A DNA stretch of 64,000 bases from Brevinematales bacterium (GTDB taxonomy: Bacteria; Spirochaetota; Brevinematia; Brevinematales; Thermospiraceae): contig JAOADA010000001.1 of NCBI GenBank assembly GCA_026417555.1, forward strand, positions 273,245 through 337,244, in the 5' to 3' direction. The notes under the pieces are model-generated. The model had not been told where the DNA came from and did not search any database. It saw nothing but the letters and a program-made list of their open reading frames with translations. Each line of letters opens with the position of its first letter. Positions within the stretch are counted from its first letter, which is position 1. A program made the position numbers and the translations under genes. This document shows positions 1-64,000 of the stretch, one piece after another.

Positions 1-175
1 TCCCCCTCAGGTGGCAGAGGTGTTGGGGATAGATATTATGCCCACCTTTTCTTTGGGGATTGTGGAGTATGGGGGAGAAAGGGAGATGCTTGATGATCAA
101 TTGTTGCAGATGGCAGATCAGGCGCTTTATGAGGCGAAAAAGCAAGGGAAAAATTGCTGTGTCCTCAAATCATAG
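1..175 (+). CDS. GGDEF-domain diguanylate cyclase, C-terminal fragment (5' end outside window)
   Basis: The frame ending at TAG 173-175 reads ...TFSLGIVEYGGEREMLDDQLLQMADQALYEAKKQGKNCCVLKS. This is the typical C-terminal GGDEF-domain signature (ADxALYxAKxxGKN). Confidence 0.7.
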   Translation, partial: PPQVAEVLGIDIMPTFSLGIVEYGGEREMLDDQLLQMADQALYEAKKQGKNCCVLKS

Positions 176-184
176 GAGCAAAGT

Positions 185-2074
185 GTGTTTGTATATCCTA
201 TAAAGTATGATGTGATTGTTATTGGTGGGGGGCATGCAGGGATTGAAGCATCGCTTGCTGCGAGTCGTATGGGATGTCGGACACTTTTGCTCTCCTCAAA
301 TATTGATCTTATTGGGCAGATGCCGTGTAATCCTTCCATTGGAGGAATAGGCAAGGGACAGCTTGTTAAAGAGTTGGATGCGTTAGGTGGGGAGATGGGA
401 CTGGCAGCGGATCAGACAGCCATCCAGTTTCGTACGCTCAATATGCGCAAAGGTCCTGCCGTTCGTTCAACACGGGTCCAAGCGGATAAGGTGGCCTATC
501 GTCAATATATTCAGCAGGTCGTTCTCCATCAAAAGAATCTTGAGGTGAAACAAGACCTCGTGGAAGATCTCTGGGTGGAGGAGAACCGTATCCGAGGCGT
601 AGGAACCGTTAGTCAGGTAGTGTATGAAGGGTACACAGTGGTGATCACCCCAGGGACATTTTTGAATGGCAAAATCCATATAGGTACCACCATATATGGG
701 GCAGGAAGACTTGGAGAAGGTCCTGCCATAGGACTTTCTGTCACACTTCATCGGCTGGGGTTCCAGATGGGAAGATTTAAGACAGGGACACCAGCAAGGC
801 TAGATGGAAGAACGATTGATTTTTCTGTGATGACTCCTCAACCTGGGGATACACCTCTTAGGCCTTTCTCGTTTTGGACAGAACGAACGAAAGAGTTTCT
901 CTATCAGGAACAGATGCCTTGTTATCTCACCCATACCACAGAAAAAACCCATGAAATCATTCGGAAAAACATCCATCTTGCTCCCATGTATTCTGGACAA
1001 ATTCAAGCAACGGGAGTGAGGTATTGCCCCTCAGTTGAGGACAAGGTGATGAAATTTCCTGAGAAAGAAAGTCATCACGTTTTCCTTGAACCTGAAGGGA
1101 GGACAACTATAGAGTATTATCCCAACGGGATCTCTAACGGTTTTCCTCTTGAGGTGCAACTCCAGATTATAAAAAGTATTCCGGGTCTGGAAAAGGCAGT
1201 GATGCTTCGTCCTGCGTATGCTATTGAGCATGATTATGTTGATCCTACTGAACTCTATCCCACTCTCGAAACAAAACGAGTGAAAGGGCTTTTTCTCGCA
1301 GGCCAGATCAATGGAACCACCGGTTATGAAGAGGCGGCTGCCCAAGGGCTCATTGCAGGTATTAATGCTGCCCTTCAAGTTCAAAAAAAACCGCCTTTTG
1401 TGATGGATCGGTCTATGGGGTATATTGGGGTATTGATTGATGATCTCACCACCCGTGGGACCAATGAGCCCTATCGGATGTTTACCTCTCGTGTGGAGTA
1501 TCGCCTTGTTTTGAGAGAGGACAATGCTGATAGAAGATTGGCTCCTTTGGGATATCAGTTGGGGCTTTTGCCTCGTGACCGCTATGAGAAAACCCTCACC
1601 AAATACCATCGTGTCGAACAAGAGATTGAGAGGCTCAAAAGCAAACGTCTCTATCCTACGAAAGAGACCAATGAAAGGCTTCAGGATTTGGGAATAGGGG
1701 AGATTCACAAACCCCTGTCCCTTGCAGAGCTTTTGAGGCGTCCTCTTGTTTCCTATGATATGATCGCCGCGCATTTCTTGGAAGGTGCTTTGGAGGTTCC
1801 CGAGGAGCGAGAAGCCGTGGAAATAGAGATCAAGTATGAAGGCTATATTGAAGAAGAAAAACGGCTGGTGGCCGAGTTTTCAGAGCTTGAGTCGTTTCGT
1901 ATTCCTGAGGGTTTTGATTACAGCTGTGTTCCAAGCCTTCGCCTCGAGGAGATTGAAAAACTCTCTGCCATAAGGCCACTCACGTTAGGGCAGGCCTCAA
2001 GAATTCCAGGGGTGAGACCTGCAGCCATTCAGGTACTCTTGATTTATCTCAAGGAGAGGAGAGAGAAAAGATGA
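185..2074 (+). CDS. mnmG: tRNA uridine-5-carboxymethylaminomethyl modification enzyme MnmG (GidA)
   Basis: 629-aa ORF with GTG start. N-terminal FAD motif [15 protein letters not shown], and GidA-like sequence along the full length including the C-terminal helical domain. AGGAG lies upstream. Confidence 0.95.
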
Positions 2075-2757
2075 TTCTGTTAGGAAGTCTTGTGAATGCA
2101 GGAACAGTGTTTGTGGGAAGTCTTGCAGGCATAACCCTCAAAAGGTTTGTGTCAGAGAAGTACGAAGGGATTGTTTTTCAAGCCTTGGGGCTTTCCACCA
2201 TCATGCTGAGTCTCTCCATGATGCTTTCTCTCAAGAACCCCTTGGTAGTGATTCTCAGTATAGTTTTCGGGGGGCTTGTTGGAGAGTGGTTGAAACTTGA
2301 GGAATCTTTTTTCTTGTTGGGAGAAAGAGTGGGGAAACGATTTCGTCTCGGGAACTCTCACTTTGCTGAGGGGCTTGTTTCTGCCTCGGTGCTTTTCTGT
2401 GTAGGGGCCATGACGATTACCGGTTGTCTTCAGGAGGGACTCACAGGAAATTCTTCTCTTCTTTTTACCAAGGCTCTTTTAGACGGGTTTGCCTCTCTTG
2501 TTCTTGCTACCACGTGGGGATGGGGAGTGTTTGCAAGTGGGGTGGTAGTCCTTGTGTTTCAGGGAAGCCTCACTCTTCTTGCCCGATGGATAGGACCACT
2601 TTTGAGTGAGTTTCTGATTGCTCAATTGGTAGGAACAGGAGGAGTTTTGGTACTTGGTATTGGAATTCGTCTGATGGGTATTACACGGGTGAAAACTGCT
2701 TCGTTTCTTCCCTCGCTTGTTTTTGTGGTGATTTTTTCGTTGCTTTTTCCAGGGTAA
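2071..2757 (+). CDS. DUF554-family integral membrane protein
   Basis: 228-aa polytopic membrane ORF. ATGA overlap with the mnmG stop. N-terminus [20 protein letters not shown] is typical of the DUF554 family. Confidence 0.75.
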
Positions 2758-2759
2758 GG

Positions 2760-3401
2760 ATGCATCCACTCGATAGTCGATTTCTGGTGCTTTATCAACA
2801 AAAGAGAGAAGAGATAATTTCTCGTCTCAGAGAGTTCTCTCAGATAAGAGAAGAAGCCGATGATATAAGGCTCTTTGAAGAGCTTGCTTTTTGTACGCTT
2901 ACACCTCAAGCGAGGCCACTCGAGGCCCAAAAAACCCTTGAGCACCTCAAAAAGACAGGGCTTTTATGGAGCGGAAGTCCTGAGGAGATCGCTTTTCATC
3001 TTCATCGGGTGCGTTTTCGCCATACGAAAGCCCTCTCTCTTGTAACGAATAGAAAGCGGTGTTTTGAGGAGGGATGGTCGCTTCGAGAGCGGTTGGAATC
3101 CATGGGAGAGGTATTTCTCATGAGGCGTTGGCTTGTCCATACTATGAGAGGTATTGGATGGAAAGAAGCAAGCCATTTTCTCCGCAATACAGGCTTCGGT
3201 TTGGAATTGGCTATTCTTGATAGGCATGTCCTGAGGGTAGTATCAGAGAGATGTGGCGTGAGGATACCGTCCTCTTTGACAGAAAAGCGTTACCAGGAAT
3301 TTGAAAGTCTTCTACGCCAGTGGGCACACGCCTTGGGTATATCCGTGGCGGAGATGGATTTTCTTATTTTCTATGAGAAGACCGGGATACTTTTCAAGTA
3401 G
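2760..3401 (+). CDS. N-glycosylase/DNA lyase, archaeal/Thermotoga-type 8-oxoguanine glycosylase (Ogg2-like, HhH-GPD)
   Basis: 213-aa ORF with the motif GIGWKEASHFLRNTGFGLELAILDRHV, characteristic of Ogg2-type HhH glycosylases. Confidence 0.75.
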   Translation: MHPLDSRFLVLYQQKREEIISRLREFSQIREEADDIRLFEELAFCTLTPQARPLEAQKTLEHLKKTGLLWSGSPEEIAFHLHRVRFRHTKALSLVTNRKRCFEEGWSLRERLESMGEVFLMRRWLVHTMRGIGWKEASHFLRNTGFGLELAILDRHVLRVVSERCGVRIPSSLTEKRYQEFESLLRQWAHALGISVAEMDFLIFYEKTGILFK

Positions 3402-3530
3402 AAAGCAGATTTTTATGTAACTTTGTGGGATAGTGTAAAGAGGAGAGGTAAAACTCTCGTGTTTTTCCTCCTTTTGAAAAAAAACTTTGCTATTTCTCCA
3501 TTTCTCCACTGTGCTTCATAAAAATTGCTG

Positions 3531-3552
3531 GCCACCAAAAAGGTGGCTTTTT
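3531..3552 (+). terminator. Rho-independent terminator
   Basis: GCCACC-aaaaa-GGTGGC stem-loop followed by TTTTT. Confidence 0.55.
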
Positions 3553-3597
3553 CTCTATTTTTTTTCTTTTTTTCCGATATACAAATGAGGAGGACTC

Positions 3598-4611
3598 ATG
3601 AAAAGGTATCGGGTTTTTCTCTTGATCCTTGGGGGGGTTTCTCTTGTGTTTGCAGTGGATCCAAGAGTGGTAGAACAGTGGCAGAAAACTATGCAATATG
3701 GGATTTCTTCTCAACGGATAGGAGTGATCAAGGCCATCAAAGACAGCAAAGCAGTAGAGGGGTATGATCTTCTTATGAAAGCGCTTGCCACTGATGATAA
3801 CCCTAATGTGCGTGGAGAGGCAGCCTATGCAATGATAGAGCTCAAACTTTCCAATCAAGAGCCTTGGATTCAGGCTGTCCAGAGAGAAACCAACAGTGAG
3901 GTGTTGCGTCGTCTTGCCTTTGGGTGTAGTGAGCTCAAGGTTCGGGGAGCAGCCCCATACCTTTTCTCTCATCTCACCAATCGGTTAGAAGACAGTAAGG
4001 AAAGCCTGTTAGTTGCTACGCTTCTTCGGGCTCTTGGGGAACTGGAGTATAAACCTGCCGAGGGAGTGGTGTTGGGGATTCTTTCGAATTATCAGTACAC
4101 CAAAGAAGTACGGGGGGCTGCCGCTGTAGCCATCGGAAGTATTGGAGGAAAGACGAGTATAGAGCTTCTTAAAACCCTCATCAATGATCCAGCTGAGGCC
4201 AAAGAGGTAAGGATGTATAGCGCCTATGCCCTTGGAAAAACCAAAGTACCCGAGGCTTTTGATATTCTCACCCCTGTGATTGACAATGAAAAAGAGGATG
4301 TGAATGTGCGGGTTTGGGGATTGGCAGGACTTGCTTTTCTCTCGACACCACAGGTGGGAGAGAAAGTGATCCAATATACCCGTTCAGATAACATCCTTCT
4401 TCGAACAGAAGCAATCAAAACCCTTGCCAAGATCAAGGAAACTCGAGCTATTGAGATTCTCAAGTACAAAGCCCTTTATGATCCCGAGTTTTCCGTCCGA
4501 AAAGAGGCCAAGAATGCACTTCAAGCCCTTGGGGTAGATCTCACCCAGCTGACAAACACCACTTCAACCAACCAAATGACTCCTGTCACCAATGCCTCGT
4601 TGCCCAAATAA
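3598..4611 (+). CDS. Secreted HEAT-repeat (PBS-lyase-like) protein
   Basis: 337-aa ORF. GAGGAGG RBS, N-terminal signal-like segment VFLLILGGVSLVFA, and repeated xVRxxAAxALGxxG HEAT-like units. Confidence 0.7.
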   Translation: MKRYRVFLLILGGVSLVFAVDPRVVEQWQKTMQYGISSQRIGVIKAIKDSKAVEGYDLLMKALATDDNPNVRGEAAYAMIELKLSNQEPWIQAVQRETNSEVLRRLAFGCSELKVRGAAPYLFSHLTNRLEDSKESLLVATLLRALGELEYKPAEGVVLGILSNYQYTKEVRGAAAVAIGSIGGKTSIELLKTLINDPAEAKEVRMYSAYALGKTKVPEAFDILTPVIDNEKEDVNVRVWGLAGLAFLSTPQVGEKVIQYTRSDNILLRTEAIKTLAKIKETRAIEILKYKALYDPEFSVRKEAKNALQALGVDLTQLTNTTSTNQMTPVTNASLPK

Positions 4612-4660
4612 AGGGAAAAGGAAAAACCTCCCTTTCAGTACTTTTTAGTATGAGAATGCA

Positions 4661-4696
4661 AAAGAGAGGTGATGAGAAATCATCTCTCTTTTTTTT
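4661..4696 (+). terminator. Rho-independent terminator
   Basis: Imperfect stem aaagaga(ggt)gatg / catc tctcttt followed by a T8 run. Confidence 0.55.
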
Positions 4697-4740
4697 GGGC
4701 TCATGATTCTTTTTGGTGGGAGAAATTTTTGGCCGACTAC

Positions 4741-4768
4741 TTGACTTTTTCTCATTTTGTGCTATAGT
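4741..4768 (+). promoter_or_regulatory. Sigma-70-type promoter (TTGACT-16-TATAGT)
   Basis: -35 TTGACT at 4741-4746. -10 TATAGT at 4763-4768, preceded by TGc (extended -10). Located 40 nt upstream of the ATG at 4808. Confidence 0.5.
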
Positions 4769-4807
4769 ATATAGAAGAAAATATCTTTATCCGGAAAGGA
4801 GGAAACT

Positions 4808-5398
4808 ATGAAGAGATTATGGTTTGTGGTTGCCTTGGGTCTTTTGAGTGGGACTCTTTTTGCTGAACTGGACAAGGAATACGTCAGTTACGAGATCATG
4901 GAACAGAAAGGAAACACCATCTATGTGCGTTTCCGTGTCAATGTTCCTTACTTGCTCCAGTATACCAAAGATCAGATTCAGGTGACCAAAGATTTGATTG
5001 CGAAGGAAAAGAATCCTCGCAAGAAGGGGAAGTATGAAGAGATCCTCGCTCATTATGAACAGCACTATGATCTTCTTTCCAAGAACAAGGTAAAGGCTAT
5101 TTGTGTGTTTGGTGATTTTAATGGGTGGGCTACCTTTGCAAGTCAGATTCCAAATAAGCTTGAACCCACCAGCAAGAATCCTGACACCTGGTATACCAAG
5201 ACATTGGTGCCTTTTGTGGTGAAGCCCGGTGAGAAGATGCAACTTCGCTACAAGTTCGTGATTGATATTGGGGTACAGTACAAGTCAAAGGATGGGAAAC
5301 CTCAAGATTATCTCTACCTTGAAGATCCTCGCAACCCCAACAAAGACCTTGATGGTTTTGATGGGTACAACTCCTATTTTGTATACGAAGGCAAGTAA
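4808..5398 (+). CDS. Secreted protein with glycogen-binding/E-set (CBM48-like) domain
   Basis: 196-aa ORF. GGAGG RBS, signal peptide MKRLWFVVALGLLSGTLFA, and the segment VFGDFNGW...YKFVID typical of AMPK-beta/CBM48-type modules. Confidence 0.55.
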   Translation: MKRLWFVVALGLLSGTLFAELDKEYVSYEIMEQKGNTIYVRFRVNVPYLLQYTKDQIQVTKDLIAKEKNPRKKGKYEEILAHYEQHYDLLSKNKVKAICVFGDFNGWATFASQIPNKLEPTSKNPDTWYTKTLVPFVVKPGEKMQLRYKFVIDIGVQYKSKDGKPQDYLYLEDPRNPNKDLDGFDGYNSYFVYEGK

Positions 5399-5406
5399 GT
5401 TTATTT

Positions 5407-5441
5407 CCCCCTTCTTTTCTTAAGAAAAGAAGGGGGTTTTT
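5407..5441 (+). terminator. Rho-independent terminator
   Basis: Perfect 13-bp stem CCCCCTTCTTTTC / GAAAAGAAGGGGG with a TTAA loop, followed by TTTTT. Confidence 0.8.
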
Positions 5442-5465
5442 ATATTTTTCACAAGAGGGGGAGCG

Positions 5466-5801
5466 ATGGAAGAACAGTTCTTGGAAAAGGATGGGGTGGT
5501 GATCATGGTTTTAAAGGGTCATCTCTCAACAGAGAATCTTGCACCGGTGATGACTTTTCTCACCCAGAAAATCAATGAAAAAAACTACCGTTTTATTTTT
5601 GATCTTTCTGAAGTAAGCTGGATGGGATCTATGGCGTTGGGGATTCTGGCCACAGCTATTCGGGAAGCATTGGCTCATAATACACGTGTGAGGCTTGTCA
5701 ATCCAAACCAGAAGATTATAGGTCTTCTTCAAGAGACCTCGCTCTTAGAGCTCTGTCATGTCTATGCTACCCGTGAGAAAGCTTTGGAATCCTTCAGGTG
5801 A
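5466..5801 (+). CDS. STAS-domain anti-sigma-factor antagonist (SpoIIAA/RsbV-like)
   Basis: 111-aa ORF. Motif FDLSEVSWMGSMALG has the conserved phosphorylatable Ser position, and the C-terminal helix pattern is typical. Confidence 0.8.
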   Translation: MEEQFLEKDGVVIMVLKGHLSTENLAPVMTFLTQKINEKNYRFIFDLSEVSWMGSMALGILATAIREALAHNTRVRLVNPNQKIIGLLQETSLLELCHVYATREKALESFR

Positions 5802-5804
5802 AAT

Positions 5805-5833
5805 TTGTCTTTTCCTTTCCCTTGCTTTATAAT
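5805..5833 (+). promoter_or_regulatory. Sigma-70-type promoter (TTGTCT-17-TATAAT)
   Basis: -35 at 5805-5810 and -10 at 5828-5833, upstream of the ATG at 5868. Confidence 0.45.
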
Positions 5834-5867
5834 ACACTATCTCTCTTCAAAGATAAGGAGGCGTGCT

Positions 5868-6152
5868 ATGCCTGACAAGAATGTGAAAAACATCAAAATC
5901 CATCTCCCAGAAGGAGAAGGGATTGTCCATTATTCTAATGTGGCCATTATCTCCCATTCTCCCGAAGAGGTGGTTTTGGATTTTGCTCAGACCTTGCCAG
6001 GCAAGGAAGAAGCCCAGGTAGTTTCTCGTATCGTTATGACTCCAAGAAACGCCAAGATGCTTTTGAAGGCTCTCGAAAGTAATATCAAAACCTATGAAGA
6101 GAACTTTGGGCCCCTTGTTCTTCCCCAGGACAAGGACCAGCATATCCATTAG
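5868..6152 (+). CDS. DUF3467-family small protein
   Basis: AAGGAGG RBS then ATG at 5868. Sequence ...HYSNVAIISHSPEEVVLDF... resembles DUF3467 proteins. The longer ORF starting at 5805 lacks an RBS. Confidence 0.65.
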   Translation: MPDKNVKNIKIHLPEGEGIVHYSNVAIISHSPEEVVLDFAQTLPGKEEAQVVSRIVMTPRNAKMLLKALESNIKTYEENFGPLVLPQDKDQHIH

Positions 6153-6161
6153 GGGAGATTC

Positions 6162-6629
6162 ATGAGTCAAAACAAAAAGCCTTTCATAGAGATTACGGTA
6201 AATCGTAAAGCCTACCATGATTATGAGATACTTTCTACCTATGAGGCAGGGATTGAACTAACGGGTACGGAGATCAAGTCTATTCGAGGCCATGCAGTGA
6301 ATCTGAAGGATAGTTTCGTACTTATTCGTGATGGGGAAGCCTGGGTTCAGAATATGCATATCAGTCCCTATGGACATGGAAATATCTTTAATCATGATCC
6401 AACGCGGCGAAGACGTCTTCTTCTTCACAAACGGGAGATTTTGAAACTTTTTCAAGCCATTCAGCAAAAGGGGCTTACCCTTATTCCTACGAGGCTCTAT
6501 ATCAAAGGAAAATATGCCAAGCTGGAGATAGCTCTTGCCAGAGGAAAAAAACTCCACGACAAAAAATCAGCCATCAAAGAGCGGGATATCAAGCGAGATA
6601 TGGAAAGAGAGATACGAGATTTTCGATAA
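6162..6629 (+). CDS. smpB: SsrA-binding protein SmpB
   Basis: 155-aa ORF. NRKAYHDYEIL, GTEIKSIR and a basic C-terminal tail are canonical SmpB features. Confidence 0.95.
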   Translation: MSQNKKPFIEITVNRKAYHDYEILSTYEAGIELTGTEIKSIRGHAVNLKDSFVLIRDGEAWVQNMHISPYGHGNIFNHDPTRRRRLLLHKREILKLFQAIQQKGLTLIPTRLYIKGKYAKLEIALARGKKLHDKKSAIKERDIKRDMEREIRDFR

Positions 6630-7036
6630 ACAAGGGTTGTCATACGGGGAGGAGGTCGTTTTTTCTAAGAAATAGTATGGGCTCTTGTGAATATCAAGTG
6701 AGAAAATAGAGGGTTTTTCTGTGGAAGATATGAAAAGCAAAAGAAAATAGTCTCGGAAAAAATGAGGAATACGAGAGCTTTTCAAGCTGATTTTTTATGT
6801 GGGTGTAGAGGTGTTCTCTTTTTGGTATTTTGGTGGGGGAAACGTATTGGTAAGAAAGGTTTTTTTTAATGCAAAGACACATCTGATAGTTTTTCTCACG
6901 GGTGTGAAGGAGAAGAAGGTGAGGGAGATGAAAGGGGAAAAAGAAAGGATGTGTCTCTTTTTTGTTGGGGAGATGTTTTGCAAAGTGCTAATCCCAAACG
7001 GAGGCAGTGTGCTTAAATGAAGCTTATCGTATGGGC

Positions 7037-7065
7037 TTGCAAAATTTTTTTTCTTGCCTTATAAT
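7037..7065 (+). promoter_or_regulatory. Sigma-70 promoter of the tRNA-Val pair (TTGCAA-17-TATAAT)
   Basis: -35 at 7037-7042 and -10 at 7060-7065. The first tRNA starts at 7078. Confidence 0.65.
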
Positions 7066-7077
7066 ATGTCTATGGAT

Positions 7078-7152
7078 GGGCGGTTAGCTCAGGTGGTTTA
7101 GAGTATCTGCATGACACGCAGGGGGTCACTGGTTCGAATCCAGTACCGCCCA
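7078..7152 (+). tRNA. tRNA-Val (anticodon GAC)
   Basis: Hand-folded cloverleaf. Acceptor GGGCGGT/ACCGCCC, D arm GCTC..GAGT, anticodon stem TCTGC/GCAGG with loop ATGACAC, T arm ACTGG-TTCGAAT-CCAGT. No encoded CCA. Confidence 0.9.
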
Positions 7153-7162
7153 CATCCTTGAA

Positions 7163-7237
7163 GGGTGGTTAGCTCAGCTGGTTCAGAGCGTCTGCCCCAC
7201 ACGCAGAAGGTCACTGGTTCGAATCCAGTACCACCCA
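7163..7237 (+). tRNA. tRNA-Val (anticodon CAC), with C at position 33
   Basis: Cloverleaf. Acceptor GGGTGGT/ACCACCC, D arm GCTC..GAGC, anticodon stem TCTGC/GCAGA with loop CCCACAC, same T arm as the first tRNA. No encoded CCA. Confidence 0.85.
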
Positions 7238-7241
7238 CAGT

Positions 7242-7276
7242 GGGCTGTCCTTTGGGGATAGCCCTCTTTTCTTCTC
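7242..7276 (+). terminator. Rho-independent terminator of the tRNA operon
   Basis: 9-bp stem GGGCTGTCC / GGATAGCCC (one G-U pair) followed by the T-rich tail TCTTTTCTTCTC. Confidence 0.6.
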
Positions 7277-7361
7277 GCAAGGAGAAAATCTCATCTTTCT
7301 TGCTAGAAATCCGATACATTAAAAAAGGGGAGTAAAAAATCGGCAAAAGGAGTAGGGTACT

Positions 7362-8771
7362 ATGGGTTCGTTTTTCTCTGCAGAGCAACTCAGACATAGG
7401 TTGCATGTATTTTTGGTGGGTATTGGTGGGGTAGGAATGTCAGCGTTAGCCCGTATTCTCTGGGCGAGAGGGCATCAAGTTTCAGGATCTGATAGAAGTG
7501 ATTCCTCGACGGTTCAGGATCTTCGTAAAAAAGGGATGGAGGTTTTTGTAGGGCATCACGCTAACCATATTCATGAGGATATTGATCTTGTTGTGTACAC
7601 AAATGCTGTGAGTGTAGATGATAATCCTGAACTTATGCAGGCAAAACAATTGGGTATACCACTTGTTGAACGGGCAAGACTTTTGCAGATGCTTGCTTCT
7701 CCCAAATATACGATTGGTGTGTCGGGAACTCATGGGAAAACGACCACTACCTCTATGCTTGCCAAAATATTCTTGGCAGCAGAATTGGATCCATCCCTTG
7801 CTGTTGGGGGAGAGTTGGCCGATATCGGTGGATCAGGCTATGATGGAAAAGGCAAGTTTTTTATCTATGAGGCCTGTGAGGCCTTTGAATCGTTTCTCAA
7901 ACTTTATCCAGACACAGCTGTGATTACCAATGTTGATGCTGATCATCTTGATTACTATAAAAATTTTGATAACATCAAAAAAGCTTTCACTACTTATCTG
8001 ACACAACATGTTTCTCCTTATGGTTTTATTGTGTATAACCGTGATAATGATCCTCTTCGGGAGATTGTAGAGAAACACCGTCTTCCTCAAGTCATTTCTG
8101 TGGGTATAACATCTCAGGCAGATTTTATGGCAAAAGAGATAGAACTTTCTGAATTTTCGTCGCGTTTTGTGCTGGTACGTGGAAAGGAAGAAATAGGAAC
8201 TTTTTATGTTAATGTTCCGGGGATGCACAATGTATATAATGCCCTTCTCGCGGCTGTAACGGCAAAGTTACATGGCATCTCTCAGGAGGTGATTTATCGT
8301 ACCTTGTCTCTTTTCCAGAATGCAAGCCGACGGTTTGAAGTGAAATATCAAACAGAAGATCTCGTGGTTATTGATGACTATGCCCATCATCCTTCTGAAG
8401 TGATGGCAACACTCAAGGCAGCACGGCGATTGGCTGAGAAAAAGGGGGCAGAACTTGTGGTTGTTTTTCAGCCCCATCTCTATTCTCGTACCCTTTCGTT
8501 TTATAGAGAGTTTGCGGAGGCTTTGGCTTTGGCTGATAGGATTGTTTTGACAGAGATCTATCCTGCCAGAGAAGTCAATCCTGGGAATGTTTCCAGTAAA
8601 CTGATCTACGATGAGATCATCAAGATCCGCGGAAACTCCCGACTCCATTACTTCCCATCCTTAGAACAGTTAAAAGAAGTCCTTCCTCAGATTATGAGTA
8701 CCCAGGCTGTGTTGGTTACCCTTGGAGCAGGTGATGTTTGGAAGATTAGTACAGCTTTTTCTGTGGCTTAG
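7362..8771 (+). CDS. murC: UDP-N-acetylmuramate--L-alanine ligase MurC
   Basis: 469-aa ORF. N-terminal GIGGVGMSALA Rossmann motif, GTHGKTTTTSM P-loop, and a Mur ligase C-terminal domain. Confidence 0.95.
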   Translation: MGSFFSAEQLRHRLHVFLVGIGGVGMSALARILWARGHQVSGSDRSDSSTVQDLRKKGMEVFVGHHANHIHEDIDLVVYTNAVSVDDNPELMQAKQLGIPLVERARLLQMLASPKYTIGVSGTHGKTTTTSMLAKIFLAAELDPSLAVGGELADIGGSGYDGKGKFFIYEACEAFESFLKLYPDTAVITNVDADHLDYYKNFDNIKKAFTTYLTQHVSPYGFIVYNRDNDPLREIVEKHRLPQVISVGITSQADFMAKEIELSEFSSRFVLVRGKEEIGTFYVNVPGMHNVYNALLAAVTAKLHGISQEVIYRTLSLFQNASRRFEVKYQTEDLVVIDDYAHHPSEVMATLKAARRLAEKKGAELVVVFQPHLYSRTLSFYREFAEALALADRIVLTEIYPAREVNPGNVSSKLIYDEIIKIRGNSRLHYFPSLEQLKEVLPQIMSTQAVLVTLGAGDVWKISTAFSVA

Positions 8772-9321
8772 TGTTCTTACTCTAGGCTTTTCTGGAGTTA
8801 CAAAAACAAAGATTGAAGTCGATGGTTTTTATTTCTCTTCTCTTTCCCAAGAGGAAATGAAGGGGATTCGTGCCAAGGGTGTGGCGGATATGTTGTATGA
8901 AAAAAAACAATGGAATCAAGCCATCAGGTACTATGAAATGGCCGCTCAGTATATTCCTACAGAGGCGGATATTTATTTCCAGCTTGCTCGTATCTACGAT
9001 CAGCGTCAATTATTCACCCTTGCCTACAAGTATTATCTGAAAGCCTCTGAGTGTTATGAACTGCCTGAAAATCAACGCAAGTCTCGAGAAAATTCTTACT
9101 ATAATCAGGTGTATATGGGTATACTTCTTGTCAAAATGGGCAAGGAGAGCAAGACCTATCTGGACAAAGCATGGAAAATCTATAGTGATCTCAAGGCCTT
9201 TGAAAGGGAACTGGAGTATGATTATCCCGAGGTTTATCTTCTTTACCGCGAATTTGAGGATTTTCTGATGCTGGGTTTCACTGAAAAGAGAAAGAATCTC
9301 AGCACTCAAACAAACCAGTGA
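8734..9321 (+). CDS. Secreted TPR-like protein
   Basis: ATG at 8734 lies 8 nt after GGAG. Signal-like MFGRLVQLFLWLSVLTLGFSG. TPR-like helices (WNQAIRYYEMAAQYIP..., YFQLARIY...). Overlaps the murC 3' end. The start is uncertain (TTG 8722 is an alternative). Confidence 0.5.
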   Translation: MFGRLVQLFLWLSVLTLGFSGVTKTKIEVDGFYFSSLSQEEMKGIRAKGVADMLYEKKQWNQAIRYYEMAAQYIPTEADIYFQLARIYDQRQLFTLAYKYYLKASECYELPENQRKSRENSYYNQVYMGILLVKMGKESKTYLDKAWKIYSDLKAFERELEYDYPEVYLLYREFEDFLMLGFTEKRKNLSTQTNQ

Positions 9322-9435
9322 GAGGTTTTTCCTCTATGGTGGTGGGCGTAAAAAAAGGGATTTTGGTTTTTTCATTGTTTGGGGAGAAAAACAAAAAATC
9401 ACGAGAGTCTTGAGAAGAGAATGGTGTGGTGATTT

Positions 9436-9464
9436 TTGACTTTTTCCTGGCTTTTCTGTATATT
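9436..9464 (+). promoter_or_regulatory. Sigma-70-type promoter (TTGACT-17-TATATT) upstream of clpP
   Basis: -35 at 9436-9441 and -10 at 9459-9464, 33 nt upstream of the ATG at 9497. Confidence 0.5.
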
Positions 9465-9496
9465 GTATTAGTTTTATTTCACAGAAGGAGAGAGAA

Positions 9497-10078
9497 ATGT
9501 TGGTACCTATTGTGGTAGAACAGAGCAATCGGGGTGAACGAGCCTATGATATTTATTCCAGGCTTTTGAAGGATAGGATTGTCTTTTTGGGATCTCCTAT
9601 TGACGATGATGTGGCTAACCTGGTGATTGCTCAACTTCTTTTTTTGGAGGCAGAAGATCCAGAGAGAGATATTCATCTCTACATTAATTCCCCTGGCGGG
9701 GTAGTGACAGCTGGTCTTGCTATCTACGATACGATGAATTTTATCAAATGTGATGTGGCAACCATTTGTATTGGCCAGGCAGCCTCTATGGGGGCGGTTC
9801 TTCTTGCGGCAGGTGCTCCAGGAAAGCGTTATAGTCTTCCCCAGTCGAGAATTATGATCCATCAGCCTTCAGGGGGAACCCAGGGTCAGGCTACTGATGT
9901 GCGTATTCAAGCGGAGGAGATGCTTCGAATTAAGTCTGTCCTAGACAATATTCTTGCCAAACATACGGGACAGCCTATTGAGAGGATCGAGAAAGATACC
10001 GATAGAGACTTTTTCATGTCAGCGGTTGATGCCAAAGCATATGGCATCATTGATGAAATTATCGAGAAAAGGAAATAA
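9497..10078 (+). CDS. clpP: ATP-dependent Clp protease proteolytic subunit ClpP
   Basis: 193-aa ORF. Canonical [19 protein letters not shown] (active-site Ser) and IMIHQP (His). Confidence 0.97.
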
Positions 10079-10081
10079 GGG

Positions 10082-11377
10082 ATGGCAGAGTCCAAGGAAA
10101 CCTCGACCAAGAAACAACTGAGAAAATGTGCCCTGTGTGGTATGCCCCTTGAGCATTTTCGGGGGTACATTTTTGAGTCTGTAGACAAATCCAATGTCTA
10201 TGTTTGCCAGAATTGTATCCAGAGTTGCTATGCCATGATCGAAAAGGATCAAAAGAGGTCTCTTTTGGGGGATGAACTGAAAAATCTTCCTACCCCTCGA
10301 GAGATCAAGCATTTTTTAGACCAGTATGTGATTGGACAGGAAAAAGTCAAGAAAATCCTTTCCGTGGCGGTGTATAATCATTACAAGCGGATTTTGCACC
10401 ATCATGGGGAGTTTGATGGGTTGTCAGAGGAGGGGGTTGAGCTTGACAAGAGCAATGTCCTTCTCATAGGGCCAACAGGGAGTGGAAAAACATTGCTTGC
10501 CAAAACGCTTGCCAAGCTTTTGAATGTTCCTTTTGCTATTGCAGATGCGACAACACTTACGGAGGCAGGTTATGTGGGAGATGATGTAGAAAATGTCCTT
10601 CAGCGGTTAATTCTCAACGCTGGAGGAGCTACGGTAGATCCTGCTTCTCCTGAGTTTTCTCGTGTTATTGCCAAGGCGGAGATGGGAATTGTGTATATTG
10701 ATGAGATTGATAAAATCTCCCGAAAAAGTGAGAGTCCCTCGATCACCCGTGATGTGTCTGGAGAAGGTGTGCAACAAGCCCTTCTCAAGATTATTGAGGG
10801 GACGGTAGCCTCTGTTCCGCTGTATGGGGGGAGAAAACATCCCCAACAATTTAATCCCCTCATAAACACTTCTCATATTCTTTTCATTGTAGGTGGGGCA
10901 TTTGTAGGGCTTGAGGAGATTATCCGCCAGCGCATGGCAAAAAAAGAGATTGGTTTTCGGAGTCAGCAGTTTGAGAAAATGACAACTGAAGAGATTCTTT
11001 CCTATGTGACTCCTTATGATCTTGTGAAGTATGGGATTATTCCTGAACTTGTTGGGAGACTTCCTGTGATTGGTACACTTTCAGAACTCACTGAGGAGGA
11101 ACTTCGCCACGTTCTTCTTGATCCAAAAAATTCTCTCATCAAACAGTACCAATACCTCATGGCTATTGACAACGTCAAGTTAGAGTTTACTGATGAGGCT
11201 ATTGATGCTATTGTGAAAAAAGCCATCGAAAGAAAAACAGGAGCGAGGGGGCTTCGGGCTGTGCTTGAGGAATCTATGACAGATATTATGTTTCGTGTTC
11301 CTTCTATGCCTGAGGTACGGCACTGTGTGATTACCAAAGAAGTGATCACTGAAAAGGCAGAACCTATTCTCAAGTAG
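10082..11377 (+). CDS. clpX: ATP-dependent Clp protease ATP-binding subunit ClpX
   Basis: 431-aa ORF. N-terminal C4 zinc-binding CxxC...CxxC, Walker A GPTGSGKT, Walker [10 protein letters not shown]. Confidence 0.97.
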
Positions 11378-11389
11378 CAAGGAGGCTCT

Positions 11390-13753
11390 GTGTCGGAGAA
11401 ACAGAAACTACCCATTATTCCCCTCAAGGGGGTGGTGGTTTTTCCCCATATGGTGGTTCCACTTATTATTGGACGACCAAGTTCTATCCGTGCGGTGCTC
11501 TATGCGTATGAGCACAACACGAAGCTCTTTTTGGTAGCTCAGAAAGACAAAGAAATAGAAACCCCTACTCAGGATGATATGTATCGGGTAGGTTGCGTTG
11601 CTACCATTATTGAACTCATGAATCTCCCCAATGGTTTGGTGCGGATTATTGCTGAGGGTGAAGAAAGGGCTGAGGCTATTGATCTTCGTTATCAAGAGGC
11701 AGAGTCAGAAGATTTTCCTTGGGCAGAAGTAATTCCTCTTGAAACCTATGTAGAAAACGAGGAAGAGGTAGAAGCCTTTGTTCGTACTTTGAAAGATGCT
11801 TTTATTGAATATATTGAGATCAGCGACAAGATTCCCAAAGAGACTATTTTTGCCCTGGCGGAAGTGAATACTCCTGAAAAACTTATTGATGCTGTTATGT
11901 CTAATCTTCCTTCTTCGGTAGAAGAGAGGCAAGAGGTACTTGAAGAGAATAGTCTTAATCAAAGACTTACCAAAACCTTGGCTCTTCTCAAGAAAGAGAC
12001 GGATATCGTGAGGATGGAACAGGATATCAATCAAAGGGTGCAACATCGTCTGGAGAAGCAGCAAAAGAAATATATCCTCAATGAACAGCTCAAAGAGATT
12101 CAAAAGGAACTTCATGAGACAGAGGCAGAAGATGGAGAGGTCGTTGAAGAGGATAGCAATCTCCAAGAGCTTCGAGAGAAGATGAAACAACGCACCTATC
12201 CGGAGTATGTCAAGGAAAAAATCGAGAAAGAAATGGATAGGCTTCGCAAGATGCCTACTTCTTCTCCTGAATACCATATGAACTACACCTATGTAGATTG
12301 GATTGTAGAATTTCCCTGGGGTGTCTATACTCAGGATAATAAAAATATTCGTCTTGCTGAGAAGATCCTTGAAAGGGAACACTATGGACTGAAAGAGGCC
12401 AAGGAGAGGATCCTTGATTTCATTGCGATTCGTCAGCTCAATCCTCAATCCAAAGGCCCTATCATCTGTTTGGTAGGTCCCCCTGGAACAGGAAAAACCT
12501 CGCTTGCTCAGTCTATCGCCCACTCTCTCAATAGGAACTTTGTCCGTTTCTCTCTTGGGGGGGTGCGTGATGAGGCCGAGATTCGAGGGCACAGGAGGAC
12601 CTATATTGGTGCCCTTCCGGGAAAAATTGTTCAACTCATTCGCAAAGCGGGTTCCTTGAATCCCGTGTTTCTTCTTGATGAGGTAGACAAGATGACCATG
12701 GATTTTCGAGGCGATCCCAGTGCTGCTTTGCTTGAGGTGCTTGATCCAGAGCAGAATCATGCCTTTAACGATCATTATTTCGCCCTTGATGTCGATCTTT
12801 CCTATGTCTTCTTTGTAACGACGGCCAATAATCTCTACAATATTCCCGATCCTCTCCGGGACCGTATGGAGATTATTGAAATTCCTGGGTATACCGAACT
12901 TGAAAAGAAAATGATCGCAAAAAATTTTCTTCTTCCTAAACAGTGTCAGGAGAATGGATTGGAGGATGTGACGATCAAGATAGGTGAGGAAGAGATTCTC
13001 GAGATTATTCGTGGCTATACGCGGGAAGCAGGGGTAAGGAGTCTCGAGAGACACATTGGAAAGATTGTCCGAAAAGTGGCCAGAGAAAAGGTCAGAAAGA
13101 ACTTTTCTCGTTTTGTGGTAACAAAGAAAAAGCTTCAGGAGTATCTGGGTATTCCTCGCTATGATTATACGCGGATGCAGAAAGAACCTCGGGTGGGGGT
13201 CATTGCTGGTATGGCCTGGACAGAGAGTGGGGGAGATGTGCTCTATATCGAATCGACCATCTTCAAGGGCAAGGGGAATTTGATTCTCACTGGAAACCTC
13301 GGAGAGGTGATGCAGGAATCAGCCAAGATAGCCTTTTCCTATGCTCGTTCTATTGCAGAGAGATACCACATCTCTCCTCAGATGTTTGAGGAGAATGATC
13401 TCCATATTCATGTTCCCCAGGGAGCTATTCCTAAAGATGGCCCTTCGGCAGGTATCACTATGTTGAGTTCTATCGTGTCAACTTTTTCTGGAAAAAAGGC
13501 CAGGCACGATATAGCCATGACAGGAGAACTTACCCTCAAGGGGGATGTGTTGCCTATTGGAGGACTTCGGGAGAAACTTTTGGCCACCAAACGGGCAGGA
13601 ATTTATGAAGTGATTATCCCCAAACAAAACGAAAAAGATGTGATGGATATTGCCGATGAGATTAAGAAAGATCTCACTATCCATTATGTGGAAAGGGCTA
13701 CCGAGGTTTTGGAGCTGATTTTTTTGCCAGAAGAGAATAATAAAAGTGCTTAA
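11390..13753 (+). CDS. lon: ATP-dependent protease Lon (LonA)
   Basis: 787-aa ORF with GTG start after GGAGG. LON N-domain, Walker A GPPGTGKTS, protease motif PKDGPSAG with catalytic Ser. Confidence 0.97.
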   Translation: MSEKQKLPIIPLKGVVVFPHMVVPLIIGRPSSIRAVLYAYEHNTKLFLVAQKDKEIETPTQDDMYRVGCVATIIELMNLPNGLVRIIAEGEERAEAIDLRYQEAESEDFPWAEVIPLETYVENEEEVEAFVRTLKDAFIEYIEISDKIPKETIFALAEVNTPEKLIDAVMSNLPSSVEERQEVLEENSLNQRLTKTLALLKKETDIVRMEQDINQRVQHRLEKQQKKYILNEQLKEIQKELHETEAEDGEVVEEDSNLQELREKMKQRTYPEYVKEKIEKEMDRLRKMPTSSPEYHMNYTYVDWIVEFPWGVYTQDNKNIRLAEKILEREHYGLKEAKERILDFIAIRQLNPQSKGPIICLVGPPGTGKTSLAQSIAHSLNRNFVRFSLGGVRDEAEIRGHRRTYIGALPGKIVQLIRKAGSLNPVFLLDEVDKMTMDFRGDPSAALLEVLDPEQNHAFNDHYFALDVDLSYVFFVTTANNLYNIPDPLRDRMEIIEIPGYTELEKKMIAKNFLLPKQCQENGLEDVTIKIGEEEILEIIRGYTREAGVRSLERHIGKIVRKVAREKVRKNFSRFVVTKKKLQEYLGIPRYDYTRMQKEPRVGVIAGMAWTESGGDVLYIESTIFKGKGNLILTGNLGEVMQESAKIAFSYARSIAERYHISPQMFEENDLHIHVPQGAIPKDGPSAGITMLSSIVSTFSGKKARHDIAMTGELTLKGDVLPIGGLREKLLATKRAGIYEVIIPKQNEKDVMDIADEIKKDLTIHYVERATEVLELIFLPEENNKSA

Positions 13754-13756
13754 GTT

Positions 13757-13785
13757 TTGCTTCTGAGAAAGTCGATAGATATAGT
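13757..13785 (+). promoter_or_regulatory. Sigma-70-type promoter (TTGCTT-17-TATAGT)
   Basis: -35 at 13757-13762 and -10 at 13780-13785, upstream of the ATG at 13843. Confidence 0.45.
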
Positions 13786-13842
13786 CGAATAGAACGGGGA
13801 AAGTATCCTCGTGAGGCAAAGAGAAAACACAGGAGGCAGGAT

Positions 13843-14547
13843 ATGAGAAAGCATCTTATGGCAGGCCTGTTACTCATTGTTGGGGGATGGGTTTTTGCAG
13901 CCCATAATATTACCGAAGAGTATATCAACTCGTTGGGAGCGGAGTCTATTGATCAATTGATTGTGGCAGCTTCCCTGCAGGATCCTGATGATGTTCCTGT
14001 GAAGATGAAAGCTATTCTTCGTTTGGGTGAACTCAAGGCGAAAGAAGCCGTTCCCGTGCTTATTGAAGCCCTGGGGTATGGATCTGAGACCATTATTCGA
14101 GTGGGGGGAACACGAAAGATATACACTTATCAGGTACGATTAGTGGCAGCGAAAGCTTTGGCTCAGATAGGGGATGAAAGGGCGGTAAAAGCCCTTGCTA
14201 CCCGGGCGTACCAGGATGAGGATCTGATTGTGAAGCGGGCAGCCGTTCAGGCACTGGGGCTTATGGGAAGCAAGGCAAAGGACAAGTATGTGCTTACTAT
14301 TTTGTATGATCTCTTGGACAAAACCCCAGACAATGGGCTTGTTGCCGATATCTGTGAAGCATTAGGGAAAATCGGCGACAAATCTTCCTTTGTCTATCTT
14401 TTGCGGGTGACCCAAGGTCCTTATTTGAATTCGGTGAAAGAAGTCGCTCAGAAGAGTATTACTCAAATCAAGTGGAACGAGCCCAATGTTTTTGAAAGTG
14501 ACAAGGGTTCTGGGCAAGGTGGTACCCAAGCTCCTTACACGAAGTAG
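13843..14547 (+). CDS. Secreted HEAT-repeat (PBS-lyase-like) protein, paralog-like of 3598-4611
   Basis: 234-aa ORF. AGGAGG RBS, signal-like LMAGLLLIVGGWVFA, and repeats such as RLVAAKALAQIGDERAVKAL and VKRAAVQALGLMG. Confidence 0.7.
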   Translation: MRKHLMAGLLLIVGGWVFAAHNITEEYINSLGAESIDQLIVAASLQDPDDVPVKMKAILRLGELKAKEAVPVLIEALGYGSETIIRVGGTRKIYTYQVRLVAAKALAQIGDERAVKALATRAYQDEDLIVKRAAVQALGLMGSKAKDKYVLTILYDLLDKTPDNGLVADICEALGKIGDKSSFVYLLRVTQGPYLNSVKEVAQKSITQIKWNEPNVFESDKGSGQGGTQAPYTK

Positions 14548-14708
14548 AGTCAGAGAAAAGTGAGCCGACACGAGCTCTCTTGGTGGCTAGGAGATGGTGT
14601 CCACAACGAGAGAAGCAAAAGGGACTTTTGTATGGGTATCCTCGGCGGTTAGTTGAGGAGAAAGAAGAAAGAGAAAATACGGTGAGCTTTTTCCCATACA
14701 CGGGAGAC

Positions 14709-14737
14709 GTCTCCAGGCAAAAGGGAGACCTTTTTTT
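14709..14737 (+). terminator. Rho-independent terminator-like hairpin
   Basis: GTCTCC-aggcaaaag-GGAGAC followed by C and T7. Sits 18 nt upstream of the next start codon. Confidence 0.45.
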
Positions 14738-14755
14738 GGAGAGAAGAGAGGTGGT

Positions 14756-15466
14756 ATGGCTCTCACAGACGAGCTTCGTAAGGAAACGGATCGTGTCTAT
14801 CGAACCTTCATTCAGAAAAAACAGTTTTCGGCGGCGTTAGAGGATCTCGAGCGTTTAAAAGATCAGTATGGACTTGATGATACGTTGGCATATTTCTTGG
14901 GGATGTGTTATCTCAATATTGGCAAAAAAGAGGAAGCTAAACGGTATCTCTCTCTTGTCGAAAAGTCCAAAAAAATTACCCTCACCCAACAGATGCAAAC
15001 GTGGATGCTTCTTGGGTATATTGCCTCGGAGGAAACCAGGTGGGATGAGGCGGAAAGATACTTTAAGAGGGTGATAGAAACCAATCCCCAGAGTTCAATG
15101 GCATACTCTAGTCTTGGGTATGTCTATTTTGAGATGAAACGGTATGATCAGGCTATTCTCCATTTTCGAAAAGCTATCCAACTGAATCCTAACAATGCCA
15201 GTGCTCATAATAATCTGGGGTATACCTATGCTGAAATGGGCATAAATCTCAGTGAGGCTATCAGTGAGTGTCGAAAGGCTATCCAGCTTTCTCCAAAATC
15301 AGGGGCATATTATGACAGTCTTGGGTGGGCGTACTATGTCGCTGAGGATTATGAAAACGCTGTGGTGTATCTCCAAAAAGCGCTGGATTATGCCTTGCCC
15401 CAGCAAAAAGAGATTATCACTGAACATCTTCGATTGGCTTATAGGAAACGAGAAAAGGGTGGGTAG
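14756..15466 (+). CDS. TPR-repeat protein
   Basis: 236-aa ORF with several canonical 34-aa TPR units (AYSSLGYVYFEMKRYDQAILHFRKAIQLNPNNASAHNNLGYTY...). Confidence 0.8.
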   Translation: MALTDELRKETDRVYRTFIQKKQFSAALEDLERLKDQYGLDDTLAYFLGMCYLNIGKKEEAKRYLSLVEKSKKITLTQQMQTWMLLGYIASEETRWDEAERYFKRVIETNPQSSMAYSSLGYVYFEMKRYDQAILHFRKAIQLNPNNASAHNNLGYTYAEMGINLSEAISECRKAIQLSPKSGAYYDSLGWAYYVAEDYENAVVYLQKALDYALPQQKEIITEHLRLAYRKREKGG

Positions 15467-15470
15467 AAAT

Positions 15471-17687
15471 ATGGGGGTTCGTTTGGGTTTGTGGATGAGT
15501 CTTTTGTTGGGAATGATGGGTGTTTCGTGGGGGATGGCATTTTCGGCGAGTATCCCACTTCTTGACAATTGGCGATATACCTATGGAGACAATCCCCTCT
15601 ATGCCCAAGAGGAGTATCCAGACCAGGAATGGAAGGTAGTGCAGTTTCCTACGACAACCTTTTCTTTTGAAGGGGAAAAAGAGCCATATACTTGGCTCAG
15701 AAAACGTTTTTTTGTTCCTTCTTCCCTGTCTCATCAGAAACTTGGCTTGTATACAGGGCGCATCCATGATTCGGTGGAGATCTATCTGAATGGGGTATTG
15801 ATTGGGATTTCTGGTTCTCAACCACCCAATCGATATTTCGGGACCCCTCATACTCCACGAGGGTTTCTTTTGCCGCCAGAGGTGATACGGTATGGGGCAG
15901 AGAATCTCCTTGCTATTCGGGTGTATACCCACAAAACGCTCGGGGCTTTTGGAGAGATGCTTATTGCTCCCTATCATGAGGTGAAGGAACGGGTCCGTTG
16001 GGAAACGATGCTTGGACTTGGAATTCCCCAGGTAGTGACGATTATTTCTCTTTTTATGATGGTGTATTTTTTCTTTGTATTTGTGGGGACGAGAGACATG
16101 GCATCGCTTTTTGTTGGTTTTGGAGTATTGTGTATTGGATTATATTATACAGATATTTACGTGGAATACCTTCCGATAGATTATCTTTTGAAACAGAAGA
16201 TAGCCTTTTCTGGGCTGTATCTTTCTTTTGTTTTTTTTGTGTTGTTTTTTCACAGGTTCTACCACATCAAGAGAAAGTCACTTGAGGTACTCTCTTGGAT
16301 ATTGGGAGTGGGGAGTGTAGTGACGAATTTTCTTATGCCGGATTTCCCTACGTGGGAGCTTATTATGGGATCGGTGGTACAGCTTCTTTGGGTGCTTCCT
16401 GTGACATTGTATATGCTTGGGGTGAATCTTGTGGCATTTTTTCAAAAAAAGCCTTATGCTTGGGTGATGTTTTTGGGGACGTTTTGTGCTATTTTCTTTT
16501 CTCTGAAGGATACTTTTGGTTTTATGCTTCATATCTGGGCAAGGTATTGGACAAGTTCGTGGGGAATGCTTTTGTTTTCTGTCTCTCTTTTTGTAGCCAT
16601 GGCTCTGAGAACAGCCGATATTCAAAAGGAGAGTCAGGCAAAAGAAGACGATCTTGCCCGACAAAAAAGTATGTTAGAAAACCTTCTCACGAGAATGAAG
16701 GGAATTACTCAGGAGTTGGGAGAAACCAGTAGGCAACTGGATAGTGAGATTATAAGTGCGAAAATGGCTATAGAGTATGTGGTGGATCTTTCCAGACAGA
16801 TGAGAGAGGAGTTTTTGCATGAAACGAAGGTACTTCATGAAAGTGCGATGACAACAACTTCGGTAATAAAGGATATAGAAAATGTTATCCACCGTCTGGG
16901 AAAAGAGAATGATCTTATTCAAACAGGAATGGGACGTTTTTCTGGGATGGTTGAGGGTATGCAGGGGATAGAGGTCGATATACGATCTCTCAGGGAGGTA
17001 ATAGGGACATTAAAAGAAAGTGTTTTCGTGAGTCGTCAAGAAACAAGGGCTTCCTGGGAGGCCCTCCAGAGCCTCACGGTAAAAGCAGATAAGGTTTTTG
17101 AGCTCTTGGGTAATATTCAGAAAATTGCGGATGATACCAATACTCTTGCTATTAATGCTGCCATACAGTCGGCTCATGCCGGGGAGTATGGCAAGTCTTT
17201 TGCTATTGTAGGTCAGGAGGTGAGAAATCTTGCTCTCAGTGTGGCTCAACTTGCAGAATCAGTGAGTACAGAAGTCCAGGCTATGAATAAAGAACTCACA
17301 GGCACAGAGGGTCATTTTGAGGTGGTGGACAAGGGGTTACAAAAAACTGTTGACGAAATTGCAGGCGTAGAGGGACTTTTGGAGAGATTTCAACAGATTC
17401 TGGAGAATCAAAAAAGGGGTTCCCGAGAGGTGTTTGAAACAGTAGGCGAGTTGAACAGCGTCGTAGAGGAACTCGTGAAGTCGTTGGGGGAACAAAAAGA
17501 GAGGATTCAAGGATTTGGCCATATCTTGCAAGAAACAGAAAAGCTTTTTCAGTCTTTGATCCAGAGACTGGATAGCCAAAGGGAAAAAGAAGAAAAAATT
17601 CTTATTGTGATGGAAAACCTTGGACAATTGTCTCATCATCACAAAACTCTTGTGGGTCAACTTGTCGAAGTGGCATCTGGGTCTTGA
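15471..17687 (+). CDS. 7TM-receptor (7TMR-DISM-like) methyl-accepting chemotaxis protein
   Basis: ATG at 15471 followed by signal-like LGLWMSLLLGMMGVSWGMAFS. About 200-aa extracellular beta-sandwich-like domain, seven predicted TM helices, coiled coil, and the MCP signalling core NTLAINAAIQSAHAGEYGKSFAIVGQEVRNLA. Confidence 0.8.
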   Translation: MGVRLGLWMSLLLGMMGVSWGMAFSASIPLLDNWRYTYGDNPLYAQEEYPDQEWKVVQFPTTTFSFEGEKEPYTWLRKRFFVPSSLSHQKLGLYTGRIHDSVEIYLNGVLIGISGSQPPNRYFGTPHTPRGFLLPPEVIRYGAENLLAIRVYTHKTLGAFGEMLIAPYHEVKERVRWETMLGLGIPQVVTIISLFMMVYFFFVFVGTRDMASLFVGFGVLCIGLYYTDIYVEYLPIDYLLKQKIAFSGLYLSFVFFVLFFHRFYHIKRKSLEVLSWILGVGSVVTNFLMPDFPTWELIMGSVVQLLWVLPVTLYMLGVNLVAFFQKKPYAWVMFLGTFCAIFFSLKDTFGFMLHIWARYWTSSWGMLLFSVSLFVAMALRTADIQKESQAKEDDLARQKSMLENLLTRMKGITQELGETSRQLDSEIISAKMAIEYVVDLSRQMREEFLHETKVLHESAMTTTSVIKDIENVIHRLGKENDLIQTGMGRFSGMVEGMQGIEVDIRSLREVIGTLKESVFVSRQETRASWEALQSLTVKADKVFELLGNIQKIADDTNTLAINAAIQSAHAGEYGKSFAIVGQEVRNLALSVAQLAESVSTEVQAMNKELTGTEGHFEVVDKGLQKTVDEIAGVEGLLERFQQILENQKRGSREVFETVGELNSVVEELVKSLGEQKERIQGFGHILQETEKLFQSLIQRLDSQREKEEKILIVMENLGQLSHHHKTLVGQLVEVASGS

Positions 17688-17740
17688 AAAGAAGAGTTTT
17701 TTTGGCATGTCCTCTCTTTGCAGAGTTTGGCCGAGAGAAA

Positions 17741-17769
17741 TTGCCTTTTTTGTTTTTTTCTTCTATACT
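17741..17769 (+). promoter_or_regulatory. Sigma-70-type promoter (TTGCCT-17-TATACT) upstream of murB
   Basis: -35 at 17741-17746 and -10 at 17764-17769. AAGGAG RBS at 17783-17788 and ATG at 17794. Confidence 0.45.
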
Positions 17770-17793
17770 ATGAGGAGTGGAAAAGGAGTACCT

Positions 17794-18660
17794 ATGATGA
17801 TATACCAGCGTGTTCCGTTAGCTCCTCTCACAACTTTTCGTCTTGGAGGAGAAGCAGAGTTTTTCTGTGAACCGTGCAGTAAAGAGGAATTGAAAGAGGT
17901 GCTGCATCTCTCCCGACAAAACCAGTGGCGCGTGGTTATTTTGGGTGGAGGGTCAAATATCCTCTTTGCAGATGGTCTGATTCGTGGCCTGGTGGTGAGT
18001 ATGCGGGCCTTTCAGGGAATAGAGGAAGAAGGGGAGTGGGTGTGGGTAGGGGCTGGTGTGTCTATGGAGACACTCAATGACTGGGCCATACGCCGGGGAA
18101 GGAGCGGGCTTGAGTGGAGTGGAGGATTGCCGGGAACAGTAGGAGGAGCGACCTATATGAATGCCCGGGCTTATCAGCATGAGATGAGTGAGATAGTCAA
18201 GGCAGTGAGGGTAGTGGACTTCTCGGGAAAAGAGTTTCTCCTCACAGGGGAAAAGATCCATTATAGGTACAAGTACAGCCTATTCATGGAGCATGAGGAT
18301 TGGGTTATTGTTGAAATAGCGCTTGGTTTAGGGGTAGCTTCTTCAGAAGAGATCCGTCAACGAACAGAAGCCTGTCGGAAAGATAGAGAATCTAAGGGTC
18401 AATATGCGTACCCCTCAGCTGGCTGTGCTTTCAAGAATGATTACAGTCGGAATCTACCAGCAGGAAAGGTGATTGACGAGGTGGGGCTCAAAGGATTTCG
18501 GATTGGTGGGGCAGAGGTATATGAGAAACATGCAAATTTTATTATCAATAAGGGAGGAGCCACAGCGGAGGATGTGATCCGTCTTCTTGAGAAAATTGAG
18601 GAAGAGGTGTATACCAAGACAGGGGTACGTCTTGAACGTGAAGTGAAGATTGTCAGGTAG
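17794..18660 (+). CDS. murB: UDP-N-acetylenolpyruvoylglucosamine reductase MurB
   Basis: Start chosen at the ATG after AAGGAG. N-terminus YQRVPLAPLTTFRLGGEAEFF and GGGSNILF FAD-binding motifs. The in-frame upstream extension to 17620 has no RBS. Confidence 0.9.
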   Translation: MMIYQRVPLAPLTTFRLGGEAEFFCEPCSKEELKEVLHLSRQNQWRVVILGGGSNILFADGLIRGLVVSMRAFQGIEEEGEWVWVGAGVSMETLNDWAIRRGRSGLEWSGGLPGTVGGATYMNARAYQHEMSEIVKAVRVVDFSGKEFLLTGEKIHYRYKYSLFMEHEDWVIVEIALGLGVASSEEIRQRTEACRKDRESKGQYAYPSAGCAFKNDYSRNLPAGKVIDEVGLKGFRIGGAEVYEKHANFIINKGGATAEDVIRLLEKIEEEVYTKTGVRLEREVKIVR

Positions 18661-18668
18661 GGAAAGGT

Positions 18669-27410: not shown

Positions 27411-27441
27411 AACGGGCGGTCCTCTGAAGGTACCGCCCGTT
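27411..27441. other. Strong isolated stem-loop in an intergenic region
   Basis: AACGGGCGGTCCT-ctga-AGG(T)ACCGCCCGTT. This gives a 13-bp stem with one bulged base. Confidence 0.5.
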
Positions 27442-27478
27442 AGCGGAGGTGCGATATATCTTTTCTTATTGACGATTG

Positions 27479-27505
27479 GTGCATAAATATATTATGCACT
27501 TTTTT
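27479..27505 (+). terminator. Orphan plus-strand rho-independent terminator (no annotated plus-strand gene upstream)
   Basis: GTGCATAA-atata-TTATGCAC followed by TTTTTT. Confidence 0.55.
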
Positions 27506-27671
27506 GAAAAAAGTCAAGTAAATTTTGGGTTTTTGCGTAAAAAAATTTTTTGAGAAACCAATGGGAGCAATAACGTAACGCGGCATATTTGTCTCAGAAA
27601 GAAAAAGAGAAAGAAGAGTTTTTTGCCAAGCAGATATTTTTTGGGTAGGGTGGGATTTCTTTGTGTCCTCT

Positions 27672-28622
27672 TTATTCAGCCAAGCGAAGAGCTACCTCAA
27701 TCGCGTTTGATAAACTTTTGGAAGAGGCAACACCTTTGCCTGCTATGTCGAATCCTGTGCCATGGTCAGGGGAGGTACGAACAAAGGGAAGCCCAAGGGT
27801 AACGTTGACCCCCTCTTCAAAAAAAAGCATCTTGAAGGGGGCAAGCCCTTGATCATGATATAAGGCAATCACCACCTGATATTTTCCGTGGAGGGCATGG
27901 TAGAAAACAGTATCAGCAGGGAGAGGTCCATCAATCGGGATACCCCGTTGTCTTAGTTCTTTCACGGCTGGAAGAAGGAGAGAATGCTCCTCCTTTCCCA
28001 GGAGTCCCCCTTCTCCCGCATGAGGATTCAATCCACAGATGGCAAGAAGACTGTGTTTTCCAAAGAGACGTTGGGCAAAAGTATAGGCCATTTCTCCTGT
28101 TTTTATCAGGTGAGAAACTGACAGAAGAGAGGGAACTTGTCGGAGAGGGACATGGATAGTCTCTAGGATTACCCCGAATTTTTCTCCCCAAAAAGCCATG
28201 CGATAGTCAGTTATCCCACATGATTGAGCAAGGAAAGAGGTATGATCCACAAAATTCCTATCCCAGTGGTGGACCGTACGTTTTGAGAGGGGGGCTGTGA
28301 CAAGGAGAGAAGAAACTCCTTGGTGGATGAGTTCTCTTGCTCTGAGAAGGGAGGTGTAGGCTATTTTTCCACCTTCTAGGGTTTCTTTTCCCCATGAGAG
28401 GGAAAAATTGACATCTTCAGCCACACAATCCCATAAGATATCTTCTCGAACAAGAAAAAACGAAAACCATTCTTTGATGGCAGGATGGGAGATGAGACGG
28501 TAACGGATATCGGGCCTCTTTTCCCTTTGCTTAAGGGCTGCGAGGACTATCTCTGGGCCAACCCCACAGGGATCACCCAGGGTGAGTATGATCTCTCGTG
28601 GTTGTTTTTCTCCTTTACTCAT
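27672..28622 (-). CDS. pdxA: 4-hydroxythreonine-4-phosphate dehydrogenase PdxA
   Basis: Start at ATG 28622 gives MSKGEKQPREIILTLGDPCGVGPEI. Motifs GLNPHAGE, YHDQGL and TSPDHGTGFDIAGKG are present. 8-nt overlap with the bactofilin stop. Confidence 0.9.
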   Translation of the reverse strand: MSKGEKQPREIILTLGDPCGVGPEIVLAALKQREKRPDIRYRLISHPAIKEWFSFFLVREDILWDCVAEDVNFSLSWGKETLEGGKIAYTSLLRARELIHQGVSSLLVTAPLSKRTVHHWDRNFVDHTSFLAQSCGITDYRMAFWGEKFGVILETIHVPLRQVPSLLSVSHLIKTGEMAYTFAQRLFGKHSLLAICGLNPHAGEGGLLGKEEHSLLLPAVKELRQRGIPIDGPLPADTVFYHALHGKYQVVIALYHDQGLAPFKMLFFEEGVNVTLGLPFVRTSPDHGTGFDIAGKGVASSKSLSNAIEVALRLAE

Positions 28623-28998
28623 GCTTTTTGTACAAATCAAGAATAGCGTCCTTGATGCCCATATCGGGACGGCTTGCGATGTGGAGGTTTCCCTCAAGCA
28701 TCACCCCGTTTTGGATCATGATCTCTGGGGTGCGGATATCTCCCAGTACGCGTGCCGTTGGCATAAGCATCACCCGATTCTTGGCTTTGATATTGCCTAT
28801 GACAATCCCCTCAATGATAATATTGGACCCTTCAAGGTTGGCTTTCACTCTCCCATTGGGGCCAATATAGATCTGATCCACCATGAGAAGAGAACCCTCA
28901 AAGCGTCCATCTATCTGAAGGGTGCCATTGATGAGCATCCTTCCTTCAAAATAGGACTTTTCTCCGATAACGGTATTTGCATCAACTCTTCCTGGCAT
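28615..28998 (-). CDS. Bactofilin (polymer-forming cytoskeletal protein)
   Basis: 127-aa ORF of repeated beta-helix units (IGEKSYFEGRMLINGTLQIDGRFEGSLL...IEGIVIGNIKA...). Confidence 0.9.
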   Translation of the reverse strand: MPGRVDANTVIGEKSYFEGRMLINGTLQIDGRFEGSLLMVDQIYIGPNGRVKANLEGSNIIIEGIVIGNIKAKNRVMLMPTARVLGDIRTPEIMIQNGVMLEGNLHIASRPDMGIKDAILDLYKKHE

Positions 28999-28999
28999 A

Positions 29000-29815
29000 T
29001 TACTCCTCTACTTTCGAAATATCTGGAATCTTAATATAATCAAGAAATTCCTCTACATATCTTGCCAAATCCTGCAAAGCCCGTTTGGCAGTCACTCCAT
29101 TTAATGAGCTGTCGGTACCCTCAATCTGGACAAGGGCTTCGGGTTCGAGGAGGGCCTTGCTTCCCTCTTCTTCTGAGGCGAAAATACTCTGGATGAATGC
29201 TTGAAGAGAGCGTAAGAATTTCCCCACCCTGAGGATAACATCCCGATACTGTTTGTTCTGGAGTTGGATCAATCGGGAACGGTATTCTTTATTGTTTGTT
29301 AACTCTGCATGGGCTATTTGATCGCTGATCTCTCCATACTCATTGACGACCTTGAGGGTATCATTGTACAGAGTATAGAACTGATCCCGCTGATAAGCGT
29401 GGCCATAATCTAACTTGAGGTTCTGTTCAGAGAGAAGGCCAAGGTACTCCAGCCCAAAAAAACGGAGATAACTCCAGATGGCATTGATTTCTTCATTCTT
29501 GGTATTTGGAGTAACAGGTTCAATCCGAATGTTGTTGAGTATTTTGTAGATGGCGTGTTTGTCGTGGACTCTTTCCTCAAAGGCTATTTCAAGTTCTTGC
29601 AATGAGATGCCATACCTTAAGAGGTCTTTTTCCTCGAATTGTCCTGTATCAAGTTTTTGAAGATCTCTGTCTATTTGTCTGAATGTCGTTTCCAACTCAT
29701 ATTTTTTGTTGTCGTCTTTTGTGGTTTTGTAGACAAGAAGAAGCTTCTTTCGGCTTTGTTCTATTCTCTCGGCGATATATTCTTTGGTGCCACGGATAAG
29801 ATCAGCTGTCTCCAT
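29000..29815 (-). CDS. Hypothetical alpha-helical protein, co-transcribed with bactofilin
   Basis: 271-aa ORF with GGAAGGAG RBS. Its stop is 1 nt before the bactofilin ATG. I recognise no family. Confidence 0.6.
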   Translation of the reverse strand: METADLIRGTKEYIAERIEQSRKKLLLVYKTTKDDNKKYELETTFRQIDRDLQKLDTGQFEEKDLLRYGISLQELEIAFEERVHDKHAIYKILNNIRIEPVTPNTKNEEINAIWSYLRFFGLEYLGLLSEQNLKLDYGHAYQRDQFYTLYNDTLKVVNEYGEISDQIAHAELTNNKEYRSRLIQLQNKQYRDVILRVGKFLRSLQAFIQSIFASEEEGSKALLEPEALVQIEGTDSSLNGVTAKRALQDLARYVEEFLDYIKIPDISKVEE

Positions 29816-29950
29816 GCTCCTTCCCCTTAGGTTTTATTCATTATATGATAAAAGAGGCTCGCTGTCAAATTTTTGAGGAAGTTTTTTGCAAAAGAAAAGA
29901 GGTATTTTATTATTATTCTTGATAAAATTATGAAAAATAAAAAACAAAAA

Positions 29951-30004
29951 TTCATCAAAAATTCATCGTATTTTCACCCGCAATTCACGGAGAAGGGGTA
30001 TACT
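29951..30004 (+). promoter_or_regulatory. Pho-box array (4 direct repeats, 11-bp period) plus -10 TATACT upstream of pstS
   Basis: TTCATC at 29951, TTCATC at 29962, TTCACC at 29973 and TTCACG at 29984, exactly 11 bp apart. TATACT at 29999-30004 has no separate -35, as in PhoB/PhoP-activated promoters. Confidence 0.7.
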
Positions 30005-30083
30005 TTATCCGCTCAAAACGTCTTTCTTGGGGAAATTTGACAGAAAAAAAGAAAACCCTTAATTTATAAAAGGAGGTTTTTCC

Positions 30084-31091
30084 ATGCGAAAAACATATCT
30101 CTTGGCAATGGCGATCATTGCCGCTCAGGTTTTTGGTGTTGATCTGAATGCTGCTGGGGCTACCTTCCCTGAACCCCTCTATGTGGCGATGTTTAAGCAG
30201 TATACCGTACATCGTGTGAATTATCAGGGTGTGGGATCAGGGGCTGGTATCAAGCAGCTCATCGCTCGTACAGTGGATTTTGCTGGTTCTGATGCTCCCC
30301 TTACCGAGGATGAGAAGAAGCAGGCTCCTGGTGAGGTTCTTCACATCCCCATGGCTCTTGGGGCTATTGTGATGGTGTACAATCTTCCTGGGAATCTCAA
30401 GCTTCGCCTTGACGGGGAGACAGTTGCCAAGATCTACCTTGGGCAGATTACCAAATGGAATGACCCTGCTATTTCCAATCTCAATCCTGGTGTAGCCCTC
30501 CCTGATCTCAACATTGTGGTTGTTCGTCGCTCTGATTCTTCCGGGACAACCTACAATTTCACTCTTTACCTCACCAAGATCAGCAAGGATTGGGAAAAGG
30601 AAGTAGGTACCAGTAAGGCTCCAAAGTGGCCTGTAGGTATCGGTGGCAAGGGAAATCCTGGTGTAGCAGCCTATGTGAAACAGGTTCCTGGGAGCATTGG
30701 GTACGTGGAATTTGCCTACGCAAAACAGAATGGTCTCTCGTATGCTCTTTTGAAAAACGCTGCCGGTGAGTTTATTGATGCTGCTGATCCTAAATCTTTG
30801 GCTGCCGCTATGACAACAGTGCCAGCCGATGGGATTGTAGATGTGGTGAATAGCCCTGCGAAGGGTGCCTATCCTATTGCGGCTACCACATGGATCCTTC
30901 TCTACAAGGATCTTTCTTATCTCAATGATGCTGCTCGTGCCAAGGCTATTGTAGATACCCTCTGGTGGATGACGCATGACGGTCAGAAGGTACATCCTAC
31001 TCTTGATTACGGTGCTCTTTCTCCTCAGGCGGTCAAGGTAGCAGAAACTCTTTTGAATTCGGTGGTCTTTAATGGAAAGAAAGTCCGTTAG
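30084..31091 (+). CDS. pstS: Phosphate ABC transporter substrate-binding protein PstS
   Basis: 335-aa ORF with AAGGAGG RBS and a signal peptide. GATFPEPLY, GVGSGAGI and RRSDSSGTT motifs. Confidence 0.95.
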   Translation: MRKTYLLAMAIIAAQVFGVDLNAAGATFPEPLYVAMFKQYTVHRVNYQGVGSGAGIKQLIARTVDFAGSDAPLTEDEKKQAPGEVLHIPMALGAIVMVYNLPGNLKLRLDGETVAKIYLGQITKWNDPAISNLNPGVALPDLNIVVVRRSDSSGTTYNFTLYLTKISKDWEKEVGTSKAPKWPVGIGGKGNPGVAAYVKQVPGSIGYVEFAYAKQNGLSYALLKNAAGEFIDAADPKSLAAAMTTVPADGIVDVVNSPAKGAYPIAATTWILLYKDLSYLNDAARAKAIVDTLWWMTHDGQKVHPTLDYGALSPQAVKVAETLLNSVVFNGKKVR

Positions 31092-31119
31092 TACATTGGT
31101 AAAAACCCGGGAGAAGGCT

Positions 31120-31998
31120 ATGGCCTTCTCCCGGATTGTGTTTTCATCTTCTCTCTGGTTCTCGGTGGGGTTTGTGGCTATTTTTATTCTCGCTACCCTC
31201 TTGAGTCTCTTTGTCTTTTCTCTTCCAGCCATTCTTCATAATGGGTGGAATATTTTTGTAGGTCGCGAATGGCATCCTGATGCCAATATTTTTGGTGGAT
31301 TGCCTTTTCTGGTTGGGACGTTTCTGACGGCTGTTTTGGCAATTGCTATTTCTCTCCCTTTTTCCATGGCACTAGCTATTTTCTTGGGAGAATATCAACC
31401 TGAAGGAGTATTTTCTTCTGTACTGAAAACGGCTGTGAAGCTTTTGGCGGGAATTCCCTCGGTGATCTATGGGATGTGGGGGCTTTTTGTTCTTGTCCCT
31501 CTCATTCAGAAGTGGCAAATCTCTTTAGTTTCTTTTGGGGTGGTGCCCTTGGGAGTGGGTGTTTTGACGGCAGCTCTTGTATTAGCGGTGATGATACTTC
31601 CCTATTCTACATCGCTTGCCTATGAAGTCATCCAGTTGGTTCCCCGAGACCTGAAGGAAGCGGCCCTTTCTCTCGGAAGTCCTCACTACAAGGTGATTCA
31701 AAAGATCATTTTGCCCTATGCCTCGTCGGGGATATTAGCGGGACAGGTTCTTGCTTTTGGGCGTGCGCTGGGAGAAACCATGGCGGTTACGATGGTGATA
31801 GGAAATCTTAATCAAATACCTACTTCGCTCTTTGCTGCGGGAAATACTATTGCCAGTGTGATTGCCAATGAGTATGCTGAGTCAACGGGGCTTCACACTA
31901 CCTCGCTTTCAGAACTAGGGCTTTTGCTTCTTCTTTTTACGATAGTGTTTAGTTTTGTGGGACAAAAGATTATCAAAGCCCTCTCGATGGAGAAGTGA
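31120..31998 (+). CDS. pstC: Phosphate ABC transporter permease PstC
   Basis: ATG after GGAGAAGG. Polytopic protein with an EAA-like loop (LKEAALSLGSPHYKVIQKIILP). Confidence 0.9.
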   Translation: MAFSRIVFSSSLWFSVGFVAIFILATLLSLFVFSLPAILHNGWNIFVGREWHPDANIFGGLPFLVGTFLTAVLAIAISLPFSMALAIFLGEYQPEGVFSSVLKTAVKLLAGIPSVIYGMWGLFVLVPLIQKWQISLVSFGVVPLGVGVLTAALVLAVMILPYSTSLAYEVIQLVPRDLKEAALSLGSPHYKVIQKIILPYASSGILAGQVLAFGRALGETMAVTMVIGNLNQIPTSLFAAGNTIASVIANEYAESTGLHTTSLSELGLLLLLFTIVFSFVGQKIIKALSMEK

Positions 31999-31999
31999 T

Positions 32000-32836
32000 A
32001 TGGATACCACAAAAATTCGGCTAAAAACCAATCTGATCAAAGACAAGATATTCTTGGGTGTTGTGTTTTTTCTCTCTCTTTTGGTTGTGATCCCTTTGGT
32101 ATGGATTATTGGCTATATTTTTCTGAGGGGAATAAAGGGATTAAGTCCGTTACTATTTGTGAAAGACCAAAACCAGGGAGGAATTTTGAATGCTTTGGTA
32201 GGGACATTTCTCATTACCGGTGTGGCTACTCTGATTGCTACTCCTATTGGGATTATGACAGGGATTTATCTTTCCGAGTACAAGAATCGCTTTTCTTCTT
32301 TCTTGCGAATGATTGTGGAACTTATCCAGAGTATTCCCTCTATTGTGATGGGGCTTTTGGCCTATATCTGGTTTGTCGTTCCCCTTCGTTCTTTCTCTGC
32401 CTTGTCGGGGGGTATTGCTCTGGCGCTTATTATGATTCCTGTCGTGGTAAAAAATACGGAGGAAAATCTTCGATTGATCCCCTCTATCCTCAAGGAAGCG
32501 GCCTATGCGTTGGGAGCTCCAAAACATGAGGTGATTTTTAAAGTCCTTATTCCTTGTTCCTTGAGTGGTATTACAACAGGGGTTTTGGTAGGTATGTCGA
32601 GAATTCTTGGAGAAACAGCTCCCTTGCTTTTTACGGCTTTTGGAGCCCGTATCCTTCATACCAACATTCTTAAGCCTATGGAAACGCTTCCTACTTTGAT
32701 ATTCAAGTATGCTACCTCTCCTGTGGATGAATGGATCTCTATTGCTTGGGCTACAGCCCTTATCCTGACAGTTACCGTTCTTCTTATAAATTTTCTGAGC
32801 ACGGTGATAGTCAAACGATGGAAGGTGAAGTTATGA
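32000..32836 (+). CDS. pstA: Phosphate ABC transporter permease PstA
   Basis: ATG 1 nt after the pstC stop. Polytopic protein with an EAA loop ([22 protein letters not shown]). Confidence 0.9.
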
Positions 32837-33588
32837 AACCACTTATTGAAGTACGTAATTTGAATGTTTTTTATGGTGAACAGCAAGCATTGATGTCGGT
32901 GTCACTTGATTTCTATCACAATAAGGTTCATGCGATTATGGGGCCTTCAGGGTGTGGGAAGACCACGTTGTTGCGTTGTCTTAACCGCATGCATGAGCTT
33001 GATCCAACGGTACGTGTTGAGGGAGAGATTGTTCTTGGTGGGGTGAATATCTTCTCTCTCTCTGCAATGCAGGTCCGTCGGATGACGGGGATGGTCTTTC
33101 AGAGGCCTAATCCCTTTCCTAACATGAGTATTTATGATAATGTTATTGCTGGCTATAAGCTGAACAACATACCCTTGAAACGGGATGAGGCAGATCAGAT
33201 TGTGGAGGAAAGCTTGAGGAAGGCTGCTCTCTGGACAGAGGTCAAGGATAAACTTCATAAACGTGGTACCTTTCTTTCTGGTGGACAACAACAACGCCTC
33301 TGCATTGCGAGAGCCCTTGCTATGAAACCCCAAGTGCTTCTTTTGGATGAACCTACCTCAGCCCTTGATCCTAAATCCACGAGCCATATTGAAGAATTGA
33401 TCACAGAGCTCAAGTCAACAGTTTCTATTGTTCTTGTTACCCATAACATAGCCCAGGCTGGTCGTGTCTCTGATTATACGGCTTTTATGTATTTGGGTTA
33501 TCTTGTGGAGTATGGTCCGACCGAGAAAGTGTTTACCGTCCCTGAAGACAAACGGACAGAAGAGTATCTCTCAGGAAAATTTGGATAG
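32833..33588 (+). CDS. pstB: Phosphate ABC transporter ATP-binding protein PstB
   Basis: ATGA overlap with pstA. Walker [10 protein letters not shown], signature LSGGQQQRL, Walker [12 protein letters not shown]. Confidence 0.95.
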
Positions 33589-33598
33589 GAGAAAAACC

Positions 33599-34252
33599 AT
33601 GGCAGCAAAAGAAAAATTTGCCGATCTCAAGGCAGAGATTATCAAATATGCGACTCTTGTGGAGGAGATGGTAGACAAATCTATCACCTCTTTTCTCGAG
33701 AAGAATACATCATTGGCTGAGAGTGTGGTGGAATATGACGAGAGGCAAGCTGATATATGGGAGAACAAGTTGGATGAGGCCTGTATCAGTTTTATTGCTT
33801 TGTATCAACCTGAAGCCAAGGTACTACGATTTTCAATGATGATTTATAAAATGGCGAGTGATTTAGAAAGAATTGCGGATATTGCCACTAATATTGCCAA
33901 GGATGCGTGCTCTTTTTGTGAGTATGCGGTGAATTATCCTATGGAGCAGTATGAAAAGATGAAAAAACTCTCTCTTCAGATGTTACGTCAGGCTATCGAG
34001 GCGTTTGTCCAAGAGGATGCGGTGAAAGCTATGGAGGTAATTCAGGCGGATCGTGATGTGAATTCCCTTCGGGATACGATCAATCGTGATCTTATTGAGC
34101 ATATGAACAAAAAAGAAGACAATGTTCTCCCATGGATCATCATGCTTAGTGTATCACGTCACATCGAAAAAATTGCCGATATTACTACCAATATTGCTGA
34201 GGAAGTTGTCTATATCACGGAAGGAAGGGTGATCAAGCACCATCATCTCTGA
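33599..34252 (+). CDS. phoU: Phosphate signalling regulator PhoU
   Basis: ATG after AGGAGAAAA. Two PhoU repeats with the motifs DLERIADIATNIA and HIEKIADITTNIA. Confidence 0.9.
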   Translation: MAAKEKFADLKAEIIKYATLVEEMVDKSITSFLEKNTSLAESVVEYDERQADIWENKLDEACISFIALYQPEAKVLRFSMMIYKMASDLERIADIATNIAKDACSFCEYAVNYPMEQYEKMKKLSLQMLRQAIEAFVQEDAVKAMEVIQADRDVNSLRDTINRDLIEHMNKKEDNVLPWIIMLSVSRHIEKIADITTNIAEEVVYITEGRVIKHHHL

Positions 34253-34283
34253 ATGGTTTGCGAGAAAGGAAGAAATGGTCTTT

Positions 34284-34314
34284 GTGTGAGCGATAAGGCT
34301 TACACCTTTTCTTC
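34284..34314 (+). terminator. Possible rho-independent terminator after phoU
   Basis: 7-bp stem GTGTGAG / CTTACAC (one G-U pair), 8-nt loop, T-rich tail CTTTTCTTC. Confidence 0.35.
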
Positions 34315-34426
34315 ATGCGGGATTCTCTGGTACGCATGGGAAGTTGTTTTTTCTGGTTTGGAGAGGTGGGAAGCGAAAATCGTGTTCTTGTGGCTCCATG
34401 TGTTGTATATTTCCTTGTGGGAGTTC

Positions 34427-34454
34427 TCAATATTTCTTTTTTCTATGCCGATAA
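34427..34454 (+). promoter_or_regulatory. Possible sigma-28 (FliA)-type promoter TCAA-N16-GCCGATAA
   Basis: A perfect GCCGATAA -10 element at 34447-34454, 33 nt upstream of the ATG at 34488. The -35 is only TCAA with a 16-nt spacing. Confidence 0.3.
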
Positions 34455-34487
34455 CTATATACAGACCACCAAGAAAAGAGAGGCGCG

Positions 34488-35663
34488 ATGGCAATTACAG
34501 AGGCTATTTATCAGGACGAGAGAGAGATATTTAAGCATTTTTCTATTTTTTGTTCTAACAAAGTCAAGATGATCTTGCGCGAAAGAAATACTGAATTTGA
34601 GGCGACGTGCAAAGAGTGCAAGAATGGAGAGGTTATCTTTAGTTCGGTTACCAATCCTCATGGGCAATCGTTGGAAAATTACCGTATGCGTCCTCTTGAA
34701 GGGGAGATCTCTTTTGGTTCGGATACCTTTTTGTTTACTGCCTATCCTACTTCGGCAACCTCGATCTCTCTTCCGGATGTTCTTCGGAGTCACCCTAAAC
34801 GACGTTATCCCCGTATTATTGTGCAGGGAAATCCCTACATTTCAAAGATGTACACTATTGTGAGTGTTCGGGTTGTTGATCCTTCGATAGAGGACAATGA
34901 ACTTTCTCAAAAGATCCATTTGATTATGAGTACTATTGAGAGTAATCTGGTTCGTTCGGAAAATTATTCCTTGGCAAAAGTGACTCTCTATGATGGAACG
35001 GAGAAAAGCGTGATTGTACAGATGTTAAGAGAGTTTAAGAAACCATTTGTCGTCTTTAATACAGGAAATCTTGCACTCAAAGATGAGAATTATCTGACGT
35101 ATGATAATTATGTGAAATTTATGTCAGAAAAGGGAGCCACACGAGACGCTATCATGGCGAATTTGGACAAAATCAAGGATTTTTATATGAAGAATGGTAT
35201 CAAGAGTGAGATTATTGTTCCCCTTATTTTTGAAGAGGAAACCATCGGTCAGATTCGAGTAGCAACTCAGAAAGATTATATTAACAAGAGCCATATCATT
35301 CGATTGAATTCCTTGGCGGTCAATGCGATCGACAATCTTTTTATGAAGTGTTCTTTTGAGGTAGTGGCCAAGGAACCTCAACCAGTGATAGACCTTGGTG
35401 TTATGGGAATTAAGATCCTGATAACTGATCCGGATCTCTACAAGTATATTCGTCTTGGGAGAAGGGTATATGTCCAACTTTATTTTCCCGATGACACGCT
35501 GATCAAAACGATGGCCACAATTGTTAATGTTTATGATGATACCCCAGAGGGGCACAAACCAATTGGGGTGAAGTTGTCAAGTAATCTTGATTGGAAAGAT
35601 AAACGGAAACTTGAAGAGTTTATCCAGTCTGTGATCAGGTTGCAAAAAACGCAGCCTTCGTAA
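34488..35663 (+). CDS. Hypothetical protein with degenerate PilZ-like motifs
   Basis: 391-aa ORF with AGAGAGG RBS. KRRYPR is followed 22 aa later by DPSIED (RxxxR...DxSxxG-like). The C-terminal segment VIDLGVMGIKILI...VYVQLYFPDD...ATIVNVY resembles a PilZ beta-barrel. The assignment is tentative. Confidence 0.55.
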   Translation: MAITEAIYQDEREIFKHFSIFCSNKVKMILRERNTEFEATCKECKNGEVIFSSVTNPHGQSLENYRMRPLEGEISFGSDTFLFTAYPTSATSISLPDVLRSHPKRRYPRIIVQGNPYISKMYTIVSVRVVDPSIEDNELSQKIHLIMSTIESNLVRSENYSLAKVTLYDGTEKSVIVQMLREFKKPFVVFNTGNLALKDENYLTYDNYVKFMSEKGATRDAIMANLDKIKDFYMKNGIKSEIIVPLIFEEETIGQIRVATQKDYINKSHIIRLNSLAVNAIDNLFMKCSFEVVAKEPQPVIDLGVMGIKILITDPDLYKYIRLGRRVYVQLYFPDDTLIKTMATIVNVYDDTPEGHKPIGVKLSSNLDWKDKRKLEEFIQSVIRLQKTQPS

Positions 35664-35711
35664 GAATCTTGTGAAAGAGGGTCTTTGTATCTGGGTGTGA
35701 GGGATCTCTTT

Positions 35712-36167
35712 TTATTCACAAAGAGAGACACCTTCCTTTGCAAGGAGAATTTTTTTCAACAGAGGATCTGGGGTATATCCCCCTAGGTGATGGGGAAAGG
35801 TATGACTCACCACACGATGACAGGGTATCACCAGGGGAAAGGGATTGGTGGCAAGTGCCCTGGCGACAGCTCTGCTGGCTTGTGGATTACCAATGAGCAA
35901 GGCAATTTGTTTGTAGGTACGAACCTCTCCTCGAGGAATACGAACGACATGGGCAAACACCTTTTTCTGAAAAGGGGTGAGTTTGTCTGGGTTGTATGGG
36001 GGCCAAAGGACATCTTTACCTTCGAGGTAGTCTAAAAATATCTGGCAAAAGGGATGGGTGTCGTTTGTGTGGTGAAGAAGGGGGAGACACACCTCAATAT
36101 GCTGAAGGATGCCATCCTTTTCCTCGAAGAAGATAGTGAGAGAAGGGTGAGTGCACGACCATCTCAT
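35712..36167 (-). CDS. ogt: Methylated-DNA--protein-cysteine methyltransferase
   Basis: Start at ATG 36167, 1 nt after the upstream stop. Active-site PCHRVV and TYKQIALLIGNPQASRAVARA helix-turn-wing. Confidence 0.85.
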   Translation of the reverse strand: MRWSCTHPSLTIFFEEKDGILQHIEVCLPLLHHTNDTHPFCQIFLDYLEGKDVLWPPYNPDKLTPFQKKVFAHVVRIPRGEVRTYKQIALLIGNPQASRAVARALATNPFPLVIPCHRVVSHTFPHHLGGYTPDPLLKKILLAKEGVSLCE

Positions 36168-36168
36168 G

Positions 36169-37464
36169 TCAGTTGCTGTGAAGCATGGAACGAAGCGAGG
36201 CAAGAGCGATACAGAGAGAAACCACTTCCATAGCTTTTTCAATTTCGGCAAGAGACGGATAGGAAAAAGCGAGGCGAATAGAGGTATCCTTTGGGTCTTT
36301 TTTGTACGGAAAAGGTGAGCCTGCTGGGGTGAGTTTCACACCGGCGTCATGAGCCAGAGAAACAACCTTTTGCGCACAACCAGGGAGGGTGTCAATGCTG
36401 ACAAAGTATCCTCCTTTGGGGTTTGTCCATCCTACAATACCGAGGTTTGCAAACTGCTCTGTAAGAATCCGGATAACAGCATCTTTTTTAGGTCGTAAAA
36501 TGTCAGCATGTTTTTTCATATGGTTTTCAAGAGAGTGCCTCTCTCTGAAAAAGAGGGCATGACGCATTTGATTCAATTTGTCATAACCGATAGTTTGGAT
36601 ACCATAATGCTTTTTCAGGGCATCGAGGTTTTTTCTGCCGGTGGCAATACAGGCAATTCCTCCGCCAGCAAAGGTGATCTTTGACGTTGAGGAGAAGATA
36701 TAGAATCTTTCCTCACAATGATGGCGGCTTGCTTCTTCAAAAACATTCAAGAGGCGATCTCCGGGAAAATCGATATCATGAATGGCATACGCATTGTCCC
36801 AGAATACTCGAAAATCAGAAGCGGCGGGTTTGAGTTTTGTGAATGCCTTGACGACTTCTTCACTATAGGTAATACCTGTGGGATTGGAATATTTAGGTAC
36901 ACAAAAAATCCCTTTGATGGAAGGATTGGATTCCACCAAAGAAGCCACCGTTTCCATGTCTGGTCCTTCTTCTCCTAAACGGATAGGAATCATCTCTATG
37001 CCAAGGTGCTCTAGTATGGCAAAGTGCCTATCATAGCCTGGGACAGGGCAGAGAAAAGAAATTTTTCCTTCATCTTTCCAGGGTTTATCCCCACCTGGTA
37101 CTCCGTACAACATAGCCTGAACCAGAACATCATACATGAGATTAAGGCTTGAGTTTCCCCCTACAAAAATGTTTTCAGGGGGAATATCAAGTATCCAGGA
37201 AAAGAGGCGTTTGGCTTCTGGAATACCATCAAGAATCCCATAATTTCGGCAGTCGGTGTGGTTCTCACTTTTGTAATGTTTTTCGTTTACCAAAGAAAGC
37301 ATGGGGAGGGAGAGATCAAGCTGTTCGGGACTTGGTTTCCCTCGTGTCATGTCAAGGTGAAGTTTTTCTTCTTGAAAGCTTTTGTAGGTGTGTTCTAGCT
37401 TGGTGAGAAGGGCGTGTTTCTCTTGGTGAGAAAGGTCATAAAGATGTGGTGGCAGAAATGCCAT
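36169..37464 (-). CDS. PLP-dependent aminotransferase (class I/II fold)
   Basis: 431-aa ORF. MTRGKPSPEQLDL..., FVGGNSSLNLMYD, SSTSKITFAGGG (Lys-bearing motif). Confidence 0.8.
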   Translation of the reverse strand: MAFLPPHLYDLSHQEKHALLTKLEHTYKSFQEEKLHLDMTRGKPSPEQLDLSLPMLSLVNEKHYKSENHTDCRNYGILDGIPEAKRLFSWILDIPPENIFVGGNSSLNLMYDVLVQAMLYGVPGGDKPWKDEGKISFLCPVPGYDRHFAILEHLGIEMIPIRLGEEGPDMETVASLVESNPSIKGIFCVPKYSNPTGITYSEEVVKAFTKLKPAASDFRVFWDNAYAIHDIDFPGDRLLNVFEEASRHHCEERFYIFSSTSKITFAGGGIACIATGRKNLDALKKHYGIQTIGYDKLNQMRHALFFRERHSLENHMKKHADILRPKKDAVIRILTEQFANLGIVGWTNPKGGYFVSIDTLPGCAQKVVSLAHDAGVKLTPAGSPFPYKKDPKDTSIRLAFSYPSLAEIEKAMEVVSLCIALASLRSMLHSN

Positions 37465-37500
37465 ACTTTGCGCTCCGATTCTTCATTTTTTGCGTTTTTT

Positions 37501-37529
37501 ATTGTAGGGAGAAGGGGATTTTTTTGCAA
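37501..37529 (-). promoter_or_regulatory. Sigma-70 promoter (TTGCAA-17-TACAAT) for the aminotransferase-ogt unit
   Basis: On the minus strand, -35 at 37529-37524 and -10 at 37506-37501, about 37 nt before the ATG at 37464. Confidence 0.55.
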
Positions 37530-37690
37530 AAAAAGAGGGCTTGTGGTTTTTCGGAGTTAAAAAGGGGAAGAGGCAAAGAGTGCGAGATCCTCTTGTGGGA
37601 GAAAAACAAAAATTTTCTTTTTTTCTTTACTTTTTCCAGATTTGTCGTATAATATACGTGGGAGAAAAGGAAGAATACAAGGAGGGGTTT

Positions 37691-38290
37691 ATGAGGATTG
37701 AGGATATTCTCCATAGTACCGTGGCTCTTGACAGGATTCAAAAGCAGAAACAAACAGAAGCCAAGGGGATGTCTCTTCGTCTTCTTAGAGAGTCCCAAGA
37801 TGAGGTGGGACTCCTTCGCCAAACGGATGAGAAACTTCTTGCTCTTCGGGATAGAGAACAGACTTTTATGCGTCATGAAGTTATTGTCTATGGATTAGAG
37901 CTTCTCAGGAAACGGGTGGGTGAGTTTGCTCGTACTCCAGTGGAACAGCGAGATTATGAACTTTTCTCTCAAGAACTTCAGCAGATAGTGAATGGAACAC
38001 GTTTTCAGGGAGAGACCCCGCTTGCTTCTATGAGTGTAAAGATAGCCGATGAAAAGTCTTTGTACACCCTTTCTCAGCAGATTGATCAGGAGATAGCTAT
38101 TCATCAGAATAGGATGAGACAAGAAAGAAAGCAGATAGCGGCTTTTTTAGTAACAGAAGAAAACCAGGAGGCACTTGCCGGCAAGTCCTCTGAGACACTT
38201 CTTGCTGAGTTACGGGATGCCATGCAAAAAGAGACCGAGTATCCCTTGAAAAAATCGTATTCATTTGCTCAGATTGTCAAAATACTTTGA
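37691..38290 (+). CDS. Hypothetical helical protein with a flagellin-N(ND1)-like segment
   Basis: GGAGGGG RBS then ATG at 37691. The segment LELLRKRVGEFARTPVEQRDYELFSQELQQIVNGTRFQGETPLAS resembles the flagellin/hook-associated N-terminal helix plus the xxFNGxxLL motif. Weak similarity, by eye only. Confidence 0.5.
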   Translation: MRIEDILHSTVALDRIQKQKQTEAKGMSLRLLRESQDEVGLLRQTDEKLLALRDREQTFMRHEVIVYGLELLRKRVGEFARTPVEQRDYELFSQELQQIVNGTRFQGETPLASMSVKIADEKSLYTLSQQIDQEIAIHQNRMRQERKQIAAFLVTEENQEALAGKSSETLLAELRDAMQKETEYPLKKSYSFAQIVKIL

Positions 38291-38306
38291 GAGCCATGAG
38301 AGGAAT

Positions 38307-39290
38307 ATGGAATGGTATCGTGCCTTTGATCCTAAGGATTCTCATGTTCTTGTAGTTGCAGAGATAGGTATCAATCATCTTGGAAAAGAAGACTATGCAG
38401 TGACATTGATTGATGAGGCAGTGAGGTGTGGAGCAGGGGCAGTAAAGTTTCAAATCTATAGGACAGAGGAGTTTTATCACCCTGATTCTCCTGTGAGGGA
38501 AATTTTTGCTCGGTATGAGTTGTCGTATGATGCCTTTCAGCGGCTCAAAAGATACTGTGAAACGAAGGGGATTCTTTTTTTTGCTACGCCGCTTGATTTT
38601 TCTTCTTTGTATTGGATGATGGACCAAAGTATTCCTCTTATCAAGGTTGCTAGTGCGGATATCACCTTCGAGCCATTTTTGCGGGAGATAGGGCAGTATG
38701 TACGAAGGGAAAGGGCATATGCAATTCTTTCGACGGGTTTTGTGGGTGAGAGAGAGATTCAAAAGGCTGTGAGGTTTTTCCCTCGGGAGAGAGTAGGGCT
38801 TTTGTACTGTGTATCGCGGTATCCTTCCCAGGCAGAAGATATGGATCTTTCTTTTATCCGTACCCTTTCGGCACGTTTTCGTACCACAGTGGGGTTTTCT
38901 GATCATTCTCTGGAGACAGTGTTTAGTGTGGCGGCGGTAGCCCTTGGAGCAAGGATTGTGGAGAGACATTTTACTGATAATCCCTCTCTTCAGGAGGCAG
39001 ATCATCCTCTTTCACTTGATCCTGAGAGATTTGGGACCTTGGTGGAACAGATACGAAAACTTGAGGTGGCTTTGGGGTGTGGGAGAAAGAAAATTACCGA
39101 GTTTGAACACAAGATTCGACCTCTTTCGATGCGGGATCTCTATGTCAAAAGAGATATTGGACGAGGAGAGATGATTTCCTCGCAAGATGTGTTATGTGCA
39201 AGGCCGGGGGAAGGTATTTCTGTGGAGCGATATGATAAATACGTAGGAAAAAGGGCAAAAAAAGATTACAAGGCATATGAGAAACTATGA
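38307..39290 (+). CDS. NeuB-family nonulosonic-acid (sialic/pseudaminic/legionaminic) synthase-like protein with C-terminal SAF domain
   Basis: VVAEIGINHLGK, KFQIY, KVASADI and FSDHS motifs, with a C-terminal SAF-like segment. ATG at 38307 is preferred over the TTG at 38265. Confidence 0.85.
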   Translation: MEWYRAFDPKDSHVLVVAEIGINHLGKEDYAVTLIDEAVRCGAGAVKFQIYRTEEFYHPDSPVREIFARYELSYDAFQRLKRYCETKGILFFATPLDFSSLYWMMDQSIPLIKVASADITFEPFLREIGQYVRRERAYAILSTGFVGEREIQKAVRFFPRERVGLLYCVSRYPSQAEDMDLSFIRTLSARFRTTVGFSDHSLETVFSVAAVALGARIVERHFTDNPSLQEADHPLSLDPERFGTLVEQIRKLEVALGCGRKKITEFEHKIRPLSMRDLYVKRDIGRGEMISSQDVLCARPGEGISVERYDKYVGKRAKKDYKAYEKL

Positions 39291-40192
39291 ATCACAAAAG
39301 ACGGTTTCCTCTTACCGTCAAGGATGAGCTTCTCGATTTTACCCTGACACGGAATGTGTGGTTTACCTTGAATAATGAAACTAAACCGTGGTATCGTTTT
39401 GCTCGAAGCTTTGATAAGTATTCTCTTCGTCTGGGGATAGATTTGTGGGAGAATCCCTTTTATGATTATGAAGGGGTACCAGAGCATTTGCCAGATCTTC
39501 TCACCTATCATGAGGGGATAGTCAAGATAGCGAGACAGCGTGATCTTGTGTACTATATTGGTGCGTGTGATGTGCCGTTTCGTTTAGTGGAGCAGGAGCA
39601 TGCTCTTCGGGTGAATGAGGGGGAGATTCTTTTAGCACTCGATAGACCCCTTGAAGAACCCCTTCTCGTTTCTCGCCCAAGAAGGGAGTGTGATCTTGTT
39701 GCTGATGAGGCGCTTGGTTTTCTCAAGAGGTTTTTTCGTCGTTGTTTCCAAGGGGTTCATCTTCTCTATGTGTTACAGTTTTTGCCCGCAGAAAAATATA
39801 CCTTTTTTATTCAATCCTCTCTTGGGGCTGTGGGACTTACTACAGATATGTTTAAGAATAAGCTTCTTCATTACCAATGTAAAGAACACTGGCATATTGA
39901 GACAGTGATTCATGAGGCGCTTGTGAATGCTATCACCTATGGGAGTCAGATGGATTACAGCAAGAAAATCTCTATAGCCTATGAAATTGGTCCCCAAGCA
40001 CTTCGCGTCTTTATTCAGGATCCTGGAGAAGGGTTTGATGTCCGAAGGCACATGCCTCTTTCTCTTCTGGATAGGGAGACGATTACGGGGCGTGGGATAC
40101 GTTTGATGAAGCATTTGACGTCGTCTTTGACGTACAATGCGAGTGGAAATGCTCTTTCGCTTTTATTTAATTTCAAGGAACCTTATGAGTGA
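39287..40192 (+). CDS. RsbW/SpoIIAB-like serine kinase (HATPase_c) with unknown ~180-aa N-terminal domain
   Basis: ATGA overlap with the NeuB-like stop. C-terminal N-box HEALVNAITYG, G1 IQDPGEGFD, G2 TGRGIRLMKHL. Confidence 0.7.
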   Translation: MNHKRRFPLTVKDELLDFTLTRNVWFTLNNETKPWYRFARSFDKYSLRLGIDLWENPFYDYEGVPEHLPDLLTYHEGIVKIARQRDLVYYIGACDVPFRLVEQEHALRVNEGEILLALDRPLEEPLLVSRPRRECDLVADEALGFLKRFFRRCFQGVHLLYVLQFLPAEKYTFFIQSSLGAVGLTTDMFKNKLLHYQCKEHWHIETVIHEALVNAITYGSQMDYSKKISIAYEIGPQALRVFIQDPGEGFDVRRHMPLSLLDRETITGRGIRLMKHLTSSLTYNASGNALSLLFNFKEPYE

Positions 40193-40715
40193 AACAAAGG
40201 AGAGGGATATGTTACAACCTGTTCCTTTTTCTGAACTTTGTTGGAATGTGTTTGAATGGATAGGAGAGCGCTGGATGCTTGTCGTGGGTGGGACACGTGA
40301 ATCGTACAATATGATGACAGCAAGTTGGGGGGGTGTTGGGGTGGTGTGGAATGAGCCTATGGTTTTTGTCTTTGTGAGACCAAGTCGCTATACCCATGAA
40401 TTTTTGATGAAGTATCCTTCTTTTAGTCTTGTCTTTTTACCAGAAGCCTTTCGAGAGATACTTGAGGTATGTGGTTCTCGATCAGGCAGAGAAATAGAAA
40501 AGATGAAACTTGGTGGTATTACTCCTCTTTCTTTGGAGGGTGGTGCCGTAGGATTTGAAGAGGCCGAGCTTATCCTTACGTGTACCACAGTGTGTCGTCA
40601 GCCTATCGAGCCTTTGTCTCTTTTGCGAGAGGATATTCGTCGAGCTTTTTATGCGGGAGGGGATTATCATGATCTCTTTATTGCTCGGATTGAAGAGATA
40701 TGGAGGCCTGCATGA
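40185..40715 (+). CDS. Flavin-reductase-like (split-barrel) domain protein
   Basis: ATGAGTGA overlap with the upstream gene. YNMMTASWGGVGVVWNEPMVFVFVRPSRYT is typical of flavin reductase-like domain proteins. Confidence 0.7.
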   Translation: MSETKERDMLQPVPFSELCWNVFEWIGERWMLVVGGTRESYNMMTASWGGVGVVWNEPMVFVFVRPSRYTHEFLMKYPSFSLVFLPEAFREILEVCGSRSGREIEKMKLGGITPLSLEGGAVGFEEAELILTCTTVCRQPIEPLSLLREDIRRAFYAGGDYHDLFIARIEEIWRPA

Positions 40716-41380
40716 AGCAGCACACCTATACCTTGATTGCTCTTGGGATTTTCTTCGGTCCTTTTTTGCTGTCTTTTCATCCGCTCGTATTTTTTATTCA
40801 GTACCTTCCTGCTGTTGTGATCAGTGTTCTGGTGGTGGGAGGATTGTATATTGTTTGGGATAGTTTGGCGGTACGGTGGGGACATTGGCGTTTTAATCCT
40901 ACCTATGTGGGAGAGGTGAGATGGCTTGGTCTTCCGCCGGGAGAGTGGCTTTTTTTTCTGGTGGTTCCCTATGCCTGTTTGTTTGTGTATGAGGTGAGTA
41001 GGGTTCTCTTTGTGGTAACCTCTGTCCATCCTTCTTTTTGGTGGATTCAAGGTATTTTGGCCCTTGGCTTTGGTGTACTGGCATGGGTATGGCGGCGGCA
41101 AGGATATACCTCTCTTGCGCTGGGAAGTGTGGGGCTTTTTTGGTTTCTTTCAGTGTTTCTTGCGCCTGGTATTGTTTCTTCCTCAACATTCTGGTTTTTT
41201 ATAGGGTTTTCTATGTTTGCCTTTGTGATTGTTGATGGGTTGTATGTGAATCTTCCTACTATTTTCTATAACGAAAAGGCCATCTGGGGAATCAAGATCT
41301 TTAATATTCCCTTGGAAGATTTTTTGTATAATTTTTCTCTCTTGGGATTGGTGTTGCTTGTTTATCTTCAGTTTCGATAA
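40712..41380 (+). CDS. Lycopene-cyclase-domain (CrtYc/Yd-type, two repeats) membrane protein
   Basis: ATGA overlap with the upstream gene and GGAGG RBS. Two repeats each carry the conserved acidic motif (LPPGEWLFF and IPLEDFLYN) within polytopic TM segments. Confidence 0.65.
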   Translation: MKQHTYTLIALGIFFGPFLLSFHPLVFFIQYLPAVVISVLVVGGLYIVWDSLAVRWGHWRFNPTYVGEVRWLGLPPGEWLFFLVVPYACLFVYEVSRVLFVVTSVHPSFWWIQGILALGFGVLAWVWRRQGYTSLALGSVGLFWFLSVFLAPGIVSSSTFWFFIGFSMFAFVIVDGLYVNLPTIFYNEKAIWGIKIFNIPLEDFLYNFSLLGLVLLVYLQFR

Positions 41381-41391
41381 GAGGAGAGAGC

Positions 41392-42294
41392 GTGGTGGTG
41401 CTTGCAGGACTACTGGTTTTTGGGTTCGTGTTTGTGATGATCAATGAAACCCTCTGGTGGGTGCGCTGGTTGGCGCGAGGAAAGGGGAAAGTGTTTCTTT
41501 CGCCGCTGGAGTTTTTTCATCCCCATAGATCTCACAAGGCAGTGCTTCTTCTTCATGAGTTTTCTGGGCTGGTGTGTTCGCTTGAAGAGTTGGGGCGGAA
41601 ATTATATGATGAGGGTTGGGACGTCTTCATTCCTGCTATGCCAGAAACGGTGGCAGAGAAGAGTGAATTGGAAAAAATTCAGGCAGGACCTCTCTATTTT
41701 CTCTGGTATGAAGAGGCAGAAAAGTATATACAGAAACTCTTGAAGGAATATGAGGAAGTGGTGGTTGGGGGAGCAAGCATTGGAGGAAGTCTTGCCCTTC
41801 ACCTTGCTTCGCAGTATAAGGTAAAGGCAGTATTTGCTGTGGCAGCACCCTATGGACTCTTTGGATGGCATTATTCTCGACCTTTGTCGAGAAATCTTAT
41901 GCTTCTTTTTTCTGGATGGGTAGGGCTTGTTTGTCCCTGGTGGGAGGAGAGAAGAAGATCCTTTCCTTCGCTTGAGAAAAGGTATGGTGTGGAAGGGGTT
42001 ATTTGGGCTCGAGCAGTGCATTCTCACAAAATAGGGCTTCGGCAGATGAGAAGAAGACTACGTTTTGTTCATGCTCCTTGTCTTTTGATCCAGGCGAACA
42101 ATGACCGTACCGTGAATCCTGGAAGTATTGTGCGTTTGATGAAAAATTTGAAAAATGCTTCTCGTGAGGCTGTGATCCTTGATATGTCATGGGATAGAGA
42201 AAGCCGAAGACATGTGTTACTCAATCATGAGAAAGTAAAAAATGAGGTAATGGAAAGAATAAAGGAGTTTCTACGGAGGGCAGGGAATGTTTGA
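41392..42294 (+). CDS. Alpha/beta hydrolase (esterase/lipase-type)
   Basis: GTG start after GAGGAGAG. Nucleophile elbow GGASIGGS, with downstream Asp/His candidates (NDRTV, RHVLLNHE). Confidence 0.7.
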   Translation: MVVLAGLLVFGFVFVMINETLWWVRWLARGKGKVFLSPLEFFHPHRSHKAVLLLHEFSGLVCSLEELGRKLYDEGWDVFIPAMPETVAEKSELEKIQAGPLYFLWYEEAEKYIQKLLKEYEEVVVGGASIGGSLALHLASQYKVKAVFAVAAPYGLFGWHYSRPLSRNLMLLFSGWVGLVCPWWEERRRSFPSLEKRYGVEGVIWARAVHSHKIGLRQMRRRLRFVHAPCLLIQANNDRTVNPGSIVRLMKNLKNASREAVILDMSWDRESRRHVLLNHEKVKNEVMERIKEFLRRAGNV

Positions 42295-44413
42295 GACAGC
42301 AAGTTTTTTTCTGGTGGCTTTTGTGCTTGTAGTATTGGCCCTGGATATGCTTGTGATGAATCTCAATCGTGTGACGTTGAGTGCTGCTTTATGGAGTGGG
42401 TTACTTGCTTTGTATGCCCTTCTTTGGGGACTCAAACTCTATGTGGCACAAACCAATAATATGGTACTCTTGGGGTGGATCCAGCGACTTCAGGATGTTC
42501 TTTGGGTTCATCAGGGATGGATCGTGTGGCTTTTTATTCTTTGGCTTACAAGAGAGGAAAAGCCTTTTCCTCGGCGGGTGATTGTGCTGTTTCTCCTCAG
42601 CATGGGGTTTTCGGTGTTGGGTTTTGTTGGATGGTTATATGATTCTCTCTATCTCTATTCTATCCCGGGAACCTCTCGGGATGTTGTGGGAATCATGGTG
42701 GTCCCTTCTACGGGAAGGATATTAGCTATTGTGTATACCGTAATTCTTTTGATTTTGGCAGCAGGAGAGGCCATCGCAAGGTATATGGTCGTATCCTATG
42801 CGTTTCAACAGCGGCGTATTCGCTATCTTTTGGCAGGGAGTGTGGTAGCCGGTATTTTGTTTCTGTTTGGAGAAGAGCGATTTGCTTTTTTGCCGGTAAA
42901 GGCTCTTGCCCTTTTGGTGATGGGGAGTGTTGTTTTCTACGTAGCAAACACCTTTCGGACATTGAAGATTCGAGAAAAGGTGATACGTTTTGTTTCTTTG
43001 GCCCTCTTTGGATTCTTTTTGATGGGTCTTCCTGCGATGCTGTTTTATATCTTTCGTCGTTGGTTTATGGGGCTCTCCGCTGAGGTTTTTTTGTTTGTGT
43101 TTTCTGGAAGTATGGCATTGTATTTTGTGTTTGCCGTGCTTCTTCTGACATTTCTGAGAAAGCTTTTTCATCATCAAACACTTGATGAGGAGAGGTTTCC
43201 TTTTTTGGTGAGACGACTAGGACAGAACAAGAGTCGAGATGAGTTTTATGAAGCGACAGCTCTTTTTCTCAAGGAAATGGTGGAAAGGGATGTTGACATT
43301 GTTGAAAGGCAAAGAGAAGATTTTTTTGTAGTCTTTTCCACCAGAGAGAAAAAGGGCAAGATTAGTATTCCTCCTTCTTTGAGGCGGCATTTTGAGAGTG
43401 GGGAGGGGTACTTTGACAGGGAGTTTGTTCTTCATCAGAGGCCTTTTCGAAAAGATGTTGAGGTCTTTTTTGGGTATTTTGATGCTACGGAGAGTGAAGC
43501 TGTTCTTGCGGTTCTTCGAGAAGAGAATCTTGAACTTTTGATTCAGTTTGCTTCTTTGCCGGATGAGGAGGGATTTTCGCTTCGGGAGATCAGAGAACTC
43601 AAAGCCATGCTTCGTTTGATTGAGGTTCTGTATCAAAATGTGATCTTTTTTGAAAAAGCAGAGGAAACAGAACAGACAGAGAGAGAATTGGCGCTGGCCT
43701 CAGAGATTCAGGAAAACCTTTTTCAGAGAGAGCTTCCCAAGGTGCGGGGATTGGATATAGCATTTTATCAAGAACCGGCAAAGTGGTTGAGTGGGGATTA
43801 TCTTTGGCTTGATGCGGTTTCCTCTCATGAACTTGCTTTTGTGGTAGCGGATGTTTCTGGAAAGGGTATTTCAGCGGCCTTGATCACCATGATGATCCAC
43901 AGTACCGTCCACGGATATCAATTTGGTTCTTCAACAGTGAATGCTCTTCTTCATCGGTTGAATGGAATGCTTTCTCGGAAAAAACCAGAAAGTGAGTGGA
44001 AAACATTGAGCTTTGCAACACTTTTTGCTGGATTTATTGATACTGATATCCAGACACTTTTTTTTAGTAATGCGGGACATTATCCTCTTCTTGTGTGGGA
44101 TAGAGAAAAACGCGAGTTTTTCGAACTCTCTACGCCAGGAAAGCCAGTGGGATTATTTGCTGAGGCAACCTATGAAACAGATACCTATCGGTATGAGAGT
44201 GACCAGATCTTGGTGGTGTATTCTGACGGTATGACAGAATGTATCAATGCTGCCGAAGAAGAATTTGGTATTCAACGGTTAAAGGCACTCATCCAGAAAT
44301 ATGATTATCTGCCTGCCAAAGAAATACAAGACAAAATTCTTCAAGAGATTCGAGAGTTTACTGTTGGGACGGAGATTTATGATGATATGACACTTGTGGT
44401 GATAAAAACATGA
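42287..44413 (+). CDS. Polytopic membrane PP2C/SpoIIE-family serine phosphatase
   Basis: 8-nt overlap with the hydrolase gene. About 9-10 TM helices in the first ~300 aa. The C-terminal SpoIIE domain has GDYLWLDA...FVVADVSGKGISAAL, YSDGMTEC and YDDMTLVVI. Confidence 0.85.
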   Translation: MFETASFFLVAFVLVVLALDMLVMNLNRVTLSAALWSGLLALYALLWGLKLYVAQTNNMVLLGWIQRLQDVLWVHQGWIVWLFILWLTREEKPFPRRVIVLFLLSMGFSVLGFVGWLYDSLYLYSIPGTSRDVVGIMVVPSTGRILAIVYTVILLILAAGEAIARYMVVSYAFQQRRIRYLLAGSVVAGILFLFGEERFAFLPVKALALLVMGSVVFYVANTFRTLKIREKVIRFVSLALFGFFLMGLPAMLFYIFRRWFMGLSAEVFLFVFSGSMALYFVFAVLLLTFLRKLFHHQTLDEERFPFLVRRLGQNKSRDEFYEATALFLKEMVERDVDIVERQREDFFVVFSTREKKGKISIPPSLRRHFESGEGYFDREFVLHQRPFRKDVEVFFGYFDATESEAVLAVLREENLELLIQFASLPDEEGFSLREIRELKAMLRLIEVLYQNVIFFEKAEETEQTERELALASEIQENLFQRELPKVRGLDIAFYQEPAKWLSGDYLWLDAVSSHELAFVVADVSGKGISAALITMMIHSTVHGYQFGSSTVNALLHRLNGMLSRKKPESEWKTLSFATLFAGFIDTDIQTLFFSNAGHYPLLVWDREKREFFELSTPGKPVGLFAEATYETDTYRYESDQILVVYSDGMTECINAAEEEFGIQRLKALIQKYDYLPAKEIQDKILQEIREFTVGTEIYDDMTLVVIKT

Positions 44414-44448
44414 TTTCTTTGAGTGAAGGCAAGAAAAAGAGGAAAAGG

Positions 44449-45228
44449 TTATCTTTTTCTTGAAAAAGGAGAGGTGAGGGTCTTCCAGACACGATCAAGG
44501 TGTTCTGAGAGTCTATCGTAGGAGATGTTTTTCCACTCACAGATTTGGGAGGCTACAAGGGTGAGATGAGAGAGTCGAGAGAGTTGAGAAAGTCCTGTTT
44601 CTGGGGTATAGAGAGGGATATCCGGGGCATCGGTTTCAATGAGGATAGCTTCTAGGGGTATATCGGCAATCAGTTTGTGGTAACGGTTGGAGTTCCAGGG
44701 ACGGAGGATGTGGCTAGCAAAAGACACAAATCCTCCCGAGGTATAGATTTGCTTGGCAATATCCTTGTTCTGAGAGTAAGCATGAATGATAAACCCCGGG
44801 ATTTTATTTTGCGCTGGCTTGAGAAGAGGCCAGAGTCTGTGCCACGCCTTTCGGCAGTGGATATTCAGGGGAAGACCGAGTTCTTGAGCGATAGCGATCT
44901 GTTGGGAAAAAACGTTTTCTTGAAGTTCAGGAAAAGGTTTTTCAAAATCAAGACCACACTCTCCAACAAAACTTGGTGTGTTTTTCAGAATCTCAAAAAG
45001 TCGGGTATCCCAGTCTGGGGGAAGGTTATCGAGATACCAAGGATGGACACCAAAAGCAGGAAAAAAGCAAGGGGTGTGTTTGGTGAGAGAAAGAACCTCG
45101 TCCCAATTTTCTGGTCCAGTAGAGCACACAACCCATTTTTGGATATGGGCTTGCCTTGCTTCCTCGAGTTGTTGATAAAGATCGGTGATCCGTGTGTCAT
45201 AAAGATGGCAATGAGCGTCCCAAAGCAT
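44449..45228 (-). CDS. tatD: TatD-family metal-dependent hydrolase/DNase
   Basis: 259-aa ORF. MLWDAHCHL, VGECGLD, IHCR and IETDAPD motifs. Confidence 0.9.
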   Translation of the reverse strand: MLWDAHCHLYDTRITDLYQQLEEARQAHIQKWVVCSTGPENWDEVLSLTKHTPCFFPAFGVHPWYLDNLPPDWDTRLFEILKNTPSFVGECGLDFEKPFPELQENVFSQQIAIAQELGLPLNIHCRKAWHRLWPLLKPAQNKIPGFIIHAYSQNKDIAKQIYTSGGFVSFASHILRPWNSNRYHKLIADIPLEAILIETDAPDIPLYTPETGLSQLSRLSHLTLVASQICEWKNISYDRLSEHLDRVWKTLTSPFSRKR

Positions 45229-45402
45229 AAAAAAAGTGTAAAGCCAGCAAAAGAGTTTTGCAAAAAATAGAGCCGTTTTTTCTCCTTTTGCTCTAAGAGG
45301 GAGGGAAAGAGAGATAGGTGGTGTGGAAATCTTCTATGGATTGTTGTTTTTTTTCTTTTTTGTCGTATAATAAAGTGTGAAAAATAGATAGATGGAGGGA
45401 GT

Positions 45403-45819
45403 ATGATACCTACAAAGCGTTATGAAGCGGGGCAGTATATTATTCATGAGGACGATACTGACAAAACAATGTATATCATCATGGAAGGAAAAGTTCGTGT
45501 TGAAGCAAGGGATCCTACCACCGGCGAGATGGTGTCTCTGGCTGAGTTGGGGCCAAAAGATTTTTTTGGTGAGACAGCACTCCTTCTTGATCAACCAAGG
45601 AATGCCAGTGTCAAAGCCCTTACGTCGGTGGAGGTGTATCCTATTTCGAGTAAGGAAATGTTGGCTGATTATGTAGAGATTCATCCCCAATTTGCCCTTC
45701 GTATGATCATGATTATGGCGCGACGTGTTGACCAGATGAAGGAGGCTTACCTCAAGACCCATGGGTATCTTCAATATGCAAAGCAGATTCTTGCTTCTTT
45801 GTCTCAGAAAGGGGAGTGA
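45403..45819 (+). CDS. Stand-alone cyclic-nucleotide-binding (CAP_ED) domain protein, no DNA-binding domain
   Basis: 138-aa ORF with GGAGGGAG RBS. FFGETALLLDQPRNASVKA is the phosphate-binding cassette. Confidence 0.85.
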   Translation: MIPTKRYEAGQYIIHEDDTDKTMYIIMEGKVRVEARDPTTGEMVSLAELGPKDFFGETALLLDQPRNASVKALTSVEVYPISSKEMLADYVEIHPQFALRMIMIMARRVDQMKEAYLKTHGYLQYAKQILASLSQKGE

Positions 45820-45824
45820 AAAGA

Positions 45825-45853
45825 TTGCAAGAAGTCCTAAAAGAGTGTATAAT
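45825..45853 (+). promoter_or_regulatory. Sigma-70 promoter (TTGCAA-17-TATAAT)
   Basis: -35 at 45825-45830 and -10 at 45848-45853, 31 nt upstream of the STAS ATG at 45884. Confidence 0.6.
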
Positions 45854-45883
45854 ATTCTCATCGATAGAGAGAGGAGGAGTTCT

Positions 45884-46210
45884 ATGAAGTATGAGCTTTC
45901 CGAATATCATGGCAAAACGCTCTTGAAGATCAAAGAAAATCTTGTGACAGATCCCGATGCACGGGAATTCAAAGAGGTTTTGACCAACCTGATCGATAGT
46001 GGCAAGAAGGAGATCATTATAGACTTTACAGACATGGTATTCATTGGGAGTAGTGGGATAGGGAAGCTTCTTCTTGCGTACAAGAGGCTGGATGATATGG
46101 GGGGAAAACTCTACGTAACTGGTCTCAACAAGGATATTAAGGATCTTTTTATCACCTTTCGTTTGAATGAGTTTTTTCAGATTGTTGATGATGTGAGTCA
46201 GATTAAGTAG
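45884..46210 (+). CDS. STAS-domain anti-sigma-factor antagonist (SpoIIAA/RsbV-like)
   Basis: GAGGAGGAG RBS. 108-aa protein with DFTDMVFIGSSGIGKLL (conserved Ser). Confidence 0.85.
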   Translation: MKYELSEYHGKTLLKIKENLVTDPDAREFKEVLTNLIDSGKKEIIIDFTDMVFIGSSGIGKLLLAYKRLDDMGGKLYVTGLNKDIKDLFITFRLNEFFQIVDDVSQIK

Positions 46211-46215
46211 ATTCC

Positions 46216-48648
46216 ATGCCACTTGTGTTGTGGATACTTCTTGGAGCTGGAGTAGGTAGTCTCGCGACGTTGGGAATTATACGGTTTTTTTTCTCTGGGG
46301 AGAAGGGGGATGATAGTTTTTGGTTAGCAAGAATACTGAATCTCTATAGGCGTGATGTCTCGGTGCCTCAGGGAAGTGAGAATCGAGAAGAGATTCTTCA
46401 GTTTTTTCAAAGGGTTGTAGGTTTTCATGCGTATGAATTGTTGCGGCTTTCTTCCGAGGAAGTATGTGATGTGAAGCGTTCTGTTGAGCTTTCTTTTTCT
46501 GGGATTGCTCCTTTTCTCTCAGAGATTTCTTCTTCAACTTACTACCAACCTGTTCCTTTGTATGATGTGGGACCACTTTCTTCTCTTTTTGCCCCTATCT
46601 ATTCGTCTCGTGTGCATGTTGTGTGGGTATATGTGCTTCCTCTTTATCCCTTTGAGGTAAAGTATTTTCTCTTTCTTGTGATGCCAAAGCAAGCCTTGGG
46701 GAAAAAGCAGTCTTCAGTGGCTATGTTCTTGATGCGACAGTTTTTTCTCAATCTTTATCTTGAAGAGGAAACAAAACGTTATCGTGAAAGTCAGGAGTTT
46801 TTGTTTAGTGTGTTTAATAAGAATCCTGTGGGGTTGGGACTTACCAATAAAGATGGCGTACTTCGGAAGTACAATCGAGAATTTTTTGATATAGCAGGGG
46901 AAATCAAAAGGATTCAGTTTTTGATAGGGGAAGAACACTTTGAGTTTTTGAAAAAGAATCAGTATCTCGATATTCTGAAAATGTATAAGGATCTTTATCT
47001 TCATATTAAAGGTGGGGCCCTGTATGATGACATGGGAACCGTACGAGGATATATCTTTTCGGTCATCAATGAGACCAAAAGTTATCTCTTAACACAGAAG
47101 ATTTCCCAGAGTGAGGAGCAATTTCGCCAACTTTTTCAACAGCTTCCTGTAGGACTTGTTATTTTTGAACCTACGGGACGTATCTATCTGGTGAATGAGG
47201 CTTTCCTGTTCTTGGTAGGAGTGTACAATGAAAATGAGGTGTATCAAAAAAATATTCGAGACATTTTGAATATCACGGAAATGGATTTTCGCAATATCTT
47301 GCAGCAGGTTCAACGGAATCCTTTTTTGTATTTTCGGTTGGGACTTCGCGAGCAGTATGGCAATAGGGTGTTTTCTGTTCATATTCGTCCCCTTGTTTTG
47401 GGGGAACGTGAGGTGTTGCAGGCAACTTTGGAGGACGTGAGTCTGGAGAATGAGCTTTATCGCCAGTTGGATGAAAAATCTCGTCGAGTAGAAGAAGAAC
47501 TGATGACAGCCAAAAGGGTATGGGAGCATATTCTCACAATACCCACAATCTACAACTCCCGGATCCGTTTTGAGGTTTTCTCAAAGCCCTCTTCTCATTT
47601 GGGGGGGGATTTTTATGACCTTTTTGCGCTTGATGATACGCATATAGGAGTGGTGGTGGCGGATGTGTCTGGACATGGGGTTTCTGCTGCCTTGATCACT
47701 TCTATGCTCAAGATTTACTTTGAGTTTAATCCCAAAGATCCTCATAAGATATCGGATGTTCTTCGTTATTTGCATTATATCCTTTCGAAGGTTTTGCCAC
47801 CGGATCAGTTTGTCACTCTTTTTTATGGGGTGATTGATACTCAGACCTATACTATTACCTATATTAATTGTGGGAATCCTAAACCTCTCTATGTTTCTTA
47901 TCCAAGGAAACATGTGGGGGTGCTTGAGGGGATAGCCCCACCATTGGGGAGTTCCCATTCGGTGGTATTCTCAGACTATATCCGTACTGAGCGGTTGGGA
48001 GAGAATACGAGGCTTCTCTTTTATACGGATGGGTTGTTTGTTTTCAAGAATGAAGAGGGTTTTTTCAACCAGGAAGGGCTTCAGGTCTTGTTCTCTCGTT
48101 ATGCGGAAAACCAGATTCGGCGTGTTTTGCCAGAGATATATGACACTCTTTTAAAGTCGTATGTTCCCCTTACGGAGGATGATGCTACCATGGTCATGAT
48201 TGTTTTGGAGCCACCGCTTCGTACCAAACAGTATCTCTCTTTGCCGTCGAATGTTCTTGAAATAGATCATGCTATTGTGAAGATTCAGGCCAATATTCAA
48301 GCGGTCGTAGATCTTAATGATGATGAACGTTGGAGGTTGTATACTGCTTTGTATGAAGCGCTCATCAATGCAGTAGAGCATGGAAATCGATTTGATGTCC
48401 AGAAACGGGTACATGTGTTTTATCGTATTCTTTCACAGGCCATTGTGATCAAGGTGAGGGATGAGGGGAAAGGGTTTGTTCTAGAAGAGGTTCCCAATCC
48501 TTTGGATAGAGAAAATCTCTTAAAACCCTCTGGTCGTGGTATTTTTATGATACGTAAGTTGATGGACAGGGTCAAGTACAATCGTGTGGGAAATGAGGTG
48601 ATCATGTTGATGCGTTTTGAAAAGCCGGTGTGTAGGGGGGAACGGTGA
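46216..48648 (+). CDS. TM-PAS-PP2C(SpoIIE)-RsbW-like kinase fusion protein
   Basis: 810-aa ORF with an N-terminal TM helix. PAS (SEEQFRQLFQQLPVGLVIFEPTGRIYLVNEAF). SpoIIE (GGDFYDLFALDD...VVVADVSGHGVSAAL, YTDGL, DDATMVMI). C-terminal HATPase (YEALINAVEHGN, VRDEGKGF, SGRGIFMIRKLM). Confidence 0.85.
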   Translation: MPLVLWILLGAGVGSLATLGIIRFFFSGEKGDDSFWLARILNLYRRDVSVPQGSENREEILQFFQRVVGFHAYELLRLSSEEVCDVKRSVELSFSGIAPFLSEISSSTYYQPVPLYDVGPLSSLFAPIYSSRVHVVWVYVLPLYPFEVKYFLFLVMPKQALGKKQSSVAMFLMRQFFLNLYLEEETKRYRESQEFLFSVFNKNPVGLGLTNKDGVLRKYNREFFDIAGEIKRIQFLIGEEHFEFLKKNQYLDILKMYKDLYLHIKGGALYDDMGTVRGYIFSVINETKSYLLTQKISQSEEQFRQLFQQLPVGLVIFEPTGRIYLVNEAFLFLVGVYNENEVYQKNIRDILNITEMDFRNILQQVQRNPFLYFRLGLREQYGNRVFSVHIRPLVLGEREVLQATLEDVSLENELYRQLDEKSRRVEEELMTAKRVWEHILTIPTIYNSRIRFEVFSKPSSHLGGDFYDLFALDDTHIGVVVADVSGHGVSAALITSMLKIYFEFNPKDPHKISDVLRYLHYILSKVLPPDQFVTLFYGVIDTQTYTITYINCGNPKPLYVSYPRKHVGVLEGIAPPLGSSHSVVFSDYIRTERLGENTRLLFYTDGLFVFKNEEGFFNQEGLQVLFSRYAENQIRRVLPEIYDTLLKSYVPLTEDDATMVMIVLEPPLRTKQYLSLPSNVLEIDHAIVKIQANIQAVVDLNDDERWRLYTALYEALINAVEHGNRFDVQKRVHVFYRILSQAIVIKVRDEGKGFVLEEVPNPLDRENLLKPSGRGIFMIRKLMDRVKYNRVGNEVIMLMRFEKPVCRGER

Positions 48649-49529
48649 TCTATCATACCCCTATTATGGTAGAGGAGGTAATTCATTTTTTTTCTTCGTG
48701 TGCAGGAGGCGTGTTTGTGGATGCTACGTGTGGGGAAGGGGGACATAGCGAGGCTATAGTCTCTCGTCTTGCCTATGAGAGGCTTCTCTGTATTGATAGA
48801 GACAAGGATATTTTGGAAGTAGCAAAGGAAAGGCTTTGTCATTTCCCTCGAGTGAGTTTTTATCATGCAACCTTTGATCAATTGCCAGAGGTTTTGAAAG
48901 ATGCCGGGGTAGAAGGCTGTGATGCTATTCTTGCCGATTTAGGTGTTTCTATGTATCATTTTACCCTTCATGAAAAAACAAAAGGTCGTGGCCTTAGCTT
49001 GGCGGATGAAGATGGACTTGATATGCGGCTGGATACAAGGAGTGGGATGACAGCGGCTGAGCTTCTCAATACCTTTTCTCAAAAGGAAATTGCGGATATT
49101 CTCTACACCTACGGAGAGGAGTATGATGCTTACAAAATAGCGAGGGCTATTTGTCACAATAGACCTCTTCGAACAGCTGCGCAGCTAGCAAAGATTGTGC
49201 TTAGAGCCAAAAAAAGTCATGGTTACCACAAAATCCACCCAGCGACAAAAACGTTTCAAGCACTTCGAATTTTTTTGAATAAAGAATTAGAAATTCTCGA
49301 AAGTTTTTTGCCCTCTGCTGCCGATATTTTACATATCCATGGTCGTCTGGCAGTGATCAGTTTTCACTCGCTAGAGGATAGGGTAGTGAAACGGAGTTTC
49401 CAATCACTCGCCAAGGAGGGCAAAGTGGCGATTCTTACCCAAAAACCTGTGGTTCCGTCGACGGAGGAGATGAAGCGGAATCGGGCCTCTCGAAGTGCTA
49501 AGCTTCGAGTAGTGGAGAGATGTGTATGA
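48645..49529 (+). CDS. rsmH: 16S rRNA (cytosine1402-N4)-methyltransferase RsmH (MraW)
   Basis: GTGA overlap with the upstream stop. HTPIMVEEV, DATCGEGGHS, DLGVS, FHSLEDR and NRASRSAKLR motifs. Confidence 0.93.
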   Translation: MIYHTPIMVEEVIHFFSSCAGGVFVDATCGEGGHSEAIVSRLAYERLLCIDRDKDILEVAKERLCHFPRVSFYHATFDQLPEVLKDAGVEGCDAILADLGVSMYHFTLHEKTKGRGLSLADEDGLDMRLDTRSGMTAAELLNTFSQKEIADILYTYGEEYDAYKIARAICHNRPLRTAAQLAKIVLRAKKSHGYHKIHPATKTFQALRIFLNKELEILESFLPSAADILHIHGRLAVISFHSLEDRVVKRSFQSLAKEGKVAILTQKPVVPSTEEMKRNRASRSAKLRVVERCV

Positions 49530-49894
49530 TACCCCGGGGTATAAAATCCTTGTTGGTTTTGTCAGCCTTGTTTTTTCTCTTTGTGATAGGATTTTTTTTA
49601 ATTGAACAACGGCAGGCTGTTTTGATGACCAAACGGGAGATTCGTCGTTTTTCTCAGGTAGTGACCGTGACAGAGACTCGCCTTCAAGAAGTGATGATCA
49701 CACGTTCCAAGATCTCGTTGCCTTCGTTTTCGTCAGGTATGAGGATTGTTCCCGTGGGGTATAGGGATGTGTATCGTGTGGAGATTCCTTCTTCCGAAAC
49801 CCAAGAAGAGAGAGATCGTCGTTTTGTGGGATGGGTGCAGGTGTGTTTAGAGTGGATTGTAGAACGGTTTCCTTCGGCGAAAATGGAAATTTGA
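49526..49894 (+). CDS. FtsL-like small bitopic membrane protein (putative)
   Basis: ATGA overlap with the rsmH stop. A single TM helix (LLVLSALFFLFVIGFFLI) at the dcw position normally held by ftsL. No sequence-level proof. Confidence 0.45.
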   Translation: MIPRGIKSLLVLSALFFLFVIGFFLIEQRQAVLMTKREIRRFSQVVTVTETRLQEVMITRSKISLPSFSSGMRIVPVGYRDVYRVEIPSSETQEERDRRFVGWVQVCLEWIVERFPSAKMEI

Positions 49895-49920
49895 CACAAC
49901 AGGCTCGATGAGAGTATACT
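49891..49920 (+). promoter_or_regulatory. Sigma-70-type promoter (TTGACA-18-TATACT)
   Basis: -35 at 49891-49896 and -10 at 49915-49920, 25 nt upstream of the ATG at 49945. Confidence 0.5.
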
Positions 49921-49944
49921 ACAGACAAGGAGAGACAAAAGAGG

Positions 49945-50823
49945 ATGGGAGTTGGTATTGCTTTGGTAGGGGTATGTTTTGTTGGATGTCTGTGGGTCGT
50001 GTATGCGTATAGAGAGGCGAAGCGGGTTCATATCGAACATCTTACCCTGTATACTGATGGAATACAGAGTCCACTGACTATTATGCATCTCTCTGATTTG
50101 CATCTTTTTGGAAACATGAGTCGTTCGCGTTTACATCGTATTCAAGAAATCATCAAAGAGCAGCTCTCACCAGATGTGGATTTTATTTTTTTGACGGGAG
50201 ATCTGATTGATAAGAATTCAGGTATTGATGTGCTACGAGAGAATATTCTTCCTCTTTTGAAAGCCAAAGGAGGGGTATATGCTGTGTTAGGGAATCATGA
50301 TTATTTTGAGTACAATGTTCTTCATGTTTTTTCTCCCCTTTTTTTCCTTCATGAAAAGAAAAATACCGACATAGAAAGGCTTTTGAATGTCCTTATCGAA
50401 GGAGGGGTGAGGGTTCTTCGAAATGAGATTCTCTCGTTGTCTTATAAAGGGAATGCTCTGACTCTGATTGGGGTGGATAATTTTCTTCAGGGGAGGTATA
50501 GTTGGCCGGATTTGGCTATTCCCGAAGATGAGAGTTACAAAATGGTATTGGCTCATTTTCCTGATGTGATTCACCATATCAAGGGACGGGTGGATGTGGT
50601 TTTTAGTGGGCATACGCATGGGGGACAGATTACGGTATGGGGATACCCTCTTACGGCCAAGGCCAGGATACGTCGGCGAGAGGCAAGGGGGGCCTCTATT
50701 CATGATAATACAGTGTTGTATGTTTCCAAAGGAGTAGGAGTGAGTCATTATTTGCCACTGCGTTTTTTTGCCCATCCTGATGTGACGATGGTAAGAATAG
50801 AGGTAACCGATGAAAAGAAATAG
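49945..50823 (+). CDS. Membrane-anchored metallophosphoesterase
   Basis: 292-aa ORF with an N-terminal TM helix. Calcineurin-like motifs HLSDLH, GDLID, GNHD and GHTHGG. Confidence 0.8.
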   Translation: MGVGIALVGVCFVGCLWVVYAYREAKRVHIEHLTLYTDGIQSPLTIMHLSDLHLFGNMSRSRLHRIQEIIKEQLSPDVDFIFLTGDLIDKNSGIDVLRENILPLLKAKGGVYAVLGNHDYFEYNVLHVFSPLFFLHEKKNTDIERLLNVLIEGGVRVLRNEILSLSYKGNALTLIGVDNFLQGRYSWPDLAIPEDESYKMVLAHFPDVIHHIKGRVDVVFSGHTHGGQITVWGYPLTAKARIRRREARGASIHDNTVLYVSKGVGVSHYLPLRFFAHPDVTMVRIEVTDEKK

Positions 50824-51448
50824 AATAACCGTGTTTTTGTTTTTTTTCTTTGTGTGGTTGATAGGAAGGGTGTATGCCCAATCCACGGAGCTTTCCCTTG
50901 CCTCACAGGCCATAGCGAGAGGGCGATGGGAAGGAAGTTTAACCTACCAGATGCGAGCACTTTCTCTCTCAGCTTCGAATTTTTTGTCTCGGGTGCAAAC
51001 AGTACTTCCCCTTCCGTTGGGGATGGTGAGGCTTGGAATGACCAATAGTTATTATTTTACTTTTTCTCAGGATTTCGTGGATTATGAGTACCGGGTAGTA
51101 GCAGTGGTGAGCAATGAAAATTTTGTTTCCACTATTACGTGGTTGTATAGTGCCTCTCAGAATGAGCGCCTCTATAATCTGATGAAGAGTCTTCCTTATC
51201 TCACCCAGACTACTCTCTGGTGGCAAAGCAGGACAAATCAAGGCATGGTGTATACTCTCTGGAGAGAGAAGTCTACCTACACCACTTTGCGGGTTCTTCA
51301 GGAAAAAGACAATACTTTAGAAAAAGGTTTTTGTATCACGATTGAGGTCAATCCCATCAAAAAACTACCGACACAGGTGATTGAAGAATTTGTCTGGGAG
51401 TATGTCACAAAAAGTGACTGGAGAGATGTAGAGAGAATGCTTCGGTAG
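50810..51448 (+). CDS. Hypothetical secreted protein
   Basis: 212-aa ORF overlapping the upstream gene by 14 nt. Signal-like ITVFLFFFFVWLIGRVYA. I recognise no family. Confidence 0.5.
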   Translation: MKRNRITVFLFFFFVWLIGRVYAQSTELSLASQAIARGRWEGSLTYQMRALSLSASNFLSRVQTVLPLPLGMVRLGMTNSYYFTFSQDFVDYEYRVVAVVSNENFVSTITWLYSASQNERLYNLMKSLPYLTQTTLWWQSRTNQGMVYTLWREKSTYTTLRVLQEKDNTLEKGFCITIEVNPIKKLPTQVIEEFVWEYVTKSDWRDVERMLR

Positions 51449-51467
51449 CGAAATGCGAGGTGGGAAT

Positions 51468-53549
51468 ATGGCAGAAAGGCCAGAACTCAGTCGTGAAGAG
51501 ATTTTTGACCATATTGAAAGAGAACTTCTTGCCTCAAAGGGGGAGAGAAGGATTTTTCCTTTCAGAACAAAGAGTAATTATCTCATGGCATTTTTCATCA
51601 ATGCCGTGTTGATCTTTTTGGTTCTTGTGGGTGGCCTTGTGGTGTATGTAAGGTTTCGAGCAACGGAGTATAGTCTCATTGGAAGACCAGAAAATATCCG
51701 AGGACTAGAAGAGGCGCTCTACCAGGAACTTCAAAAAAAGATAGGACAAGAACTTGCTCAGAAAGAGGCAGAACTTGCTTCGACAAAGGCTCGTCTGGAG
51801 GAACTTGAAAAACGTATGGGATCCTACCGAGAGGAGTTACAGAAAAGCCTTGCAGCGGATCTTGAAAAAAAGCAAAAGGAACTTGAACAGAGATTACGGC
51901 AGTCTCTTGCAGAAGCTTCTACCTCAGAGCGCAAACGGCTTCTTGCTCAGTATGAAGAAGAGAGAAAGAAACTCTCTGAAACTCTCCAACAAGAGTATGC
52001 AAAGAAAGAAAAGGAGTATCAAGAACAACTTCTCCGTGAGCAACACGAGCTTCTTGCTCGTTCTTCAAACCAACAGGCGGCTCTTGAGACAGTACGTAGA
52101 GAACTTTCTTCGGTACAAACGGAGTATGAGACCAAACTCCGGGCGTTACAACAAACCAATCAGCAAACAATCGGCCTTTTGAGAAGTCAGTTGGCGATTC
52201 GTGAAAGAGAAGAGGCTTTTCGGACCCAGGTAGACGCAGAGTTTTCTGCCGCTATGCGTCTCATTCGAGAGGGGAAGTATGAAGAAGCCCAGAAAAGGCT
52301 TACCAACATCGTGCAGTTCTACCTTCAGAAGCCCAAGGATATTGAGGTATCTCAAACGAAGTACACACTTGATACCCTTTTTGTCGAAGCTTTGCAAGAA
52401 TATATCCGTTTGAAGCAGGGAGCAGTGGTTCAGGAGGTGTCTTCCGTTTCTCTTGCTCGTTTCAAAACCCTGTCGGAGGCTTTGCAAAGAGGAGTGTATG
52501 ATAAAAACACCAATCAATTGATGACAGAACTGAAAACCCTTGCGAGAGAAGTGCCAGAGGTGTTTGCTTTTTATAGTCAGTATCAGGATTTTCTTGGGAG
52601 AGTACAGACAGAACAGGTACAACAAGAGCTTCGGCAGGCAGAGGGTCTCTATGCTTTGAAGGATTATAAAGCGGCGATGATGGCGTACATTGCTATAGCA
52701 CGACGTTATCCTCTTAGTTCTCGTCAACAAGAGGTTTTTCAGAGAATTTCTGAGGCCATGAACCGGTGGCAACAAGAAATCCTCTCTCGTGAAAAGACCA
52801 ACCAACTGATTCTTACAAATTATGTGTTTGTGACAAACCAGAGTGTTTTTGGGCAGGGAGAGGTGAAAATGATAACCAACCTTGTTACCAATGATGTCCG
52901 CATTGGAAAGAAAGGGGATGAAGGTGAGGCTTCGAAGCTTTTTACTAACGCTCTCGAGAAGTATAAGAAAAATCCTTCTGAGGCACTTCCTGATTTTGTG
53001 GCTGTTATTGAAAAGTACCCCCTCACATCCTATGTTCCTCTTGCCTTGCAGTATATCCAACATACGTATACCTCACAGTCCTCTGGAAAAAGCCTCGAAG
53101 AACTCACTCAAAAGCAGGAACAACAGGCAAAAACCCTTTATACGGAGGCCGAAGAGGCTCGTCAGAGAGGAGAAAACCAAAAGGCATTGCAACTTTATCA
53201 GCAGGTAATTCTTCGTTGTCCCCTGTCTTCTTATGTAGACAAGAGTTTAGAGCATCTTGATACCTTGTACTACCGGCTCTTTGCGGGAACCAAAAGAGTG
53301 ACGGAGATAGAGCCATTGGTGAAGGCAAGGATTATGATGATAGAGGGAGATCTTCTGACACTTTCTTTGGTGAAAGGGGAGAGCCTTTCACTGGGGCAAC
53401 AGGTCAAAATCTACCGTCGCAAGAACACTACCGAGGTCGAAGAAATGGGAACAGCTGAGATTATTCGAGCTAACCAGCTGGTGGTTCAGGCAAAGGTAAA
53501 GGGGGTATTAGATACTCTTCGGGTCGGTGACCTGGTTGTGGGAGAATAG
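51468..53549 (+). CDS. Membrane-anchored coiled-coil protein with CpoB/YbgF-like TPR repeats
   Basis: ATG after GAGGTGGG. One TM helix, a ~200-aa E/K/Q-rich coiled coil, and three repeats ending in xYPLSS/TSY (ARRYPLSSRQ, IEKYPLTSYV, ILRCPLSSYV) as in YbgF-type TPRs. Confidence 0.55.
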   Translation: MAERPELSREEIFDHIERELLASKGERRIFPFRTKSNYLMAFFINAVLIFLVLVGGLVVYVRFRATEYSLIGRPENIRGLEEALYQELQKKIGQELAQKEAELASTKARLEELEKRMGSYREELQKSLAADLEKKQKELEQRLRQSLAEASTSERKRLLAQYEEERKKLSETLQQEYAKKEKEYQEQLLREQHELLARSSNQQAALETVRRELSSVQTEYETKLRALQQTNQQTIGLLRSQLAIREREEAFRTQVDAEFSAAMRLIREGKYEEAQKRLTNIVQFYLQKPKDIEVSQTKYTLDTLFVEALQEYIRLKQGAVVQEVSSVSLARFKTLSEALQRGVYDKNTNQLMTELKTLAREVPEVFAFYSQYQDFLGRVQTEQVQQELRQAEGLYALKDYKAAMMAYIAIARRYPLSSRQQEVFQRISEAMNRWQQEILSREKTNQLILTNYVFVTNQSVFGQGEVKMITNLVTNDVRIGKKGDEGEASKLFTNALEKYKKNPSEALPDFVAVIEKYPLTSYVPLALQYIQHTYTSQSSGKSLEELTQKQEQQAKTLYTEAEEARQRGENQKALQLYQQVILRCPLSSYVDKSLEHLDTLYYRLFAGTKRVTEIEPLVKARIMMIEGDLLTLSLVKGESLSLGQQVKIYRRKNTTEVEEMGTAEIIRANQLVVQAKVKGVLDTLRVGDLVVGE

Positions 53550-53550
53550 C

Positions 53551-55218
53551 ATGAAAAGGAAAGCTGTTTTTCGAGCCAAAATTGTAGCTGTGACACTCCC
53601 CCTTCTCATTCTCACGGTGGTTTTTGTTGGATTTACAGCGTATTATACCGCTCGTAATGGGATCACAGCGATAGCCAAAGAGTTTCTTGGTTACAAGGTG
53701 ATGGATATTTACAAGTATACTTCTCGCCAAGTCACTCTTGCCAAAGAAATGGGATTTGAGGGAGAACAGAGAGATGCTGTCTATGAATCTCTCTTTTCCT
53801 ATGGTCTGAGTACGCTCTCTGGAACAAAAGGGGGGTTTCTTCTCTTGGGTCGGGATGGGAAGCTCCTCCGAAGTAGTCTCGAAATGACAGAAGAAGAGAA
53901 GAAAACTCTTCATGCCAAGCTTCTTGAGAAAGAAGGGGGGTGGCTCGAGTTTTCTGTTCATGGTGTGCCTTATGTAGGGGTAGGTATGTATTATTCTGAG
54001 TGGGAGATCTTTCTTCTGTTGGCGAATGAGCGAGAGGAGTTTTATAAACCTGTGAATACCATCCTATGGTATGTGACAGTTATTTTGGGTATTGCAGTGG
54101 TCATCGCTGGTGGGGTCATGCTTTGGTATCTCAAGCATCTCATGAAACCGGTTGGGGATTTAGTGGAAACTATTGAGACAATTACTCAAACGAGGGATCT
54201 TTCCAAGCGAGTGAGAGTAGAGTATAATGATGAAATAGGGTATCTTGCTCATTCCTTCAATACGATGGTGAGAGAACTGGAATTGGCATATCATCAAATC
54301 AAAAACTATGCCTACCAAACGATACAAGCGAAAAACAAAGAGGAGAAAATCCGTTTTATTTTCCAAAAATATGTGCCTACAGAGGTTATTAACCGAATTT
54401 TGAATATCTCTTCCGATACGGTTTTGATTGGGAACAAACAAGTTGTGACCATTCTGTTTTCTGATATTCGGGATTTTACCCATATTTCTGAACAGTTTGC
54501 TCCTGATTTTCTGGTAACGGTACTCAACCAGTATTTTAGCATTATGGACGAGAGAATTCGTTCTCACAAAGGGATTATTGACAAGTATATTGGGGATGCT
54601 ATCATGGCAATTTTTGGGGCACCGGTGCAGCATGGAAATGATCCTGATGAGGCTCTTGCAGCAGCTTTTGCGATGCGGGAGGGTGTGGAAGTGTTTAATG
54701 CGATGGCTGAGAAAAAGTACGGAGTGACTTTTCGTATTGGTATAGGGATCAATACGGGAGAGGCTATTGTAGGGAATATTGGGAGCGAAAACAAGGTGGA
54801 TTATACCGTGATAGGAGATACGGTTAATCTTGCTTCTCGGTTAGAGAGCCTCACCAAAAAATACAAAGCTGGGGTGGTGGTGAGTGAGTTTACCCGTGAG
54901 GCTCTCCAGAATCCTGAGATCTATTATTTTCGTCTTTTGGATTTCGTGAGGGTGAAGGGAAAGGACAAACCTGTGAGGATTTATGAACCATTTCTAGTTG
55001 ATGAGGTGACAGAAAAAAAAGCCTACTACCAACATTTTGAACATGGCTTAAAGCTCTACCAACATGGTGATTTTCCGAAAGCTCTTCAGGTATTTGAGGA
55101 GTGTCTGAAGCAAGATAGTCATGATTATTTGCCCTATATGTATCTTGAGCGTTGTCAATACTATATTGCGAATCCCCCTGTAGGCTGGGATGGAACAGAG
55201 ACTCTTTTGGAGAAATAG
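53551..55218 (+). CDS. Class III adenylate/guanylate cyclase with periplasmic sensor, HAMP and C-terminal TPR-like tail
   Basis: ATG 1 nt after the upstream stop. Two TM helices flank a ~150-aa sensor. HAMP (DEIGYLAHSFNTM). Cyclase core VTILFSDIRDFT...GDAIMAIFGAP...GINTGEAIVGNIGS...YTVIGDTVNLASR. Confidence 0.85.
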   Translation: MKRKAVFRAKIVAVTLPLLILTVVFVGFTAYYTARNGITAIAKEFLGYKVMDIYKYTSRQVTLAKEMGFEGEQRDAVYESLFSYGLSTLSGTKGGFLLLGRDGKLLRSSLEMTEEEKKTLHAKLLEKEGGWLEFSVHGVPYVGVGMYYSEWEIFLLLANEREEFYKPVNTILWYVTVILGIAVVIAGGVMLWYLKHLMKPVGDLVETIETITQTRDLSKRVRVEYNDEIGYLAHSFNTMVRELELAYHQIKNYAYQTIQAKNKEEKIRFIFQKYVPTEVINRILNISSDTVLIGNKQVVTILFSDIRDFTHISEQFAPDFLVTVLNQYFSIMDERIRSHKGIIDKYIGDAIMAIFGAPVQHGNDPDEALAAAFAMREGVEVFNAMAEKKYGVTFRIGIGINTGEAIVGNIGSENKVDYTVIGDTVNLASRLESLTKKYKAGVVVSEFTREALQNPEIYYFRLLDFVRVKGKDKPVRIYEPFLVDEVTEKKAYYQHFEHGLKLYQHGDFPKALQVFEECLKQDSHDYLPYMYLERCQYYIANPPVGWDGTETLLEK

Positions 55219-55219
55219 G

Positions 55220-55726
55220 ATGAAGAAGAAGTGGGAAACCTGGGATCGTCGACTGATTCAGACAGTGATCCGTTCTGCCACTAAACACTATCTTCGGGAG
55301 CGGCTTGGGAAAACCGAGGATGAGAATGTAGAGATTGGGATAGAGTATCCTATTCTCAAGAATCTCCTTGGTGTGCAGGTCGAAGAGGGGGTACTTCGGA
55401 TTGTCCATGTTTCAGAGAGATTCTTTCAAGCATTTTTGCAAGATCTTGTAGGAGTACACAAGGTTTCAGGTCATTGGCAATGTGTAGGAACCAATGACGT
55501 TACTGTGGTACAACACTGGATAGAGAGATTGGGACTTGAACCCCTTGATACCGAGACCGTAGGGGGATATGTGTTGAATCATGAGCTTGTAGAGTGGATA
55601 GAAGAGCCGTTTTCTGGTATTCAGATGCGCTATCGTTCAGGAAAGACAAAGCTCCTTGTCTTGTACAAGATGTTTTTCTTGATTTCTGATTCGGGTATCT
55701 ATATAATAATTGAAAAACTTTCCTAG
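55220..55726 (+). CDS. Hypothetical protein with a CorC/HlyC-like C-terminal segment (tentative)
   Basis: ATG 1 nt after the cyclase stop. The C-terminal ...LDTETVGGYVLNHELVEWIEEPFSGIQMRY... resembles transporter-associated CorC_HlyC domains. Confidence 0.45.
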   Translation: MKKKWETWDRRLIQTVIRSATKHYLRERLGKTEDENVEIGIEYPILKNLLGVQVEEGVLRIVHVSERFFQAFLQDLVGVHKVSGHWQCVGTNDVTVVQHWIERLGLEPLDTETVGGYVLNHELVEWIEEPFSGIQMRYRSGKTKLLVLYKMFFLISDSGIYIIIEKLS

Positions 55727-55735
55727 GGGAAGACA

Positions 55736-56876
55736 ATGGGAGCACTTCTTGAGAAGATAGAAGCCATGGAGAGTCAACTTCTTGATAATTGGAGGGTACT
55801 TTGACATCGATGGCAAACGAGAAGAGGAAAAGAAACTCCAGGCCAAACTCCAAGATGAAAATCTTTGGCAAGATCACAAGAAATACAGTGATCTTCAGAA
55901 AGCATTGAGCGATCTTCAAAAAGAAATTGCTGATTGGGTTACTTTTCGAGAGAGGCTTGAGGATCTGAAGGCAATGGTATCGCTTGCCGAAGAAGAAAAC
56001 GATGATGCTCTTCTTGAAGAGCTTGGGAAGGAATATGAAACCCTGGGCAAAGAACTCAAACAACTCGAACTCTACATGCTCTTTTCTGAGGAAGTCGACA
56101 GGGGAAATGCATTTTTGAATATTCATCCTGGGGCAGGTGGTACAGAGTCGCAAGATTGGGGGGAAATGCTTCTTCGAATGTATCAGAGATGGGCGGAACG
56201 ACACCGTTTCACAGTCGAGGTGGTAAACTATGATCCCGGTGAAGTAGCCGGTATCAAAGATGCCACCCTCTATATCAAAGGTCGGTATGCCTATGGGTAT
56301 CTCAAGGCAGAGAGTGGTATTCATCGATTGGTGAGACTTTCTCCCTTCAATGCGAATAACAAGAGACAGACCTCTTTTTGTGCTGTAACGGTGACCCCTG
56401 AAGTTGATGATACGATTGAGGTGGAGATCAATCCTGATGATCTTCGGATTGACACGTATCGAGCTGGTGGCGCAGGTGGGCAATATGTAAACAAAACAGA
56501 ATCTGCGGTTCGTATTACGCACCTTCCTACGGGTATTGTCGTGGCTTGTCAAGTAGAACGTTCTCAGCTTCAAAACCGAGAAATGGCCATGAGGATGCTT
56601 CGTTCCAAACTGTACGAATATGAACGCCAAAAACGAGAAGCAGAGCTTGCAAAACTTCAACCAGAAAAGAAAAATATCGAATGGGGAAATCAAATTCGGA
56701 GTTATGTATTTCAACCCTATACGATGGTTAAAGACCATAGAACAGATGTTGAGGTAGGGGATATCCAGTCTGTGATGGATGGAGAACTTGACGAATTTAT
56801 TATGGCCTACTTGAAAAGTCGACTAACGCAGAGGGCTACAGTTTCTTCACAGGACAAACTTGAAAAAAATGTATGA
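55736..56876 (+). CDS. prfB: Peptide chain release factor 2 (programmed +1 frameshift at codon 23)
   Basis: Frame 0 from ATG 55736 gives [22 protein letters not shown] then TGA. The +1 frame continues DIDGKREE... through the RF2-specific SPF and GGQ motifs to 56876. Confidence 0.93.
55791..55805 (+). promoter_or_regulatory. RF2 autoregulatory +1 frameshift site
   Basis: GGAGGG (internal SD) - TA - CTT TGA C. CTT is at 55799-55801, the in-frame TGA at 55802-55804, and the shifted codon GAC at 55803-55805. Confidence 0.85.
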
Positions 56877-56917
56877 TTTCTTCATAATGATAGCAGAGAA
56901 GAGAAAGAGGAGTATAT

Positions 56918-57808
56918 ATGTTGACCTACCAGGAGATTATTTTTCGTTTGAAGAAATTCTGGGGAGATCAGGGTTGTCTTATTCGAGAGCCTTATGATCT
57001 TGAGAAGGGTGCCGGGACCTTTAATCCTGATACCTTTCTTCGTGCTATTGGGCCAGAACCATGGAATGTTGCGTATGTTGAGCCTTCACGTCGTCCTGCA
57101 GATGGTCGGTATGGTGAAAATCCCAATCGACTTGGGTATTATTTTCAGTTTCAAGTGATTATGAAGCCATCTCCTGATAATATTCAGGAGCTTTATCTTC
57201 AGAGTTTACAAGAGTTGGGGTTAGATCTGAGAGATCAGGATATTCGTTTTGTGCATGATGATTGGGAATCTCCTACTCTGGGAGCGTGGGGGTTAGGATG
57301 GGAGGTATGGCTGAATGGGATGGAGATTACACAGTTTACCTATTTTCAGCAGGTTGGGGGATTGGATCTCCCTTCTATTCCCGTAGAGATTACCTATGGG
57401 ACAGAACGGATTGCGATGTATCTTCAGAACAAGAATAATGTCTTTGATATTCAGTGGAATGAGCAATTCACCTATGGGGATCTTCAAAAACAAGAAGAGG
57501 TGGAGTTTTCTCGGTATCATTTTGAGATTGCGGATATAGAACTTTATCGACGTTTGTTTGATGATTTTGAGAAGGAATGTGAGAAGGCTCTCGAGGCAGA
57601 TGCCGTGCTACCTGCCTATGATTTGACGATGAAGTGTTCACATGTGTTTAATATTCTTGATGCTCGCAATGCTATTTCTGTAACCCAGCGGGAAGGGTAT
57701 ATTTTAAGGGTGCGAAGATTGGCCTCTCTCTGTGCTCAGGCGTATTACAAGAAAAGAGAAGCCTTGGGGTTTCCTCTTTTGAAAGATGCGAAGGGTGTTT
57801 CAGCTTGA
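56918..57808 (+). CDS. glyQ: Glycine--tRNA ligase alpha subunit GlyQ
   Basis: 296-aa ORF with [21 protein letters not shown]-type N-terminus, [18 protein letters not shown] and [16 protein letters not shown] are canonical. Confidence 0.95.
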
Positions 57809-58400
57809 ACAGAGCCTACCTTCTGGAGATCATGTCTTAGGGAGATTGGGGTATAATCCTACAAAGGCAGAGATCTCGGATTGGCGCTCTCAGATTGAGC
57901 AGGCTATTGGAGAGTTTGCTCCCCTTCTGAGTGCCAAGGGGATCGTGAAAATAGTCAAAGTTGTTTCTCGGAGTGAAGAACACGTCGCTCTCGAGGGGGG
58001 GCTTGTCTTGGTTTCTCAAAAACTGGCCCGCATACTTTCATCAAGCGATGAGGTGTCAGTACTTGCTGCCACGTTGGGTGTGAAGGTAGTGGAAAAAATA
58101 GAAAACCTCTTAGAGGCAAAAGAGATCGCCAAAGCGGCTATTCTTGATGCCATAGCAAGTGAGTCTGTGGAACATTTTGTGGATTGGATGCAGGCGATTC
58201 TGGTTCGTGAGAGACTAAGATTGGGGTATGCCCCTACTATGCGGTTTAGTCCTGGCTATGGAGATTGGCGCCTGGATGTTCAACCACAGATTTTGACATT
58301 TTTGGGAGCGGAAGAAATTGGTCTCTCGTCACATCCGCAAACCTATGTGCTTCAGCCTGAGAAGAGTATTACAGCTGTTCTTGGTTGGGAAAAAAGATAA
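57786..58400 (+). CDS. Stand-alone methionine-synthase (MetH) activation-domain-like protein
   Basis: 204-aa ORF overlapping glyQ by 23 nt. VLGRLGY..., AILDAIASE... and RFSPGYGDW...Q resemble the 'vitamin B12-dependent methionine synthase activation region' family. Confidence 0.65.
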
Positions 58401-58452
58401 GTATTTGAGAGAAGAACCTCTTTTGCCGATATAAGCAGAGAGTAGGGGTATC

Positions 58453-59667
58453 ATGCCGAGAAAGAATCCACTTCTTGACTTTGCTTTTCGTGAACTTCAG
58501 TTGAAAGATAAACTTCTTGAGGTTCTTATTCGTGTCCAGAGTTGTCATCCCGAGGAGAGCGAGGATATTCTTCTTCGGATTTTCCTTGAGGCTTTTCTTT
58601 CGCTTTTTGGTTTTGAGCGAGCTGTTTATTTTCGTTTCGAAAAGGGAAAGGGGTTGCAATGGGCTTTGTCTCTCAATATAGAGCCTGCCGAAAAGGAAAA
58701 ACCCTATTTTTCTCATATGATGTCGGATATAGTAGAGGCATCCGTCTCCCTTCGCTGGATGCAACAACGAGTTCCTGTAATAAAAGATGAAAAAGAGGTT
58801 TTTCTCACATTTTTGGTACTCCCAGTCGCCAGAGAAAAAACTCTCTATGGGGTTTTTTATGTTGATATTGAAAATCACTCAGAAAGCCTGGATATTGACC
58901 TCATTCATATCCTTGTGGTTCAGGCAAGTTTGTCTTTGTATTATCGTCAAATGTATGAGGTAACACGCTCTCAACAGATAGAACTCTTGAAATTGGCCAA
59001 TTTCAAGAATGAGATTGTACGTCAGATTACCGCGAATATAGAGGGACCTCTTGAAAAAACTCTTCATTTTATGGAAACGATAAAAATGGATGTCCCTGAG
59101 AGTTGTGCCTCTCATTTTGGTGAGATTCATAAAAGACTCTCTCAGATTTTTCTGACACTCGAGAAGACACTGAACCTTGGCAAGATTGGGGCAAATATTG
59201 AGGATATCTTTCAAAAAGATGTCGATATTCGCCTCATGATAGATCGTATTCTCAAAAACTATGAGAAAGAAATCAAGAAACGCCATCTTGAGGTTGAGGT
59301 TCGCATTCATGACCGTTTTCCCTTGCTCAAAGGAAATGAGGATATTTTCCGTACTATTTTTGATGAATTGATCAGTAATGCCATCTACTACAATCGGGAA
59401 AAGGGAAGAATCGTTCTTTATGCCTATCAAGATAGCCGTGGGTATGTTATTGAGATTCGAGATACAGGAAGAGGGATACCTCTTGAGTTTCAACCCTTGA
59501 TTTTTGAACAATTTTATCGTCTTCCCGGTTCGGAGAAACTCAATGACAAGGGAGCGGGTCTTGGATTGTTTCTTGTCCGAAAGTTTCTCGCGTATTATGG
59601 AGCAACCGTGTCGGTAGAGAGTATTGAAGGGGAAGGCTCTGTGTTCACCGTTGTCTTTCCGTTATAA
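58453..59667 (+). CDS. Cytoplasmic GAF-like sensor histidine kinase
   Basis: 404-aa ORF with an N-terminal GAF-like region. The HisKA region is unusual in that no clear H-box His can be seen by eye. HATPase has N-box ELISNAIYYN, G1 IRDTGRGIP, G2 GAGLGLFLV. Confidence 0.75.
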   Translation: MPRKNPLLDFAFRELQLKDKLLEVLIRVQSCHPEESEDILLRIFLEAFLSLFGFERAVYFRFEKGKGLQWALSLNIEPAEKEKPYFSHMMSDIVEASVSLRWMQQRVPVIKDEKEVFLTFLVLPVAREKTLYGVFYVDIENHSESLDIDLIHILVVQASLSLYYRQMYEVTRSQQIELLKLANFKNEIVRQITANIEGPLEKTLHFMETIKMDVPESCASHFGEIHKRLSQIFLTLEKTLNLGKIGANIEDIFQKDVDIRLMIDRILKNYEKEIKKRHLEVEVRIHDRFPLLKGNEDIFRTIFDELISNAIYYNREKGRIVLYAYQDSRGYVIEIRDTGRGIPLEFQPLIFEQFYRLPGSEKLNDKGAGLGLFLVRKFLAYYGATVSVESIEGEGSVFTVVFPL

Positions 59668-59670
59668 TTT

Positions 59671-59699
59671 TTGCAAAAAAAAATCTCTTTCGCTACAAT
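59671..59699 (+). promoter_or_regulatory. Sigma-70 promoter (TTGCAA-17-TACAAT) upstream of pyk
   Basis: -35 at 59671-59676 and -10 at 59694-59699. Confidence 0.6.
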
Positions 59700-59739
59700 A
59701 TACTCTCAAAATTTTTGAAGAGAAATGCGAGGGGAAGAT

Positions 59740-61191
59740 ATGAAGCGTTTTACCAAAATTGTGGCCACCATTGGGCCAGCGTCACGGAACTATCCGACAG
59801 TGTATAAGATTCTTGAGGCAGGGGCTAATGTGATCCGTCTCAATTTTTCCCATGGAAGTTTTGATGACCATCTTGAAAGTGTCACCTATGTTCGAAAAGC
59901 GGCCAAGGAACTTGACAAAGTCGTGGCTATTTTTCAGGATTTACAGGGGCCAAAAATCCGTGTGGGAAAACTGGATGCAGAATGGATGGAGCTTGTGGCT
60001 GGGGATACGTTAGTTATCACGACTGAGCAGATGGTTGGGGGGATTATCGATGGACAGAAGAAGGTTTCTATTGACTATCAGAACCTTCACAACGAAGCCA
60101 AAGTAGGGGGACGGATTCTTCTTGATGATGGGCTTATAGAACTCAGGATTCAGAAAATTGAAAATACCAATATCTATACCGAAGTGATCAATGGTGGAAA
60201 GCTCAAACCTCGTAAAGGGGTAAATCTTCCCCATATCAAACTCAATATTTCAGCTATTACGGAGAAGGATAGGCATGATCTCAAGTTTGCTTTTGAACAT
60301 AATTTGGATTATGTAGCGCTTTCCTTTGTTCGGTGTGCGGATGATGTGAAAGAGCTTATCGATATCATGCTTCGTGAATATGGGAGAAGAATTCCCATTA
60401 TTTCCAAGATTGAGAAGCCAGAGGCTGTCGAGGATATTGACAATATCATCGATGTGAGTGATGCTATCATGGTGGCTCGTGGGGATCTTGGAGTGGAGAC
60501 GTCCCCTCAGGAGGTTCCCGTCATTCAGAAGATGATCATCCGGAAGTGTAATATTGCCGGAAAGCCAGTGATCACCGCTACCCAGATGCTTGAATCGATG
60601 GTGAACAATCCCCGTCCTACACGGGCTGAGGCAAACGATGTGGCCAATGCTATCTTTGATGGTACCGACGCCGTGATGCTTTCGGCTGAAAGTGCTGCGG
60701 GCCAGTATCCTGTTGAGGCTGTAAAGATGATGGCTCAGATTGCTGCTCAAGTAGAGAATAGTGATCTCTTTGAAAAAATGTTGTCAGGTCGGACGGTGAC
60801 GCAGGCAGAGCTCATGAAACGTTCTCGCAAGAATGTGATGGAATCCATCAGTTTTGCTACCGTGGAGCTTGCCCACAAGATTGGGGCCAAATATATTGTT
60901 TCTTTTACCCATAGTGGGGGAACCGCCAAGAGTGTAGCCAAGTATCGTTTCCCTATCCCTATCATTGGTTTTAGTCCTTCGGAGGTGACAGCTCGTCGAC
61001 TGGCACTTGTGTGGGGGGTGACTCCGTATGAACTGGGAGAGGTTTCGACGGTAAATGAACTTCTTGATGGGGCAGGAGAAGTCTTGCGGTTCAAACAGCT
61101 TGTTCATGAAGGGGATTTTGTGGTGATCACAGCAGGTGTCCCTGTTGGTATTCCCGGAAGTACCAATATGATCAAGGTATGGCAGGCATAA
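59740..61191 (+). CDS. pyk: Pyruvate kinase
   Basis: ATG after GAGGGGAAG. TKIVATIGPAS, NFSHG, MVARGDLGVE and ESMV..PRPTRAE motifs. Confidence 0.95.
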   Translation: MKRFTKIVATIGPASRNYPTVYKILEAGANVIRLNFSHGSFDDHLESVTYVRKAAKELDKVVAIFQDLQGPKIRVGKLDAEWMELVAGDTLVITTEQMVGGIIDGQKKVSIDYQNLHNEAKVGGRILLDDGLIELRIQKIENTNIYTEVINGGKLKPRKGVNLPHIKLNISAITEKDRHDLKFAFEHNLDYVALSFVRCADDVKELIDIMLREYGRRIPIISKIEKPEAVEDIDNIIDVSDAIMVARGDLGVETSPQEVPVIQKMIIRKCNIAGKPVITATQMLESMVNNPRPTRAEANDVANAIFDGTDAVMLSAESAAGQYPVEAVKMMAQIAAQVENSDLFEKMLSGRTVTQAELMKRSRKNVMESISFATVELAHKIGAKYIVSFTHSGGTAKSVAKYRFPIPIIGFSPSEVTARRLALVWGVTPYELGEVSTVNELLDGAGEVLRFKQLVHEGDFVVITAGVPVGIPGSTNMIKVWQA

Positions 61192-61205
61192 GTGAGAGAA
61201 AGGTA

Positions 61206-61234
61206 TTGATTTTTTTGGATAGTTTCGCTATAAT
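61206..61234 (+). promoter_or_regulatory. Sigma-70 promoter (TTGATT-17-TATAAT) upstream of yajC-secDF
   Basis: -35 at 61206-61211 and -10 at 61229-61234. Confidence 0.6.
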
Positions 61235-61265
61235 GGTGTGCCGAGTATAAAAATGGAGGAAAGAT

Positions 61266-61577
61266 ATGTGGAATTGGTTGTTGTTGCAAGCCCAAACTAC
61301 AGAAGGGGGTGGTCTGTCCCTGTTTTTGATGCCCCTTCTTCTCATTGTTGGTATGTATGTTTTGATTTTTTTGCCAGAAAGGAAACGCCGAAAGGCTTTG
61401 GAAAAGCAACTAGCTGCATTACGCCAGGGTGATCGGGTGATTACGAATGGTGGTATTGTAGGCACAGTGGACTTTGTGGGTGAAAAAACAGTGTATATCA
61501 AAACAGCTGAGGCAAAGATTGAGGTGAGAAAAGATTTTATCGCGGCTGTGATTACGCCCGAGGCAGAGAAAAAATAG
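61266..61577 (+). CDS. yajC: Preprotein translocase subunit YajC
   Basis: 103-aa ORF with one TM helix, then RKRRKALEKQLAALRQGDRVITNGGIVGTV, which is canonical YajC. Confidence 0.9.
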   Translation: MWNWLLLQAQTTEGGGLSLFLMPLLLIVGMYVLIFLPERKRRKALEKQLAALRQGDRVITNGGIVGTVDFVGEKTVYIKTAEAKIEVRKDFIAAVITPEAEKK

Positions 61578-61586
61578 GGAGGAACT

Positions 61587-63125
61587 ATGAGCAAGCTTTT
61601 TCGCTTTGTTCTTCTCCTGGTTTTGGTAGCACTAGGGTTTTGGGGAATGTGGCCCACAATATCATGGTATTTTCTTTTGCCTCAGGAAACAAAAGATCTT
61701 GTCAAGGTGTCTGAGGAGGAGATGGATAAGCTTTCCCCAGAATTGAGGAAACAGGTGATACAAACCAAGGCCTTGCGCAAGAGGGTAATGAATCTGGGAC
61801 TGGATCTTCAGGGAGGAGCCAACTTGCTTCTTGAAGTGGATGCTGATGAGCTTCGGGCCATGCTTACTGAGAAGGGGACAGGGGAATTGTCTGAAACGGC
61901 TTTTCGTGAGGAGCTAGACAAAGCCAATGAACGTGCCGTCGAGATTCTTAAAAACCGTATGGATACGTTTGGGGTAAGTGAGGTGTCTATTGCAAAAACT
62001 TTTGATGGACGTATTAGTGTAGAGATGCCCGGTGTGAGTGAACCCCAAATTATTCGAGAGTCTCTCTCCAAAGTAGGACGTCTTGAGTTTAAACTGGTTG
62101 ATGAAGAGGCCATGAAAAAATTGGCCGAGCTTGGAGTTCCCATGGCCAATGGAGTGGTGATCAGTCTTCAAAATGTTCCAACAAACTTTGTGATGCCAGC
62201 AGAGAGTGAGTGGTATCCTTTCTATGAGAATGATGAGTATGGGATTCCTCGTTTGCGTGGTTGGTATGTTCTCAAGAAGGAAACAGTATTGGATGGTACC
62301 TATATCGAGAGTGCTCGTTCGGATATGAATCCTACAACAGGACAACCAGTCGTTTCTTTTAGTCTCACCATCGAAGGGGCTGAGATTTTTGCTGATGTAA
62401 CACGCCAGAATGTGGGACGACGGCTTGCGATTGTTTTGGATGGTCGTGTCAAGAGTGCACCTTTTATTAATTCTGAGATTCCTGGAGGAAAAGGAGAAAT
62501 TTCTGGTCGTTTTACCTACCAGGAAACCGATTTTCTTGCCAATATTCTCAAGGCAGGAGCCCTTCCTGTGAAGTTGAATGTAGTTGAAGAACGGATTGTA
62601 GGACCTTCGCTTGGTGCCGATGCGATTGAGGGAGGGACGAATGCCCTTGTCGTGGCTATTGTGGTGGTGGCACTCTTTATGGTCGTGTGGTATAAAGGGA
62701 GTGGATTGATAGCCGTGATAGGTCTCGTGTTTAACATGTATTTCCTTTTGGCTATTCTCTCTGGTCTTCTCAAGGCTACGCTCACCCTTTCGGGTATTGC
62801 GGGGATGGCACTGACGGTGGGTATGGCGGTGGATGCCAATGTGATTATCTTTAGCCGGATCCGTGAGGAACTCAAGCGTCAATCGAAGTTTAGACATGCG
62901 ATGGAGGAGGGGTACAAGCATGCCTCAACGACTATTTGGGATTCGAACTTGACGACATTTTTTGCAGCGGTAGCGCTCTCCCTTTTTGGAACGGGGAGCA
63001 TCAAAGGGTTTGGAACGACGCTGGCAGCAGGTATTATTGCCAATATGTTTGCCATGTTGTTTGTGACACGACTTGTGTATGACTTTTTGCTTGATACCCT
63101 TAAACTGAAAAAGGTATCGATTTAG
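61587..63125 (+). CDS. secD: Protein translocase subunit SecD
   Basis: 512-aa ORF with GGGAGG RBS. LGLDLQGG, a large periplasmic domain, and the C-terminal six-TM SecD/F fold (LTLSGIAGMALTVGMAVDANVIIFSRIREE). Confidence 0.95.
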   Translation: MSKLFRFVLLLVLVALGFWGMWPTISWYFLLPQETKDLVKVSEEEMDKLSPELRKQVIQTKALRKRVMNLGLDLQGGANLLLEVDADELRAMLTEKGTGELSETAFREELDKANERAVEILKNRMDTFGVSEVSIAKTFDGRISVEMPGVSEPQIIRESLSKVGRLEFKLVDEEAMKKLAELGVPMANGVVISLQNVPTNFVMPAESEWYPFYENDEYGIPRLRGWYVLKKETVLDGTYIESARSDMNPTTGQPVVSFSLTIEGAEIFADVTRQNVGRRLAIVLDGRVKSAPFINSEIPGGKGEISGRFTYQETDFLANILKAGALPVKLNVVEERIVGPSLGADAIEGGTNALVVAIVVVALFMVVWYKGSGLIAVIGLVFNMYFLLAILSGLLKATLTLSGIAGMALTVGMAVDANVIIFSRIREELKRQSKFRHAMEEGYKHASTTIWDSNLTTFFAAVALSLFGTGSIKGFGTTLAAGIIANMFAMLFVTRLVYDFLLDTLKLKKVSI

Positions 63126-63143
63126 GCAGGCAAGGAGATAACC

Positions 63144-64000
63144 ATGAAAGAGCATACTATAATCCCTTTTATGAAAATGGCTCCCTATGCTATTGGACTT
63201 TCTCTGGTAATTATTCTGCTGGGAGCAGTGATCTTTGTGGTGAGGGGAGGCTTTGAGGTTGGTATTGATTTCAAGGGTGGGAGTCGGGCTGAGGTAGTTT
63301 TTGGACAGAAGGTGTCTCTGGGAGAGCTTCGTTCTCTTTTCAAAAATCGAAGGATAGAGGCCAGTATCACTACAGTAGGGCTCGTGGAGGATAATCGTTT
63401 TGTGATTACTGTGCCCTTCGAACAAGGAAAGGATGGCATTGCTCTCATCAAAGAGATTCTCACAACCGCGTATGGAATGGATAAGGTGGAGTTTGTGGGC
63501 ACCACGACTATCGAAGCCAAAGTAGGAAAATCCTTTGTCTATCGTGCTATTAACTTGATCTGGGTGGTCTCTCTCATTATCTTGGTCTATATTATTGTGA
63601 GGTTTGATTTGAGTTATGGGGTTGGGGCCATTGTTGCCCTTTTGCATGACCTGTTGATTATGTTGGCGTTTTCTCTCTTTTTCAGAATCCCAATAGATAT
63701 TACTATTATTGCGGCTATTTTAATGATTTTGGGGTACTCGATTAACGATACCATTGTGGTGTTTGACCGTATTCGAGAGCGTAAGGCTTATCATAAGGAG
63801 GAAGATTTTGTTCTCGTTATTGATAGATCGGTAACTGAGGTTTTGGAGCGTTCAATTATCACCTCTTTGACAACACTTTTTGCAGCAGTAGCTCTTTATA
63901 TCTGGGGGGGTGAGGTACTCCGAAATTTTAGTATGCTCTTGATTGTTGGTTTGGTGAGTGGGACGTATTCTTCAGTGATGATTGCAGCTCCAGTGACAGC
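63144..64000 (+). CDS. secF: Protein translocase subunit SecF (3' end outside window)
   Basis: AAGGAG then ATG at 63144. My translation is MKEHTIIPFMKMAPYAIGLSLVIILLGAVIFVVRGGFEVGIDFKGGSRAEV...HDLLIMLAFSLFF...GYSINDTIVVFDRIRE. The frame stays open to the window end, so it is absent from the ORF track. Confidence 0.9.
   Translation, partial: MKEHTIIPFMKMAPYAIGLSLVIILLGAVIFVVRGGFEVGIDFKGGSRAEVVFGQKVSLGELRSLFKNRRIEASITTVGLVEDNRFVITVPFEQGKDGIALIKEILTTAYGMDKVEFVGTTTIEAKVGKSFVYRAINLIWVVSLIILVYIIVRFDLSYGVGAIVALLHDLLIMLAFSLFFRIPIDITIIAAILMILGYSINDTIVVFDRIRERKAYHKEEDFVLVIDRSVTEVLERSIITSLTTLFAAVALYIWGGEVLRNFSMLLIVGLVSGTYSSVMIAAPVT

Follow-up and report, generated by a model that had tools for sequence, protein, structure and literature searches.

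The stretch of DNA analysed here (64 kb, hereafter the window) carries a seven-gene operon (positions 37691-44413; Table 1) of a Brevinematales (Thermospira-like) spirochete, which is organized in two layers. Three genes, encoding a flagellin-like protein (hyp200), a NeuB-family synthase and an RsbW-type kinase, form an old conserved core specific to the class Brevinematia, whereas the other four were added recently in a single sub-lineage. The operon is undescribed, as a preliminary description had proposed, but it is a lineage-specific module rather than a widespread six-gene system.

Table 1. Features of the operon, with positions in the window.
Feature	Position	Strand	Remarks
Best sigma-70-like promoter match	37626..37653	+	TTTACT-16-TATAAT, 10/12, upstream of the first gene; consensus match only
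Flagellin-like protein hyp200, 199 aa, all-helical	37691..38290	+	First gene of the conserved triad
NeuB/LegI/PseI-family PEP-condensing nonulosonic-acid synthase with SAF domain	38307..39290	+	PF03102 1e-61, SAF 7e-5
RsbW-type HATPase_c_2 Ser-kinase/anti-sigma domain behind an N-domain of ~190 aa, most likely degenerate PP2C; 301 aa	39287..40192	+	ATGA overlap with the NeuB gene
Flavin-reductase-like split-barrel protein, 168 aa	40209..40715	+	PF01613 1.3e-14; alternative start 40185 (176 aa)
Membrane protein with two lycopene-cyclase-domain repeats, 222 aa	40712..41380	+	PF18916 7e-21, TIGR03462 9e-25, two stretches each
Membrane-anchored alpha/beta serine hydrolase, 300 aa	41392..42294	+	Hydrolase_4 1e-8, DLH 1e-5
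Polytopic membrane PP2C (SpoIIE-type) phosphatase, 708 aa	42287..44413	+	PF07228 1e-43

The six open reading frames from neuB onwards and their family assignments were recovered as previously described, with Pfam/TIGRFAM matches in each case. The flagellin-like gene, by contrast, had been left outside the unit. It is located directly 5' of neuB in every locus recovered (16 nt away in the window), is preceded by the ribosome-binding site AAGGAGG and bears the only good promoter-like site; the unit therefore comprises seven genes, not six. Consensus matching revealed no comparable promoter-like site before any later gene and no convincing terminator was found within the operon, the 3' side of which is closed by a convergent tatD (44449-45228). 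As read directly from the sequence, the junctions are overlaps or tiny gaps, as reported: ATGA at 39287-39290 (NeuB/kinase) and at 40712-40715 (flavin reductase/cyclase-domain protein), TAA followed by GAGGAGAGAGC and GTG at 41392 (cyclase-domain protein/hydrolase), and ATGTTTGA at 42287-42294 (hydrolase/phosphatase). The exception is the flavin reductase: in all four homologues, translation begins at the position corresponding to ATG 40209 (ML...), ATG 40185 is not conserved, and a 16-nt gap containing AAAGGAAAGGG probably replaces the proposed ATGAGTGA overlap at 40185. Translational coupling had been invoked in support of the unit. However, of the 39 pairs of adjacent same-strand genes in the window, 24 are separated by ≤20 nt (longest-ORF starts), including a run of unrelated genes at 46216-55218; tight spacing is thus the norm in this genome and proves little. 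It is the synteny evidence, not the tight junctions, that exceeds chance.

The operon order is retained in at least five other lineages, at 51-83% protein identity and with different flanks, which argues against a chance juxtaposition. Nevertheless, the six genes do not form a single ancient unit. Conservation across the Brevinematales is confined to the triad, its genes being adjacent in 12/12 Brevinematales/Spirochaetota species loci recovered, plus L006/L007, with the NeuB and kinase genes overlapping by 8-14 nt. The triad is kept as the flanks change: in most loci the 5' neighbour encodes FtsW, L014 has DUF4921 at this place, and members of the Thermospira clade carry an aminotransferase, ProRS or MFS gene. 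In most of the distant relatives, the triad lies between ftsW and serA/eda, not beside flagellar genes. The Brevinema locus, within the ftsW...ddl-ftsQAZ region, retains the flagellin-like and NeuB genes but lacks the kinase, and this pair is thus the deepest link. The tail, namely, the flavin reductase, the optional lycopene-cyclase-domain protein, the hydrolase and the membrane PP2C, is restricted to the Thermospira-like clade and absent from all other loci. Accordingly, the bracketing of three enzymes by a kinase and a phosphatase, a central element of the preliminary description, is a late, clade-specific arrangement.

The hyp200 family consists of only 21 clusters, all from Brevinematia. 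The window copy yields no Pfam match, but 4 of 20 members match Flagellin_N below threshold (best E 2.2e-5, 25.0 bits versus a cutoff of 26.6) across the ND1b helix and a T-x-F/Y-N/Q-G-E motif. In Foldseek searches of the PDB, the AF2 model (pLDDT 77) best matches HP1076 (prob 0.99-1.0) and numerous flagellins, including Hag, FljK and FlaB, at E values of about 0.045-3, so that the earlier designation of the gene as flagellin-like holds. Comparison of hyp200 with flagellin by hhalign gave a probability of 3%, and no flagellin emerged when PDB sequences were searched with a profile. The protein has no hydrophobic segments, and its N-terminus, modelled with low confidence, is probably disordered. 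Two Ser/Thr-rich motifs of the loop 108-126, ISYLST and SLYT, are nearly invariant but missing from the two Brevinema proteins.

The NeuB homologue appears catalytically intact, judging from residue conservation: counterparts of NmNeuB E25, K53, K129, S213/H215, E234/H236, D247 and R314 are all present, and E134 is replaced by D. Its PDB matches include PseI (8h2c, 1e-42), SpsE and NeuB (1xuu, 2e-37). The scores against TIGR03569 (274 bits, cutoff 399.65) and TIGR03586 (202 bits, cutoff 340.25) place it below both equivalog thresholds. As noted previously, the usual partner enzymes are missing: neither the 64-kb window nor any related locus encodes a CMP-sugar synthetase, Neu/Pse/Leg precursor enzymes or a glycosyltransferase, Maf or other.

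In the kinase, the HATPase_c_2 domain (2e-14, residues 198-292) contains the N box HEALVNAITYG and the G1 (DxGxG) and G2 (GRGI) boxes, all invariant. The N-terminal ~190 aa, which have no Pfam match and had been considered a novel domain, most likely represent a degenerate PP2C fold. Although the model is of low confidence (mean pLDDT 51; N-domain 55-90), its best Foldseek matches are PP2C folds, including SidD, RsbX (3w40, prob 0.98), PstP, RssB and a Streptococcus agalactiae phosphatase, at E values of about 0.04, and the hhalign match to a PP2C alignment is colinear but weak (E 0.01). Only the Asp of the 'DF' motif (D17) is invariant or nearly so, the remaining PP2C metal-binding Asp residues having been lost. 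The protein would thus belong with the known PP2C-RsbW fusions, as a compact variant. Across 1.84 billion representative proteins, the full-length family comprises only 17 clusters (E<1e-30) and is absent outside the Brevinematales lineage. Consistent with the preliminary description, no STAS gene is found in the operon or near the triad in any relative (~20 loci).

Within the tail, the lycopene-cyclase-domain protein, with about six hydrophobic segments, is dispensable: its gene is present in the window, NS and L002 but absent from Thermospira aquatica (L001) and L005, where a gap of 77-90 nt is left. The hydrolase carries an N-terminal hydrophobic anchor (residues 1-24), and its HEFSG, G-x-S129-x-G, D238 and H279 are invariant across five homologues. 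In the membrane PP2C, a transmembrane region (residues 1-295; about 8-10 hydrophobic helices) is followed by a cytoplasmic linker (~296-500) and the PP2C domain (513-707), with invariant metal-binding motifs GD, DVSGKG, SDG and DD; residues 1-498 have no Pfam match. Both the PP2C active site and the hydrolase catalytic motifs are intact. In a metagenome scan, full-length relatives of this phosphatase were found only in the Thermospira-like clade and only in this arrangement (5 loci).

We tentatively favour a scenario in which the triad couples nonulosonic acid synthesis, probably for glycosylation of the periplasmic flagellum, to a kinase of the partner-switching type, and in which the Thermospira clade later acquired envelope enzymes and an input from a membrane PP2C. 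NeuB would condense PEP with an (amino)sugar, the synthesis of which is encoded elsewhere in the genome, into a sialic-acid-like nonulosonic acid, which would most likely be attached to the periplasmic flagellum or to hyp200 itself. The kinase would be an ATP-dependent partner-switching element that binds and phosphorylates either a STAS protein encoded in trans or, in cis, the flagellin-like protein or NeuB, tying sugar synthesis or flagellar assembly to the signalling state, whereas its pseudo-PP2C half may be a docking domain rather than an enzyme. The membrane PP2C of the Thermospira clade could provide an opposing, envelope-sensing phosphatase input, and the hydrolase, flavin reductase and cyclase-domain protein might be co-expressed envelope or lipid enzymes. 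Nonulosonic-acid synthases are typical of flagellin O-glycosylation systems (bioRxiv 10.1101/2023.12.03.569772), and in the case of HsbR, a PP2C and RsbW-kinase fusion encoded in Pseudomonas flagellar gene regions, partner switching governs flagellar gene expression (PMC5085249). Weighing against this scenario are the absence of glycosyltransferase, CMP-sugar synthetase and precursor genes from the window and the related loci, the below-threshold flagellin similarity of hyp200, the low-confidence PP2C assignment of the kinase N-domain, the lack of a STAS gene near the triad, the non-flagellar surroundings of the triad in most of the distant relatives, and the dispensability of the cyclase-domain gene.

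Since closely packed genes are commonplace in this genome, co-transcription of the tail genes need not imply a mechanistic link. It is conceivable, if somewhat doubtful, that a functional link exists only within the flagellin-like/NeuB(/kinase) core, and that rearrangement in one clade of compact genomes brought the tail into its downstream position, where it serves unrelated processes; the PP2C would then act on one of many trans-encoded STAS/RsbW pairs. The clade restriction of the tail, the loss of the cyclase-domain gene in two lineages and the spacing statistics all fit such a history, as does the abundance of other partner-switching genes: STAS genes at 5466 and 45884 and a PAS-SpoIIE-HATPase_c_2 gene at 46216 in the window, STAS/RsbW/SpoIIE genes in L002 and GAF-SpoIIE in L014. 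Within the Thermospira-like clade, however, triad and tail have stayed together with their gene order unchanged, although identity falls to 51-62% and the flanking genes differ through at least three changes, and the exclusive occurrence of the full-length PP2C in this arrangement also speaks against mere convenience.

An unlikely alternative is that the triad is a glycan module associated with the envelope or cell division rather than flagella, with NeuB producing a nonulosonic acid, or a related ulosonic acid, destined for a glycan at the cell surface or associated with peptidoglycan and the helical protein being a coiled-coil scaffold, the flagellin likeness of which reflects a generic helical bundle. 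This would be in line with the position of the triad directly after ftsW in most Brevinematales loci and of the Brevinema pair within the division gene region, with the below-threshold flagellin similarity, and with the membrane or envelope nature of the proteins added in the Thermospira clade; furthermore, spirochetes such as Leptospira are reported to express non-flagellar surface nonulosonic acids (PMC3438082). Yet ftsW adjacency is lost in L014/L016 and the whole Thermospira clade with the triad intact, a single Pfam family, Flagellin_N, recurs across hyp200 members exactly at the ND1b/T-F-N-G motif, and the fold matches are mostly flagellins and a flagellar co-chaperone.

Finally, the flagellin-like protein might itself be the partner in a STAS-less switch, being bound or phosphorylated by the pseudo-PP2C/RsbW protein; alternatively, the latter would hold a sigma factor until the flagellin-like protein leaves, FlgM-like, via the flagellar type III system. 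NeuB activity would be slaved to that state. The lack of STAS genes near the triad, the intact ATP-binding boxes, the probably disordered hyp200 N-terminus and the missing ISYLST/SLYT motifs in Brevinema, the locus of which has no kinase, are compatible with this mechanism. We consider it improbable because, to our knowledge, all characterized HATPase_c_2 kinases of the RsbW type phosphorylate STAS domains, trans-encoded STAS proteins are plentiful in these genomes, and the motif loss is weak evidence, the Brevinema proteins being divergent throughout (16% identity).

Returning to the favoured coupling of nonulosonic acid synthesis to a partner-switching kinase, its components recall several known systems. 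As in RsbU/RsbV/RsbW-type modules (Bacillus subtilis sigma-B, SpoIIE/SpoIIAA/SpoIIAB), one operon combines an RsbW-type HATPase_c_2 protein, the N/G1/G2 boxes of which are intact, with a SpoIIE-type PP2C that retains its metal-binding motifs, and the PP2C carries a large N-terminal region comparable to the sensory region of RsbU-like input phosphatases. By contrast, the operon, like its relatives, includes neither a STAS antagonist nor a sigma factor, and the kinase contains the additional degenerate domain and has as its conserved partners a sugar synthase and a flagellin-like protein rather than the phosphatase. The order of a PP2C-like domain followed by HATPase_c_2 is shared with PP2C-RsbW fusions, including HsbR of Pseudomonas aeruginosa (REC-PP2C-kinase, in an HsbA/FlgM switch; PMC5085249), which is tied to flagellar genes genomically and functionally, Rv1364c of Mycobacterium tuberculosis, and the PAS-SpoIIE-HATPase_c_2 protein of the window (46216-48648), the HATPase_c_2 domain of which aligns with that of the kinase (hhalign probability 98%). 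The kinase differs in its small size, the lack of REC or PAS input and of an adjacent STAS gene, and a PP2C-like half that is unrecognizable by sequence and devoid of the catalytic Asp set, suggesting a pseudo-phosphatase, as in Escherichia coli RssB. The cyclase-domain protein resembles heterodimeric or fused lycopene beta-cyclases (CrtYc/CrtYd, TIGR03462 domain family) in having two Lycopene_cyc repeats in a polytopic protein of ~220 aa, but no crtB/crtI/crtE or other carotenoid genes are present in the window, and the gene is dispensable in the clade and lies beside those for a flavin reductase and a hydrolase. The best structural match of hyp200, Helicobacter pylori HP1076 (FliS co-chaperone, PDB 3k1i/6lea; PMC7248283; TM up to 0.64 on target), is likewise a small helical protein with flagellin-like helices, although sequence similarity is undetectable, the crystallized protein has ~120 residues and no T-F-N-G motif, and there is no fliS near the hyp200 locus. 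As in the flagellin O-glycosylation islands with NeuB/PseI/LegI of Campylobacter, Helicobacter, Shewanella and Aeromonas (Maf/GlfM; bioRxiv 10.1101/2023.12.03.569772), a nonulosonic-acid synthase gene adjoins a flagellin-family-like gene, with a small helical accessory protein encoded in cis (cf. GlfM, HP1076). Unlike in these islands, the flagellin-like protein is short (~200 aa) and scores below the family threshold, CMP-synthetase and precursor pathway genes are lacking, and in place of a Maf-type or other glycosyltransferase stands the kinase.

The six open reading frames (ORFs) of the preliminary description, from neuB to the gene for the membrane PP2C phosphatase, are present and belong to the families assigned to them there, as judged from Pfam and NCBIfam matches and hydrophobicity. 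Together with the gene for hyp200, a flagellin-like protein encoded 16 nt upstream of neuB, they most likely form a transcription unit of seven genes, with 35 nt separating its end from the convergent tatD. Of the promoter-like sites in the region, the best (10/12) lies ahead of hyp200, and no convincing promoter or terminator was found further into the operon. The junctions quoted in the preliminary description can be read from the sequence, except that the flavin reductase was given a start at 40185; all four of its homologues (4/4) start at the position corresponding to ATG 40209 (ML...), so that it is probably separated from the kinase gene by a 16-nt spacer containing a AGGAAAGG-type ribosome-binding site and not joined to it by a ATGAGTGA overlap. 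The tight coupling described there is not meaningful by itself: of 39 pairs of adjacent genes that share a strand in the window, 24 lie no more than 20 nt apart (longest-ORF starts), and an equally tight run at 46216-55218 contains the genes for a PAS-PP2C-kinase protein, MraW, a metallophosphoesterase, unknowns and an adenylate cyclase. Recent horizontal transfer is rejected, because the GC content of the operon (0.44-0.45) is the same as that of its flanks and the rest of the window and because its first three genes are vertically distributed in the class. Over the last four genes (40000-44000), AT skew falls sharply to -0.19 to -0.28 and GC skew is up at 0.25-0.27 compared with the rest of the window, a shift that may most simply reflect the T-rich codons of the three membrane proteins.

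Features of the operon and of signalling and other genes elsewhere in the window
Feature	Position	Strand	Product and matches
Chemoreceptor-like gene	15252-17687		811 aa; 7TMR-DISM 7TM sensor domain and MCP signalling domain
DUF1577 gene	34488-35663		391 aa; DUF1577, E 3e-7
Promoter-like site	37626-37653		Ahead of hyp200
hyp200	37691-38290	+	199 aa; flagellin-like; ribosome-binding site AAGGAGG
neuB	38307-39290	+	NeuB and SAF; PF03102, 1e-61
Kinase gene	39287-40192	+	301 aa; HATPase_c_2 (PF13581), 2e-14, match restricted to the C-terminal 100 residues
Flavin reductase gene	40185/40209-40715	+	Flavin_Reduct; third of the six ORFs first described
Lycopene-cyclase-domain gene	40712-41380	+	Membrane protein; two Lycopene_cyc repeats (PF18916 and TIGR03462, two stretches each)
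Hydrolase gene	41392-42294	+	Alpha/beta hydrolase; N-terminal membrane anchor
TM-PP2C gene	42287-44413	+	708 aa; about 8-10 hydrophobic helices, then SpoIIE-type PP2C (PF07228), residues 513-707, 1e-43
cNMP-binding protein gene	45403-45819	+	cNMP-binding protein
STAS gene	45884-46210	+	STAS protein
PAS-PP2C-kinase gene	46216-48648	+	810 aa; PAS-SpoIIE-HATPase_c_2 fusion
mraW	48645-49529		Overlaps the preceding gene by 4 nt
Unassigned ORF and cyclase gene	51453-55218		698-aa ORF without Pfam match, then HAMP and adenylate/guanylate cyclase protein (53527-55218); 23-nt overlap (longest-ORF starts)

The preliminary description had made its proposal depend on conservation of the gene order in at least one relative, and the order is indeed kept across the Thermospira-like clade, down to 51-62% protein identity and despite differing flanks. 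All seven genes follow one another as in the window in Brevinematales bacterium NS (CP053071; loci L003, L004 and L009) and on a JGI metagenome contig (L002); in Thermospira aquatica (L001) and at a further locus (L005) the order is the same minus the lycopene-cyclase-domain gene, where a gap of only 77-90 nt is found. The flanking genes encode an aspartate aminotransferase upstream and TatD downstream in the window, ProRS and TatD in strain NS, an SH3 protein and a zinc-finger protein on the JGI contig, and an MFS transporter upstream in T. aquatica and L005. The T. aquatica locus (L001, 7113-9009; CP073355) is disturbed by mobile elements, with three Transposase_mut fragments preceding the operon and an rve integrase downstream, and the gene order is nonetheless kept; the flagellin-like gene is called there at 141 aa only, and tblastn matches residues 13-199.

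Outside this clade, only the first three genes of the operon, hereafter the triad, are found. The NeuB protein of the window is identical to one from a Brevinematales MAG, and homologues with 44-53% identity to it are encoded in further Brevinematales MAGs and in 'Spirochaetes bacterium GWF1' MAGs; at these loci, only a gene for a protein of approximately 200 aa, neuB and a gene for a HATPase_c_2 protein of 313 aa are present, usually between ftsW and (fer4)-serA-eda-pfk. In L014 and L016, the ftsW flank is replaced (by a DUF4921 gene upstream in L014) and the triad is intact, and a Brevinema locus contains ftsW, the small-protein gene and neuB, the kinase gene being absent. When the kinase-family alignment was scanned against one genome per GTDB species, 12 loci with the full-length family were recovered, all from Brevinematales/Spirochaetota, and the 68 other kept loci encode generic RsbW-like proteins. 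The small protein, NeuB and kinase genes are adjacent in that order in 12/12 of these species loci, with neuB and the kinase gene overlapping by 8-14 nt, and none of the 12 carries the flavin reductase, cyclase-domain, hydrolase or TM-PP2C gene (tblastn). The old unit is thus firmly identified as a Brevinematia-specific triad, to which the four downstream genes, hereafter the tail, were added in one clade, one of the four being optional. Accordingly, the six-gene system originally framed is a recent composite. A scan of the TM-PP2C alignment against metagenomes yielded only five loci, all from close relatives and with the same arrangement, which speaks neither for nor against the tail having arisen independently.

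Outside the Thermospira clade (L006, L007 and L011-L020), a KDPG/KHG-aldolase (Eda-like) gene is almost always found 3' of the triad, usually preceded by genes for a small ferredoxin and a type-I SerA (e.g. L006, 12045-14556; L014, 11002-11637). In L014 and L016, the aldolase gene lies directly 3' of the kinase gene, although ftsW and serA are absent. The presence of a 2-keto-3-deoxy-acid-cleaving enzyme beside a maker of such acids may be more than leftover synteny.

The hyp200 family comprises 21 clusters, all from Brevinematia and without Pfam annotation. The structural model (pLDDT 77, the first ~45 residues being of low confidence) consists of a long N-terminal helix, a short helix, a beta-turn region and long C-terminal helices, an arrangement that may resemble the D0/D1 helical hairpin of flagellins. 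Its best PDB match in Foldseek searches is the Helicobacter pylori FliS co-chaperone HP1076 (prob 0.99-1.0, E 0.045-0.2), and flagellins, namely, Bacillus subtilis Hag, Caulobacter FljK, Shewanella FlaA/B and Leptospira FlaB, are matched with prob 0.3-0.87 and E 0.5-3. When the members were scanned singly, the sole recurrent Pfam family was Flagellin_N, in 4/20 members at 22.5-25.0 bits (E 2e-5 to 1e-4), the best of them (25.0 bits, E 2.2e-5) falling below the gathering cutoff of 26.6 bits. These matches span only profile positions 96-135, corresponding to the ND1b helix and the T-x-F-N-G-x-x-L motif, which takes the form T-(K/R)-(F/Y)-(N/Q)-G-E in the hyp200 family. The window copy has no Flagellin_N match and no usable Pfam or NCBIfam match at E up to 10; Flagellin_C was found in 0/20 members at the same threshold, and profile searches of PDB sequences against the hyp200 alignments (A2 and A4) returned no flagellin or other meaningful match. 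In an hhalign comparison with B. subtilis Hag, the alignment was confined to the T-F-N-G motif of 27 residues (E 0.016, prob 3%), a suggestive match that falls short of proof. The 'flagellin-N-like' label of the preliminary description is therefore reasonable for a resemblance seen with Foldseek and in sub-threshold Flagellin_N matches, though not as an assignment to the family.

The NeuB homologue scores below both NCBIfam equivalog cutoffs (NeuB/NnaB TIGR03569, 274.1 versus 399.65; PseI TIGR03586, 202.3 versus 340.25). It retains catalytic and metal-binding residues, with equivalents of Neisseria meningitidis NeuB E25, K53, K129, E134 (as D), S213/H215, E234/H236, D247 and R314, and should therefore be an active PEP-condensing enzyme; the presence of all catalytic residues led us to reject a pseudo-enzyme. 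No gene for NeuC/2-epimerase, NeuA/CMP-synthetase, PseBCHGF or LegBCHGF was detected among the Pfam-scanned window ORFs or in the Pfam-annotated ±10 kb of the related loci. Similarly, no glycosyltransferase was found among the Pfam-scanned window ORFs or at the annotated related loci, and no flagellar genes were found among the window ORFs scanned against Pfam.

The kinase protein has just seven close homologues among 5.8 billion clusters, including those of strain NS (83% identity) and T. aquatica (68%). When 1.84 billion representatives were searched exhaustively with HMMER, a family of 17 clusters emerged at E<1e-30, essentially all of 300-320 aa, beyond which the scores fall to generic RsbW proteins of 130-170 aa. 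The N box (HEALVNAITYG), G1 (DxGxG) and G2 (GRGI) are invariant in 17/17 aligned members and, given these intact boxes, the HATPase_c_2 half presumably binds ATP and is competent as a kinase. For the N-terminal ~190 residues, no sequence family was matched (Pfam/NCBIfam, E up to 10). Their AlphaFold model is beta-rich and of low confidence (mean pLDDT 51 overall, 55-90 for residues 21-170); the PDB structures closest to it in fold are SidD, RsbX (prob 0.98, E 0.04), PstP, RssB and a streptococcal Ser/Thr phosphatase, all of them PP2C-fold proteins. Alignment with the PP2C domains of the window and its relatives (hhalign) is weak (E 0.01, prob 4%) yet colinear, pairing YYIN with YsNAGH and D-x-L-I-A-F-D with l-v-Y-T-D-G. 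The Asp of the N-terminal 'DF' (D17) is invariant or nearly so (at least 90%) across the kinase family, and the remaining PP2C metal ligands (DxxGxG and the TDG-type Asp) are not conserved. Tentatively, we read the N-domain as a decayed PP2C, that is, a pseudo-phosphatase, which would make the kinase protein a compact relative of PP2C-RsbW fusions, of which HsbR, Rv1364c and the 810-aa protein of the window are examples. In a comparison with the 810-aa fusion protein of the window, only the HATPase_c_2 half aligns (98% probability). At two of the related loci (L016 and L017, ~9440-10000), tblastn matches only the HATPase_c_2 half (residues 160-294), so that ~500 nt 3' of neuB show no detectable similarity to the N-domain; accordingly, of the two halves, the putative pseudo-PP2C one seems to be evolving much the faster.

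Among the tail proteins, the hydrolase has an invariant HEFSG, G-x-S-x-G, Asp and His, and the metal-binding GD, DVSGKG, SDG and DD motifs of the TM-PP2C are likewise invariant. The ~200-residue cytoplasmic linker and the TM region of the latter match no known family (Pfam/NCBIfam, E up to 10). The cyclase-domain protein is dispensable, its gene being missing in T. aquatica and L005, and the carotenoid genes crtE/B/I were not found among the Pfam-scanned window ORFs.

The operon thus carries an intact SpoIIE PP2C and an RsbW-type kinase with N, G1 and G2 boxes. No STAS gene is present in the operon or, in tblastn searches with both STAS proteins of the window (5466-5801 and 45884-46210), beside the triad in the 20 related loci, and no sigma factor gene is adjacent. 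The nearest STAS gene lies directly 5' of the PAS-PP2C-kinase gene at 46216, to which it most simply belongs. Past tatD, it forms with the latter gene and that for the cNMP-binding protein a second signalling set, which is a complete phosphatase, kinase and STAS partner switch with a possible cyclic-nucleotide input. The cNMP-binding protein together with the adenylate/guanylate cyclase protein suggests that cyclic-nucleotide signalling is prominent in this organism. Elsewhere in the window, a chemoreceptor of unusual architecture is encoded, and a DUF1577 gene has the pst/phoU phosphate-transport operon on one side and the divergent genes for MGMT and an aminotransferase on the other; DUF1577 is otherwise typical of Leptospira.

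We infer the function of the triad from its context only. The deepest association is that of the flagellin-like protein with the nonulosonic-acid synthase, which is kept even without the kinase, in Brevinema. Nonulosonic-acid synthases are commonly paired with flagellin O-glycosylation (10.1101/2023.12.03.569772), and in Pseudomonas flagellar expression is under HsbR/HsbA/FlgM partner switching, HsbR being a PP2C and kinase fusion (PMC5085249). Furthermore, the translational coupling of NeuB and the RsbW-type kinase across the order suggests regulation or complex formation. On the grounds of this deepest pair, this coupling and the HsbR analogue, we favour, tentatively, a model in which NeuB would make a sialic-acid-like sugar whose probable destination is the periplasmic flagellum, and the partner-switching kinase would be coupled to its synthesis; the Thermospira clade would then have recruited the membrane PP2C as an opposing input, along with envelope enzymes. 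Alternatively, and rather less probably, the tail is merely co-transcribed with the triad, in which case the finding shrinks to a lineage-specific operon of known families. The ftsW neighbourhood of the triad speaks for an envelope or division-associated glycan as its target, which we consider unlikely. The most far-reaching reading is improbable as a whole: the triad would be a STAS-less partner switch, in which the mini flagellin-like protein, a possible flagellar type III export substrate, is the binding or phosphorylation partner of the pseudo-PP2C/RsbW kinase and couples the state of flagellar assembly to the sialic-acid-like sugar of the co-translated NeuB, with an envelope-sensing membrane PP2C and lipid-active enzymes wired in in Thermospira-like bacteria. 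That the role of STAS as switch partner is taken over by the flagellin-like protein itself is very unlikely, a small hint in its favour being that the nearly invariant ISYLST and SLYT are missing from the Brevinema proteins, whose locus is kinase-less.

Should the triad be a functional unit, a nonulosonic-acid synthase would be linked in it with a flagellin-family-like protein and a partner-switching kinase, three elements not previously found together, in Brevinematia, a deep and poorly studied class of spirochetes. Such a link would provide a handle on the regulation of flagellar glycosylation in spirochetes with periplasmic flagella, as well as a naturally occurring case of a PP2C domain that decays to a docking module beside its kinase. 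T. aquatica is cultured and its genome is complete, so that the predictions are directly testable.

The literature searched on Thermospira, Brevinematales and Brevinema in connection with sialic acid or this gene set does not describe the module, and the operon lacks features by which each of the candidate systems is defined, with no STAS, no Neu/Pse/Leg partners and a sub-threshold flagellin score. Compared with the flagellin family, hyp200 differs in its sub-cutoff Flagellin_N and in lacking Flagellin_C. The cyclase-domain protein shares two domains with the lycopene cyclase CrtYc/Yd but is not accompanied by crtE/B/I in the scanned window ORFs. With Neu/Leg/Pse biosynthesis clusters the operon shares a synthase with catalytic residues but not the clustered partner enzymes, whereas the kinase protein differs from the PP2C-RsbW fusions HsbR and Rv1364c in that the catalytic PP2C Asp residues are not conserved. 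Finally, the PP2C and kinase are shared with the RsbU-RsbV-RsbW partner-switching module, from which the operon differs by the lack of a cognate STAS antagonist. Overall, the combination is not described in the literature searched, the components all come from known superfamilies, and in its signalling logic the operon is a variant of partner switching.
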